This document shows positions 1 through 44,583 of a DNA stretch of 44,583 nucleotides, one piece after another. The position numbers and the translations under genes are program-made. How positions within the stretch are numbered: position 1 is the first letter of the stretch; the number at the start of each line of letters is the position of its first letter. Origin of the DNA: Gemmatimonadales bacterium. Lineage in GTDB: Bacteria > Gemmatimonadota > Gemmatimonadetes > Gemmatimonadales > GWC2-71-9. Under the pieces are notes generated by a model that saw only the letters and a list, made by a program, of their open reading frames with translations, had not been told where the DNA came from and searched no databases. The stretch is from NCBI GenBank assembly GCA_036378855.1, contig DASUVR010000139.1, positions 1-44,583 of the forward strand, written 5' to 3'.

Positions 1-86
1 GGATCTACTTCGCGCGGCCCCGAAACCCATTGGCTGGATCCCTCACTCGTTTCACTCTCTCGGGATGAGGTGTTACCTCGCCGGGC

Positions 87-980
87 TCACCCCTTCTCCA
101 CCGGCAGCCGCACCGCGTTTCCCCACTCGGTCCACGAGCCATCGTAATTCCGCACGTTGTCGAAGCCGAGCAGGTAGGTGAGTGCAAACCAGGTGTGCGA
201 CGACCGCTCGCCGATCCGGCAGTAGGCGATGGTCTCCGCGTTGGGGCGAAGACTGTTGTCCTGCTCGTACAGCTTCCGGAGCTCGCTCGCGGACCGGAAT
301 GTGTGCGTATCCGGATCGATCGCCTTGGCCCAGGGGACGCTTTTTGCGCCGGGAATATGCCCGCCCCTGAGGCAGCCTTCCTGCGGATACTCCGGCATGT
401 GGGTCTTTTCTCCCCGGAATTCCTCGGGACTCCTGACATCCACCAGCTGACCCTTCTTCTTGAGATGGGCCAGCACGTCCTCCCGAAAGGCCCGGATCCG
501 GGAGTCGTCCCGCTCTCCCACCGTGATGTTGCCCTCGCGGTACTTGGTCCGATCGGTTGACAGCGGACGGCCCTCATCGATCCAGCGGAGCCGGCCACCG
601 TCCATGACCTTTACGTTCTTGACCCCGAAGAGCTGCAGGACCCAGAGCGCGTAGGTCGCCCACCAGTTGTTCTTGTCGCCATAGAAGACGATGGTGGTGT
701 CATTGTCGATGCCCTTGGAGCGGAGCAGCTTCTGCAGCCGGTCGCGATCGATGTAGTCCCGGATCACCGGGTCGTTCAGGTCGTTGGTCCAGTCGATCTT
801 CACCGCCCCGGGAATGTGCCCGGTGTCATAGAGCAGCAAATCCTCATTCGACTCGATCAGCCGTACCTTGGGATCCTCCAGGTGCTGCGCCACCCACTCG
901 GTGGACACCAGCACCTCCGGATGAGCGTATCCTCGCTCCTCGATCGGAGTGACGGAGGGAGCGGTTTGCACCGGCGTCAT
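87..980 (-). CDS. Thiosulfate/3-mercaptopyruvate sulfurtransferase (tandem rhodanese domains)
   Basis: 297-aa ORF with two rhodanese modules. Catalytic loop '[13 protein letters not shown]' (CRxGxRS) lies near the C-terminus. AAGGAG sits 6 nt upstream of the ATG at 980. Confidence 0.9.
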
Positions 981-1189
981 AGCAGTCTCCTTGGTAAAAA
1001 GCTCGCGTGCTGCCTGTCAGAAATGGAACCGGCCGCTGACCTCGGAAGAGGTGCGGCCGGCGAGAAGTCCTGATCCTGTGCCACTGGTCAATCTCGGGCG
1101 CCGCCCCCTGCTCGCGTTGTTCGAGCGTTGCTACAGCAACAGGAGGACAGAGAGCGGAGCTGCCAGAGGACGGGGTTCACCCGAAGAAA

Positions 1190-2710
1190 TTACGACCTGA
1201 TCTGTCGGGATGTCAAATGCAGTTCCTTGGTCCAGCCCGGGACCAGGGGTGCCAGCAGCAGCAGGTAGAGGGCAAAGGCCAGGGCGGTCGACCGAAAGTC
1301 CAGGCCGGGCAGCACCTGTCCCACCAGTCCTACCGCCGTGGTGCACCACACGAGAGGGAGGAGAATCGTGGCCACAAACCGGCCCGGCTCGGCAACGCCG
1401 GCTTCCCGCACATTGAGCCGCAGCACCAGTGCGGCGAACACCAGGTGACCGGCAAAGGTAGCGGCAGCAACCGAGCCCAGGCCGTAGCCACTCGCAAGCG
1501 CCACGATCGAGAGCGCAAACGTGAGAACCAGCGCCGATCCCGCATACAGAGGGAGCCGCCGCTGCCGGCCGGCGGCCACTGCCCCGATCGAGGCCAGGTT
1601 CACCAGGCCCATGGCCACCCCCGAGAGGAGAAAGACTCGACCCGGCGCGATTGCCTCGCGATAGGTGGGCACCGCGTGCAGCACCAGCGGCCCCAGAGCG
1701 AGGCTCAATCCGCCCAGAAGCGGGGGCAACAGACGGGCATATGGCAACAAGGCCCGCTCGAGGTGAGACTGCAGTGCGGCTGCCGCTCCGTTGGAGCTGG
1801 TTTCTCCGTACACCTGAGGAAACACCACCGTGCGAACCACCATCGCCAATGCGGCCGCGACTGTGGTTACCGATCCGGCAAATGCGTAGTACCCGAGCAT
1901 GGTCGAACCGCCCCAGATCGCCACGACCCAACGGTCTCCGGTCCCCAGCGCAATCCCCGCGGCCATACTGAGCACCACCGGCAAACCGATCTCCAGCATC
2001 CGCCGCACCCGCTTCGGATCGATGGTGGGCCGGAGCTCCAGCCAGCGTGACGCGGCAGCGATCCCCAGGAGGTTGGCCAGGGTGAGGCCCATGATTGCGC
2101 CCCCCAGGCCCCACACCGATGCCAGCGCGACGGCGCAGACCACATGCAGCACCGCAGTTCCGGACTCGAGCAGAGAGTACAGCCGGAGACTGCCGCGGAC
2201 CCGGGTGCACACGAGAGCGTAGCCGAAGAGAGCTTCCGCCAGCCCGGCGGCAGCAAAGCCTCGGAGCACCACCCGGTTGGCCTGATCATCTACCAGAAAC
2301 GAGATGGTAAGAGCGACTAGTGCGACACTACCCGACAACAGCAGCACGAAGCCGAGCGCCGCAGGCGCAAACGTACCCGGTACCGCAGGCGATCGTCCCT
2401 TTCTGCGCAGCAGCTCCAGCTCGAGGCCGCGGTAGACGCTGAGTCCGACCAGCGAGGAGTAGCGCATCACCAGTCGGAGCAGGGCCCACGTGCCGAACGC
2501 CGCCGGTCCGAGGAGCACGGCCAGCAGCACCCCTCGAATCGCCAGCATGACCTCCGCCGTTCCGCGGAACAGGGCGTAGCCCATGATCCTGCGGAGAACC
2601 CGGCGCTGAGTCGGCGGGACGGCGCGCTCGCCCGATCCGGCGAGGGGCAGGTTGGAAGTTGTCAGGAGGTCACCGGCCGCTGGGAGTGAACCGGGCGTAG
2701 GTGCGGCCAA
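1190..2710 (-). CDS. MOP-superfamily oligosaccharide/polysaccharide flippase (Wzx-like)
   Basis: 506-aa ORF that is hydrophobic throughout (about 12 or more helices) with Arg-rich loops. Last gene of the 9692->1190 operon. Start uncertain: TTG 2710 (41-nt overlap with the upstream gene) or ATG 2584. Confidence 0.7.
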   Translation of the reverse strand: MAAPTPGSLPAAGDLLTTSNLPLAGSGERAVPPTQRRVLRRIMGYALFRGTAEVMLAIRGVLLAVLLGPAAFGTWALLRLVMRYSSLVGLSVYRGLELELLRRKGRSPAVPGTFAPAALGFVLLLSGSVALVALTISFLVDDQANRVVLRGFAAAGLAEALFGYALVCTRVRGSLRLYSLLESGTAVLHVVCAVALASVWGLGGAIMGLTLANLLGIAAASRWLELRPTIDPKRVRRMLEIGLPVVLSMAAGIALGTGDRWVVAIWGGSTMLGYYAFAGSVTTVAAALAMVVRTVVFPQVYGETSSNGAAAALQSHLERALLPYARLLPPLLGGLSLALGPLVLHAVPTYREAIAPGRVFLLSGVAMGLVNLASIGAVAAGRQRRLPLYAGSALVLTFALSIVALASGYGLGSVAAATFAGHLVFAALVLRLNVREAGVAEPGRFVATILLPLVWCTTAVGLVGQVLPGLDFRSTALAFALYLLLLAPLVPGWTKELHLTSRQIRS

Positions 2711-3335
2711 GCAGCTGGGTGAAACGGATCTCTCCGATCAGCCGAGTTCCTGCGCCGGTCTTCTGCACGGTGCGCAGCGAGGGCGCGTTGGTTGGGGCCA
2801 CCATCCGCCAACCCTCTCGGAACCCGCTCTCCCGCGCCAGCCGGAGCCGGCCCGACGCGAGGGCCGACCCGATTCCGCTGCTTCGCTCCGAGGGGAGAAC
2901 GTAGAGGTTCAAGAGGTATGCGGCGCTGGATGGAAACTCGAGCGGGAGGGGCGACACCGCCACGTCGGGACCGAGATCGTCAGCCACCCAGGCGTAGCCG
3001 ACCGGGGTTTCTCCCCGCCAGGCCACCAGGCAGCGACGGCCTCGAGCGGCCAACGCGCGGAAGCGCTGCAATTCCCGCCGACCCACCAGTGAGGAAAGCC
3101 GAGCCCACTCCGCGGCTGTCGGCTGGGTGATTCGCACTCCAGCTGGAGGAGGGAGATCCACCATCTGCTCCACCTGGTGAGCAAAGACCAGCAGGTGGCC
3201 GCGGCGAAAGATCCGGTGCAGGGAGCGGCTGGCTGCCGCCTTCCAGGCGCCGGTCCATCCTTCATGCCGGTACGCCAGCAGGGCGTCGCCGGGGAGCGTT
3301 TTCAGGTCGAGCCAGTACGCGCCGAGGCGGCTCAT
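2670..3335 (-). CDS. GNAT-family acyltransferase, paralogue B
   Basis: Trimmed to ATG 3335 (MSRLGAYW...). C-terminal GNAT core 'LLNLYVLPSERSSGIGSAL' (R/QxxGxG/A acyl-CoA motif). N-terminal 'LPGDALLAYRHEGWTGAW' is shared with the neighbouring gene. ATGA overlap with the upstream stop at 3332-3335. Confidence 0.7.
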   Translation of the reverse strand: MSRLGAYWLDLKTLPGDALLAYRHEGWTGAWKAAASRSLHRIFRRGHLLVFAHQVEQMVDLPPPAGVRITQPTAAEWARLSSLVGRRELQRFRALAARGRRCLVAWRGETPVGYAWVADDLGPDVAVSPLPLEFPSSAAYLLNLYVLPSERSSGIGSALASGRLRLARESGFREGWRMVAPTNAPSLRTVQKTGAGTRLIGEIRFTQLLGRTYARFTPSGR

Positions 3336-4015
3336 CGGGCCAGACTGATCTCGATCGGGACCGGAGCACTCAGACTTCGGGACCAGCTCCGCATCCAGGA
3401 CAGGACCTTGAGCCGGCCCACGGTGCCCACCACCCGGCTCGGAGCCACACTCGCGACCGTTCGGATGGAGACGAAGTTGTTCCGATGAATGATGATCCAG
3501 CTGCGGTGGAAGCCTCGCTCCCGGCACAGCTCCAGACCGCGACTGAGCAGCGCGGCGCCCAGCCCTTCACTGCGCTCGCTCCGGGCCACTTCGATTTGCC
3601 AGACATAGACAGTGTCGGCCGGAAGCGAGAGGTCATAGCTCTCATGCCGGCTCTCGATGGCGGGCGAAAACCAGACATAACCCACCGCCTGCCGGCGCTT
3701 CCAGGCAATGAGGCAGATCCGCCCCGCTTCACTCGCCTGGGCAAACTGTTGCGGCCTCCGGCTCCGGCCCATGTTACCCAGGAGCGTCCAGTCGGGTCCG
3801 GTGAAAGGCCTGATATCCACCTCCGGTGGAAGCTCTGCATTCACCAGCCGGTGGAGGTCGGTCTCGATCAGGAAACGGCGCGCGTAGCCGCCCAGACGGC
3901 CCAGCGTTCGGCGGCGCATTTCCTGTTTGAGGCCGGCCCAGCCGCCGGTCCGCCAGGCGCGGAGAGCGTCGCCCGGAAAACTTTTCATGTCCTGAATGTA
4001 TTTCGCGAGGTTCAT
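3332..4015 (-). CDS. GNAT-family acyltransferase, paralogue A
   Basis: Trimmed to ATG 4015 (MNLAKYIQDM...). GNAT core 'VWQIEVARSERSEGLGAAL'. N-terminal 'FPGDALRAWRTGGWAGL' is paralogous to 2670-3335. ATGA overlaps at both ends. Confidence 0.7.
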   Translation of the reverse strand: MNLAKYIQDMKSFPGDALRAWRTGGWAGLKQEMRRRTLGRLGGYARRFLIETDLHRLVNAELPPEVDIRPFTGPDWTLLGNMGRSRRPQQFAQASEAGRICLIAWKRRQAVGYVWFSPAIESRHESYDLSLPADTVYVWQIEVARSERSEGLGAALLSRGLELCRERGFHRSWIIIHRNNFVSIRTVASVAPSRVVGTVGRLKVLSWMRSWSRSLSAPVPIEISLAR

Positions 4016-5013
4016 TCGCCGGCGTACACCCGTAGATCTGCTCCGCTCTCGGCCAGCACCGGTTGCTGAGCGAATGCTTGCCGCACAGCATCGGAGCCCA
4101 CCCACACGGCGGCCACCAGCGAGAGAGGATCGGGAATGGGACTGAGCCCCCAGCCTCGTTTGAACTGCTGCAGACCGTCGTGAACGAATGGGCCGGTGCG
4201 TCCCGCATCGAAAACCCGGTAGCCCTGGGCCCGGGCCCATTCGATGGTGAGGGCAAAAACCGCAAAGCCCGCCTTTTGGCGCATCAAGCTCGGATCTCCT
4301 TCGCGGACTCCTGAAATCGCTCCCCACAGCGTGTCGCCCCGGGGTACCGTGCATATGCCCGAGAGACGCTCGCCCTGCCGGGTGATGAAGTGCAGCACGC
4401 CCACCCGAGAGAATTCATCCATCAGTTGCTGCGAAGGGATCCAGGCCCCGGACCCATGCCGAGCCAGCGCTTGAGGCCGGACCATGGTCTCGAAGAACTC
4501 CTTCCAGTCGGCCGCCGAGCCTGCTTGCTGCAGCTCGAAGTTCTGCCGCTTCATCCTGCGCAGGTTCTCCCGCAGGCCGTGGCTGCAGTCTTTGGGCGGC
4601 AGTTGCGCCAGCTCGCCTTGCCATCTGACTGACTGGGGCACGATGACCCATCCGGCCCGGCGGAACCGGGGTGCCATCCAGCGGTGCACCTCGGCCAGGA
4701 CGATGTCTGCTGCAGCACCCTCGGTCACGGCTGCCGGGCTCCAAAGTGCGCGCCGCATCTCCCGGACTGGCGGGGGTAGCTCGCCCAGGACTCTGCTACC
4801 GATGGGACGCAGCAACTTCTCCCGACCGACCTCGATGAGGCTGATCGAATTCCCGGCCACATGGACCTGCCGCCGCCGCACGTCGCCGGTCAGCTGCAAC
4901 GGCAGGGCCATGCTGCGGTGGGCCAGGACCGGAGCCCGTCCCCACCGCGAAGTGTACGTGGGGACCAGCAACCGCTCCTCAACCAGACTGACCAGTGATC
5001 GAGTATGACTCAC
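4012..5013 (-). CDS. FemAB-like / Acetyltransf_6 (BioF2-like) GNAT-fold acyl- or aminoacyl-transferase
   Basis: C-terminal half '...GFAVFALTIEWARAQGYRVFDAGRTGPFVHDGLQQFKRGWG' matches the FemAB-related EPS-locus acyltransferase pattern (fDfGr...KxxWG). Start taken as GTG 5013, forming GTGA with the BKACE stop. Alternative start is ATG 4911. Confidence 0.65.
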   Translation of the reverse strand: MSHTRSLVSLVEERLLVPTYTSRWGRAPVLAHRSMALPLQLTGDVRRRQVHVAGNSISLIEVGREKLLRPIGSRVLGELPPPVREMRRALWSPAAVTEGAAADIVLAEVHRWMAPRFRRAGWVIVPQSVRWQGELAQLPPKDCSHGLRENLRRMKRQNFELQQAGSAADWKEFFETMVRPQALARHGSGAWIPSQQLMDEFSRVGVLHFITRQGERLSGICTVPRGDTLWGAISGVREGDPSLMRQKAGFAVFALTIEWARAQGYRVFDAGRTGPFVHDGLQQFKRGWGLSPIPDPLSLVAAVWVGSDAVRQAFAQQPVLAESGADLRVYAGE

Positions 5014-5939
5014 CCCGCGATTGCCTCCTCGGCTTCGTCGAGGACGATGGAACAAGGCAGCGCGGCCGGAGCCATCGGGGCGCTGCCGAGGCCCAGCATG
5101 GTGCGGGCGCGAGCAGGTGACGCCAGAGTCCGCCCGAAGGTCTCCGCCAGCAACGCCAGCCGGTCCATCAAACCGCCGTTTGTGGCCAGCTCGCTGCGAT
5201 CGTACACCAGGTGAATGTTGTCTTCCAGGCCAACCCGGCAATGGCCGCCCATGGCCAGAGCCAGGGTGTTCATCGGGAGCTGGAACAGCCCGATACCGGC
5301 CGCGGACCAGACTGAGTTGGGAGGAAGATCCTCCACCATGTTCGAGAGGTGGCGGGCGGTTGCCGGCACCGAATAACGGGACCCCAGCAGCAGATTGAAA
5401 TACCACGGGCCCCGCCCCAGCATGCCCTTGCTCATGAGAAACTTGGCCGCGTTGATCATGCCGAAATCGAAGCACTCCAGCTCCGGCTTGATGCCGTGAT
5501 TCACCATCTTCTCCGCCAGCGCGATCACCATGTCGGGTGAGTTCTGGCTGGTGCCCGTAGGGAAATCGAGCGACGTCATCGTGAGGCTAGCCAGATCGGG
5601 CCGGGCCAAGCCGCTGAGCTCGAGAACCTCGCTTCGGCGCTCGAATTCGGGAAAGTTCCTGCCGCTGCAGCTCACGCAGATGATGGCGTCCTCGGAGTGG
5701 CTCCGGATTCCTCGAATCATCTTCTCGTAGATCTCGCCCCGGTAGCTCGGAGTTCCATCCTCTTCTCGTGCGTGCAGGTGCACGATGGCAGCTCCGAGAT
5801 CGAGGGCACGACAGGAATCTTCGATGACTTCCTCGGGCGAGATCGGAACATGGGGCGTCATCGCCTTGGTCGGGATCATCCCGGTCGGACAGAAGTTGAC
5901 GATCAGCTCGGGGTAAGGCGTCAGCGGAAACGGCTTCAT
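5010..5939 (-). CDS. Beta-keto acid cleavage enzyme family protein (BKACE / DUF849; 3-keto-5-aminohexanoate cleavage enzyme-like)
   Basis: Trimmed to ATG 5939 (MKPFPLTPYPELIVNFCPTGMIPTK...). Family signatures 'NFCPTG', 'IVHLHARE', 'ELECFDFGM' and 'HCRVGLEDN' are all present. Confidence 0.85.
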   Translation of the reverse strand: MKPFPLTPYPELIVNFCPTGMIPTKAMTPHVPISPEEVIEDSCRALDLGAAIVHLHAREEDGTPSYRGEIYEKMIRGIRSHSEDAIICVSCSGRNFPEFERRSEVLELSGLARPDLASLTMTSLDFPTGTSQNSPDMVIALAEKMVNHGIKPELECFDFGMINAAKFLMSKGMLGRGPWYFNLLLGSRYSVPATARHLSNMVEDLPPNSVWSAAGIGLFQLPMNTLALAMGGHCRVGLEDNIHLVYDRSELATNGGLMDRLALLAETFGRTLASPARARTMLGLGSAPMAPAALPCSIVLDEAEEAIAG

Positions 5940-7183
5940 GGCATGTCTCTGCCGAAGGGGGTGGGAATGGGAGCGGGCATCGGTTGAATCCGCTGGCGGA
6001 CTTCTTCCATTTCGCGGCCACTGCGGACTTCCTGGGCCGCCTTCTTCAGCGTGCCGCTCCACTGAGCCAGAAACGGCACGGGATCGGCCGGGGACCATAC
6101 TGCATCGATCCAGGGCCCGGTGTAGCCACGAAGGAATTTCTGCCAATTCCAGTCAGGGCCGCGCTCCTGCACCGCGGTGTACAACAGGTCCGCGTGCAGG
6201 TGCAGCCAGGTGCCCCGCCAGCCGTTGGAGGAGGCACTCACCCGCTGGCGCCGGGCGTGCTCCTGCCAGATCAGGAGCGGATAGTTGACCCCGCAGCGGG
6301 TTGCCAGCGCGTGGCTGAGATAACAGCGCCCGTTGATCTCCATCAGCTTGAAACGGCCACCCCGCGGATCGCGCTTGTACTCCGCGCTGGCAACACCCCG
6401 CCAGCCGATGCGCCGCAGCAGCTCGATGGTGGGCTCGCGCAGCTCCGGGACGGTCGCCGGCTCGGCGGCCCGCGCCACCCCGAAGAACGAAGGCGCCTTC
6501 CTCAATTTTCGGAAGCCGAATTCGGCAGCCGGTTGACCCTGCCGGTCCAGATACACGGTGTAGTTGTAGAACTCGTCATCCGGGCCCGGCACCAGATCGA
6601 ACACGTCGGCGGCAAGGCCGGCTCGCTCGATCTGGTCGATCGCGGCAACCAGCTCCAAGGGGCTCCGGACAACGATCAGCTTCTTGCCCAAACGCTCCCA
6701 GAAGGCCGCGCTCACCTGCGGCTTTACCACCACCGGATAGCTGATATCGGTTCGCTGGGCGGTCACTCGAGAGGCGGGGCCGTAGCAACGCGGCACCGCA
6801 ACGCCTGCTTCACCGGCCAGCCGGTAGGTGTTCGGCTTCACCACCACCCGTCGGACAACCTCGGGTTCGGGGACCGAAAGCGGATACCACCGGGAGAGCA
6901 GCTCCCGGTGCTCCGCCAGGGCGGTAAGGGCGTAGTCATTGGTGGGGATCAGAGCCCAGCCGCGCCACTCGCTCGCGCGATCCTGCAGCAGGTCGATGAG
7001 CCCGTCGGGCCGGCGGTGCAGGTCGAAAACCCGATGCGCCTCGTGGGCGTAGCGGGAGTGATGCGCGATGTCGTGAGGCTTGGTCAGCACCACAGCCGTG
7101 CGCACGCCCGCACGCGCCAGACTTCGGAGTGCGCTCACGCCATTGGCGTAGCCGCCGATGACAACAGCACCCGGTGTGGTCAA
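5936..7183 (-). CDS. ATP-grasp carboxylate-amine ligase (COG3919-type)
   Basis: Sequence '...AVVIGGYANGVSALRSLARAGV...YPVVVKP...FKLMEINGRC' shows the pre-ATP-grasp Rossmann-like N-terminus plus the ATP-grasp core. Start taken as TTG 7183, forming TTGA with the upstream stop. Confidence 0.8.
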   Translation of the reverse strand: MTTPGAVVIGGYANGVSALRSLARAGVRTAVVLTKPHDIAHHSRYAHEAHRVFDLHRRPDGLIDLLQDRASEWRGWALIPTNDYALTALAEHRELLSRWYPLSVPEPEVVRRVVVKPNTYRLAGEAGVAVPRCYGPASRVTAQRTDISYPVVVKPQVSAAFWERLGKKLIVVRSPLELVAAIDQIERAGLAADVFDLVPGPDDEFYNYTVYLDRQGQPAAEFGFRKLRKAPSFFGVARAAEPATVPELREPTIELLRRIGWRGVASAEYKRDPRGGRFKLMEINGRCYLSHALATRCGVNYPLLIWQEHARRQRVSASSNGWRGTWLHLHADLLYTAVQERGPDWNWQKFLRGYTGPWIDAVWSPADPVPFLAQWSGTLKKAAQEVRSGREMEEVRQRIQPMPAPIPTPFGRDMP

Positions 7184-8463
7184 CTCAGCGGCTCGACCAC
7201 GCGAAACTTGGCCTGCGGACCGGTCGGGAGCCGGTCCACGAATTCGACGTCGGCTTCGAGAAAAGATGCCACGTTGTAGCGCAGCGCGGTGCGGACCTGG
7301 GATGTGACCAGACTGCGGTCGGCCGCCGATTCCAGTATGGCCCGGACCCTCACTCTGGCCTGATCCAGCTGGCTCACCTGGTAGCGCAGCAGCCCGGGGA
7401 TCTGCTCGATGGCGCAGGTCAGCGCGTAGGGAGAGATCCGAAGTCCACCTCGCATCACCAGCACATCCGATATCCGGCCGGTCACCAGCCCGAGCAGCGG
7501 CATGGGACATCCGCAGCTACAGCGGTCGGCTCGCAGACTGCCCCGATCCCCGGTACGGTAGCGAAGCAGGGGCATGGCCCGGTTCACCAGGACCGTGGCC
7601 ACCAGATCGCCCTCCACTCCGTCGGGGAGGATCCGGCCGGAGTCGTCCACCGCCTCGAGGTGCACCACATCGGAGTTGATGTGCCGGTTGCCGGCCGGGC
7701 ACTCCCATGCGATTTCCTTGGTTTCCGAGGTCCCGTACACGTCGTACACCGGCGCGTGGAATGCGGCCGAGATCTCGGTACGCGCTCCGCCCTGCAGCAG
7801 CTCGCCGCTGGTGAAGACGGCGCGAACTCTCACCTTCTCCCCTTGGCTATGCAGGAGTCGTCCCGCCTCTTGCAGAGCCGAGGGCAGCCCATACACCACG
7901 TCGGGCCTGAAGCTCTGGAGTGCGGCCACCAGCGATGCCGTCGGCTGAAATACGCTGATCCGCCGCCAGCGTTCCCAGCTGGGCATCATCGAGCCCTGAC
8001 CTGCCGGCGTAGTATCCAGCAGGGCAACCCGGTCGGTCACCCGAACTCCGCACGCCGCTCGGGCTCGCAGCTTTATCAGATATTTGAGCCGCGCCCATGC
8101 GCGGGCCTCGTAGTACACCCGGAACGGCTCACCGGTCGAGCCTGACGATGACGAGGAGTACCATTCCCGGTTCAACCGCCCGCCATCGAACTTTTTCAGG
8201 CCGGCGCGTCTGAGCTCGGCCTTGGACACCAGCGGAAGCGCCGCCAGGGCGCGATAAGGCTCGCGCTGCAGCACCGGGTCCGCCCATTCGATGCCGGCCG
8301 ACTGAAGCCGTCGCCCATAGAAGGTGTTGTTCCGCGCCACGTGAAAGAGCAGCCGGCTGAGCCGGTCCCGGGCGACGGAAGCGATCCAGTCCGGCTCCTG
8401 CCGCAGCATGCCGAACGTGCTGGGCCCGTCCACCGCCAGCCAGAACAGAGGCGGCCGGCTCAT
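7180..8463 (-). CDS. Adenylate-forming enzyme, phenylacetate-CoA ligase / CapK / F390-synthetase family (COG1541)
   Basis: Trimmed to ATG 8463 (MSRPPLFW...). AMP-binding loop 'SSSSGSTGEPF', 'DVYGTSE', 'YRTGDRG'. ATGA overlap with the GT4 stop. Confidence 0.85.
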   Translation of the reverse strand: MSRPPLFWLAVDGPSTFGMLRQEPDWIASVARDRLSRLLFHVARNNTFYGRRLQSAGIEWADPVLQREPYRALAALPLVSKAELRRAGLKKFDGGRLNREWYSSSSSGSTGEPFRVYYEARAWARLKYLIKLRARAACGVRVTDRVALLDTTPAGQGSMMPSWERWRRISVFQPTASLVAALQSFRPDVVYGLPSALQEAGRLLHSQGEKVRVRAVFTSGELLQGGARTEISAAFHAPVYDVYGTSETKEIAWECPAGNRHINSDVVHLEAVDDSGRILPDGVEGDLVATVLVNRAMPLLRYRTGDRGSLRADRCSCGCPMPLLGLVTGRISDVLVMRGGLRISPYALTCAIEQIPGLLRYQVSQLDQARVRVRAILESAADRSLVTSQVRTALRYNVASFLEADVEFVDRLPTGPQAKFRVVEPLS

Positions 8464-9692
8464 ACCGTGCTCACCGCGGTGGCCCGCGCTGTCCGCAATA
8501 CGGCCGGTGCGGTCATCCTGTGCCCCAGAGCCTCGTACACGGCGAGATACCGCGTGGTGGCCTGGGACCACTCCAGGTCTGCCTCCGCCTTGGCCCGGTT
8601 TCGGATGCTCATCAGTTGCCGGAGCTCCGGGTCCTGGCCCAGGTACTGAATGGCCCGCGCCAGCGCGAGCGGCTGGCCGGGATCGATCAACAGACCATTG
8701 ACGCCGTGTTCCACCAGCTCCGGGATGCCACCCACCGTACTGCCCACCACGGGGAGGCCAGAGGCCAGCGCCTCGGCGAACACATTGCCGAAAGCTTCCG
8801 CCGACGAGGGAAGAGTGAAGAGGTCGGCCGCACGGTAGCGCTCGGCGACAGCCTTGCGATCGAGCGACCCGGTAAAGCGGATCGCCGAGCCCACCCCCAG
8901 ACTCGCAGCCAGCCGCTTCAGCTTCTCACGGTCAGGACCATCACCCACGACCTCTAGCGCAAAGTGCCCTCGAGGCAGCAGTGCAAACGCGCGAATGAGC
9001 TCCCCCAAACCCTTGCGCTCGACCAACCGAGCCACGGCAAGGCATTGGATGAGACCATTGCCCCGAGCGCGACGTGCCCCTGCGCCTGCCGCAGGGTGGA
9101 AGAGCTCGAGATCGACCCCGTTCGGGATCACCGTGTATCCCAGAGTGGGAAGGGTACGCTGGGCCAGTTGGCCGAGACTGTCGCACACCGCAACAACCCT
9201 GCTCGCCCGACGCCAGATCCAGCGGGTGAGCGGTGCGAGCAACCGGTGCATCTGCTGCATCGAACGGTGGTATGGGTCATAGCCGGGAACGTCCGAGCCG
9301 CGCAGCGAAAGCACGACTGGGGTTCCTCGAGGCGCGGCGAATGGCAGCAGCGCGCCAGTGGGAAGCGAGAAGAAGACGTGAACCGCGTCGTACTCCAGGG
9401 TACGAACCAGCCGGCGCACCAGAGGAAACGCATGGAGCAGGTAACTCGCGGCGCCGAGCATGCCGGCCTCGTGCACTCCAACGCGCCGGCTCGGCACCCG
9501 ATAGATCCGGAGTCTGCCCTGCTCTTCCAGCTCGGCTGAGCCTGGCGGGGCGGATTTCCCGTCCGAGCAGCCCGAGGTGACCACATCTACGTTCACGCCG
9601 CGAGTCACCAGACCATTGGCCAGCGCGGCCGTCGCTACCCCAGCGCCGCCACCCAGCGGGGGGTACTCGTAGTTCAGGATCAGGACCCGCAT
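8460..9692 (-). CDS. Glycosyltransferase family 4 (GT-B, Glycos_transf_1)
   Basis: N-terminus 'MRVLILNYEYPPLGGGAGV' and C-terminal 'PSSAEAFGNVFAEALASGLPVVGSTVGGIPELV' (EX7E region). Start ATG 9692 (GGAG 9 nt upstream). Alternative start is ATG 9737. Confidence 0.9.
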   Translation of the reverse strand: MRVLILNYEYPPLGGGAGVATAALANGLVTRGVNVDVVTSGCSDGKSAPPGSAELEEQGRLRIYRVPSRRVGVHEAGMLGAASYLLHAFPLVRRLVRTLEYDAVHVFFSLPTGALLPFAAPRGTPVVLSLRGSDVPGYDPYHRSMQQMHRLLAPLTRWIWRRASRVVAVCDSLGQLAQRTLPTLGYTVIPNGVDLELFHPAAGAGARRARGNGLIQCLAVARLVERKGLGELIRAFALLPRGHFALEVVGDGPDREKLKRLAASLGVGSAIRFTGSLDRKAVAERYRAADLFTLPSSAEAFGNVFAEALASGLPVVGSTVGGIPELVEHGVNGLLIDPGQPLALARAIQYLGQDPELRQLMSIRNRAKAEADLEWSQATTRYLAVYEALGHRMTAPAVLRTARATAVSTV

Positions 9693-9982
9693 CTCGAGCT
9701 GCTCCAGGGGGAGAGAGACGAGCGGTACCTTGCCCATCCGCCATTAGCGGCGGGCTACATCCAGTGTGTCGGAAATGCGAAGAAGTGCGCGGCGTCCGGG
9801 GGGCAAGAGGCAAGCCAGCCTCAGATCCTATGTGCTGACTACTGCAGGATTTGTCTCGGCCAGCCCAAGCTGTTGCTGGACGAACTGTTTGGCGGGTCTT
9901 TCAGAGGTGATTGGGCCCGGCTGGCGTGTGGTCCGGCTCCCCGTCCTGTAGCGGCCCGGCTACAAGGAATTGGTAGCGGCGG

Positions 9983-12328
9983 TCACATTTGAAACAGGTA
10001 GCTGAGCTTGAGGAAAAATCCATCTTCCGCGCGTTGGAGCGTGGATTGCCCCATCTCGGTCGGATCTCTGAGTGTGCTGCCGTACCCGGCAAAGAGTACG
10101 GTTCCCGGGGTAGGCTGGTAGGAGAACAGAAAATCACCCCGGAAGGAGCGGTGGCCAAAGGGACGGGTGCGGGTGTACAGGTTGGTTATGGGATCGAACA
10201 CCAGAATCGGAGCGTTGGTTCGAGACTCGTCCCGCAAGGAGTCGCGCCGTTCGGTGGTGTACTCGCCCACCACCCGAAGAAAGATCGGCCGGGAGAGCTG
10301 ATATTCGATCTTGACCCGCGGACTTCTCCAGATACTCACCGTGCTGCCGTCAGTCCGCCGGCCTACGAACTGGAGGTGGTACTCTCCATTTACCCGGAGC
10401 TGGTCGGTGGGCCGCCAATCGAGGACCAGGTCGAGCCAGGTGATGTCGGCACTGGCCCATTCGTAGAAGTTTTCGTCGTGACCCCAGAGAAAGAAAATGT
10501 TTCCCGAGAAATGGGAGAACTCCGGCGAGTCGAGTGAAAGCACGTAATCGAGGTTGGGGATGGTCGGTTGGCCGGTGAACGGAATCGTGTCCAGCCCGCC
10601 GGCGCCAGCGGGCACCTCCAGAGCGTAATCGGCGTAGAGATCGGCCGGGTACCCGAACGACTCCGTCAGCACCGAGGCCCCGAACTGCCAGCCTCCGCCG
10701 AACCGGGTGTTGGTGTTGAAGTGCAGCTTCTTGTCCTGAATCCCTCCGCCGTTCACAAACTTCTGATATTCCCAGGTTCCGTCCAGCGCCACGTCTCCGG
10801 TAAAGCTTTCGAACCAGCTCCCCTGTTTGCCGTAGGCAGTGATGCTGTGATCCAGATTCGTATGCACGATGCCGGCCCGCTGAATGAATCCGCTGGCGGC
10901 GCGGAAATCATTGGCCACGCCGGCAAAGGTGTAGCGCGCTCCGAAGGTGCGGCCGTTTCGGGCCAGCCGGGAGGACCAGAGCGGCCCGGTTTCGGTCACG
11001 CCTCCAACCCGGGTGCGGCTGCCCGCCACCTGAAGCTGGGCACTGTAGATGTCGCCCATGACCAGTCGGGTATCGACCCCGGCCACCCGGTTGTAGTCGC
11101 GACCTACGACCTTGTCGGTGTACACCACGCCGAGCCGCGACTGCGAGCCGACATCGCGTTGAATTCGGAGCAGGTTGTACAGCGGATGATCCTCACCGGT
11201 GGGAGAAACGGCAGGATCGTCCAGCGCCGAGAGCACCGCCAGGTCGGTTCCGAACGCCTTTCCGGTGAGCTTGGCGGCCACAACCGGCTGCACGATCCGC
11301 CTGGTGTAGATCAGGTTGCTGGGCGTGGAGAATTGCTCGATTGCCTCTAGAAAAAACGGTCGCTTCTCCTGAAAGAAGAGCTCGTTGCGCGGGTCGAACA
11401 CAAACTGTTGGGCGTCGGATTCAATCTGGGAGAAATCCGGGTTGGCGGTTCCGTTGAGCGTCAGGTTGTTGGTAACCCCCCAACGGACGGTGCCACCCAG
11501 CTCCGGGCTGCCGCCGCTATAGCTCCACCCGCCGGTTCCGTCGGCTCCGGTGGTTCTTGAGGTCAGAGATGGGGTGAAGTCGAGCACCACCCCGCGCCGC
11601 AGGTCGGTGAGACCTACGAGCTTGCCCGACTGGCGAAGGAAGGAGGCGCTGGCCCGCTTGGCCGGCGTCCAGCTGTCCTCCCGGCCCGAATGCTGGACCA
11701 GCCGCACAACGTTGATGCCCCAGACCTGCTCCTGTTTGGGCTGGAAGCGGATGCTCTTGAAGGGAATCCGGATCTCGATCTCGTATCCGTACTCGGTAAC
11801 ATGGCCCTTGGATTCGAACACATAGTCAGGGCTGAGGTCTGCCTGCTCCCGCTTTACCACAGCGCTGTTGAAGCCGTTTCCGCTGACCGACCCGGTCTCT
11901 ACCAGCGCCCCGTCAGATTGAACTCCGAGGGGATTCACCGCAAAGACCAGCGCCTGGCGGCTGTCGTTGAAGGTGCTGAGCAGGATCTGGATGTAATCGT
12001 CCGCCGCGATCTTATCCCGATCCGCCAGCGTGGCGTGCACCGGCCCATGCGCCTCGAAGGCACGCACGCCGAAGTGGATCGCGGTGGGAGAGTACCAGAC
12101 CAGCACCTGGGTGGTATCCGCGGCCGGGATTCCATCCGTGGGAGAGAACTGGGAGAAACCGGTCAGCACCGCCGACTCGCCCCACACGGCCTCCGTCAGC
12201 TTCCCGTCCACCGACAGGTCGGCCTCCAGCCGGGGGATCCGTACCTCCACCTGCCCCGCCCGGCCGCTGTACACGGCAGGCGGATCGGTCATTGTCCAGG
12301 TGGTGAGGAGGGCTAGCGCCAGCAGCAT
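9983..12328 (-). CDS. CBM9-like / DUF5916 family envelope protein (probable outer-membrane beta-barrel with N-terminal carbohydrate-binding module)
   Basis: 781-aa ORF. N-terminal 'DGKLTEAVWGESAVLTGFSQFSPTDG' is CBM9-like. The long Gly/Tyr/Phe-rich alternating C-terminal region is beta-barrel-like. The signal peptide is short and atypical (MLLALALLTTWT). Confidence 0.6.
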   Translation of the reverse strand: MLLALALLTTWTMTDPPAVYSGRAGQVEVRIPRLEADLSVDGKLTEAVWGESAVLTGFSQFSPTDGIPAADTTQVLVWYSPTAIHFGVRAFEAHGPVHATLADRDKIAADDYIQILLSTFNDSRQALVFAVNPLGVQSDGALVETGSVSGNGFNSAVVKREQADLSPDYVFESKGHVTEYGYEIEIRIPFKSIRFQPKQEQVWGINVVRLVQHSGREDSWTPAKRASASFLRQSGKLVGLTDLRRGVVLDFTPSLTSRTTGADGTGGWSYSGGSPELGGTVRWGVTNNLTLNGTANPDFSQIESDAQQFVFDPRNELFFQEKRPFFLEAIEQFSTPSNLIYTRRIVQPVVAAKLTGKAFGTDLAVLSALDDPAVSPTGEDHPLYNLLRIQRDVGSQSRLGVVYTDKVVGRDYNRVAGVDTRLVMGDIYSAQLQVAGSRTRVGGVTETGPLWSSRLARNGRTFGARYTFAGVANDFRAASGFIQRAGIVHTNLDHSITAYGKQGSWFESFTGDVALDGTWEYQKFVNGGGIQDKKLHFNTNTRFGGGWQFGASVLTESFGYPADLYADYALEVPAGAGGLDTIPFTGQPTIPNLDYVLSLDSPEFSHFSGNIFFLWGHDENFYEWASADITWLDLVLDWRPTDQLRVNGEYHLQFVGRRTDGSTVSIWRSPRVKIEYQLSRPIFLRVVGEYTTERRDSLRDESRTNAPILVFDPITNLYTRTRPFGHRSFRGDFLFSYQPTPGTVLFAGYGSTLRDPTEMGQSTLQRAEDGFFLKLSYLFQM

Positions 12329-12580
12329 GGTTAGTACCCGTTACGGCAACGACACGCCTGCGGTTTCGAACCGTACCATCTCCCACGATACAGTTGGCAT
12401 AGCTTCTGGCACATACCGGGCATTCCGGAAGCGGTGGCCTCGTCGACCGTGGCGGCAAAGACCACTGCTTCCACCAGCCCGAACCCGGCAAGAGCTCTTC
12501 TCCCAGCGCCATGAGGAACCCGGCGCCGGCAACCGAGGCAATATTGCGGTTAAGTCCCAGCCAGACGAGCGCCGGCCGAA

Positions 12581-13993
12581 TCACTGCCCGGCGTTGCGCG
12601 CCAGAGCATCGGGAAGATCCGCTACGACGTAGGCCATCACCGCCAGCGCGGCCACGCAGCGCGCCAGCTCGGCCGGGTCCAGCTTGTCCAGAGTGTCGCC
12701 CTGGCTGTGATGGAACCAGAAATACTTGCTGCGCTCCACGTCGAGACCCATGCCCGGGACGCCCCGCTCCACCAGTGGAGCGATGTCCGCCTCCGGCGAG
12801 TCCGGCTCCTTGCTGATATCGCCCGCGCCGATCCGCGCCAGCAAAGGACGGATTTCCTGCACTCGCGCCAGCGCGGCATCGCTGCCGCTGAACCTGAATC
12901 CATGGGGACTGAACGTCCCGTTGTCCGATTCAATGGCGAGCGTGTGGTTCTCCAGCTCGGCGGCGTGCCTGTCCCGATAAGCCAGAGCGCCTCGCCCGCC
13001 ATTCTCCTCGTTGGTCCAGAGCACCACCCGGATGGTCCGCCGAGGCTTGAGTCCCAGGACCTGGATCAGCCTCACCGCTTCCCAGGCGGCAACCGCTCCC
13101 CCGCCATCATCCATGGCGCCCTGTCCCACGTCCCAGGAGTCAATGTGTCCCCCCAGCACCACCACCTCGTCCGGCCGCTCGGCCCCCGGCAGCTCGGCCA
13201 CCACATTGCGCGACCGGGCATCCGGCAGCGTGCGGGAGCCCATGGTCAAGCGGACCACCACCCGCTCGCCCCGGTCCTGGAATCGATGCAGCATGGCGGC
13301 ATCCTCGGTACTCACGGCGGCCACGGGGATCTGGGCGACAGTGGAGTCGTAGCGCATGGTGCCGGTGTGCGGGCTGCGGATGGAAAAGGAAGCGATCGAG
13401 CGGACCAGGCAGGCCACCGCGCCTGCCTGTGCCGCTGCCGACGCGCCTTGCACCCGGTACTTGACGGTTTCTCGGTAGCTGGTAAACGGCGCGTCGAACA
13501 GCACAATCTTGCCCCGCGCCTTCGCTGCCTGGGCCTGGAGATCGTCGAAGCTGCTGACCACCAGCACTGGAGCGGTGATGCCTGATGCCGGCGTCGGCAC
13601 GCTTCCACCCAATCCCAGCATTGCCAGAGCTGCCTTGCGTGGCTGGATCAGCCAGGCGGACTCGGAGCCCCGCACCCAGTGGGGCACCATCACCGGTTCG
13701 CCCCGTACCTGCGTCAGCCCATCGGATTTCATCTGCGCCAGAATCCAGTCGATGGCCGCCTCGAGACTGGCTGACCCACTGAAGCGGGAACCAAAACGAT
13801 CCACCAGCTCGCCCAGGCGCCGGTAGGCCGCGCTATCCCGGGTTGCCGCCCGGATCAGGCTGTCTGCGGCCGGACCGTACGTTTCCGCCAGCGTGCCTTT
13901 CGGTCGATCTGACGTCGGGCTTTGGGCGCGAAGCAGATCAGTCTCGGTGAGCAATACGGAGAGCAGAACCAGGAGCAGGCCAGTGTGCCGCAT
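12581..13993 (-). CDS. M28-family metallo-aminopeptidase with PA domain, secreted
   Basis: Trimmed to ATG 13993 (MRHTGLLLVLLSVLL... signal peptide). Zn-ligand motifs 'GGHIDSWDVGQGAMDDGGG' and 'WTNEENGGRG'. Confidence 0.85.
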   Translation of the reverse strand: MRHTGLLLVLLSVLLTETDLLRAQSPTSDRPKGTLAETYGPAADSLIRAATRDSAAYRRLGELVDRFGSRFSGSASLEAAIDWILAQMKSDGLTQVRGEPVMVPHWVRGSESAWLIQPRKAALAMLGLGGSVPTPASGITAPVLVVSSFDDLQAQAAKARGKIVLFDAPFTSYRETVKYRVQGASAAAQAGAVACLVRSIASFSIRSPHTGTMRYDSTVAQIPVAAVSTEDAAMLHRFQDRGERVVVRLTMGSRTLPDARSRNVVAELPGAERPDEVVVLGGHIDSWDVGQGAMDDGGGAVAAWEAVRLIQVLGLKPRRTIRVVLWTNEENGGRGALAYRDRHAAELENHTLAIESDNGTFSPHGFRFSGSDAALARVQEIRPLLARIGAGDISKEPDSPEADIAPLVERGVPGMGLDVERSKYFWFHHSQGDTLDKLDPAELARCVAALAVMAYVVADLPDALARNAGQ

Positions 13994-14075
13994 GGTCGAC
14001 CTACGTAAGGATGAGTGGGCCCTGCTTATATTCCTCAAAGGCCCCTCGCGGGGCAACCTCAATGCAGGAGCAGCA

Positions 14076-14495
14076 ATGTTGAAGCAACTGTTAATGACGA
14101 TTGGCACGGCGGTCTTGCTGGGCAGCTCGAGCTTAGCGGCGCAGGCAAAGCCCGCACACTCGAAGGAGCCTGTCTCAGCCGGCCGACCGCTGAGCCAGTG
14201 GATTGCCGACCTCAAGGCCGCCGCGCCGCAGACTCGCAACGCCGCGGCGTACGAGATTGCGGGCATGGGGCCGCAAGCCGCGGGAGCCGTTCCCGCGCTG
14301 ATCCAGGCTCTGGACGATCCGGCGCCTTCGGTCCGCTTTCCCGTCACTGTTGCATTGATGGAGATCGGACCAGCCGCCAAAGCCGCGGTGCCCCGCCTGC
14401 AGCAGATGGTGGACGAGGAGCTCAACGATGAGATTGCCGCCTCCGCTCGCCGTGCGCTGAAGCGAATCGATCCCGCCGCCGTTCCGACTCAGTAG
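14076..14495 (+). CDS. Secreted HEAT-repeat protein
   Basis: Trimmed to ATG 14076 (AGGAG 5 nt upstream). Signal peptide MLKQLLMTIGTAVLLGSSSLAAQA. Repeated 'A(V/A)PALIQALDD..PSVR...AL..IGP' HEAT-like units. Confidence 0.6.
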   Translation: MLKQLLMTIGTAVLLGSSSLAAQAKPAHSKEPVSAGRPLSQWIADLKAAAPQTRNAAAYEIAGMGPQAAGAVPALIQALDDPAPSVRFPVTVALMEIGPAAKAAVPRLQQMVDEELNDEIAASARRALKRIDPAAVPTQ

Positions 14496-14510
14496 CCTGA
14501 TTGTTGGCGC

Positions 14511-15479
14511 TTAGGGGAGAAGAAGGACTTTGCCCTTCGTCTCCCTGCCCTCCAGTGCCCGGTGAGCTGCCGCGGCATCGGCCAGGGGGTAGGTCCGATC
14601 GATCCGCACCTGCAGCTTCCCTGCTTCCAACCAGGCAAAGAGGTCCCCGGCCCGGGTGAGCAACTCACTCGAGCTCGCGGTGTAGTGCGTCAGCGTGGGA
14701 CGGGTGAGATACAGCGATCCCTTGGTATTGAGAACCTGGGGATCTACCGGGGGCACCGGACCGCTCGACTGACCGAAAAGCACGAGCATACCCCGCGGAG
14801 CCAGGCTGTTCAGGCTGCCTTCGAAGGTGGTTTTCCCAACCGAGTCGTACACTACACTCACCCCACGGCCGCCGGTTAATCTCCGGGCCTCGGATACGAA
14901 GTCCTGCCTGGTATACAGCACCACGTGCTCGGCGCCGGCCTGGGTTGCCAGGGCGGCCTTTTCGTCGGTCGACACCGTGCCGATCACGCGGGCACCCCGT
15001 GCCTTGGCTATCTGACACAGCAGCAACCCTACCCCGCCGGCGGCAGCATGAATCAGGCACCAGGAGCCTTGGGCCAGAGGGTAGGTCGAGGTGGCAAGGT
15101 AGTGAGCGGTGAGTCCTTGAAGCAGCACGGCCGCGGCGACGCTGGTTTCTACCTCATCGGGAACGGGCACCAGTTTATCGACGGGAACCCGGGCGAGCTC
15201 GGCATATGAGCCCCGCAGGCTGGTGGAGGCCACCCGGTCGCCCGGTTTGACGCCGGACACATCGCGGGCCACCGAGACGACCCGTCCGGCACCTTCCCCA
15301 CCCGGAGTAAACGGCAGGGGTGAGCGATAGAGGCCGGTGCGCTGATAGACCTCGATGAAGTTGAGACCAATAGCCTCGAGCCGGACCACGGCCTCGCCCG
15401 GCCCAGGTTGGGGGTCGGGCACTTCCTCCAGCCGGAGGACCTCCGGACCGCCGGTTTCATGGATCTGGATAGCCTTCAC
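14511..15479 (-). CDS. qor: NADPH:quinone oxidoreductase (zeta-crystallin/MDR family)
   Basis: '[19 protein letters not shown]' N-terminus and '[17 protein letters not shown]' nucleotide-binding motif. Start GTG 15479, forming GTGA with the RidA stop. Confidence 0.85.
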
Positions 15480-15943
15480 TCGACCTCCAATACTGCCGCC
15501 ACTTCGACAGCCACGTTGAACGGTAGCGAGCCCGCCCCCACAGCGAACCGGGCGTGCTGGCCGACGGCCGCGCCGAATACCTCGACCAGGAGGTCCGAGG
15601 CCCCGTTGGCCACCAGCGGGTGATCGCCGAACTCGGGGCCTGCGTTGACGAATACCTGGAGCATGCACACTCGGCGAACGCGTTCGAGGCTTCCGAGCTT
15701 GGCCTGCACCTGGGCGATCAGGTTGAGGGCACAGAGCCGGGCGGCCGCTTTCGCGTCAGTCACCGAGATGTCGCGACCCACCTTGCCGACATACCGGAGC
15801 TCGCCGTTCCATGAGCAGATCTGTCCCGAGATGAAGAGGTTCCGCCCGCTCTGGACGCAGGGAACGAAGTTGGCGACCGGTGCGGTGGCGTCGGGGAGCT
15901 CGAGCCCGAGCTCGGCCAGACGGGCTGCAATGGTAGCGCTCAT
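15476..15943 (-). CDS. RidA/YjgF-family reactive-intermediate deaminase
   Basis: 155-aa ORF with the YjgF/RidA fold pattern '...LFISGQI...[24 protein letters not shown]'. Confidence 0.8.
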
Positions 15944-15949
15944 GAAATC

Positions 15950-16903
15950 CTAGCGATCGAAGTTGACGGCGACGGTGTTGCCCCCGCTGATCACCACGCC
16001 GGCCCGTTCCCCACTCCGGGGGCGATACTTTCCGCTCAGCAATGCAGCGAGCGCCGTTGCCCCACCCGGCTCCGCCACAATCCTGAGCCGATTCCAGAGC
16101 GCAACCTGGGCAGCATGAATCTCGGCATCCGTGACCAACACCGTCTGCTCGAGGGCATCGCGGATGATGCCGTAATTCAGCTCGCCAATTCGCCGTGGAC
16201 CCAATGAATCGGCGGCAACGCCACCCACCTCGGCGTCCACCGGACGACCGGCCGCAAACGCGCGAGTCAGGGTAGGGCACCGCTCCGGCTCTACCCCAAT
16301 CAGCCGCAGCTTCCGGCCGTACCACGCCGCTGTGCCCCCCAGAAGGCCGCCACCCCCGACTGGCACCAGCAGACTATCGAGGTCGGGCACCTGCTCCTCC
16401 AGCTCGAGGGCCAGGGTGCCCTGTCCCCAGAGGGTCTCCTCCTGATCGAAAGCGTGAACCCGAAGCGCATCGTGTCCTGAAGCCCAAACTTCGCTGGCCC
16501 GCAGTGCGTCGTCGTAGTCCTCGCCTCCGATCATCAGGGTGGCGCCGTATCCACGAATGCGCTCGACTTTGGCCGGCGAAGCGATCGAGGGGATGAAGAT
16601 GGTAGCGGCGTGGCCCAGCACCTGGGCGGCGTAGGCAACAGCGGCGCCGTGATTGCCGCCTGAAGCGGCAACCACACCGCCGACAGGCACCGGGCGGAGG
16701 AGCAGGTTGGCAAAGGCGCCCCGGGCCTTGAATGAGCCGGAGTGCTGCAGCAACTCCAGTTTGAGGCTCACCCGCGCGGCGCGAGCTCCCAGGTCGGTGC
16801 CCTCCAGATGGATGACCGGGGTCCGGCGAATGTGCGGCCCGATAAGCTCCGCGGTAGCGCCGATGCGCTCTCGGTCGATCAGGAGATGAGTGACGCCGGA
16901 CAT
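15950..16903 (-). CDS. PLP-dependent serine/threonine dehydratase family enzyme
   Basis: Start ATG 16903 (GGAG 8 nt upstream). PLP-lysine motif 'HSGSFKARGA' and glycine loop 'VPVGGGGLLGG'. Confidence 0.85.
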   Translation of the reverse strand: MSGVTHLLIDRERIGATAELIGPHIRRTPVIHLEGTDLGARAARVSLKLELLQHSGSFKARGAFANLLLRPVPVGGVVAASGGNHGAAVAYAAQVLGHAATIFIPSIASPAKVERIRGYGATLMIGGEDYDDALRASEVWASGHDALRVHAFDQEETLWGQGTLALELEEQVPDLDSLLVPVGGGGLLGGTAAWYGRKLRLIGVEPERCPTLTRAFAAGRPVDAEVGGVAADSLGPRRIGELNYGIIRDALEQTVLVTDAEIHAAQVALWNRLRIVAEPGGATALAALLSGKYRPRSGERAGVVISGGNTVAVNFDR

Positions 16904-16988
16904 AACGCAGTCTCCACGTGCTGGGCCCCTTGACCAACATACAGGCACTTCAAGCGCACCATACTTCAGAGCATCTGAGGCAACAGTA

Positions 16989-18320
16989 CTACCGGGGGAC
17001 AGCCGAGCGCATGAGCCGGGTGATCAGCGGCAGTAGAGCGGCCAGCAGGGTTCCGCCCCCCAGGCAGGAGACCACGAATAGCAGGAAGAAATCCGCCTGG
17101 CCTCCCAGCGCCCAGGAAAACTCCCCCCGCTCGAACCCCTCGATCATCCCCGCCAGATAGCCGCCGATGAGATTGGCCAGGAAGTTTGCCGCCAGCCATA
17201 TGCCCATCAGCATGGAGGCCAGCCGCACCGGGGCGGCCTGACCGACAAAGGAGAAACCTGCAGGAAGAAAACAGAGCTCGCCCAGACTGTACACGAAGTA
17301 GAACGAGATCAGGTACCAGGGACTCACCAGAATGCCCCGGTCGCTCTTCGCTGCTGCCAGCACCATGATCACATAGCCCAGGCCCAGGACAATCAGCCCC
17401 AGCGCCATCTTGGCCTGAGTGCTCGGTGCCCGGGGGCCCAGTCTCTGCCACCACCGCGCCACCATAGGAGCGAGCATTAGAACGAAGAGAGGATTCACGG
17501 CCTGAAACCAGGCGGCCGGGATCTCGCCCTGCGGAGCCAATCCTGCGGCCCACCCGCTCAGGGTCCGCTCGGTTCTCTGTGCCGCAAAGAGATTGAGCGA
17601 CGAGCCCACCTGCTCGAAGGCGAGCCAGAAGAAGACCACAAAGACGGTCACCAGAGCGAGTGCGGCCATTCGCTCCCTGTCCTCTGGAGTCAGGGAATCG
17701 CGAGCCGCCAGCTCGTCCATCGAGAGGCCGCCTGAAGCGAGCGGTCGCGATCCCACGCCGGAGAGTCGCTGCCCCCTGGTTCCCAGATAGAAGCCCAACC
17801 CGAGGAGCATACCCGCTCCAGCGATCCCAAAGCCCCAGGGCCAGCCGAAGCGGGGATTGACGGCAAACCAGGCGCACACCAAAGGCCCGAACAGCGCGCC
17901 GAGGTTGATGCCCATGTAGTAGAGAGTGAAGCCGGAGTCACGGCGGATATCGTGCGGCGAGTAAAGCTGCCCGACCATGGTGTACACGTTGGGCTTGAAG
18001 CACCCGGTCCCCATGATGACGAGGAACAGGCCACCATAAAAAGCGGAGTCGGTGCTCAGGGCGAGGGTGAAATAGCCGAGCGAGATGAGGGCGCCGCCAA
18101 TGGCCAGCGTGCGGTTGGCTCCGAGGAGCCTGTCCGCCAGCCACCCGCCTGCTACCGGCGTCAGGTACAGCAAACCGTTGTACCAGCCATACAGCCGGCT
18201 GGCGTGCTCCCGGCTCCAGCCCAGCCCGCCTGCGGCGGTGTCGATCAGATACAGGATGAGCAGGGCGCGCACCCCGTAATACGCAAAGCGTTCCCAGAGC
18301 TCGGTTACGAAGAGAACCAA
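16989..18320 (-). CDS. POT/PTR2-family di-/tripeptide:proton symporter
   Basis: 'ELWERFAYYG' (ExxERFxYY) and 'LYYMGINLGALFGP' signatures, with about 12 or more TM segments. The ORF track starts at TTG 18320, which gives an unusually short N-terminus (see findings). Confidence 0.85.
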   Translation of the reverse strand: MVLFVTELWERFAYYGVRALLILYLIDTAAGGLGWSREHASRLYGWYNGLLYLTPVAGGWLADRLLGANRTLAIGGALISLGYFTLALSTDSAFYGGLFLVIMGTGCFKPNVYTMVGQLYSPHDIRRDSGFTLYYMGINLGALFGPLVCAWFAVNPRFGWPWGFGIAGAGMLLGLGFYLGTRGQRLSGVGSRPLASGGLSMDELAARDSLTPEDRERMAALALVTVFVVFFWLAFEQVGSSLNLFAAQRTERTLSGWAAGLAPQGEIPAAWFQAVNPLFVLMLAPMVARWWQRLGPRAPSTQAKMALGLIVLGLGYVIMVLAAAKSDRGILVSPWYLISFYFVYSLGELCFLPAGFSFVGQAAPVRLASMLMGIWLAANFLANLIGGYLAGMIEGFERGEFSWALGGQADFFLLFVVSCLGGGTLLAALLPLITRLMRSAVPR

Positions 18321-18340
18321 AAGCCCTGGAGGCTGACGAT

Positions 18341-20542
18341 CTATCTTGAAACCTCCACCTGGACCAGGGACGACAGAAATGCCCGCACCGCCGACACCCC
18401 TTCCAGCCGGAAACGAGCATGGGTTGCTCCCGGACCGACCTTGATCGTGATCGCGTCGGGAGGAAGCACGGTGAACAAGTCCTCGTCGGTTCGATCGTCA
18501 CCGATGGCGAGGATGACAACGGACGCGAGCCGCTCGGGGGAAAGTGGCGGAACGATCCTGCCCTTGTGGATGCCATAGGGGCGGATCTCGATCACCTTGT
18601 GCCCCGCCAGAATCTCCACCGGCTGATTGCTGAGCATCTGCGCCAGGTGCAATCGCAGCTCGTTGGCTCGCCGAGCGCCGGACTCCTGGTCTGCCATGCG
18701 GTAGTGCCAGGCTAGCGCCACCGATTTCTCCTCGGTGAGCGAGCCCGGCGTCCGGGCGGTGATCTCCCGGAGAATGGCCAGAGCCGGCTCTCGCCAGGCC
18801 GGCCCCAGTTCACCGGCGGGAGTCCACTCGCGTTGGCCCACCGCTCGAGACCAGAACCCGTGCTCTGCGTGCAACGCGATCGGCAGCAGGCCCAGCCACT
18901 GCTCCAGTGTCTCCCGCGCACGGCCGCTCACCACGTGCAATTCGGTATTGGGCCTGCTGGCGATCGCGGCCAACAGCTCCAGCAATGACCGATCGGGACG
19001 AGCCAGCTCCGGCGTGGCCGTGTAGGGCACCAGGGTCCCGTCATAATCCAGCAGTACCAGCAGGCCCTGCCCGTCCTGCATTCGCGCGGTCAGCTCCTGC
19101 CTGGCAGCCGCACCCGACGCCGGCGCCCGGCGCGCGACGGTGGCCTGACGGGTGATGGTGTCCAGCTGCTCGAGAAAGCTCGCCGCCCAGCGGTGCACGT
19201 CATACGCCTCGACCCGCTCGCGGAGCGGAGCGAGCCGTGCCCGGCGCTCTTCGGTGGCCATGGTCAGGGCGCGGTAGTAGCTCTCGGCGGTGGCCTCCAC
19301 ATCATACGGATTCACCTGGATGGCCTCAGGCAGCTCCCAGGAGGCGCCGGCAAACTCGCTCAGCACTAGGACCCCGTCGCCATCGATTCGTGAGGCTACG
19401 AACTCTTTCGCCACGAGGTTCATGCCGTCTCGCAGCGGCGTCACCAGCATCACGTCCGCCGCCCGGTAGAGCGCGACCAGCTCGGGCTCGGACAGTCCGC
19501 GATAGATGTAGTGAACCGGCACCCACCGGGGGGTACCAAAGGCGCCATTGATCCGGCCGACCAGGCCATCGACCAGAGCTCGAAACTCCTGGTAGGCTTC
19601 CACGTTGGTCCGGGAAGGGACCGCCACCTGCACCAGTCTCACCCGTTCCCGCAGATCGGGATGGGTATCCAGCATCCGCTCGTAGGCGAGCAGTCGGCGG
19701 GGGATGCCCTTGGTGTAGTCCAGCCGGTCCACTCCCACCAGCAACCTCAAGTTTCCGTCGTCTTTCAGGGTGAGGGCTTCCGCCTCAACCCCGGGAGCCT
19801 CGGCCATTTTCCTGAATGATTCCGCGTCGATGCCCATGGGAAACACGCCCAACCGAACATCCCGGTCGGCCAGCTGCACCCGATCGATGTCTACGGTGAG
19901 TCCCAGGATCTGGGTCAGGGAAGCGGCAAAGTGGCGCAGATACGCCGGTGTGTGAAAGCCAACCAGATCGGCGCCCAGCAGTCCCCGCAGAACCCGATCG
20001 CGCTCCGGCAGGGTCCGGAACAGCTCCTCACTGGGAAACGGGATATGAAGGAAGAACCCGATGCGGGCGTCAGGCAGCCGCCGCCGCAGCAGTTGAGGCA
20101 GCAGCAGCAGTTGATAATCGTGCACCCAGATCAGATCACCGGGCTGATAATGCCGGGCCACCGCGTCGGCGAACTGTTCGTTGACCTCGAGGTAGGCGTC
20201 CCAGTCACGGACCTGGAGGGGGATCTGATCGAGCAGATAGTGAAAGAGCGGCCAGAGGACGCCGTTGGAGTATCCCTCGTAGTACCGGGCCACCTGCGCT
20301 CCGGTGAGTGGAACCGCCACCAGCCGCATCTCCGATAGCTTGTGCTCCAGCTCCTTTTTCTGCTGCTCCGACAGATCCTCTTCCGTGCTGCCGGACCACC
20401 CGATCCAGACCCCGCCGGACTGCTCATGCGGCCGGAGCAATCCGGTAGCCAGACCTCCCGTACTCTTTTGGACCTCCACCCCTGATTCGGTGGGGCTGAC
20501 CGTCACCGGGAGCCGGTTGGCGACGATGATGACCCGGGGCAC
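18341..20542 (-). CDS. otsA: Bifunctional trehalose-6-phosphate synthase / trehalose-6-phosphate phosphatase (OtsA-OtsB fusion)
   Basis: 733-aa ORF. The GT20 N-terminal part has 'IIVANRLPV...GGLATGL'. The C-terminal HAD phosphatase has '[14 protein letters not shown]' (DxDGT). GTG start at 20542 shares 1 nt with the upstream TAG stop. Confidence 0.9.
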
Positions 20543-22524
20543 TACCGTGGCCAGACCTGATTACTGCGGTCGATGTCGGGGAATTCCTTTTCGGCATCGA
20601 TTTCGATGCTGCGGATGGCGGGCTCGCGGGGCACCCGAATGGTCTGCCGCCGCTCGCCCTTGAGCCAGACCTCGGCCGGCAGCGTGTCGTGCTCCACCTG
20701 CCCGCTGGTACGGGTAACCGTCAGATGGACCGGCATCGGGATTTTGCCCTGGTTGAGCACCACGATGTCGAGTGAGTTGCCGTTGGTGGTCACGGTATCT
20801 ATCCCCTGATCCAGTTTCCAGGTCTCGAAGAACCAGCTGCGCCAGAACCAGGACAAATCCCTGCCGGACACATTCTCGAACGTGTTGAACAGGTCGTACG
20901 GGGTTGGATGCTTATAGGCCCAGCGCCGGATGTATTCCTTGTACGCCTTGTTGAAGGTGTCTGTTCCCAGCACACCCCGAAGCGCCACCATGATGGTTGC
21001 CGGCTTGTAGTAGCTGGCCACGCCATAGGAGGCGTAGCTGGGATAGTGGTCGCCGTGGTGGATCAGCTCTACTTCGCTCTCCGTCTCCGCAAAGTCCAGA
21101 TAGTTCTTTCGATTTCTGGCCTCGTCGTCGAAGCCCTTGAAGAAATCAGCCATGGACTGCGACTGGTCGAACTGGGTGAGTCCTTCATCCATCCAGGCGT
21201 ACCGCTTCTCGTCAGAGCCGACCATCATGGGGAACCACATATGGCCGATCTCGTGGGTGGTCACCTCGTAGAGACCCAGTGTGTCCCACTGCCCTCCGAT
21301 ACAGGTCATCATCGGGTATTCCATTCCCCCGCAGGAGGTGGGACCGTCGACCGCCGTCATGTGAGGATAGGGATAGGGCGACAGAAAGCGGGAGAAGAAC
21401 TCGATCGAATGCCGGCTGTATCGGGCGCTCTCGTCCCAATGACTGATGCGCTGCTCGGGGCGATACAGGGAGTAGATCGCGGCGGTGTCCGGCCGGCCGT
21501 CTCCGGTGGCATCGCCTACCACCGCGTTGGTGGCGTCCCACAGATACTTGGGCGATGCGGCCCAGGAGACGTCACGCACCCGCTCGGCCCGATAGCGCCA
21601 GGTCAGCTTGCCGTTGACCCCGGCGGTGGTAGATGTCCCAGCCTTGCGGTCTCCTTCGGTGACGACGTGGATCACGCCGGTGGAATGGGCCGCAGAATCC
21701 AGCCGGGCCCGGGTCTGGGCTGAAAGCACCTCGGAGGCATTCTGCAAACGCCCGGTGGCATCAACCAACCAGCCGGCCGGCACCGTCACCGACACGTCGT
21801 AGTTCCCATACCCCATGTAGAACTCGGCGTTGCCGAGATACTGGTCGGTTTGCCAGCCGTTCACATCGTCGTACACCGCCATCTGCGGGTACCAGTAATT
21901 GATGTAGTACGTCTCCCCGTCCTGGCCACCACGCGGCGCGCCGTCCGGGGGGATGCGGAGCCGCCAGGCAAAGTCGAAAGTGGCCGACCCTCCTGGCGGG
22001 AGGGGCTGGGGCAGTCTGACCTGCATGATGGTGCCCTCGACCCGGTAGCCCGGAGAATCTCCCTCGTCTGGCTTCAGATCCTGGCCCTGGGCCGCGACCC
22101 GGTTGAGCTGGATGCCCTCCAGTGCCCAGGGAACGTCGGTGTTATGCCGCGAGCCCGGGGCAAAGATGTTGTGCAGCAGCTGAACGTAGACCTCCCGCAG
22201 CGTGTCGGGCGAATGGTTCTGGTAGACCACCGTTCCCTTGCCCGTCAGGCGCTTGGACACCGGATTCAGCTCCGCCTCGAGCCGGTAGTCCGCCCACTGC
22301 TGCCAGTACTTCGGGCCCGGCTCGCCGGTGTGGGTGCGGGTCCCCCGGGATACGGCACGCTCCCAGGAATCCGAGATCGGAACCGCCATGGCACCGCGCC
22401 GTTCCGTCGCGCCCGCTCCGGGTGACGGGGCGGTCTTTGGCTCGCTACGGCCGCTGGAACAGCCCGCCGTGATCGCGACCACGGTAGCCAGAACGAGTGA
22501 GCTCCGAGTTCCCAGTTGATACAT
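20542..22524 (-). CDS. M1-family zinc metallopeptidase (aminopeptidase N-like), probable lipoprotein
   Basis: Trimmed to ATG 22524 (MYQLGTRSSLVLATVVAITAGC...). Zincin motif 'HEIGHMWF...(18)...WMDEG'. Confidence 0.85.
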   Translation of the reverse strand: MYQLGTRSSLVLATVVAITAGCSSGRSEPKTAPSPGAGATERRGAMAVPISDSWERAVSRGTRTHTGEPGPKYWQQWADYRLEAELNPVSKRLTGKGTVVYQNHSPDTLREVYVQLLHNIFAPGSRHNTDVPWALEGIQLNRVAAQGQDLKPDEGDSPGYRVEGTIMQVRLPQPLPPGGSATFDFAWRLRIPPDGAPRGGQDGETYYINYWYPQMAVYDDVNGWQTDQYLGNAEFYMGYGNYDVSVTVPAGWLVDATGRLQNASEVLSAQTRARLDSAAHSTGVIHVVTEGDRKAGTSTTAGVNGKLTWRYRAERVRDVSWAASPKYLWDATNAVVGDATGDGRPDTAAIYSLYRPEQRISHWDESARYSRHSIEFFSRFLSPYPYPHMTAVDGPTSCGGMEYPMMTCIGGQWDTLGLYEVTTHEIGHMWFPMMVGSDEKRYAWMDEGLTQFDQSQSMADFFKGFDDEARNRKNYLDFAETESEVELIHHGDHYPSYASYGVASYYKPATIMVALRGVLGTDTFNKAYKEYIRRWAYKHPTPYDLFNTFENVSGRDLSWFWRSWFFETWKLDQGIDTVTTNGNSLDIVVLNQGKIPMPVHLTVTRTSGQVEHDTLPAEVWLKGERRQTIRVPREPAIRSIEIDAEKEFPDIDRSNQVWPR

Positions 22525-22822
22525 CAGTTCTCCAGGTGTGAAGAGCCGGCGTGAGCCGCTGCTCGGGCGCTGATGATGGTCCGGAGCGAGCGTTGGGTCA
22601 ATCCCGCTTCCCGCCCCACCCAAAAGATACGCTCACCCGCATCGGCCAATGAGGAGTTGCGTGGAGGTGAAGGCCCTACGCGGGGCCTCGAGACGTCGTT
22701 TCAGCTTCCGCTCCGATCTGCTGAGGCTCACCGGGTGAGCATTGTCACATCCCAAAATTGAACGGCAGGCAATGAGCGGCCACCAAACCTGTGCGCCATT
22801 CATCGTCAATCAGGAGGAAGTC

Positions 22823-23679
22823 GTGGCGGTCAAGAAGAAGAGCACACGGTGGCAGGGCAACAAGAAACCAGCCGGCAAGGCGGCAGGCGAGGCCACTGCC
22901 GAGTCCGATCGGAAGTTGCAACGTGATGCCGAATCCCGGCGGAAAGGGAAGTCGGGCGAGTCCAGGCAGTCCGGCGCGGTACAGACCGGCGCTCGGCGCT
23001 ACCCGGAGCCGCCGGAGCCGATGTCGCCATCGTCTACTTGAATGAGCATGAGGATGCCGAGGAGACTCTGCGTGCGGTGGAAGCGGAGGGCCGCCGGGCT
23101 GTCCTGATTCCGGGCGATGTGACCGATCCCGAGTTTTGCCGGAGCGCCGTAGAGGAGACCACCCGGCAGCTGGGCCGGCTGGATATCCTGGTAAACAACG
23201 CCGCGTTTCAGGAACACGCGGATTCGCTGGAAGACATCTCCGAGAAGCAACTGGACCGCACCTTCAAGACCAACATCTACGGCTATTTCCACATGGCGCG
23301 GGCCGCGCTCCCCCATCTGGACGAAGGCAGCGCCATCATCAACACCGGGTCCGTTACCGGGATAGAGGGGAGCCAGGATCTGCTCGATTACTCCGCCACC
23401 AAGGGCGCCATTCACGCCTTCACCAAATCTCTGGCCCAGAACCTGGTGGAGAAGGGTATCCGGGTGAACTGCGTAGCTCCGGGGCCGGTCTGGACGCCGT
23501 TGAATCCGGCCGATGTGGATGCGGACAAGGTGGCCGAGTTCGGCAGCAAGGTGCCGATGAAGCGGCCGGCCCAGCCGGAGGAGGTAGCTCCGGCCTACGT
23601 GTTCCTGGCGGCGCCGTCCTGCTCCAGCTACATCAGCGGTGAGGTGCTTCCGGTGCTTGGCGGCAATACCGCCGGTTAG
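22823..23679 (+). pseudogene. YghA/YdaD-type short-chain dehydrogenase, apparently disrupted (N-terminal leader in one frame, catalytic body in another, Rossmann Gly-motif segment missing)
   Basis: AGGAGG (22812-22817) followed by GTG 22823 opens a basic N-terminal tail ending '...GAVQTGARRYPEPPEP' (stop at 23041). The SDR body 'GADVAIVYLNEHEDAEET...NNAA...YSATKGA...PGPVWTP' reads in a different frame, and its first possible start is TTG 23038. No TGxxxGxG motif exists in any frame. Confidence 0.5.
23003..23020 (+). repeat. Tandem 9-nt direct repeat CCGGAGCCG x2 at the SDR frame-switch point
   Basis: Read directly: CCGGAGCCG at 23003-23011 and 23012-23020. Homology to the SDR family changes frame within this 18 nt. 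Confidence 0.8.
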
Positions 23680-23765
23680 CCGCGACGAAAACTCTCGCAC
23701 AGACATCACAGTATCCGGACGGAGCAATCGGCTCCGGAACTACTGATCTCTTTGCGGGAGTTCTT

Positions 23766-25343
23766 ATGTCGCACGGATGGCTTCGCCGATTACGCTCCGG
23801 CGGCGTCGGATTGGCCTTTGCCTTGGGTCTGCTGACGGCGGGCGTCTTCCACCTGCCGTATCAAACGGCCGCCCAACAGCAGGGCGCCGCATACACTGCC
23901 ACCTCTACCAATCGCGATGCTCCAGCTGGAGCGGCCACGCTCCAGAGTCTGAGTGAGTCGTTTGCGTCCGTGGCGGAGCACGTCAAACCCAGTGTGGTGT
24001 ACATCAAGTCAGGACGGAAGAACCAGACTGCGCGGAATGCTCCTCGCATGGAGATTCCCCCCGGCTTCGAGCGGTTTTTCCGCAACTTCCCTCCCATGCA
24101 GGAGCCTGAATTCCAGGAGAGCTCCGGCTCCGGCTTCATCGTCTCCAAGGACGGCTACATCCTGACCAACAATCACGTGGTGGATGAATCCAACCAGGTG
24201 ACGGTGCGCCTGCTCGACCGGCGGGAGTTCAAGGCCAAGGTGGTGGGCACCGATCCCAACACCGATCTGGCCGTACTCAAGATCGATGCCCCCAACCTCA
24301 CGCCGGCACCGCTCGGCAGCAGCAATGACGCACGCGTCGGCGAATGGGTTTTGGCGGTGGGTAACCCCTTGGGAGACAATCTCACTTTCACGGTGACCTC
24401 GGGGATCATCAGCGCCAAGGGGCGGACCCTGGCTCTGCCAGGCCAATCCGATCGCAGCATCCAGGACTTTATCCAGACCGATGCCGCGATCAACCCGGGC
24501 AATTCCGGTGGGCCGCTGGTCAGCGTGAAGGGAGAGGTGATCGGGGTGAATTCGGCCATCGCCAGCCAGACCGGGTTCTATTCCGGTTACGGCTTTGCCA
24601 TACCGATCGATCTGGCGCATAAGGTGATGGATCAGATCATCGCCGATGGCCGGGTGCATCGCGCCGCACTCGGGGTCAGCGTTCAGAATGCAACCGCCAA
24701 TGACGCCGAGTATGTGGGGCTGCCGGACATCCGCGGCGTGCTGGTGCAGGACTTCACCGAGGATTCACCGGCACGCAAGGCCGGCCTGCAGGAGGGCGAC
24801 ATCATCATCGCCTTGGACGGCAAGCCGGTGGAATACGTCGGCCAGTTGCAGCAGCAGGTCGGGTTCCGCAAGCCCGGTGAGAAGGTGAAGGTCGAAGTGG
24901 CGCGCAAGGGAGGCGTCCGGAAGACCTACGATGTTCCCCTGCAGGAAGTGAAGTCCACCCGCGAGCTGGCCGGTCGTTCCGACAACGGGAGTAACAACGG
25001 CGACACCGTCAATGACGAGGCCGCCACCTCCATCGATCTGCTGGGTGTCACCGTCCAGTCCCTCGACCGGGATGACGTGCAGCAGCTCGATTTGCCGGCG
25101 GACCAGCGTGGCGTGCTGGTGACCGGCGTTACCCCCGGCGGTCCCGCCTATGGCGAGGTGGCCAGCCCGGACAACGGAGGGCCGGACATCATTTTGGATC
25201 TCGAAGGGAAGCCGGTGAAGAATCCGGCGGACCTGCGGCAGGCGCTCAAGAATTACAAGGCCGGAGATATCGTGAGCCTCAGGATCTACAATACCCAGGC
25301 CAAGAACCGGCGAATCGAGCGGATCCGGCTGGGCAGCGACTAA
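23766..25343 (+). CDS. htrA: HtrA/DegP-family periplasmic serine endoprotease with two PDZ domains
   Basis: 525-aa ORF with signal peptide. Catalytic triad context 'TNNHVV', 'DLAVLKI', 'GNSGGPL'. Two PDZ-like segments follow. GGGAG lies 5 nt upstream of the ATG. Confidence 0.9.
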   Translation: MSHGWLRRLRSGGVGLAFALGLLTAGVFHLPYQTAAQQQGAAYTATSTNRDAPAGAATLQSLSESFASVAEHVKPSVVYIKSGRKNQTARNAPRMEIPPGFERFFRNFPPMQEPEFQESSGSGFIVSKDGYILTNNHVVDESNQVTVRLLDRREFKAKVVGTDPNTDLAVLKIDAPNLTPAPLGSSNDARVGEWVLAVGNPLGDNLTFTVTSGIISAKGRTLALPGQSDRSIQDFIQTDAAINPGNSGGPLVSVKGEVIGVNSAIASQTGFYSGYGFAIPIDLAHKVMDQIIADGRVHRAALGVSVQNATANDAEYVGLPDIRGVLVQDFTEDSPARKAGLQEGDIIIALDGKPVEYVGQLQQQVGFRKPGEKVKVEVARKGGVRKTYDVPLQEVKSTRELAGRSDNGSNNGDTVNDEAATSIDLLGVTVQSLDRDDVQQLDLPADQRGVLVTGVTPGGPAYGEVASPDNGGPDIILDLEGKPVKNPADLRQALKNYKAGDIVSLRIYNTQAKNRRIERIRLGSD

Positions 25344-25362
25344 GCCTTAACCCGTCCTAATC

Positions 25363-25395
25363 GAGCGTGCAGCCGCCAACGGTGGCTGCACGCTC
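25363..25395 (+). terminator. Hairpin terminator after htrA
   Basis: Perfect 12-bp stem GAGCGTGCAGCC (25363-25374) / GGCTGCACGCTC (25384-25395) with a 9-nt loop, followed by TTCGTATGTTCT. Confidence 0.55.
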
Positions 25396-25433
25396 TTCGT
25401 ATGTTCTGCCTTCGGCCGAGGCGGGGAAACCGA

Positions 25434-25466
25434 TTGCCAGATAGTGGCGTTCAATTAGTATTGAAC
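25434..25466 (+). promoter_or_regulatory. Putative sigma70-type promoter with overlapping palindromic MarR operator
   Basis: TTGCCA (25434-25439), a 16-nt spacer, then TAGTAT (25456-25461). A perfect inverted repeat GTTCAAT-TAGT-ATTGAAC (25449-25466) overlaps the -10, 37 nt upstream of the marR-like ATG. Confidence 0.45.
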
Positions 25467-25502
25467 GAACTAACCTTGGCGCCCGATGGGGCAAGGCACA
25501 TC

Positions 25503-25985
25503 ATGGATATACGTACGGCGCACTTCGTTGAGCGAATGGGATTGGCCCTCGAGGCCGATGGCCTCCCTCGGATCGCGGGCCGAATTTTTGGCCTCCTCCT
25601 GGTCAGCGAAAAACCCCGATCTCTGGATGAGCTGGCGGCCGAGCTGCGGGTGAGCAAGGCGAGTGTAAGCACCAACGCTCGCCTCCTGGAGCACCGTGGG
25701 GTACTGGAGCAGGTCAGCCGCCCGGCCGACCGCCGCGACTACTATCGGATTCCCCGGGATCTCTTCACCCATACCATGGCCCAGCGGCTGGCCCGCTGGC
25801 AGCGCTTTCAGGACGCCATCGGCGATGCCCGTGCCACCGTACCTATCAGAAGCCGTGAGGTACTGGATCGGCTGACCGAGTTCGAGCAGGCATACACCTA
25901 CATGTCTCAGGTGATCAAGGAAGCTCTGGCGGACTGGCAGTCTGGCCGCGGCTCACGGATCGATGGGGTAGGAGTGAGCGGGTGA
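25503..25985 (+). CDS. MarR/GbsR-type winged-helix transcriptional regulator
   Basis: Trimmed to ATG 25503 (MDIRTAHFVERMG...). 'GRIFGLLLVSEKPRSLDELAAELRVSKASVSTNARLLEHRGVLEQV' is a typical wHTH recognition region. Confidence 0.75.
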   Translation: MDIRTAHFVERMGLALEADGLPRIAGRIFGLLLVSEKPRSLDELAAELRVSKASVSTNARLLEHRGVLEQVSRPADRRDYYRIPRDLFTHTMAQRLARWQRFQDAIGDARATVPIRSREVLDRLTEFEQAYTYMSQVIKEALADWQSGRGSRIDGVGVSG

Positions 25986-27100
25986 TGACCATCCCTTTTT
26001 CCCCCCTGCGTCGGCTGACAGTGGGAGTGCTGTTGCTGGCAGCCTGTTCCGATCGTGATCCACCCCCGCCGCCTCCAGTGCCGGTTATCGTGGCCACTGC
26101 CGAACGTCGCTCGGTTCCTTTCGAGCTGGCAGCCACCGGGCAGGTCGAGCCGCTTCAGACCGTGGCGGTTCAATCCCAGGTCGAAGGCACGTTGCGGAGA
26201 ATCGCGTTTACCGAGGGCGCCGAGGTTCAGCGCGGGCAGGTGCTCTTCGAGCTGGACCCTCGGCCCTACCGGGCCGCACTGGATCAGGCGATTGCTGCGC
26301 TGGTCCGGGACAGCGCCCAGGCGGCAAACGCAGCCGAGGAAGCGGGCCGCTACCAGGCTTTAGCCGAAAAGCAGTACGTGACCACTCAGCAATACGAGCA
26401 GATCCGGACCACTGCGGCCAGCGCCCGGGCGAGCCTGGCCGGCAGCCGGGCCGCGGTGGAGGCGGCGCGGCTCAACCTGCAGTACGCCACAATCCGGGCG
26501 CCGATTACCGGCCGGACGGGCAGCCTGTTGCTGCGGGAGGGCAATCTGGTGCGGGCCAACGCGTCGCAGCCGTTGGTCACGATCAATCAGATCCGGCCCA
26601 TCCTGGTCCGCTTCTCGGTTCCCGCGCCGAACCTCCCTTTGCTGCAGGAGCATCGCGGGAAAGACGTGGTGATCCGGGCCGAGCCGGGCGGTGGTGGTGA
26701 GCCGAGCGAAGGCTCATTGACCTTCATCGACAATGCGGTAGACACTGCCACGGGCACTATTCTGCTCAAGGGCCGCTTCCCCAACGATGACGGAGCACTG
26801 TGGCCGGGAGCCTTCGTGAATGTCCGGTTGCAGTTGTACGTCGAGCCGAACGCTCTGGTGGTGCCGGCGTCGGCCGTGGTTGCCGGTCAGCAAGGCAGCT
26901 TTGTGTTCGTGATCCAGAAGGACAATTCTGCCGCCACCCGGGCGGTGACGGTCAGCCGGACAGCCGGCGACTACTCCATTGTAAATGGAGACGTGCAGCC
27001 GGGTGACCGGGTGGTCACCGACGGACAGCTCCGTCTTCGGCAGGGCTCCAAGGTTCAGATCAAGGCCGCGGCCGACACGTCGCGGTTGGGGGCACTATGA
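25982..27100 (+). CDS. RND efflux periplasmic adaptor (membrane fusion protein), lipoprotein
   Basis: Lipobox 'LLLAAC'. Hairpin/lipoyl/beta-barrel pattern 'RPYRAALDQA...NLQYATIRAPITGRTG...'. GTGA overlap with the marR stop (alternative start ATG 25985). Confidence 0.9.
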   Translation: MMTIPFSPLRRLTVGVLLLAACSDRDPPPPPPVPVIVATAERRSVPFELAATGQVEPLQTVAVQSQVEGTLRRIAFTEGAEVQRGQVLFELDPRPYRAALDQAIAALVRDSAQAANAAEEAGRYQALAEKQYVTTQQYEQIRTTAASARASLAGSRAAVEAARLNLQYATIRAPITGRTGSLLLREGNLVRANASQPLVTINQIRPILVRFSVPAPNLPLLQEHRGKDVVIRAEPGGGGEPSEGSLTFIDNAVDTATGTILLKGRFPNDDGALWPGAFVNVRLQLYVEPNALVVPASAVVAGQQGSFVFVIQKDNSAATRAVTVSRTAGDYSIVNGDVQPGDRVVTDGQLRLRQGSKVQIKAAADTSRLGAL

Positions 27101-30100
27101 ACTTCACCGAGTTGTTCATCCGCCGTCCGGTCATGACCACGCTGGTCATGGCCGGGATCCTGATCTTTGGCCTGGTGGCGTACCGGCAGTTGCCGGTGAG
27201 CGACTTGCCCGCCGTGGACTATCCCACGATCTCGGTGTCGGCCAGCCTGTCTGGCGCCAGTCCGGAGACCATGGCGTCGTCGGTTGCAACCCCGCTGGAG
27301 AAGCAGTTCTCCACCATCCCCGGGGTGGAGACCATGACCTCCACCAGCACCCAGGGCAGCTCTCAGATCTCCCTGCAATTTGCGTTGAGCCGCGATATCG
27401 ACGCCGCCGCCCAGGACGTACAGGCGGCTATCTCCCAGGCGCAGCGCCAGCTGCCCCGGGACGTGCTGCCTCCCAGCTTTCGGAAGGTGGACCCGTCGTC
27501 CTCGCCCATCCTGTACTACGCATTGCGCACCACCACGCTCCCGCTGCCCCAGCTCAACGAGTACGCCGAAACGTTCCTGGCGCAGCGCCTGTCCACCGTA
27601 GAGGGCGTGGCCCAGGTGCAGGTGTACGGCTCGATGAAGTACGCCGTCCGGATTCAGATCGATCCCCAGGAATTGGCCTCCCGCAACATCGGGATCGACG
27701 AGGTCTCGACCGCAGTCGAGAACGGCAACGTCAACCTGCCGACCGGAATTCTCTGGGGAACCGACAAGGCTTACTCGGTCGAAAGCCAGGGTCAGCTCAA
27801 CAACGCCGCGGACTTCGGCGCCCTGATCGTGACCTACCGCGACGGCGCGCCGGTGCGCCTCCGCGACCTCGGCCGAGTCATTGACAGCATTCAGGACACC
27901 AAGCGCGCCAGCTGGTTCAACGGGCAGCGCTCCGTGGTGTTGGCAGTGCAGCGGCAGCCCGGAACCAATACCGTGGCGGTGGCGGAGCGGGTCAAAGCCG
28001 AAGTCGAGCGGCTCCGTCCCCAGATCCCGCCCGCGATCGATATCGCCACCCTGAATGACCGTTCGCTCACGGTAAAGGCATCGGTCAGCGACGTGAAGTT
28101 CACCCTCTTCCTCGCGCTCTGTCTCGTGGTGATGGTGATCTTCCTCTTTCTCCGAAATCTTCGGGCAACCATGATCCCCAGTCTGGCGCTCCCCATGTCG
28201 CTGGTGGGGACGTTCGCGGTGATGTACCTGCTGGGGTATAGCCTGGACAATCTCTCGCTGATGGCACTCACCCTGGCCGTGGGGTTCGTGGTCGACGACG
28301 CTATCGTGGTGCTGGAGAACATCGTTCGACACATCGAGGCCGGAGAGCCGGTGATGCAGGCGGCCATCCGGGGCAGCCGGGAGATCAGCTTTACCGTGCT
28401 CTCGATGACTCTGTCCCTGGTGGCGGTATTCATTCCGGTGCTCTTTCTGGGCGGGCTGATCGGACGCCTGTTCCAGGAATTTGCCGTGACCATCGGTGTG
28501 GCCATTCTGGTGTCAGGAGTCATCTCGCTGACGCTTACCCCGATGCTCTGCAGCCGCTGGCTCCGGCCTCATGAGGCCAACGAGCAGCATGGCCGTTGGT
28601 ACCGGATGATCGAGACCGCGTGGGAGAAATCTCACGCCTGGTATCAGCGCAGCCTCAACTGGGTCATGAACCACCGGCTACTCACGATGGCCTTCAGCGG
28701 GGCCATCCTGATCGGCACGGTTCTGCTGGGCCGGATCGTGCCCAAGGGCTTCATTCCCAGCGAGGACCAGAGCCAACTCTACGCCACCACCGAGGCGGCT
28801 GAAGGCACCAGCTACGACGCCATGGTCAAGCACCAGCTCGCGGCTGCTGAGATTGTGCAGGAAGATCCCAACGTGGACGGGTTCATGTCCTCGGTCGGAG
28901 GTGGTGGCGGCTCCAGCGCGGTGAACCAGGGCCGGCTCATCCTCCATCTCAAGCCGCGAGATCAGCGAAAGATGTCGGCTGACGACGTGGCCCGGTCACT
29001 TACCCGGAAGCTGGCCGCGGTGCCCGGTATCCGGGCCTTCGTCCAGAACCCTCCGGTGATCAACATCGGCGGGCGCAGCTCGAAGAGCCTGTACCAGTTC
29101 ACGCTCCAGAGCTCGGATATCGATGCGCTGTACCAGAGCGCGGCCACGCTGGAGCAGCGGTTGCACGATGTTCCCGGTCTGACCGACGTCACCAGTGACC
29201 TGCAGATCAAGAACCCTCAGGTACAGGTGAGTATCGATCGCGATCGAGCCGCCGCCCTGGGCATCGACGTGAACCAGATCGAGAGTGCCCTGTACAATGC
29301 ATATGGTGCCCGACAGGTGAGTACCATCTATACGCCCAACGATCAGTACTGGGTGGTGATGGAGCTGCTGCCTCAGTATCAGCGGGATCTATCGGCGCTG
29401 AACCTGCTCCACATCAGCGGCCGCAACGGAGTCTCCGTTCCACTGGGCAGCCTGGCCAGGATCAGCCCCGGGACCGGCCCTCTCTCGGTGAATCACTCGG
29501 GCCAGCTCCCCTCGGTCACGCTCTCCTTCAATCTCGAGCCCGGCGTCTCCATCGGGGCGGCAGTCGAACGGGTGGAGCAAACCGCCCGGCAGGTTCTGCC
29601 GGCGAGTATCAGCACCAGCTTTGCCGGAACGGCTCAGGCTTTCCAGGCCGCCCAGCAGGGACTGCTGCTGCTCCTGGTGCTGGCCATCCTGGTGATCTAC
29701 CTGGTGCTCGGCATCCTGTACGAAAGCTTCATTCATCCACTGACCATTCTCTCGGGCCTGCCGTTCGCCGGGTTCGGCGCGCTGCTCGCACTGCTGATCT
29801 TCGGTCAGGACCTCAGTATCTACGCCTTCGTCGGCATCATCATGCTGATCGGGATCGTGAAGAAGAACGCGATCATGATGATCGACTTCGCGATCGAGGC
29901 CGAGCGGCGGGAGGGCACCACGGCCCGGAATGCGATTCTCGAAGCGGCAAGCGTGCGGTTCCGGCCCATCATGATGACGACGATGGCCGCCCTGGTGGGT
30001 ACCCTGCCGATTGCGCTGGGACACGGCGCCGGCGCCGAGTCTCGGCGGCCGCTGGGCATTGCGGTGGTGGGAGGCCTCCTGTTCTCCCAGTTGATTACGC

Positions 30101-30234
30101 TCTACATCACGCCGGTGGTCTACACCTACATGGATGCCTGGCAGCAGCGGCTGGCCCGCCGCCGAGTCCGGGCACCCCAGGGCTACCCTGAAGCGGCTGC
30201 AGCAGACGCCAGGGTGGCTGAGGCAGCCAGATGA
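27097..30234 (+). CDS. RND multidrug efflux permease (HAE1, AcrB/MdtB/MdtC-like)
   Basis: 1045-aa ORF. '[45 protein letters not shown]' is the canonical N-terminus, with 12 TM segments and two large loops. ATGA overlap with the adaptor gene. Confidence 0.95.
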   Translation: [1045 protein letters not shown]

Positions 30235-31532
30235 GCCCCCGCCCTACCCTGCTGCGGGCGTTACGACATCGGAACTACCGGCTGTTCGTCAGCGGGCAGC
30301 TCGTCTCGCTCATCGGCACCTGGATGCAGACCGTGGCCGAAAGCTGGCTGGTCTACCGGCTGACGGGTTCCGCTTTCCTGCTCGGCGCCGTGGCCTTCGC
30401 CAATCGCATTCCTGTCTTCCTCTTTTCCAGCGTGGGTGGCGCGATCGCAGACCGGTACAACCGTCATCACATCGTGATCGCCACCCAGGCCGCTTCCATG
30501 CTGTTGGCATCCCTCCTGGCAGTGCTGACGCTGACCCACGTGGTGCAGGTCTGGCACCTCATGGCGATCGCCACGCTATTGGGTATTGTGAATGCCTTCG
30601 ACATCCCGGGCCGTCAGGCGTTCGTAGTCGAGCTGGTGGCCCGGGAAGATCTGCAGAACGCCATTGCTCTGAACTCCTCCATGTTCAACGGGGCCCGGGT
30701 GGTGGGTCCGGCGGTCGCCGGGGTCTTGGTGGCAGCGGTAGGAGAAGGTTGGTGTTTCTTTGCCAATGCGGTCAGCTACATCGCGGTTATCGCCGGACTG
30801 TTGCTCATGCGGGTCCCGCCGGTCGTCAAGTCTGAGCGGCCGGCATCCATGCTGGCTCATGTCACCGAGGGTTTTCGCTTTGTCCTCCGCTCCCGCCCGA
30901 TCGCAGCCCTGCTTCTGCTGATCGGGCTGGTCAGCCTCATGGGGACCCCCTATTCGACGCTGATGCCTATCATCGCGGACCAGACGTTCCACGCCGGATC
31001 TCGAGGGCTGGGTATTCTGATGGGTGCGGCGGGCGTAGGTGCTCTGATTGGCGCCTTGAGCCTCGCTCAACGGGTCGGGCTCAAGGGCTACGGCCGGAGC
31101 ATTGGTTGGGCTTCCATCGGCTTCGGCTTGAGCATGATCGCGTTTTCTTTCATGCGGCAATTTTGGCTGGGCGTACTGTTCCTGGTGCCTGCGGGCTTCG
31201 CGATGATGACGCAAATGGCGGCATCAAACACCCTGGTCCAGTCGATGACTCCCAATTCCCTCAGGGGACGGGTAATGGCTGTGTACTCGATGATGTTCAT
31301 GGGTATGGCCCCGATCGGCGCGCTGCTCGCGGGCATCCTGGCCGGCTGGCTCGGCGCCACGAGAACCGTCGGCCTGGGAGGCGCCTTTTGTCTGGTGGGC
31401 GGAGCGGTGTTCCTCAACCGTCTGCCGACAATCCGGGAAGAGGCCCGCCACCTGATTCGGGCGCAGGAGCAGATCACCACCGGTCCAGCCGCAGATCTCG
31501 AACCCTCTCTCCCGGCAACGGCGGCAACATGA
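30231..31532 (+). CDS. MFS transporter, EntS/MFS_3-like exporter
   Basis: 433-aa ORF. 'RNYRLFVSGQLVSLIGTWMQTVAESWLVYRLTGS' N-terminus is typical of the family, with about 12 TM segments. ATGA overlaps at both ends. Confidence 0.85.
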   Translation: MSPRPTLLRALRHRNYRLFVSGQLVSLIGTWMQTVAESWLVYRLTGSAFLLGAVAFANRIPVFLFSSVGGAIADRYNRHHIVIATQAASMLLASLLAVLTLTHVVQVWHLMAIATLLGIVNAFDIPGRQAFVVELVAREDLQNAIALNSSMFNGARVVGPAVAGVLVAAVGEGWCFFANAVSYIAVIAGLLLMRVPPVVKSERPASMLAHVTEGFRFVLRSRPIAALLLLIGLVSLMGTPYSTLMPIIADQTFHAGSRGLGILMGAAGVGALIGALSLAQRVGLKGYGRSIGWASIGFGLSMIAFSFMRQFWLGVLFLVPAGFAMMTQMAASNTLVQSMTPNSLRGRVMAVYSMMFMGMAPIGALLAGILAGWLGATRTVGLGGAFCLVGGAVFLNRLPTIREEARHLIRAQEQITTGPAADLEPSLPATAAT

Positions 31533-32554
31533 GCGCCACCTCCGATCGTTCCGTTGCCGAGCTGCGGCCCGAGTCCGGAGCTGTTGCCGCTCCACCCTCG
31601 CCGGAGGACACCCGGCTCTTTCAGGAAGTGCGCCAGGAGATTGGGAAGGTCATCGTGGGCCAGCACACCACGGTCGAACGCCTGCTCACCGCTCTGCTGG
31701 CCGACGGGCATGTCCTGCTCGAAGGGGTCCCCGGTCTGGCAAAAACCTTGGCAGTGAGAACCCTGGCCACGACCATAAGCGGGATATTTCACCGGATTCA
31801 ATTCACTCCGGATCTGCTGCCGTCCGACCTGATCGGCACCATGATCTACAACCAGCGGTCCGGCGACTTTACGGTTCAGCAGGGCCCGATCTTCGCCAAT
31901 ATCCTGCTGGCAGACGAGATCAATCGTTCCCCGGCCAAGGTCCAGAGCGCTCTGTTGGAAGCCATGCAGGAGAAGCAGGTCACCATCGGGGGCCAGACCT
32001 TTCCCCTGCCCGACTTGTTTCTGGTCCTCGCCACCCAGAATCCGATCGAGCACGAAGGGACCTACCCGCTGCCTGAAGCGCAGGTCGACCGATTCATGTT
32101 CAAGCTCCTGGTGAGCTACCCGGTGCGGGCCGAGGAGCGAGAGGTGCTCGACCGGATGACCACGGGCGCCGAGCCGGAGGCCAATCCGGTGCTCGACTCG
32201 GAGAATGTGATCCGTGCCCGCCGCGCCGCCGATCTGGTCTACGTGGACGGCCGGATCAAGGATTACGTGCTGGACGTGGTGGGAGCCACGCGTCAGCCGC
32301 AGTTGGCCGGGCTGCAGGATCTGGCCCCGATGATCGAGTACGGCGCTTCTCCCCGGGCCGCCATCTTTCTGATCCGGGCGGCTAAAGCGCACGCGTTTCT
32401 CCAGGGCCGGGGCTATGTGATCCCGGAAGACATCAAGGCCTTGGGCCTGGATGTCCTGCGGCACCGGCTCCTGCTCACCTATCGCGCCGACGCAGAAGGA
32501 CTCACTCCGGACGAAGTTCTCCGGCGCGTTTTCGAGAATGTGACGGTCCCGTGA
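31529..32554 (+). CDS. moxR: MoxR-family AAA+ ATPase
   Basis: Trimmed to ATG 31529. Walker A 'GVPGLAKT', Walker B 'ILLADEINR', sensor region 'ATQNPIEHEGTYPLPEAQVDRF'. Confidence 0.9.
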   Translation: MSATSDRSVAELRPESGAVAAPPSPEDTRLFQEVRQEIGKVIVGQHTTVERLLTALLADGHVLLEGVPGLAKTLAVRTLATTISGIFHRIQFTPDLLPSDLIGTMIYNQRSGDFTVQQGPIFANILLADEINRSPAKVQSALLEAMQEKQVTIGGQTFPLPDLFLVLATQNPIEHEGTYPLPEAQVDRFMFKLLVSYPVRAEEREVLDRMTTGAEPEANPVLDSENVIRARRAADLVYVDGRIKDYVLDVVGATRQPQLAGLQDLAPMIEYGASPRAAIFLIRAAKAHAFLQGRGYVIPEDIKALGLDVLRHRLLLTYRADAEGLTPDEVLRRVFENVTVP

Positions 32555-33432
32555 CTCCCGACGAGGTGATGGCGGAGGTGCGCCGCATCGAGATCACCAC
32601 CCGCCATCTGGTTCGCGACATTGTGGCCGGAGAGTATTCCAGCGCCTTTCGTGGCCGCGGCGTCGAATTTTCCGAGGTGCGCGAATATCAGCCCGGTGAT
32701 GACGTCCGCTCGATCGACTGGAATGTCACCGCCCGGCTGGGTTCCGCGTACGTCAAGCGTTATCTGGAGGAGCGCGAGCTCACGGTGCTCTTCGTGATTG
32801 ACGCCAGCGCCTCAGCCATGTTCGGTACCCGCCTGAGGACCAAGCACCGGCTTGGTGTCGAAGTCTCCGCCGTCCTGGCTCTGGCTGCTTCCCGCAACAA
32901 CGACCGGGTCGGGGCCGTGTGGGTCACCGACCAGGTGGAGCGGTTCGTGCCTCCTCGCCGGGGTCGCCGGCATGTGCTCCGAATCATCAACGACCTGCTC
33001 GCCTTCGAGCCTCAGCATCGGGGGACCGACCTGGCTGCCGGATTACGATTTGCCGATTCGATCCTGCGGCGGCGCTCGGTCGTTTTCCTGGTTTCGGATT
33101 TCCTTACCACCGGTCTAAGACCACCGCTGGAGCGGCTGGCCCGACGGCATGACGTGGTGGCGCTCCAATTGTACGACCAGCGCGAGAGGGAGCTGCCCGA
33201 CCTGGGGCTTATCACGCTGATCGATCCCGAATCGCAGACCCACCGGCTGGTCGATACCAGTCGCCCCCAGCTCCGGAAGCAGTTCGGAGAACGAGCGGAG
33301 GCGTTCGATCGCGCTCTCCAGCGTGATATTCGGGAATCGGGTGGAGATCTGGTTCGGCTGGAGACCGGACGGCCCTATGCCGAGCCGCTCATTGCCTTCT
33401 TCAGGAAGCGGGAGCGCGCCCAGCGACATTGA
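32551..33432 (+). CDS. DUF58 (VWA-like) protein, MoxR partner
   Basis: 'FRGRGVEFSEVREYQPGDDVRSIDWNVTAR' is the DUF58 hallmark, followed by 'VIDASASM'. GTGA overlap with moxR. Confidence 0.85.
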   Translation: MTPDEVMAEVRRIEITTRHLVRDIVAGEYSSAFRGRGVEFSEVREYQPGDDVRSIDWNVTARLGSAYVKRYLEERELTVLFVIDASASAMFGTRLRTKHRLGVEVSAVLALAASRNNDRVGAVWVTDQVERFVPPRRGRRHVLRIINDLLAFEPQHRGTDLAAGLRFADSILRRRSVVFLVSDFLTTGLRPPLERLARRHDVVALQLYDQRERELPDLGLITLIDPESQTHRLVDTSRPQLRKQFGERAEAFDRALQRDIRESGGDLVRLETGRPYAEPLIAFFRKRERAQRH

Positions 33433-33433
33433 T

Positions 33434-34417
33434 ATGAGATTGGCGCTCTTGGCGCTGTGTGCGCTTCTCCTGAGCCTGGCTTCGAGTCTCCTGCCTCCGC
33501 CCGCTCAGGCTCAGGTGGTATCCAACCAGGCATTCGAGATCACCAGCGGGACAGCCCACCCAACCGTGGGAGACACGGTCATCCTGAACTTCAGGGTTCG
33601 CCTGGATGAGCGGGATCTTCTGTTCGATACCGTTCCCCGGCCTATCGGAGCGGTGCCTCAGGGAGTGCGGATCCTGGCGGTGGAAAAGCTCGAGCGTACG
33701 CCGGACCGAATCTTCCATGGCCACGCCCGGCTCACCTTCTACCGGCCGGGACACCAGCCGGTCCCGATATTCGGCCTTCCTTTCATGCGTGCGGTCAAGG
33801 GAGTCCAGCGAGCCACTCTGGCCAGCGATTCGGCCTTTGTTGACATCGTTCCGCTCTTACCCGCGGGCAACCCGTCGCTCAAGGATATCGCCGGCCTGAA
33901 GCGTACCCCCGGTCCGCCGCTGGGGCCGTTCATTGCCGGGATCATTTTGCTGGCTGGGCTGACCGCGTTCTATCGTAGAAAACGCAAGGCAGCGGCACAC
34001 CCGAGCAAAGCGGAGCTCGACCTGCCTGCTCTGCCGGAAGAGGTGGCGCAGAGCCCATACGAGATTGCCATCCGGCAGCTGCAGAGGATCGAGCGGGAGG
34101 ATTGGCCCGCCCAAGGATTTCCGGCGCGGCACTACGCCGCGGTGACCGACACTCTTCGGGATTATCTCGAAGCAGCGGAGGATGTGCCGGCCCGGGAGCG
34201 CACCTCTGCCGAGGTGCTCTGGAGCTTGCCGCCTCACCTGACAGAGCCGGATCTGCGGCAGCGGCTGCAGCAAATCCTCGACGACGCCGACCGGGTGAAG
34301 TTCGCCCGAGTCAGACCGGACCCCATCGAGGCCCAGGATTTTCTGCGGCGCAGCCGGGCCCTACTGGAAGAGTGGCATCAGTGCTCCAAACCTGAGCTCA
34401 GCGATGCGATTCGCTGA
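33434..34417 (+). CDS. Membrane protein: periplasmic BatD-like N-domain, one TM helix, DUF4381-like cytoplasmic C-domain
   Basis: Start ATG 33434, 1 nt after the DUF58 stop. Signal peptide MRLALLALCALLLSLASS. TM helix 'GPFIAGIILLAGLTAFYRRKRK'. The C-terminal 'YEIAIRQLQRIE...TDTLRDYLE...RTSAEVL...ADRVKFARV' resembles DUF4381 of Bat operons. Confidence 0.5.
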   Translation: MRLALLALCALLLSLASSLLPPPAQAQVVSNQAFEITSGTAHPTVGDTVILNFRVRLDERDLLFDTVPRPIGAVPQGVRILAVEKLERTPDRIFHGHARLTFYRPGHQPVPIFGLPFMRAVKGVQRATLASDSAFVDIVPLLPAGNPSLKDIAGLKRTPGPPLGPFIAGIILLAGLTAFYRRKRKAAAHPSKAELDLPALPEEVAQSPYEIAIRQLQRIEREDWPAQGFPARHYAAVTDTLRDYLEAAEDVPARERTSAEVLWSLPPHLTEPDLRQRLQQILDDADRVKFARVRPDPIEAQDFLRRSRALLEEWHQCSKPELSDAIR

Positions 34418-35396
34418 TCCCTGGCTGCTGGGACTGCTGGCGCTGCCGGCTGGGCTGGCGCTCCTCTGGTGGGCTCGACGCCAGCGCCCGCCCGCAGCCC
34501 ATCTGGTGCTGCCCGATCTTCAGTTTCTCAGTGGAGCACAGGTGGGGCTCAAGGCGCGAGTGAGCCGGTGGCTTCCGGTGCTGCGGCTCCTGGGCCTTGC
34601 CCTGGCCATCGTTGCCCTGGCCAGACCCCAGGCGCCCCGCGACGTGCGGGAGATCCGGCTCCGCTCCCGGAACATCGTGGTGGCGCTCGACATCTCCAGC
34701 AGCATGAAAGCCGGAGATTTTCAGCCCGGCAATCGCCTGAGCGTGGCCCGCCGGGTGGTGAGCGACTTCATCCAGCAAAGACACGGAGATCTGATAGGAC
34801 TGGTGCTGTTTGCCGGCCGGGCTTTTCTGCAGGCGCCGCTCACCCCGGACCTCCAGCTGCTTCAAGCCACGATGAAGCGAGTGGACATAGGCCTGCTGCC
34901 GGACGGAACCGCCATTGGGACGGCCGTGGCGCTGGGACTGAACCAGCTCAAGGATCTTCCGGTCAAGGCGAGTACCATCGTCCTGATCACCGACGGCGCA
35001 AACAACACCGGCAAGCCCAGCCCGTTGCTGGCCGCCGAAGCTGCCCGCTCGCTGGGCGTTCGCATTCAAGCCATCGGACTCAGTACCCGGGATACCAGCA
35101 GCGTTGCTCTCAACGGTGTGTGGCGAGTCGGCAGTACCCTGCCCCGGCTCACCGGGCGGGACGAGGCCGCGCTGCAACGCATGGCTGAGCGCACCGGCGG
35201 CCGCTACTACCGGGCCACTGATCCCGAGGCACTTCAGGGCATCATGCGTGAGATCGACCGGCTGGAGCGGTCCGATGTACATGTCGCAGAAATACGGGAC
35301 TTCCGCGAGCTCTATCCTTTCTTTCTGCTCCCCGCGCTCCTTCTGCTCCTGCTGGAGTTGAACCTGCGCGCACTCTGGTTGCGGAGCTTGCCGTGA
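34404..35396 (+). CDS. batA: VWA-domain membrane protein BatA
   Basis: N-terminal 'FADPWLLGLLALP' plus TM segments. MIDAS motif 'VVALDISSSM' and 'LITDGANN'. C-terminal TM helix. Confidence 0.85.
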   Translation: MRFADPWLLGLLALPAGLALLWWARRQRPPAAHLVLPDLQFLSGAQVGLKARVSRWLPVLRLLGLALAIVALARPQAPRDVREIRLRSRNIVVALDISSSMKAGDFQPGNRLSVARRVVSDFIQQRHGDLIGLVLFAGRAFLQAPLTPDLQLLQATMKRVDIGLLPDGTAIGTAVALGLNQLKDLPVKASTIVLITDGANNTGKPSPLLAAEAARSLGVRIQAIGLSTRDTSSVALNGVWRVGSTLPRLTGRDEAALQRMAERTGGRYYRATDPEALQGIMREIDRLERSDVHVAEIRDFRELYPFFLLPALLLLLLELNLRALWLRSLP

Positions 35397-36412
35397 CCTC
35401 CCTCGGCTTCGGGGCACCGCTGTATCTGCTGGGCCTGGCGGTGATCGGACCAATCCTTGGATACGCGTTGATCAGGCAGGAGCGCAACCGGGTGGAGCGG
35501 CTGCAACGGTTCGGCGATGAGCCGCTGCTGCAACAGACCTCCCGGGTGCCCTCTCGGCGGCGGCGCATGGTCCGGGATGCTCTGACGCTTGCCGCTTTGC
35601 TGTTGATTCTCCTGGCGCTGGCTCGGCCGCAGTTCGGCGAGCGCCCGAGCGCCATGGGCCGGACCGGCCGCGACCTCCTGGTCGTTCTCGATCTCTCCCG
35701 CTCCATGAACGCGGCGGATGTGGAGCAGCAAAGCCGCCTGGCGGTTGCCAAGCAGCTCGTCCGAGACCTGCTTCGAGCCTCCCCGGGCCAGCGAGTCGGC
35801 CTCGTCGTCTTTGGGGGGAGCGCTTTTCTTCAGCTTCCGCTCACCGGCAACTACGCGGCCTTTCAACGTTTCCTCGACGCCGCCAGCACCGACGACCTGG
35901 GCGATCCAGCCACTGATCTGTCGAACGCGCTTATGGCCGCACATACCGCTTTCGAGCACGATGGTGAGCGGGGTTATCAGACCGTGCTCCTGGTCTCGGA
36001 TGGGGAGAGCGGCACCGGCGACATCGGGCCTGCGCTGAACCGGCTGGGTCAGGCTCGCATCCCCGTGCTCGCGGTAGGAGTGGGGACCACGGAGGGAGCG
36101 CCGGTTCCGGCCGACAGCAGTGAAGCGCCGGAGAAGTGGCACCGCGACCACATCGGTAGGATCGTGCTGTCCCGTCTGGAAGAGGGAGACCTCCGGCGAG
36201 CCGCTCGGGAGACCGGAGGCAGCTACTATCACTGGTCTCCCACGATCGCGCACGACCTCAGCGAGAGCCTGGCCCGCCTGGACCGCCGGGCCATCACTAC
36301 GGCCGACGCGATGGAGCGGGTCGATCGTTTCCAGTGGCCGCTCGGCTTGGCGATAGGCCTGCTGGTTCTGATTCCGCTGACCGGCGGGCGGACACCGAGG
36401 ACCGGGCCGTGA
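35393..36412 (+). CDS. batB: VWA-domain membrane protein BatB
   Basis: GTG 35393 (GTGA overlap). MIDAS motif 'LVVLDLSRSM' and 'LVSDGESG'. N- and C-terminal TM helices. Confidence 0.8.
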   Translation: MTSLGFGAPLYLLGLAVIGPILGYALIRQERNRVERLQRFGDEPLLQQTSRVPSRRRRMVRDALTLAALLLILLALARPQFGERPSAMGRTGRDLLVVLDLSRSMNAADVEQQSRLAVAKQLVRDLLRASPGQRVGLVVFGGSAFLQLPLTGNYAAFQRFLDAASTDDLGDPATDLSNALMAAHTAFEHDGERGYQTVLLVSDGESGTGDIGPALNRLGQARIPVLAVGVGTTEGAPVPADSSEAPEKWHRDHIGRIVLSRLEEGDLRRAARETGGSYYHWSPTIAHDLSESLARLDRRAITTADAMERVDRFQWPLGLAIGLLVLIPLTGGRTPRTGP

Positions 36413-37107
36413 GCCCCTCAGCTCTCCGGATGCTCGGCGTGATCCTGCTCGCGGGCTGCACTCCCGTTCTACGGGAAATCCGGCGGGGAGAGAGTTCCTA
36501 CGATGCAGGCCAGTACCGCCAGGCCTACGAGGCCTTTCGACAGGCGCTGGAGCGGACGGGAGACCCGGCGCTGCACTACTCCGTCGGCAATGCCCTCTAC
36601 CGGATGCGGCGCTACGAAGAGGCAGCCAAAAGCTTTCGCGAGGCCACTGCAGTGCCCCGCCTTCGCCAGGCCAGCTACTACAATTTGGGAAACGCATATG
36701 TTCGCGCGGCCGAAGATGCTCCGGAGAAAAGCCAGTTCCTGACCGAGGCGATCACCGCCTATCAGGAGGCGCTCCGGCTCGAGCCCCACGATTCTGCAGC
36801 CAAGTGGAACCTGGAGCTGGCCCTCCGGCGCCGCGGGGAGGACCGGGAATCGGGAGGCTCGTCCGGCCGCGGACGCTCTGCCGACTACGGCCGGGGCAAC
36901 ATGAACGTTCCGGGATATGAGGGCAATCCGGAGGCTGCGGCCGGGGCCATGGCCGGCGGCGGCTATGGAGCGGGAGAAGGCGAGTCGGCCGAAGAGCTCA
37001 CCGCAGAACAGGCCCGGCAGCTATTGGAGACAGTCGAGCGAGAGCAGCTCAGCAGTCACCAGGGCAATCCCTCGCTGGGGGCCGGCTCGCCAGCACGGGA
37101 CTGGTAG
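36409..37107 (+). CDS. batC: TPR-repeat lipoprotein BatC
   Basis: GTG 36409 (GTGA overlap). Lipobox 'ILLAGC'. TPR units 'YSVGNALYRMRRYEEAAKSFREA' and 'YYNLGNAYV...AITAYQEALRLEPHD'. Gly/Glu-rich tail. Confidence 0.7.
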   Translation: MSPSALRMLGVILLAGCTPVLREIRRGESSYDAGQYRQAYEAFRQALERTGDPALHYSVGNALYRMRRYEEAAKSFREATAVPRLRQASYYNLGNAYVRAAEDAPEKSQFLTEAITAYQEALRLEPHDSAAKWNLELALRRRGEDRESGGSSGRGRSADYGRGNMNVPGYEGNPEAAAGAMAGGGYGAGEGESAEELTAEQARQLLETVEREQLSSHQGNPSLGAGSPARDW

Positions 37108-37990
37108 TCCAGTCGATGCTGACCAGGCCAACCCCGACCAGGATGACCGCGGCCGCCAGCAACATGCGCATGGTGACCGTCTCATGCAGGATGGCCCATC
37201 CCAGGAAAACAGCGACGATCGGATTGACATAGGCGTAGGTGCCGGCCTTGGCGATGGAGGTGACTCCAAGCAGCCAGATGTAAGCGGTAAATCCCACCAA
37301 CGAGCCGAAGATCACCAGGTACCACCACGAGAGCGCTGCTCCCAGAGTCACCCGGCTGGGCTCGAAGGCATGGAATTGCCCGGCGATGCCCGCCGTCAGC
37401 AACAAGAGCAGCCCGCCCCCGATCATCTCCATGCTGGTGGCCAGAAATGGAGACTTGGGCAGCGGGGCCGTCTTGGACCACACCGAGCCCCAGGCCCAGG
37501 ATCCGGAGGCCAGCACCAGAATGATCGCGCCCACGAGATCAACCTGGGTTCTGGAGTTTCCGCGGGACGACACCAACAGGCCGACGCCCACGAGTCCGAG
37601 CAGTAATCCGGCAATCACCTGCTTGCTGGGCCGCGAGCCGCCCCGGGCCCACTCCAAACCGACCATCCAGATCGGTGCAACGGCAATCAACACCGCCGCC
37701 AGGCCGGACGGCACGCGCTGTTCCGCCCAGGCCACGCTGGCATTTCCTCCCAGCAGCAGAAACCCTCCGACTACCAGCGCCGCTCTCCACTGCACCGCTG
37801 TGGGTGCCGGCTCTCCCCGGCTTCTCGCCCAGCCATAGAGCAAGAGACCGGCGAACACGAACCGGCTGCCGGACAGCAGATGCGGCGGGATTGTTTCTAC
37901 CGCCACCCGCATGGCCAGATAGGTCATGCCCCAGCAGACGTACACCGCAAAGAACGCCAACGCGATCTTCAACGTTATTGTGGAGCGCAC
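37049..37990 (-). CDS. EamA/DMT-family transporter
   Basis: 313-aa ORF with GTG start and 10 hydrophobic segments in two EamA halves ('FAVYVCWGMTYLAMR...', '...AYVNPIVAVFLGWAILHE'). The 3' end overlaps the batC 3' end convergently. Confidence 0.8.
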   Translation of the reverse strand: MRSTITLKIALAFFAVYVCWGMTYLAMRVAVETIPPHLLSGSRFVFAGLLLYGWARSRGEPAPTAVQWRAALVVGGFLLLGGNASVAWAEQRVPSGLAAVLIAVAPIWMVGLEWARGGSRPSKQVIAGLLLGLVGVGLLVSSRGNSRTQVDLVGAIILVLASGSWAWGSVWSKTAPLPKSPFLATSMEMIGGGLLLLLTAGIAGQFHAFEPSRVTLGAALSWWYLVIFGSLVGFTAYIWLLGVTSIAKAGTYAYVNPIVAVFLGWAILHETVTMRMLLAAAVILVGVGLVSIDWTTSPVLASRPPARDCPGDC

Positions 37991-38070
37991 GCAGGTCCCG
38001 GTTGAGGAATCCGAGCGCTATAAGTAGTGGAGGATGGGTGACGCTGGAAGTACGGGAGGTTCCGAGTTCG

Positions 38071-39300
38071 CTAAATCCAGAGAAAAGCGGGATGGTCGTG
38101 GCCGGTGATGGCGAGAATCACCCGTTCGTAGAGTCGGGGGCCATTCTCGCTGTTGGTAAACACCACGATCGCCTGACCATTGGCCGAGTCCGCAATGACG
38201 AAGTTGCGGAAGGAGTTGTTGGCTCCCCAGTGCCATAGCACTTCGCCGTGCTCGTCCCGCTGGATTCCCCAGCCGAGACCCCAGGATAAGGCGCTGTTGA
38301 GCCGTACCTCCGGGGTGGCCATTGCCCGCCGGGTCTGAGGAGAGAGGGCCAGCCCCGGGCGCCCGTCCCGGGCAACCACGCGGCTCAGGAAGCGGGTGTA
38401 ATCGCTCACGGTGGTGAGCAGCGAGGTCGCCGCGTTGGGCACCATGTACAGCGGAAGAACCGGCCACTGGGGATTCACCAAGGGAATCGCCTTGGCCGAT
38501 TCCTGGTAGCGCCAGTCGGCCAGCGGAATGCCCCACTGCTGTGCAATGGCCAGCGTCCTCCGCCCGATGGCAGCCTGAACATCGAGCCGGTTCTCCTGTC
38601 CGTCGTACCCCGCCGCCATGCGACTCTCGAACTCCGGGAGCCACACGTAGCTGCTCTGTTTCATCTCGAAGGGCTCGAACACCTGCTCCTGCATCACCCG
38701 GGAGAACGGCTTGCCGGTGACAGCTTCGACCACGCGCTGCAAATAGAAATAGGCTTCACCGGAATAACTGAACTTCTTCCCCGGTTCTTCCGCCGGCTCG
38801 AGCGGGCCGGCCAGCTGGCGCCAGTTGGGAAGACCGGTCGTATGGCTGAGCACCTGCCGCACGGTCACCCGACTCATCCGCGCGCTGCTCGCCTCCGGTA
38901 TCGGCAGGTAATGGTACAGCGCCTTATCCAGATCGAGAACCTTGGCGTCTACCAGGCGAAGAACCGCGTAGGCGAAAATCGGTTTTCCAAGCGAAGCGGC
39001 TTCGAACACGGTCTCGGCGGAGGCGGGTTGGGCTGGATCCTCGACCGCTCGACCGAAGCCTCGGGTCCACAATCGAGCTCCCTCCACAACTCCGAGACCC
39101 AAACCTGGGACCGACGCCAGCTCGAGCAGTCGAGGGAGCTGACGCAGCAATGCGGCATTGGGCGCCCAGCCGGGACCATCCTTGTCCGGCGACATCATGG
39201 CTTGGACCGGCCAGGCGGCCCGAGCCTGTGCCGCGCTGATGAAGGCCCCTGCTGTTCCAAGCATGAATCGCCGGCGGGTCACATGCATGCTCAACCTCAC
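38071..39300 (-). CDS. Beta-lactamase-family serine hydrolase (class C / PBP4*-like), Tat-exported
   Basis: Twin-arginine signal 'VTRRRFMLGTAGAFISAAQARA'. SxxK motif 'ASLGKPIFAY'. 'YSGEAY' region. Confidence 0.85.
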   Translation of the reverse strand: MRLSMHVTRRRFMLGTAGAFISAAQARAAWPVQAMMSPDKDGPGWAPNAALLRQLPRLLELASVPGLGLGVVEGARLWTRGFGRAVEDPAQPASAETVFEAASLGKPIFAYAVLRLVDAKVLDLDKALYHYLPIPEASSARMSRVTVRQVLSHTTGLPNWRQLAGPLEPAEEPGKKFSYSGEAYFYLQRVVEAVTGKPFSRVMQEQVFEPFEMKQSSYVWLPEFESRMAAGYDGQENRLDVQAAIGRRTLAIAQQWGIPLADWRYQESAKAIPLVNPQWPVLPLYMVPNAATSLLTTVSDYTRFLSRVVARDGRPGLALSPQTRRAMATPEVRLNSALSWGLGWGIQRDEHGEVLWHWGANNSFRNFVIADSANGQAIVVFTNSENGPRLYERVILAITGHDHPAFLWI

Positions 39301-39537
39301 CTCTGGAGCCGGCCGCGGGGACGGCCAGGCACGACCAGTACCTCCCTACGCGTTCCGGGCCAGCACGTTTCGCTGAGTCCCTGAGGTCGTACTTCATGTA
39401 GATACTCGGCCTTGAGAAAGGGTTGCGCGGGGTTGATAGCTCTAACGACATCAGGTTCTGGGAGGTACGTTCGAGGAGAATGAGCCCGGCCGGGGAGGCT
39501 CCATGCTGTGGGCTATGCGCTAAGGGTGAGGGCCACA

Positions 39538-40041
39538 ATGCGTTATACTGCAGGAACCCGGGGCAGAACAGGACAACCGCCCCGTTGGGCCGGGTTCTTG
39601 GGAATGCTCAGTGCCGGGCTTATGTGTCTTGGGCCCTCCCCGGCAGCGGCCCAGGTAGGACTCACTTCAGCTGTTGGTAGCATTACCCTGGTGGCCCACG
39701 TAGATCCGCAGGGATCGATCTCCAGCGTCACACCGCTCCGCCCCACTAGCCAGACCGGACTCTTGATGGAGGCCGTGACCACGGTGCGACTCTCCAGCAA
39801 CGCCGGCTATCGGCTGATCGTGCGAGGTTTGGAGGGCGCCTCTTCCCGGGTTTGGGTCCGGTCGAGCACCGGAGAATTCGTTCGGCTCACCGCGGGAGCC
39901 TCGGTTCTGGTGGCGGGTGCTCCGCGTGGTTCGAAGGAGATGCTGCAGGACGTGTACTTCCGCTTGGAGGCGCCGGTTGGCGGCGGCACCCTGCCGCCGC
40001 TGCCGGTCGGTTACGAACTCGCGATCGATCCCACCATATAA
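39538..40041 (+). CDS. Hypothetical secreted protein
   Basis: GAGGG lies 5 nt upstream of ATG 39538. The N-terminal basic region plus 'FLGMLSAGLMCLGPSPAAAQ' looks like a signal peptide. The rest is beta-rich with no motif I recognise. Confidence 0.45.
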   Translation: MRYTAGTRGRTGQPPRWAGFLGMLSAGLMCLGPSPAAAQVGLTSAVGSITLVAHVDPQGSISSVTPLRPTSQTGLLMEAVTTVRLSSNAGYRLIVRGLEGASSRVWVRSSTGEFVRLTAGASVLVAGAPRGSKEMLQDVYFRLEAPVGGGTLPPLPVGYELAIDPTI

Positions 40042-40045
40042 CCGA

Positions 40046-40495
40046 CTACTTCACCTCGAAGTCTTTGGACTCGGTGGAACCATTCAGCGTGAGGGTCACC
40101 CGATATTTCCCCTTGGGCCACCCGCTCGGCTTGGAAATGTGGAACTCGGTGGCCTCGGTGCCGCTTGCTGCAATGCTCCGGGAATCCTCCTTGACCACCT
40201 GTCCTCCCTCCTCGTAGGTCCAGCGCGCGGTGACTGTCGCGTTGGGCGAGCTGCCCTGAGTCAGGGCCACCGCATAAATGGTATCGCGAGGAGAAAACTC
40301 GGTGGTTGCGTCGGACACTCGCTTGTCGGCCGACAAGTGCCTGCCAAGCTGGATCTCCGTAATCGAAGCCTGCGCGGTTGCTGTCTCCGTGGAGGTGGCC
40401 GGTGTGCCCGCATCTGAGCTCTTCTTGCATCCGGGAGCGGCAAGGGTAGTGGCGGCGAGCAGCAGAACGGCTGGATAGCGTCGGATCATGTTCAT
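40046..40495 (-). CDS. Hypothetical lipoprotein (beta-sandwich-like)
   Basis: 'LLLAATTLAAPGCKK' signal and lipobox-like cysteine. Sits 8 nt downstream of the LysM gene on the same strand. Start is ATG 40495 or ATG 40489. Confidence 0.55.
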   Translation of the reverse strand: MNMIRRYPAVLLLAATTLAAPGCKKSSDAGTPATSTETATAQASITEIQLGRHLSADKRVSDATTEFSPRDTIYAVALTQGSSPNATVTARWTYEEGGQVVKEDSRSIAASGTEATEFHISKPSGWPKGKYRVTLTLNGSTESKDFEVK

Positions 40496-40503
40496 GTCCT
40501 TGC

Positions 40504-40749
40504 TCAGGCCTCCGGAATTTGGAAGACCTGCCCGGGATAGATGAGATCGGGATTCGCGATGAGATCCCGGTTGGCTTCATAGATTTTCCGCCACTGTTGA
40601 GCATCGCCATACTCCCGCTTGGCGATCTTCGAGAGACTATCGCCCTTCTGCACCGTGTAACTGCGCCCAGCGGGACTCGGAGCCGTAGACGAGCTCCCGC
40701 TCTCTACATCAGAAAAGTCGGCCTTGGGCCGGTCACCCTTTCCCATCAT
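40504..40749 (-). CDS. LysM peptidoglycan-binding domain protein
   Basis: 'YTVQKGDSLSKIAKREYGDAQQWRKIYEANRDLIANPDLIYPGQVFQIP' is a canonical LysM domain. AGGAGG lies immediately upstream of the tandem ATGs. Confidence 0.8.
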   Translation of the reverse strand: MMGKGDRPKADFSDVESGSSSTAPSPAGRSYTVQKGDSLSKIAKREYGDAQQWRKIYEANRDLIANPDLIYPGQVFQIPEA

Positions 40750-40931
40750 GCCTCCTGGTTGGTGTCACTGCTCCAACGTGGGCCCAAACATGATCTTTCG
40801 TAAGACCCGGTCCCGTGATTGGGGTCACTCCTCCATTAGCTGCGTCTGATGACGGATTTCCTTCGGTTTCTCTGTCCGGATTTTTGACGGTGTGGAAGAT
40901 GGGGGAAAGTGGGCGGGGCGCTCAAATCTTG

Positions 40932-40946
40932 TCCACAGCCTGTGGA
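40932..40946. promoter_or_regulatory. Perfect 15-bp palindrome TCCACAG-C-CTGTGGA in a divergent intergenic region
   Basis: Read directly. Lies in a visibly less GC-rich, roughly 370-bp gap between the LysM gene (minus strand) and ORF 41120 (plus strand). Confidence 0.3.
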
Positions 40947-41119
40947 GATGTGGTCGCACCATATAAGCTGATGATGAACCTCAGCATACCCATCAACATC
41001 AACTCAACACTTTCCGCTTCTTCCCGAAGAGAAATGAGCGCTTGCACGCGCTGGGGAAAACTTCAGATTGTTGGCACCTCCCTCTGAGCTCCCAGCAGTT
41101 CCAAATCTCGAGGACGTCG

Positions 41120-41347
41120 ATGTTGCGTGAAGCCCGTCTGCGGCCTGAGTACGCACATCTATATCCCATGCTGCGGGCTGGAGCCTGGGAAGCGGCGGCC
41201 GCGATAGCCGACAAGGTAGCTGCCATACGGATTCAGCAACTGGCCGATTCGTACGTGTTGCACGACCGAGTCCTTCCCGATGCCCACTTCGAATTTCGCG
41301 GCGGTTCACCACGGCGCCATATAGGACCCACCGAAGGCGCCGCCTGA
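41120..41347 (+). CDS. Hypothetical small protein (75 aa)
   Basis: GAGGA lies 5 nt upstream of ATG 41120. No recognisable motif. Coding status is uncertain. Confidence 0.3.
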   Translation: MLREARLRPEYAHLYPMLRAGAWEAAAAIADKVAAIRIQQLADSYVLHDRVLPDAHFEFRGGSPRRHIGPTEGAA

Positions 41348-41440
41348 CGACGCTCCGCGTGCTCTACCGACAGCACTCAAGTTTGATGCAAATGCAGCCG
41401 AAGCTCCCGGCGTCACTGCCACGCACACCGAGGAGCTTTC

Positions 41441-41731
41441 ATGTCGCCGTCGATCTTCCGCTGGTCCGTTCCTGTCGCTCTCATCGCCACTGTCCTGAGT
41501 CACTACACCGATTCCCTCGCCAGCCCTCCGAGCAACGCCGCGCGGTTGGGAGTTGCCTACTTCGAGCCGCCGCGCTCCATCGGCACGCCGGTTGAAGACC
41601 TGGCTCGCGCCTACACCGGCTTCGGCCTGGCCGCCAGGATCGAAGGCCGGCTGCGGCTGGATACCGATGCCTCACTCGATGCTACCGCTCGGGAATTGAT
41701 CCGGCGCAGACTGGCTCAATCCGTCCAGTAG
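41441..41731 (+). CDS. Hypothetical small exported/membrane protein (96 aa)
   Basis: GAGGAG lies 5 nt upstream of the ATG. N-terminal hydrophobic segment 'WSVPVALIATVLS'. A strong terminator follows. The C-terminal 'ELIRRRL' coding segment recurs at 42592. Confidence 0.45.
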   Translation: MSPSIFRWSVPVALIATVLSHYTDSLASPPSNAARLGVAYFEPPRSIGTPVEDLARAYTGFGLAARIEGRLRLDTDASLDATARELIRRRLAQSVQ

Positions 41732-41776
41732 GCTTCGGAGAGCAGCATGCAAACGGCCCCGGTCATGGGGCCGTTT
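41692..41776 (+). repeat. Copy A of duplicated 3' module (ELIRRRL-coding segment plus terminator hairpin)
   Basis: GGAATTGATCCGGCGCAGACTGGCTCAATCCG...AAACGGCCCC-GGTCAT-GGGGCCGTTT. Compare copy B at 42592-42672. Confidence 0.6.
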
Positions 41777-41781
41777 TGTTG
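41751..41781 (+). terminator. Rho-independent terminator
   Basis: 10-bp stem AAACGGCCCC / GGGGCCGTTT with a 6-nt loop, followed by TGTTG. Confidence 0.7.
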
Positions 41782-41811
41782 AGGGTCGATATCGCCGTTG
41801 GCACCGGGCGA

Positions 41812-41843
41812 TTGACAATCCGGGGCCAACTTTGTTCTATAGA
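41812..41843 (+). promoter_or_regulatory. Possible promoter of the TadG-like gene
   Basis: Consensus -35 TTGACA (41812-41817). An AT-rich TTCTATAGA block lies 17-20 nt downstream, but the -10 is imperfect. Confidence 0.3.
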
Positions 41844-41845
41844 GA

Positions 41846-42036
41846 CCCTCCTACCCCCCTGATTAGTTCTCTTCTCCAAGCAATCGGGAGTCTCCCTCCC
41901 CTGAGACACTCTCGGCCTTGAACTGACCGCCACACCAGGGAGCTGAGCCCTCCCCTGAAGCAGCGCAGCGGAAACGAAATACCCTCCCCCTGAAGCAATC
42001 GCCGTACAAAGGAGCTGGATGTGCGCAAAAAGCTCC
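41846..42036 (+). promoter_or_regulatory. Repeat-rich leader: four CCCTCC..CCTGA (anti-SD-like) motifs plus an SD-sequestering hairpin
   Basis: CCCTCC-TA-CCCCCCTGA at 41846-41862, CCCTCCCCTGA at 41894-41904 and 41948-41958, and CCCTCCCCCTGA at 41982-41993. Complementary GGGAG at 41886-41890 and CAGGGAG at 41936-41942. AAGCAATCG at 41878-41886 and 41993-42001. GGAGCT (42011-42016) pairs with AGCTCC (42031-42036) across the GTG start. Confidence 0.5.
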
Positions 42037-42512
42037 GTAACAGAAGCGGCCATACTCTCACCATCATGGCCGCGCTCCTCGTCCCAGCCCTGGCCATTTT
42101 GGCTCTGACCATGGATCTCGGCCTCGTCTATGTCCGGAAGGCGGAAATGCAGCGCGCCGCCGACGCCGCAGTGCTGGCTGGTGCACAGGAGTTCATCACC
42201 GGAGGTTCAGTCGAGACCTACGTCAGGAGTTACCTGGAGAAGAATCCCGTCGGAGACACGGTCGCGACGGTTGAGCAGTTGGTCATTAACACCGATTCCG
42301 GCCGGGTGGATCTCACGATCGGGTATCAGACGCAGGCCTTGCTCCTGGCACCGAACGGGGTAGGCCTCACAGTGCACTCAGGGGCGACGGCCGAGCTCAC
42401 CGATTCAGGTGAAATCGGAAAGCCGGTCCCGCCCGGCAATGCCTACGGATGGTACAAGAAGGAGAAGTCGAACCCCGGAAAGGACTCGGCTTTCGCGAGG
42501 CTCACCTCCTGA
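42021..42512 (+). CDS. TadG/TadE-like (Flp-pilus pseudopilin-type N-terminal domain) protein
   Basis: AAGGAG lies 6 nt upstream of GTG 42021. 'GHTLTIMAALLVPALAILALTMDLGLVYVRKAEMQRAADAAVLAGAQE' matches the TadG-like N-terminal domain pattern (hydrophobic helix followed by LQxAADAAALAGA). Confidence 0.7.
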   Translation: MRKKLRNRSGHTLTIMAALLVPALAILALTMDLGLVYVRKAEMQRAADAAVLAGAQEFITGGSVETYVRSYLEKNPVGDTVATVEQLVINTDSGRVDLTIGYQTQALLLAPNGVGLTVHSGATAELTDSGEIGKPVPPGNAYGWYKKEKSNPGKDSAFARLTS

Positions 42513-42591
42513 GCTGCAGCGCGATCGGAACGATTGTACCAACACCAGGAGACCGTTTCTCCTAGCCTGGCAGCATGACTAATCCCGTTCC

Positions 42592-42672
42592 GGAATTGAT
42601 TCGGCGCAGACTGGACTGAATCAGCTGAATAAGCTCACAGAGGACGAAAACGGCCCCTGGTGTAGGGGCCGT
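42592..42672 (+). repeat. Copy B of duplicated 3' module
   Basis: GGAATTGATTCGGCGCAGACTGGACTGAATCAG...ACGGCCCCT-GGTGT-AGGGGCCGT. It sits within a 14-codon mini-ORF (42575-42619, MTNPVPELIRRRLD). Confidence 0.6.
42650..42672. terminator. Bidirectional terminator hairpin between convergent genes
   Basis: 9-bp stem ACGGCCCCT / AGGGGCCGT with a 5-nt loop. An A-run lies upstream and CTTGTCTT downstream. It lies between the TadG-like gene (plus strand) and the DUF2780 gene (minus strand). Confidence 0.6.
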
Positions 42673-42698
42673 CTTGTCTTCGCTGGTGTAGAGTGCCG

Positions 42699-43304
42699 CT
42701 AAAAAAGTCCCTTCAGAATGTTCGCTGCCTCTGGCCCGCCCACCTTTCCGACGTATTCCGTGAGCACGGGGACGAACTGGCTCGCGGCCTCCGGTGGCAG
42801 GCCGATCTTGGAGAACGCCGAGTTCAGTGCAGACATGCCGACCGACTGACCCGTGGCTGCAGCGGCATCGGCTCCGGCGGCGGCCGCGTCCGCGCCGGCC
42901 GCGACGGTTGAATCGGCGGCGCCAACAGTTGCGGCAGTCGTGCTGTCCGCCGCGGCCGGTGTGGCCGTGTCGGGCGCTTTGGATACGGTGACATCGGGGG
43001 CTGCAGAAAGGAAACTCTCAGCCCCAGGGATCCCAGCGGAGAGTGTGCCGTAGTCCTTGGGCGAGAGTTTGCCTTTGGCCAGACTCAGCACAGAGCCGAC
43101 CGCAGCGGTTGCCTGGGTTTCGCTGATGCCCAGCTTGCTCGTGAGCATGTTGGTAAGCCCAGCGGCAGTGGCGAGATCCTTAGTAGGGGCCGCCGTGTAG
43201 CCCGTGTCAGGGGCCGGGGCACCGGCGGTGGACTCCGTGTTCTTGCTGCAGGCCAGCACCGGGAGTGCAGCGGCCAGGAGGAAAGTGCAAGCTATCCTCG
43301 ACAT
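42699..43304 (-). CDS. DUF2780 (VcgC/VcgE-like) lipoprotein
   Basis: Lipobox 'LPVLAC'. 'LTSKLGISETQATAAVGSVLSLAKGKLSPKDYGTLSAGIPGAESFLSAAP' and C-terminal 'AFSKIGLPPEAASQFVPVLTEYV...ILKGLF' match the DUF2780 two-helix-bundle repeat pattern. Ala/Thr-rich linker. Confidence 0.65.
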   Translation of the reverse strand: MSRIACTFLLAAALPVLACSKNTESTAGAPAPDTGYTAAPTKDLATAAGLTNMLTSKLGISETQATAAVGSVLSLAKGKLSPKDYGTLSAGIPGAESFLSAAPDVTVSKAPDTATPAAADSTTAATVGAADSTVAAGADAAAAGADAAAATGQSVGMSALNSAFSKIGLPPEAASQFVPVLTEYVGKVGGPEAANILKGLF

Positions 43305-43434
43305 GGGGCTCTCCTGTTCATGAGGTGCATCTGTACGGGAACCCCGTCAATACTGCTGTTTGTACCGGGCGGCGACATTGCACCTAGGTGTAGACACAAA
43401 ACTGCTCGGAATCTTACCCGAGGTTCATCTGAAA

Positions 43435-43460
43435 GCGGCTGATTCGTTGCTGCCAGCCGC
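43435..43460 (-). terminator. Possible terminator after the cupredoxin-like gene
   Basis: 7-bp stem GCGGCTG / CAGCCGC with a 12-nt loop. On the minus strand it is followed by TTTCAG. Confidence 0.3.
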
Positions 43461-43483
43461 CGTCTCAGCAGGAGCCTCCCGTG

Positions 43484-44326
43484 TCAGGGCACGGCGAACT
43501 GCGTGTACATGCCATGCTCGTCATGCGGGCGCCCGTCCTCTGCGTCGCGCACGCGGCAGACCACACTGTAGGTGCCCGGCCGGAGCTGCACGTCGATAAC
43601 GAGTGTGCCGCCCGCCGGTAGATCGGTGGTACCGCCGGACGGCGTCACCGGAGGCGGACCCCGTCGGGTATTAATCCACGCGATAAAGTCCCGTGACGTC
43701 TTGCCGGGCGCGAGCCGGGAGAGAATCAGCTCGTGGCGTTGCGTACCTGCGTTGCGCACGGCAATCCGGTGCCATCCACGGGTCGGTGGCTGGGAGAACG
43801 CGAATGAGTAGTCGCGCAATGTGACCGTCAGGTCAGCCGCCGGCAGCGGGGCGGCTGGCCCGCTCGCCGGGGTCACCAACAGGGCCTTTATCATCCCTTT
43901 CGCAAAGTGGAGCACCTGGTCCGGGCTCTTGACGTGGCAGAAGGCGACGTAGGACCCTGGGGTGAGCAGAACGGTGCCGATCGACTCGCCCCCATGCGGC
44001 ACCGCATTGGGGCCGCCGACCGCATGCATCCAGGCCGGGTGCGCCCCGCCGGCGTTGAGGGCCGCCAACACGTCGCCGAGCCGCTTGCCCGGCTCCAATC
44101 GGTAGAGCATGAGGTGATGAGGCTGTCGGCCCTCGTTGCGCAAGCGAAATGTGGTCAGCCCGGCCGGAAGCGAATCGGGAAGCGTGAAGGCAAAATCGTG
44201 GGTGACGACCGGGACGACACGAGCCCCGGGTGGGGGGGCCGGCGCCGTTTGACCCACCAAGGCGCGACTGGAGCCAGCTGCAACCAGAGCGGCGAGAACG
44301 AGCGACCACCGAACTTGAAGGACCAT
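43484..44326 (-). CDS. Secreted tandem cupredoxin-like protein (putative blue-copper protein)
   Basis: Trimmed to ATG 44326 (GGAGGAGG upstream); the longer ORF runs over the tRNA. It has a signal peptide. Two homologous halves each carry His...Cys...His...Met spacing ('QPHHLML...FCHVKSPDQVLHFAKGM' and 'QRHELIL...VCRVRDAEDGRPHDEHGM'). Confidence 0.6.
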   Translation of the reverse strand: MVLQVRWSLVLAALVAAGSSRALVGQTAPAPPPGARVVPVVTHDFAFTLPDSLPAGLTTFRLRNEGRQPHHLMLYRLEPGKRLGDVLAALNAGGAHPAWMHAVGGPNAVPHGGESIGTVLLTPGSYVAFCHVKSPDQVLHFAKGMIKALLVTPASGPAAPLPAADLTVTLRDYSFAFSQPPTRGWHRIAVRNAGTQRHELILSRLAPGKTSRDFIAWINTRRGPPPVTPSGGTTDLPAGGTLVIDVQLRPGTYSVVCRVRDAEDGRPHDEHGMYTQFAVP

Positions 44327-44430
44327 GAGACCTCCTCCAGTGCCCGGCGTTCGTGCCGGTGGAGCTCGCGCACAATCGGTCAGGGACAGTTTGGGTACAA
44401 CTGGGGTGTGGCTTCGTAGGCTAACTGCAG

Positions 44431-44503
<73 letters not shown>

Positions 44504-44516
44504 AGTTGGGGCGGTA

Positions 44517-44545
44517 AATATAGGAGGAGGTGGTACCTAGGCCAA
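44517..44545 (-). promoter_or_regulatory. Putative sigma70-type promoter of tRNA-Phe
   Basis: On the minus strand: TTGGCC (44545-44540), a 17-nt spacer, then TATATT (44522-44517). The -10 ends 13 nt before the mature tRNA 5' end. Confidence 0.45.
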
Positions 44546-44583
44546 GTCGCGCTGGGGCGCATTCTGTCGCTGCCGGCCTTCGC

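Follow-up and report, generated by a model that had tools for sequence, protein, structure and literature searches.

Fixed chromosomal sites with variable gene content are the pattern of diversifying surface-glycan loci, while a variable content of ligases is also typical of secondary-metabolite clusters. Proteins of the PST family have lipid-linked saccharides as their known substrates. In the β-keto acid cleavage enzyme (BKACE) Kce, Glu14 binds the 5-amino group of the substrate (PMC10470551). We analyzed a 44,583-nucleotide stretch of a Gemmatimonadales bacterium (contig DASUVR010000139.1, positions 1–44,583; hereafter the window), in which an initial annotation had proposed an undescribed operon for glycoconjugate decoration. 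As far as curated families and the literature could be searched, no description of the locus was found.

Results

A conserved unit of eight overlapping, co-oriented genes lies behind a conserved sigma-54-type element with a distal dyad (Table 1). The genes run on the minus strand from 9692 to 1190 and, as initially annotated, leave no gaps: all eight ORFs were recovered at the original coordinates, and every junction overlaps, six of them by 4 bp (ATGA, GTGA, or TTGA). At the GNAT2/flippase junction, conservation with orthologous proteins begins ~26 codons upstream of the ATG at 2584. Thus, the originally chosen flippase start, TTG 2710, is best supported; it is the sole start codon at or before the conserved N terminus and gives a 41-nt overlap with GNAT2. 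The arrangement is not due to chance: relatives with 67–95% protein identity share all eight genes in an unchanged order, and dN/dS is 0.08–0.25 across every operon gene (purifying selection). HMM searches, catalytic motifs, or predicted folds upheld all eight family assignments, including the BKACE, ATP-grasp, and adenylating enzymes, and a hydropathy scan predicted no membrane-spanning segments in the seven enzymes. The locus is thus a coherent, co-inherited biosynthetic operon, as had been proposed, with enzyme types that add acyl or aminoacyl groups to sugar-containing molecules.

Table 1. Features of the operon and its upstream region in the window
Feature	Coordinates	Strand	Basis
GT4 retaining glycosyltransferase, 410 aa, first gene	8460..9692	-	Glycos_transf_1 3e-39, Glyco_transf_4 6.5e-22
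PaaK/CapK-like adenylate-forming (ANL) ligase, 427 aa	7180..8463	-	NCBIfam DVU_1553 4.8e-36, PDB PaaK 2e-20
COG3919/"D-aspartate ligase"-type ATP-grasp carboxylate-amine ligase, 415 aa	5936..7183	-	CPSase_L_D2 8.5e-6 and AlphaFold fold
BKACE/DUF849 Zn-dependent TIM-barrel enzyme, 309 aa	5010..5939	-	PF05853 2e-81
Tandem-GNAT Fem/MprF-fold transferase, 333 aa	4012..5013	-	Acetyltransf_6 7.5e-7 and AlphaFold fold
GNAT acyl-CoA N-acyltransferase paralogue 1 (GNAT1), 227 aa	3332..4015	-	Acetyltransf_1 6.6e-10
GNAT acyl-CoA N-acyltransferase paralogue 2 (GNAT2), 221 aa	2670..3335	-	Acetyltransf_1 3.5e-9
MOP/PST-family flippase-like membrane protein, 506 aa, last gene	1190..2710	-	Polysacc_synt_3 5e-7, Polysacc_synt 2.5e-5
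Dyad TGTAGCCGGGCCGCTACA (TGT-N12-ACA), candidate activator (enhancer-binding protein) site	9947..9964	-	29/30 loci
Sigma-54-type -24/-12 promoter-like element TGGCTTGCCTCTTGCCC	9801..9817	-	TGGC-N7-TTGC spacing
GC-rich hairpin, 5′ leader	9732..9755	-	Fold in every long-class leader
Shine-Dalgarno GGAG, 9 nt before ATG 9692	9702..9705	-	GGAGC invariant, 11 aligned loci

The -24/-12 element has the spacing of the sigma-54 consensus. Each of the 32 Gemmatimonadales loci covering the region has a single copy of an extended version of the motif, on the strand of the operon and 77–129 nt ahead of the GT4 ATG; no outgroup locus (described below) has it. Its flanks are not conserved, and in the window the generic -24/-12 pattern by itself does not reach significance (4 matches versus 2.1 expected). 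In 29 of 30 loci, the dyad lies 126–165 nt farther upstream than the -24 element (chance expectation, ~1 locus; maximum, 6 in 200 shuffles), and it is kept even where other genes lie between DUF5916 and GT4. It may bind a transcriptional activator of the enhancer-binding type. Sigma-54 regulons are reported to be centered on the cell exterior (PMC3162934).

The leader hairpin lies at the same relative position in all long-class leaders and is missing from short-class leaders. Its stems are lineage-specific (GCCC/GGGC, GCCTC/GAGGC, and CUGCC/GGCAG). RNAalifold supports it weakly (-6.9 kcal/mol), and the z-scores of the leaders are unremarkable. The Shine-Dalgarno sequence could pair with an upstream CUCC; this pairing is invariant and hence gives no covariation signal.

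The operon occupies a fixed chromosomal site, between DUF5916 and rhodanese genes, in ~45 Gemmatimonadales species genomes. Seventeen complete cassettes, on which all gene frequencies were counted, show 13 architectures, with a near-constant core of GT4, PaaK-like ligase, BKACE, Fem-like transferase, and GNAT (16/17 each). The eight-gene set is therefore real, but it is just one of at least 13 architectures, and its COG3919 ATP-grasp is present in only 3/17 cassettes. Elsewhere, as many as five PaaK-like ligases stand in tandem. The accessory genes of other variants are all of amide-forming or N-acylating types: a MurF-like ligase, a second ATP-grasp, a FemAB_like protein (PF04339), and an Fmt/ArnA-like formyltransferase. 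The flippase is found in 10 cassettes and missing from 7, and sister operons (GT4, ATP-grasp, CapK-like, GNAT, and MurF-like) are wholly cytoplasmic and lack a transporter. The initial premise that a GT4 plus a MOP flippase marks a lipid-linked glycan was therefore too strong.

An optional flippase and transporter-less sister operons would suit a different product, a soluble metabolite consisting of a glycosylated amino acid or peptide, for instance a compatible solute, a mycothiol- or bacillithiol-like redox buffer, or an antibiotic-like compound that is secreted. In this case, the GT4 would act on a small acceptor, the ligases and Fem-like enzyme would add amino acids, the GNATs would cap amines, and the PST-like protein, where present, would only export the compound. 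Varying ligases fit such a pathway as well, as does a single glycosyltransferase: a search of the window for a priming phosphoglycosyl-transferase, Wzy, Wzz, Wza, or another outer-membrane exporter found none, as the initial annotation had stated, and only one glycosyltransferase.

The GT4, whose EX7E motif spans residues 299–307, can be read in more than one direction. It reaches no NCBIfam equivalog; its matches include the EPS-type models stp2 (2e-39) and EpsE (1.3e-37), BshA (1.3e-34) and MshA (1.5e-31) among the top matches, and, secondarily, GlcNAc-phosphatidylglycerol synthase (6.5e-18) and monoglucosyl-DAG synthase (1.1e-15). The closest solved structures are sucrose-phosphate synthase, BshA, MshA, and PimB′, with PimA also among the PDB matches, and these closest solved relatives use small soluble acceptors (such as malate, inositol phosphate, and fructose-6-phosphate), in line with a soluble product. 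However, the BshA and MshA scores are far under cutoff, the locus has no LmbE-type deacetylase or cysteine ligase and matches no defence system or other named system, and the transporter belongs to a family that handles lipid-linked saccharides. We consider a soluble metabolite a serious but less likely alternative.

The PaaK-like ligase scores 28.7 bits against Pfam AMP-binding, slightly below the 29.9 cutoff, and 5e-36 to 4e-21 against the NCBIfam DVU_1553 and PaaK models, none reaching cutoff; it matches phenylacetate-CoA ligases in the PDB. Its motifs are intact (A3, SSGSTGEP; A5, YGTSE; A7, YRTGD; and the A10 Lys). For the ATP-grasp, whose Pfam match is weak and spans 55 residues, homologues carry the JGI name "D-aspartate ligase," and the AlphaFold model (pLDDT 91) matches biotin carboxylase (1.5e-15), the L-amino-acid ligase 3VOT, PurK, and PylC with Foldseek probability 1.0. 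The E-x-N motif is present as MEINGR.

The 333-aa protein (Acetyltransf_6, 29.8 bits versus a cutoff of 22) gave no match in a PDB sequence search. Its AlphaFold model (pLDDT 93) has the fold of aminoacyl-tRNA-dependent Fem/MprF-type transferases, with Foldseek matches to FemX (7e-11), Sba18/Sbb17, aaPGS/MprF synthase domains (~1e-8), and L/F-transferase; since Sba18/Sbb17 act on a soluble aminoglycoside-type substrate, the fold also accommodates a soluble product. The family is narrow: 271 matches, every named one from Gemmatimonadales. The canonical acyl-CoA motif A is confined to GNAT1 (RSEGLG, residue 148) and GNAT2 (RSSGIG, residue 151), with only a partial motif at 246–251 of the Fem-like protein, making it doubtful that three GNAT-fold enzymes transfer the BKACE product, as originally suggested. 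GNAT1 and GNAT2 are 33% identical over 200 residues (E 2e-31), including a ~90-aa N-terminal region ahead of the Pfam GNAT match. The flippase (Polysacc_synt_3, 29.7 bits versus a cutoff of 23; ~12 hydrophobic segments by hydropathy) matches PST families and not MATE.

The MprF-type matches raise the alternative that the operon remodels a membrane glycolipid rather than a glycan, as a split MprF analogue of synthase plus flippase. The GT4 would make a glycosyl-diacylglycerol or glycosyl-phospholipid, the Fem/MprF-fold enzyme would aminoacylate the head group from aminoacyl-tRNA, the GNATs would N-acylate the new amine, and the separate PST protein would flip the lipid. Both the lipid-synthase and PimA/PimB′ matches of the GT4 are compatible with this route, and one glycosyltransferase plus a flippase without a polymerase suits a lipid product, as first proposed. 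Yet the synthase matches are weaker than the EPS-type matches, the GT4 lacks a predicted membrane-spanning segment (in a scan blind to monotopic association), and the PST family is not known to flip diacylglycerol lipids. As the route also leaves the tandem adenylating ligases and MurF-like ligase of other variants unexplained, we regard it as improbable.

The BKACE is the most conserved gene of the cassette. It scores 274 bits against PF05853 (cutoff 24.8) but lies below all NCBIfam equivalog cutoffs, with Kce the best match (238 bits versus 382), and it retains the metal and catalytic positions equivalent to Kce H46, H48, E143, R226, E230, and D231. The position of the amine-binding Glu14 is Ile in the window's enzyme, Ile (42) or Val in 44/44 scored Gemmatimonadales BKACEs, and Ile in 28/28 outgroup BKACEs. 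A β-aminoacyl product, and with it the β-amino-acyl substituent initially considered, is thus unlikely. Phe replaces Tyr145, a change shared with the non-canonical BsfD but also with 3NO5, whose score is that of a canonical 3-oxoadipate BKACE.

The Kce match could mean that the genes are adjacent without serving a single pathway. This reading is already contradicted and, in our view, highly improbable: the Kce score is well under cutoff, Glu14 is replaced (PMC10470551), and no further lysine-fermentation gene was found nearby. Moreover, the BKACE overlaps both neighbours by 4 bp, is kept in 16/17 cassettes, and in other phyla again lies inside glycan loci, adjoining an acyltransferase.

Related Bacteroidota BKACEs sit within classical O-antigen and capsule loci, which also argues against a soluble metabolite. 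Among 31 outgroup loci, a sample found via peptide patterns from the window's BKACE and biased toward similar enzymes, 26 contain a NeuD/PglB/VioB-type LbH sugar N-acyltransferase, and in 21 the BKACE lies directly upstream of it. These loci also hold GT2, GT56, DegT, a WbpB-like oxidoreductase, and NDP-sugar enzymes and, for export, either an ABC exporter or a PST flippase with a strong match (8e-77). The Gemmatimonadales and Bacteroidota glycan-locus BKACEs form one clade relative to five solved reference enzymes in 100/100 bootstraps, and share a signature (S84, S106, T108, and N170) missing from Kce, 3NO5, and BsfD. A Gemmatimonadales BKACE paralogue also adjoins a GNAT.

Discussion

We read the operon, at roughly even odds (about 0.5), as a regulated, accessory cassette with which uncultured soil Gemmatimonadales decorate their surface. 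Its probable role is to equip a sugar-containing envelope molecule with unusual acyl and amino-acid groups. At the cytoplasmic face, the GT4 would add a sugar to a membrane-associated acceptor, which would be a glycolipid or a lipid-linked glycan intermediate synthesized elsewhere. The PaaK-like and ATP-grasp ligases and the Fem/MprF-fold transferase would amide-link one or a few amino-acid or carboxylic-acid units. The BKACE would convert a neutral β-keto acid and acetyl-CoA to a non-standard acyl-CoA and acetoacetate, the two GNATs would transfer the acyl group from this acyl-CoA to free amines of the product, and the flippase would move the finished unit to the outer face. Since the number and kind of ligases vary by lineage, the substituent would vary too, as in variable surface-antigen loci.

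Several observations count against surface decoration: the lone glycosyltransferase without priming transferase, polymerase, or outer-membrane exporter, the optional flippase, the transporter-less sister operons, and the small soluble acceptors of GT4 relatives. In addition, the operon has no enzyme for amino-sugar synthesis or deacetylation, the outgroup sample is biased, and the Tyr145-to-Phe change is ambiguous. The glycoconjugate interpretation of the initial annotation is thus supported in part only.

The initial annotation also held that BKACEs are not known from envelope loci. This holds for the searchable literature but not for genomes, as the Bacteroidota loci reveal. The operon's BKACE belongs to a previously unnoticed clade whose members, in two phyla, adjoin sugar N-acyltransferases within surface-glycan loci. 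The link between BKACEs and envelope glycans is real and wider than first supposed.

An overlapping operon of glycosyltransferase, ligase and acyltransferase genes

The initial annotation described eight minus-strand ORFs without intergenic DNA, and both points held. All eight were found at the positions listed in the table, six junctions being 4-bp ATGA, GTGA or TTGA overlaps and the seventh a 41-nt overlap between GNAT2 and the flippase gene. Conservation of the flippase with its two closest orthologues starts at the residues TTSNLP, ~26 codons 5′ of ATG 2584. Since TTG 2710 is the sole start codon at or before this stretch, we place the flippase start there. The GT4 start at ATG 9692 is backed by gene calls in orthologues and by protein conservation (MRVL...). 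ATG 9737, which opens the longest GT4 ORF, was rejected, as this codon lies inside a leader hairpin and the orthologues favour ATG 9692. Comparison with two orthologous operons revealed purifying selection on all eight genes (dN/dS 0.08–0.25).

Profile-HMM searches, supplemented with motifs and predicted folds, upheld all eight proposed family assignments, while none of the products reached an NCBIfam equivalog cutoff. The GT4 protein carries the EX7E motif (EAFGNVFAE, residues 299-307) and belongs to the retaining GT-B family. The PaaK-like ligase contains the A3 (SSGSTGEP), A5 (YGTSE) and A7 (YRTGD) motifs and the A10 lysine (in AKFR), and it matches PaaK structures in the PDB at 2e-20 to 8e-15. 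Thus, by its core motifs and similarity to PaaK structures, it is a PaaK/CapK-like adenylate-forming enzyme of the ANL type, and it falls far below the PaaK equivalogs (TIGR02155, 75 bits versus 646; a haloarchaeal PaaK model, 96 versus 700).

For the COG3919-type protein, Pfam evidence was weak. Its AlphaFold model (pLDDT 91) matched many ATP-grasp enzymes in Foldseek with probability 1.0 and a TM-score of ~0.6, including biotin carboxylase, L-amino-acid ligase, PurK and PylC, and its sequence contains a Mg-binding E-x-N motif (MEINGR). The predicted fold and this motif identify it as a member of the ATP-grasp carboxylate-amine ligases. The name 'D-aspartate ligase' (Aslfm) comes from a JGI automated annotation, the one source that gives it. 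Searches by sequence matched this protein to no curated NCBIfam model; PDB sequence searches returned nothing for it, the Fem-like protein, the flippase or the DUF5916 protein, and only generic matches for GNAT.

Both small GNATs, which are 33% identical paralogues, score above the Acetyltransf_1 cutoff and carry motif A, (Q/R)xxGx(G/A), as RSEGLG and RSSGIG, which places them among the acyl-CoA N-acyltransferases. The flippase, with ~12 hydrophobic segments, has the domain and topology of the MOP/PST (Wzx-like) family; a lipid-linked substrate is putative.

The AlphaFold model of the Fem-like protein (pLDDT 93) matched FemX (7e-11), Sba18/Sbb17 (~1e-8), aaPGS/MprF (~1e-8) and also L/F-transferase in Foldseek, a predicted tandem-GNAT fold like that of Fem/MprF-type transferases. 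Residues 246-251 form a partly conserved stretch, (Q/R)GA(G/S)xA, that resembles the CoA motif, so its donor may be aminoacyl-tRNA or another compound. The likeness to MprF bears on one alternative view of the operon, as a split analogue of MprF that makes an aminoacylated or N-acylated glycolipid, which we consider improbable.

A secondary match to PF20706 ('GT4-conflict') raised the idea of a defence or conflict system. This was rejected, as PADLOC defence models gave no match to the eight operon proteins or the DUF5916 protein.

Coordinates of the operon, its upstream elements, neighbouring genes and related loci
Feature	Location	Strand	Description
GT4	9692-8460	-	Glycos_transf_1, 134.7 bits (cutoff 26.4; 3e-39); Glyco_transf_4, 78.8 bits (cutoff 28.5)
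PaaK-like ligase	8463-7180	-	Pfam AMP-binding, 28.7 bits (slightly below cutoff 29.9)
COG3919-type ATP-grasp	7183-5936	-	
BKACE	5939-5010	-	PF05853, 273.8 bits (cutoff 24.8; 2e-81)
Fem-like transferase	5013-4012	-	Acetyltransf_6, 29.8 bits (cutoff 22)
GNAT1	4015-3332	-	Acetyltransf_1, 39.7 bits (cutoff 20.7)
GNAT2	3335-2670	-	Acetyltransf_1, 37.4 bits (cutoff 20.7)
Flippase	2710-1190	-	Polysacc_synt_3, 29.7 bits (cutoff 23)
Mini-hairpin	9702-9711	-	CUCC...GGAG, covers Shine-Dalgarno
GC-rich leader hairpin	9755-9732	-	
Candidate −24/−12 element	9817-9801	-	
Candidate dyad	9964-9947	-	TGT-N12-ACA
DUF5916 protein	9983-12328	-	781 aa, hydrophobic N-terminus
Fused trehalose-6-phosphate synthase/phosphatase	18341-20542	-	Glyco_transf_20 (1e-156) and Trehalose_PPase
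Efflux operon	25401-31532	+	MarR regulator, HlyD-type membrane-fusion protein, AcrB-type RND pump, MFS_3 transporter
Bat/aerotolerance-type operon	31628-37107	+	MoxR AAA ATPase, DUF58, unknown, BatA-like VWA, BatB-like VWA, TPR
tRNA	44431-44503		Rfam
Five-ligase array	L037:8814-16500		PaaK-like ligases after GT4 and around BKACE
TPR/kinase insertion	L017:4848-7261		TPR protein and 609-aa Ser/Thr kinase
Sister operon	L081:8733-15998		beside histidine kinase and DUF5117/DUF4953 protein
Sister operon	L082:7730-15430		beside histidine kinase and DUF5117/DUF4953 protein
BKACE paralogue locus	L043:9414-12027		GNAT and ~390-aa protein without Pfam match
BKACE paralogue locus	L044:8254-10897		GNAT and ~390-aa protein without Pfam match

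A variable cassette at a fixed chromosomal site

A BKACE neighbourhood survey of species-representative genomes, the kind of check proposed for this operon, yielded 76 loci, of which ~45 were Gemmatimonadales loci carrying the operon between the DUF5916 and rhodanese genes, with BKACEs 72–95% identical. Genes were called with a GC3-based caller in Gemmatimonadales DNA, where it found every gene of the window, and with a plain longest-ORF caller in the low-G+C Bacteroidota loci.

The 17 fully captured cassettes had 13 gene arrangements. GT4, PaaK-like ligase, BKACE, Fem-like transferase and GNAT genes were each found in 16 of the 17. Less constant were FemAB_like (PF04339; 13/17), a second (pre-)ATP-grasp (11/17), the flippase (10/17), an Fmt/ArnA-like formyltransferase (9/17) and the COG3919 ATP-grasp of the window type (3/17); some loci also have a MurF-like ligase. 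At the minimal extreme, L021 consists only of GT4–BKACE–formyltransferase. At the other, L037 has five successive PaaK-like ligases, which suggests stepwise assembly of a longer amide-linked chain. The eight-gene form of the window is common only to its closest relatives, L001 and L006. Among the cassette genes, BKACE is the best conserved, with 74% identity in L037, for instance, compared to 55% for GT4 and 41% for the Fem-like protein.

ATP-grasp homologues at ~50% identity occupy a different chromosomal site, in sister operons with the order GT4–ATP-grasp–CapK-like–GNAT–MurF-like–(AMP-binding) and with neither BKACE nor transporter. From the cassette variants and sister operons together, the basic system is one GT4, varying amide-forming enzymes and a GNAT. 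BKACE is a lineage-specific addition to this system that was afterwards tightly retained.

The lack of a transporter in the sister operons, the optional flippase of the cassettes, the single glycosyltransferase and the fact that GT4 relatives act on small acceptors all speak for a soluble glyco-peptide metabolite as the product. We regard this possibility as rather unlikely, and favour an envelope product that the flippase would turn outward.

The initial annotation had also claimed that a priming transferase, Wzy, Wzz and an outer-membrane exporter are absent. A Pfam scan of the called genes in the window bore this out, and the variable cassettes likewise lack a priming phosphoglycosyl-transferase, Wzy, chain-length regulator and outer-membrane exporter. 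Neither the window nor these cassettes thus holds a Wzx/Wzy-dependent locus.

The window has a G+C content of ~65%, and the MAGs closest to it come from uncultured soil Gemmatimonadales, with BKACEs up to 95% identical. On one side the operon is flanked by a two-domain rhodanese gene and on the other by the DUF5916 gene; farther out are genes for peptidases and for a fused trehalose synthase–phosphatase, an operon for RND efflux, another of the MoxR/BatA kind, and further unrelated genes. The trehalose fusion gene is followed by a POT-family peptide transporter gene, and this pair is syntenic in the relative L004. The rhodanese was rejected as a functional partner in sulfur or thiol chemistry: it is a highly conserved gene of the flank that lies 209 nt away from the operon, and the sister operons lack it. 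The DUF5916 protein, which has no PDB or NCBIfam match, is encoded upstream on the same strand in all complete cassettes and most partial loci, directly adjoining in about half; it could be an envelope partner of the operon or merely a syntenic flank.

In L017 and likewise in L019, L023, L025, L027 and L039 (6/17 complete cassettes), genes for a TPR protein and a Ser/Thr kinase are inserted in the interval between DUF5916 and the promoter element described below. The inserted pair may be an extra regulatory layer.

A candidate σ54-type control region

Amid otherwise unalignable intergenic DNA, an invariant element, TGGC[T/G]T[A/G][C/T]CTCTTGCCC, starts 77–129 nt 5′ of the GT4 ATG. Every one of the 32 Gemmatimonadales loci spanning the region has it and no other locus does, and where the kinase and TPR genes follow DUF5916, it stays with GT4. 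In 30 non-redundant loci TGGC-N7-TTGC is invariant while its flanks vary. This is the consensus spacing of σ54 −24/−12 promoters, and with GG at −24 and GC at −12, the element is a candidate σ54-type promoter of the operon. As the generic TGGC-N7-TTGC pattern is not significant in the window by itself (4 matches versus 2.1 expected), the evidence for σ54 is the phylogenetic footprint.

A TGT-N12-ACA dyad lies 126–165 nt 5′ of the −24 element in 29/30 loci, compared to ~1 by chance, which is where an enhancer-binding-protein site would be expected; the dyad is a candidate for such a site. Neither an RpoN box nor a GAFTGA motif occurred within the 1.33 Mb of locus DNA scanned, which covers parts of the genomes. 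σ54 regulons reportedly have the cell exterior as their focus (PMC3162934).

The leader itself can form two hairpins. In long-class leaders, a GC-rich hairpin has a lineage-specific stem sequence with pairing kept, and short-leader lineages lack it. The mini-hairpin over the Shine-Dalgarno sequence is invariant. The RNAalifold consensus was weak and z-scores were ordinary, and we rejected conserved leader RNA structure as a finding for this weak statistical support. Searches for a sigma-70 promoter and intrinsic terminators gave nothing beyond chance, and Rfam found only a tRNA in the whole window, with no riboswitch or other known RNA upstream.

Residues and likely chemistry of the BKACE

BKACEs are known almost only from catabolism of lysine (by fermentation), carnitine, aromatic compounds and deoxyribose, the recent biosynthetic exception being flavophos. 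The window protein is a BKACE/DUF849 member by its PF05853 score, its Zn ligands and Glu143. The Zn ligands H46, H48 and E230 and Glu143 (numbering of the reference BKACE Kce, which acts on 3-keto-5-aminohexanoate) are kept in 44/44 Gemmatimonadales and 28/28 outgroup sequences, the outgroup being the BKACE loci outside the Gemmatimonadales cassette. Conservation extends to the equivalents of Arg226 and Asp231, and the enzyme is therefore likely to be active.

In Kce, Glu14 binds the 5-amino group of the substrate (PMC10470551). At this position the present clade always has Ile or Val, and the window BKACE, with Ile, scores 238 bits against the Kce cutoff of 382; a substrate with a neutral side chain is more likely. 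Canonical BKACEs are all said to have a catalytic Tyr (Tyr145 in Kce; PMC12871164), and Phe replaces it in 72/72 of our sequences, as in the non-canonical BsfD. Both positions are ascertainment-biased, as the outgroup loci were found by peptide patterns of the window BKACE. The Tyr-to-Phe change was rejected as a decisive sign of BsfD-like chemistry: 3NO5, a solved BKACE of the 3-oxoadipate type, also has Phe at 145, yet scores 486 bits against the 350-bit cutoff of the canonical 3-oxoadipate equivalog. We therefore do not infer BsfD-like chemistry. Because both equivalog cutoffs are missed and the amine-binding Glu is absent, the two names that databases give to homologues of this BKACE (P0003, P0015, P0023 and others) are probably wrong.

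A BKACE clade paired with sugar N-acyltransferases in two phyla

The remaining survey loci, mainly from Bacteroidota, encode BKACEs 42–60% identical to that of the window, and all of them lack the partner genes seen in the Gemmatimonadales operon. These outgroup loci are classical surface-polysaccharide loci. Their sugar genes encode GT2 and GT56 (WecF-like) glycosyltransferases, DegT aminotransferase, WbpB-like oxidoreductase, and NDP-sugar epimerase/dehydratase and dehydrogenase; ATP-grasps are of the L-amino-acid-ligase type and the 'sugar-transfer-associated' type, and export genes encode a strong PST flippase (8e-77) or an ABC exporter.

In 21/31 outgroup loci, BKACE is directly followed by a co-oriented and often overlapping gene for an LbH (hexapeptide) acyltransferase of ~227 aa; such a gene is present anywhere in the locus in 26/31. 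The transferase belongs to the NeuD/PglB/VioB family of sugar N-acyltransferases, with scores of 113–146 bits (cutoff 160.8). The pair occurs in cultured type strains: Algoriphagus vanfongensis DSM 17529, A. zhangzhouensis DSM 25035, Gillisia hiemivivida IC154 and Aequorivita capsosiphonis DSM 23843. Elsewhere in Gemmatimonadales genomes, a BKACE paralogue (52% identical) adjoins a 188-aa GNAT. The ~390-aa neighbour of this paralogue has a SAGVDS motif reminiscent of PP-loop ATP-pyrophosphatases.

Gemmatimonadales and outgroup BKACEs share invariant S, S, T and N at Kce positions 84, 106, 108 and 170, a signature that differs from Kce, 3NO5 and BsfD. They clustered together in 100/100 NJ bootstraps in a tree that held five solved references, with 47% identity within the clade and 28–37% to the references. 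The evidence contradicts the view that a catabolic BKACE is merely adjacent to the other genes, with no joint pathway, and makes it very improbable. With acyl-CoA-dependent N-acyltransferases as the recurrent partners, the canonical direction fits best: β-keto acid and acetyl-CoA would give acyl-CoA and acetoacetate, and the acyl-CoA would pass to the transferase.

Comparison with known systems

Amide-linked substituents on surface glycans, put on by ATP-grasp ligases and acyltransferases, are known already. The closest parallels are amino-sugar N-acylation modules (DegT aminotransferase with PglD/VioB/NeuD or GNAT). Like them, the operon has an acyl-CoA-dependent N-acyltransferase near a glycosyltransferase and a Wzx-type flippase, and the Bacteroidota BKACEs are embedded directly in such modules. 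However, we found no described module in which a BKACE supplies the acyl-CoA, and the window operon lacks aminotransferase and dehydratase and has GNATs instead of LbH transferases.

The window BKACE aligns with Kce over its full length, in the same Pfam family (2e-81) and with conserved Zn ligands, Glu143, Arg226 and Asp231. It is only 33% identical, falls under all equivalog cutoffs, has Ile for Glu14 and Phe for Tyr145 along with its own S84/S106/T108/N170 signature, and lies in a biosynthetic, envelope-related context, whereas that of Kce-type enzymes is catabolic. BsfD is the DUF849 enzyme of flavophos biosynthesis (PDB 9ZSC; PMC12871164). Both are DUF849 enzymes in biosynthetic clusters with Phe at the Tyr145 position, but the two are 33% identical and in separate clades, and the window BKACE aligns to Kce and 3NO5 without the ~20-residue loop insertion of BsfD that bears Arg91 (PMC12871164).

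Like the peptidoglycan side-chain enzymes (FemX/FemABX, Aslfm COG3919, MurF), the operon family unites a Fem-fold transferase, a D-Asp-ligase-type ATP-grasp and, in variants, a MurF-like ligase, and includes a MOP-family flippase. Scores are nevertheless far under the equivalog cutoffs (FemX, 18.8 versus 500; MurF, 189 versus 288.6), the MurF-like protein aligns only from ~position 74 of the model, and the set is tied to GT4 and BKACE, varies between genomes and lies outside the dcw cluster.

The operon resembles mycothiol and bacillithiol synthesis (MshA/BshA, deacetylase, cysteine ligase, MshD) in its ATP-dependent ligase, in capping by GNATs and in a GT4 from the same broad subgroup; MshD, a double GNAT, is among the structural matches of the predicted Fem-like fold. 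It differs in having neither deacetylase nor MshC/BshC-type ligase, and its GT4 scores 120 bits against 274 for BshA and 110 against 462 for MshA. PEP-CTERM/XrtA EPS loci (stp2/stp3 GT4s, TIGR03019) provide the best NCBIfam match of the GT4, stp2 (2e-39), and a FemAB model weakly matched by the Fem-like protein, but the scores are 136 versus 409 and 19 versus 260, and the window has no exosortase or PEP-CTERM genes. Identity with PEP-CTERM/XrtA EPS, bacillithiol or mycothiol loci was rejected, as scores were far under cutoffs and partner genes were missing.

Discussion

We observed the genes and folds of the cassette along with its motifs, conservation and genomic associations, and from these we infer an order of reactions, their substrates and a lipid-linked acceptor. 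The operon would be a regulated accessory cassette for glycosylation, amide decoration, N-acylation and outward flipping, a reading to which we give about an even chance (roughly 0.5). GT4 would add one sugar to a membrane-associated acceptor, stand-alone ligases and the Fem-fold transferase would attach amino-acid or carboxylic-acid units, the GNATs would N-acylate free amines with acyl-CoA from BKACE, and the flippase would turn the product outward.

More tentatively, the BKACE clade of Gemmatimonadales and Bacteroidota may be a dedicated supplier of non-standard acyl-CoA to sugar N-acyltransferases, which the Gemmatimonadales cassette might combine with varying stand-alone amide ligases to make undescribed acylated glyco-amino-acid or glyco-peptide envelope molecules under σ54 control. 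In NCBIfam and the open-access literature, we found no description of a BKACE clade paired with sugar N-acyltransferases across two phyla, of a Gemmatimonadales cassette family with a changing ligase complement or of the σ54-type control region ahead of it; an absence of the locus from open-access text is not proof of novelty.

If true, BKACEs that serve sugar N-acyltransferases would have a new biosynthetic role for the family and open a new way for bacteria to put unusual N-acyl groups on their surface sugars, and the clade could account for the origin of some such groups in O-antigens and capsules. The presence of the BKACE–acyltransferase pair in cultured Bacteroidota type strains makes this hypothesis directly testable. 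Gemmatimonadales are abundant, barely cultured soil bacteria. Their cassette, variable in content but fixed in position, is a candidate determinant of how their envelopes differ and offers a first way into studying this diversity, and the conserved candidate promoter and dyad give an initial clue to its regulation.

Follow-up and report, generated by a model that had tools for sequence, protein, structure and literature searches.

What does an enzyme of the BKACE family (DUF849) do in an operon that opens with a glycosyltransferase and otherwise encodes ligases and acyltransferases? BKACE is a classic example of functional diversity hidden within one enzyme family, with assigned roles that are nearly all catabolic, and the gene considered here lies within a window (the whole stretch of DNA analysed) of 44,583 nucleotides from an uncultured Gemmatimonadales bacterium (contig DASUVR010000139.1). 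Judging from its genomic context, we lean slightly towards the view that this BKACE supplies a non-standard acyl-CoA for the N-acylation of a glycoconjugate, and that its role is biosynthetic rather than catabolic. The genes on which the argument turns are the following:

87..980, minus strand: rhodanese / 3-mercaptopyruvate sulfurtransferase-like gene, which bounds the island on its downstream side and is conserved there
1190..2710, minus strand: MOP/Wzx-type flippase, present in the island only variably (Polysacc_synt_3, E 5e-7)
2670..3335, minus strand: GNAT2 (GNAT paralogue 2), 221 aa, the one of the two GNATs that is conserved in the island (Acetyltransf_1, E 6.6e-9)
3332..4015, minus strand: GNAT1 (GNAT paralogue 1), 227 aa, found in only part of the loci (Acetyltransf_1, E 1.6e-9)
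4012..5013, minus strand: FemAB-like / Acetyltransf_6 protein, 333 aa, with a GTG start that overlaps the BKACE stop (PF13480, E 7.5e-7, above cut-off)
5010..5939, minus strand: BKACE (DUF849) gene, 309 aa, from ATG 5939 to TGA 5010
5936..7183, minus strand: ATP-grasp ligase with a TTG start, 415 aa (only weak matches, to Pfam CPSase_L_D2 and to NCBIfam PRK12767-like profiles)
7180..8463, minus strand: PaaK/CapK-like ligase of the adenylate-forming type, 427 aa (matches to the DVU_1553 family and PaaK in NCBIfam)
8460..9692, minus strand: GT4 glycosyltransferase, 410 aa, the first gene of the operon (Glycos_transf_1, E 3e-39; Glyco_transf_4, E 7e-22)
9983..12328, minus strand: DUF5916 protein, outside the operon core, conserved as the limit of the variable island on the upstream side

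All six junctions (6/6) of the operon core are overlaps of 4 nt; scans of the operon for promoters and terminators stayed at chance level. The start of the flippase is uncertain, with TTG 2710 being the first canonical in-frame start and the orthologues suggesting a position around 2650-2665. The NCBIfam matches of the PaaK/CapK-like ligase all fall below equivalog cut-offs, and its PDB matches (E 2e-20 to 1e-11) comprise the acyl-CoA ligases PaaK, PaaK-like ligases and 2-hydroxyisobutyryl-CoA synthetase, along with AjiA1. This ligase could itself supply an acyl-CoA, which we counted against a donor role for the BKACE. The FemAB-like protein also has weak TIGR03019 and FemX matches, and one orthologue (locus L001) matches both PF04339 and PF13480. 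Searches by sequence returned no solved relatives for the ATP-grasp or FemAB-like protein, and the solved-structure matches of GNAT1 and GNAT2 are weak and unspecific.

The identity of the BKACE gene is secure. An earlier note on this DNA had described a 309-aa family member with four hallmark motifs whose start and stop overlap the neighboring genes, and the reading frame, the motifs (NFCPTG at residues 15-20, HLHARE at 54-59, ECFDFGM at 155-161 and RVGLEDN at 235-241) and the Pfam match to PF05853 all agree with that description (E 2e-81; 273.8 bits against a gathering cut-off of 24.8 bits; profile positions 2-274 of 274). The minus-strand sequence is ATGA at 5936-5939 and GTGA at 5010-5013, giving the 4-nt overlap with each neighbor. 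The frame stays open further 5' to TTG 6146, and we place the start at ATG 5939 because 309-aa orthologues align over 100% of their length. The open reading frame lies far past chance expectation and is a genuine gene, the only BKACE gene in the host genome. Its closest solved structure is 3NO5 (E 1e-50, 37% identity), and its AlphaFold2 model (pLDDT 94.6) matches both 3NO5 and the Kce structure 2Y7F in Foldseek with a TM score of 0.94 and an rmsd of 1.5 Å. The predicted structure is thus a (β/α)8 barrel superposable on Kce and the other solved members.

Is the enzyme one of the known catabolic types? With 238.1 bits it falls below the cut-off of 382 for the Kce equivalog (NCBIfam NF052387), with 207.1 bits below the cut-off of 350 for the 3-oxoadipate:acetyl-CoA acetyltransferase equivalog (NF053568), and it is likewise below cut-off for every other characterised equivalog; on profile scores, then, it is neither a Kce nor a 3-oxoadipate equivalog. 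Kce belongs to the same Pfam family and has the same TIM-barrel fold at 34% identity; the two also have in common the H-x-H plus Glu zinc site, the catalytic Glu and the Arg/Asp pair. The window BKACE differs from it by Ile22 in place of Glu and Phe in place of Tyr145, by the lack of nearby lysine-fermentation genes (neither operon nor window holds kamA, kamDE, kdd or kal) and by its place in the family tree, in the opposite half from representative P0197, which scores 395.9 bits as a true Kce. A KamA search of the whole genome returned two fragments only, both at contig ends and below cut-off. Reut_A1631 (3NO5) has, like the window BKACE, Phe at the Tyr145 site and a TG-x-[IL]-P-x-K loop, and in both of them residue 188 is basic. 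What sets the window enzyme apart from Reut_A1631 and the 3-oxoadipate type are the clade-specific residues C17, C91, D125 and Y189 and its location in a glycan operon rather than a catabolic cluster.

The active site retains the catalytic set of the family. The zinc ligands H54, H56 and E239 align with the corresponding residues of Kce and are invariant in 40 orthologues and all tabulated relatives. Position 22, the site of Kce Glu14, which presumably binds the substrate amino group, is Ile in the window BKACE and Glu in just 8 of the 112 representatives, among them P0197, which is above the Kce cut-off. The catalytic E155 (Kce E143, PdKce E171) and R235 (Kce R226, PdKce R254) are kept and also invariant across the 40 orthologues, so all the zinc and catalytic residues that the earlier note wanted checked by alignment are retained; D240 (conserved), S90 and S118 could also be mapped to Kce. 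Catalytic roles for this Glu and Arg have been described (PMC11961710), and the H-x-H plus Glu zinc triad has been confirmed for BsfD (bioRxiv 10.64898/2026.01.15.699783). It is therefore highly improbable that the fold is used here for a non-BKACE reaction, such as that of a decarboxylase or hydrolase, in the manner of family groups G6/G7 or of cis-epoxysuccinate hydrolase. The family does include non-BKACE members, that hydrolase has the same fold, and D125, R188 and Y189, which are clade-specific and lie at strand ends according to the predicted secondary structure, are unusual; however, G7 members have by definition lost one or more catalytic residues, and in the window enzyme E155, R235 and the zinc triad are intact.

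A different departure from the family reaction is suggested by F157, which stands at the site of Kce Tyr145 (PdKce Y173) near the CoA sulfur, where the Tyr is missing. BsfD, from the flavophos cluster of Burkholderia (PDB 9ZSC), is a biosynthetic DUF849 enzyme that matches the window BKACE at E 4e-36 and has Phe166 at this site; it acts on a phosphonate β-keto acid and stops after acetyl transfer, and isolating it in soluble form required sorbitol and betaine (bioRxiv 10.64898/2026.01.15.699783). By analogy, the window enzyme might C-acetylate a β-keto acid without the retro-Claisen step, giving a 1,3-diketone after decarboxylation, or it might run in reverse, condensing an acyl-CoA with acetoacetate to a β-keto acid that the PaaK/CapK-like or ATP-grasp ligase would attach via its carboxylate. 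Such chemistry would suit the two carboxylate-activating ligases encoded directly upstream as well as D125, which replaces an Asn otherwise invariant among the relatives examined. We nevertheless consider it rather unlikely. The same Phe occurs in 3NO5, 3CHV, BsfD and 101 of 112 near representatives, including one that scores as a Kce equivalog; because Phe is so common among relatives, Tyr near the CoA sulfur is no strict requirement of the family, and we rejected F157 as a marker of BsfD-like chemistry. The BsfD authors themselves were unable to demonstrate that the altered chemistry is due to the Phe. BsfD is further distinguished by a loop of about 20 residues carrying Arg91, which has no counterpart in the window BKACE, since this aligns to 3NO5 and Kce with no large insertion after β-3, and by its neighborhood of phosphonate genes and lumazine synthase. 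Finally, the recurrent fusions of relatives to GNAT domains, which consume CoA thioesters, are a better fit for a thioester product.

Does the enzyme belong to the operon, or is it merely a passenger? In about 40 Gemmatimonadales loci the BKACE gene lies in the same island between the DUF5916 and rhodanese genes, and its association with GNAT and FemAB-like genes, for which the earlier note had proposed a check in related genomes, is kept there. The steady partners are the GT4 gene, which even the most reduced islands retain, the PaaK/CapK-like ligase, found directly upstream of the BKACE or ATP-grasp gene in nearly all orthologous loci, the FemAB-like protein and GNAT2, whose orthologues (42-85% identity) occur in nearly all complete loci. 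Of the two flanking partners named in the earlier note, the FemAB-like protein proved conserved, whereas only about 11 of about 45 orthologous loci, roughly a quarter, have an ATP-grasp orthologue; the flippase is found in about half. The island is thus conserved but patchy and variable, and of cell-surface glycan type. Within the genus, BKACE occurs in 39 of 101 species, the FemAB-like gene in 41 (35 of them shared with BKACE) and GNAT2 in about 40 (36 shared), counts that represent non-independent events, as synteny among kin comes by descent. Several of the discordant cases sit at contig ends. The FemAB-like gene and GNAT2 are thus inherited together with BKACE; as some islands (G378, G322) have GNAT2 without BKACE, GNAT2 does not depend on BKACE.

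These observations bear on the view that the enzyme has a catabolic or salvage function, cleaving a β-keto acid nutrient or recycling a by-product, and is carried in the island with no link to the glycan. Precedent speaks for it, given that the best-characterised BKACEs (Kce and groups G1-G5 of Bastard 2014) are catabolic, as does one related GNAT-BKACE fusion encoded between a thiolase and a FadB-like gene, a β-oxidation-like setting that we also counted against the donor role. The statement in the earlier note that the characterised members are catabolic is, though, out of date, because BsfD acts in flavophos biosynthesis (bioRxiv 10.64898/2026.01.15.699783). The window gene is translationally coupled to both neighbors, and of the genes that typify catabolic BKACE clusters (those for a dehydrogenase, a CoA-transferase, a transporter or a regulator) profile matches reveal none in the operon. 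Its orthologues, which the earlier note would have expected in lysine or carnitine clusters were its reading wrong, share the glycan-type island in roughly 40 loci. Together with the sub-threshold scores for all characterised equivalogs and the glycan contexts with non-homologous acyltransferases in another phylum, this makes a purely catabolic role very unlikely.

Those contexts are found among relatives with 42-56% identity, mostly from Bacteroidota, in which a sugar N-acyltransferase of the LbH NeuD/PglB/VioB type is encoded within 7 kb in 27 of 34 loci, usually directly downstream; the loci were retrieved with peptide patterns from the window BKACE, which biases the relatives that appear. 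In one of them (L058) the two genes overlap. Bacteroidota relatives at 42-50% identity sit immediately upstream of a NeuD/PglD-type sugar N-acyltransferase, and the BKACE-LbH cassette is carried by cultured strains such as Algoriphagus vanfongensis DSM 17529, Gillisia hiemivivida IC154 and Aequorivita capsosiphonis DSM 23843. Besides RmlA, GT2 genes and Wzx, the N-acyltransferase-linked loci encode a WecE-type dTDP-4-amino-4,6-dideoxyhexose transaminase (562 bits, above cut-off), and from this gene content they would probably make a dTDP-4-amino-6-deoxyhexose. Natural fusions among the nearest representatives comprise GNAT-BKACE, BKACE-GNAT and, with a sugar aminotransferase, BKACE-DegT; the GNAT fusions recur across several members and contigs, and one GNAT-BKACE fusion follows a CapK_C gene. 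In the tree, the window clade (support 100) groups with P0122 and the GNAT-fused P0123, and the sister of this group (support 89) is a 60-row clade (support 99) in which both the DegT fusion and the Bacteroidota clade linked to LbH genes fall. We refer provisionally to an acyltransferase-coupled BKACE clade of glycan loci, which is not a curated family; the window BKACE falls within it both by tree placement and by the acyltransferase genes in its own operon. The acyl-CoA donor role that the earlier note had read from context thus gains independent support from the sugar N-acyltransferases beside more distant relatives in other phyla and from the GNAT and DegT fusions, and it is still context that argues for it.

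A pathway consistent with these data can be outlined. The window BKACE would convert a β-keto acid and acetyl-CoA to acetoacetate and a non-standard acyl-CoA. The operon has no obvious gene for making a β-keto acid, a point against this pathway, and the enzyme would have to draw its substrate from general metabolism. The acyl-CoA would be consumed by the co-inherited CoA-dependent acyltransferases of the operon, namely the GNAT2-type GNAT and possibly the FemAB-like protein with its GNAT fold, which would N-acylate an amine on a glycoconjugate. GT4 would start this glycoconjugate, the PaaK/CapK-like and ATP-grasp ligases would extend it with amide-linked residues, and the Wzx-type flippase would export the product in this strain. 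What we infer here are the direction of the reaction, the acyl group, the transferase that consumes it and the kind of product that results. A bolder version is that the BKACE makes an aminoacyl- or β-aminoacyl-CoA that the FemAB-like protein uses instead of aminoacyl-tRNA, so that a short peptide or acyl side chain is built on a surface glycoconjugate by a tRNA-independent, Fem-type route and, more broadly, that this branch of the family supplies acyl donors for glycan N-acylation across phyla. We regard this version as quite unlikely. An aminoacyl-CoA would parallel the product of Kce, 3-aminobutyryl-CoA.

Returning to the supply of an acyl-CoA for glycan N-acylation, its logic is familiar from other systems. 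In the anthrose pathway, AntA-AntD form a similar acyl-donor module, in that case with an enoyl-CoA hydratase. The wfpC-wfpG R-group genes of F. psychrophilum (PMC6519341) likewise encode a small module that makes an unusual acyl donor for a PglD/GNAT-type amino-sugar transferase in a surface-glycan locus, although its enzymes are ACP, ketosynthase and reductase types; a BKACE is not among these O-antigen genes. A biosynthetic role on the same barrel is also known from ObcA/Obc1 (PDB 4NNA, 5IKY), which is acetyl-CoA- and metal-dependent and forms acetoacetate from oxaloacetate. Its resemblance to the window BKACE is remote, however (E 4e-12 across residues 24-59; TM by target 0.46), and it has an extra N-terminal domain of about 200 residues; it releases free oxalate and is described as an oxalate-making relative of the fold, not as a DUF849 member (bioRxiv 10.64898/2026.01.15.699783). 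The literature searched yielded no donor module built on a BKACE and no paper linking BKACE, DUF849 or Kce with glycans, and two matches for BKACE and glycan in Vibrio parahaemolyticus concerned unrelated accessory genes. Acyl-CoA supply for glycan acylation would accordingly be a role for the family that has no description in the searchable literature. If this interpretation is correct, the BKACE would be a biosynthetic source for some of the unusual N-acyl groups on bacterial amino sugars, and, paired with an N-acyltransferase, it would offer a compact two-enzyme cassette for glycoengineering.

The 309-aa protein P0001, encoded by the ORF at window 5010-5939 on the minus strand, matches the Pfam BKACE/DUF849 profile over its entire length (E 2e-81), and the four family hallmarks that the earlier note had read in it are all in place (NFCPTG at 15-20, HLHARE at 54-59, ECFDFGM at 155-161 and RVGLEDN at 235-241). 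Full-length alignment of 309-aa orthologues backs the start at ATG 5939, and the stop/start overlaps described for its neighbours are borne out on the minus strand (ATGA at 5936-5939, GTGA at 5010-5013). Sequence searches place 3NO5 as the nearest solved structure (E 1e-50), with the lysine-fermentation enzyme Kce (2Y7D) at E 3e-45, and an AlphaFold2 model made with 44 homologues as input (pLDDT 94.6) gives a TM of 0.94 to 3NO5 and to Kce (2Y7F). P0001 falls below the cut-offs of the NCBIfam Kce equivalog (238; cut-off 382) and the 3-oxoadipate equivalog (207; cut-off 350). Judged by sequence, it is a PF05853 member outside all characterised subgroups.

Residue roles were assigned through alignment to Kce, where positions printed for the 2Y7D chain are the native numbers plus 6.

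Residues of P0001 aligned with functional residues of Kce
Zinc ligands: Kce H46, H48, E230; P0001 H54, H56, E239
Catalytic Glu: Kce E143; P0001 E155
Arg: Kce R226; P0001 R235
Asp: Kce D231; P0001 D240
Ser: Kce S82; P0001 S90
Thr/Ser: Kce T106; P0001 S118

In PdKce the catalytic Glu is E171 (PMC11961710). A search for lost zinc or catalytic residues, proposed in the earlier note, found all of them retained, and H54, H56, E239, E155, R235, D240, S90 and S118 are unvarying across 40 orthologues. In view of this retention, a non-BKACE activity on the P0001 fold is a less well supported reading. Where Kce has Tyr145, P0001 has F157, and a Phe at this site has been weighed as a possible source of the non-canonical chemistry of BsfD, the flavophos-cluster DUF849 enzyme (bioRxiv 10.64898/2026.01.15.699783). 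We ruled out F157 as a diagnostic residue because Phe occupies the position in 101 of 112 near representatives, among them P0197, which exceeds the NCBIfam Kce cut-off. Kce Glu14 is matched by I22 in P0001; only 8 of the 112 representatives, P0197 included, have Glu there. D125 (codon at window 5565-5567), unvarying in 40 Gemmatimonadales orthologues, takes the place of an Asn found without exception in the other relatives tabulated, and R188 together with Y189 is common only to P0001 orthologues and the nearest representative, P0122. All three lie at or just past predicted beta-strand ends in the AlphaFold2 secondary structure, a position that would correspond to the active-site region of a TIM barrel.

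The gene, the only BKACE copy in its source genome, is fourth in the following operon.

Genes of the operon, in operon order
9692-8460, minus strand: GT4
8463-7180, minus strand: PaaK/CapK-like ligase
7183-5936, minus strand: ATP-grasp
5939-5010, minus strand: BKACE
5013-4012, minus strand: FemAB-like (Acetyltransf_6)
4015-3332 and 3335-2670, minus strand: two GNATs, the second being GNAT2
ending at 1190, minus strand: MOP flippase, last

Each of the six junctions from the GT4 gene through GNAT2 is a 4-nt overlap, and the island is bordered by a DUF5916 gene on one side and a rhodanese gene on the other. None of the operon genes is an obvious source of a beta-keto acid. The flippase has no canonical start codon right behind the GNAT2 stop (window 2650-2710); its first in-frame ATG/GTG/TTG is TTG 2710, overlapping GNAT2 by 41 nt, and the 487-aa orthologue at locus L002 implies a start near 2653.

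Orthologues of 72-95% identity occupy the same chromosomal spot in about 45 loci, and the neighbourhood with GNAT and FemAB-like genes that the earlier note asked after is conserved. GT4 and CapK-like genes lie upstream of BKACE in nearly all loci uncut by a contig end, and a FemAB-like gene and a GNAT2-type GNAT lie downstream. Of the setting first described, between an ATP-grasp ligase and a FemAB-like protein, the FemAB-like side thus holds, whereas the ATP-grasp gene is found in only about 11 of the roughly 45 loci. The flippase is present in about half; some loci have additional ligase genes inserted, spanning as much as 5 kb, or a formyltransferase gene, and the smallest version, L022, consists of GNAT, GT4, BKACE and formyltransferase.

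Among 101 sampled species of the genus, BKACE occurs in 39 (18 of 44 high-quality genomes), the FemAB-like gene in 41 (35 also with BKACE), GNAT2 orthologues in about 40 (36 with BKACE) and the CapK-like gene in 45 (35 with BKACE, about 10 without); these counts merely describe the sample, since related genomes do not represent independent cases, and a number of the discordant ones are situated at the end of a contig. The main travelling partners of BKACE are the FemAB-like and GNAT2 genes, and GNAT2 also exists without it. BKACE-free islands hold GT4 alone (genomes G031 and G125), CapK, ATP-grasp, PreATP-grasp and GNAT (G019), GT4, two CapK-like genes, PreATP-grasp, a Mur-ligase-like gene, FemAB_like and GNAT2 (G378), or GNAT2 and Wzx within the stretch fetched (G322). 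The island is thus mosaic in make-up, built of modules that form amides or transfer acyl groups. The DUF5916-rhodanese interval (window 87-12328, L083-L085, L091, L092) is hypervariable in the genus: some versions consist of one GT4 gene, others are mosaics that include two CapK-like ligases, PreATP-grasp, Mur-ligase-like, FemAB_like, GNATs, formyltransferase and Wzx. BKACE seems interrupted at L052 and L076, where the tblastn match spans only about half of the query, and a paralogue of about 50% identity has one in-frame TAG in each of G038 and G162; such cases may reflect pseudogenes or errors in the assemblies.

Relatives of 42-56% identity, fetched by query-derived peptide patterns and so subject to ascertainment bias, come mainly from Bacteroidota, with single Balneolota, Desulfobacterales and Sericytochromatia cases and two cassette-free Gemmatimonadales paralogue loci (L044, L045). 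In 27 of these 34 loci BKACE has an LbH gene no more than 7 kb away, usually directly downstream; 15 of the 34 have GT2 genes and 10 have DegT aminotransferases, and ATP-grasp ligases and Wzx turn up often too. At the Gillisia hiemivivida locus the LbH protein belongs to the NeuD/PglB/VioB type (E 1e-42), RmlA is present, and the aminotransferase scores above the cut-off for a dTDP-4-amino-4,6-dideoxyhexose transaminase (562 bits, cut-off 375). The window clade is sister (support 89) to a clade (support 99) containing the LbH-linked and DegT-fused members, and P0197, which scores as a true Kce, falls in the other half of the tree. The pocket reads D125, R188, Y189, H233 in the window clade versus N, I, A, G in the LbH-linked clade, which points to acyl groups that differ between the clades, perhaps with a polar or charged one in the window clade.

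Among the nearest relatives, an exhaustive search through 1.8 billion representatives turned up natural fusions: GNAT-BKACE, BKACE-GNAT, BKACE-DegT and BKACE-Aminotran_1_2. Those with GNAT recur in several members and on several contigs, and the DegT-fused BKACE adjoins an LbH gene. One GNAT-BKACE fusion has a thiolase gene on one side and a FadB-like gene on the other. Another (481 aa; L087:1311-11739) directly follows a CapK_C gene in a region that looks phage-like, beside a 2118-aa FG-GAP/aBig_2 repeat protein and then a series of small genes with matches to Peptidase_M23 and to dATP/dGTP pyrophosphohydrolase. The cluster around a BKACE-GNAT fusion (448 aa; L086:2824-9347) is of another kind: its other genes are for an amino-acid permease, for PGA_cap (CapA-like) and for an Asn_synthase-like protein, plus one unknown gene, and a polysaccharide lyase comes next. 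P0196 and P0219 (742-753 aa) carry a C-terminal Aminotran_1_2 domain, a Pfam family to which the alpha-oxoamine synthases belong, enzymes that join acyl-CoA and an amino acid by condensation; if they are of this type, BKACE may there feed another CoA-thioester user. P0169 (817 aa) joins an N-terminal BKACE to a C-terminal aldo/keto reductase domain.

The earlier statement that characterised members are catabolic needs tempering, because BsfD, within PF05853, and the fold relatives ObcA/Obc1 have biosynthetic roles. For the P0001 gene itself, a catabolic passenger role is less well supported than the supply of an acyl-CoA, and so is BsfD-like chemistry, or the reverse reaction, with its product going to the carboxylate ligases. 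No link between BKACE and glycan acylation was found in the literature searched. The closest analogies in logic are acyl-donor modules next to PglD-type transferases; one example, the R-group gene set of F. psychrophilum, differs in using ACP chemistry (PMC6519341).

BKACE and acyltransferases are paired repeatedly: the transferases involved are not homologous, the phyla are separate, and some of the pairs are fusions. Acyl-CoA is both the product of canonical BKACE and the substrate of GNAT and LbH transferases. Given this recurrence, the most economical reading of the sequence data is that this BKACE branch supplies a non-standard acyl-CoA for glycoconjugate N-acylation, which in the Gemmatimonadales island would most likely be used by GNAT2, the FemAB-like protein or both.
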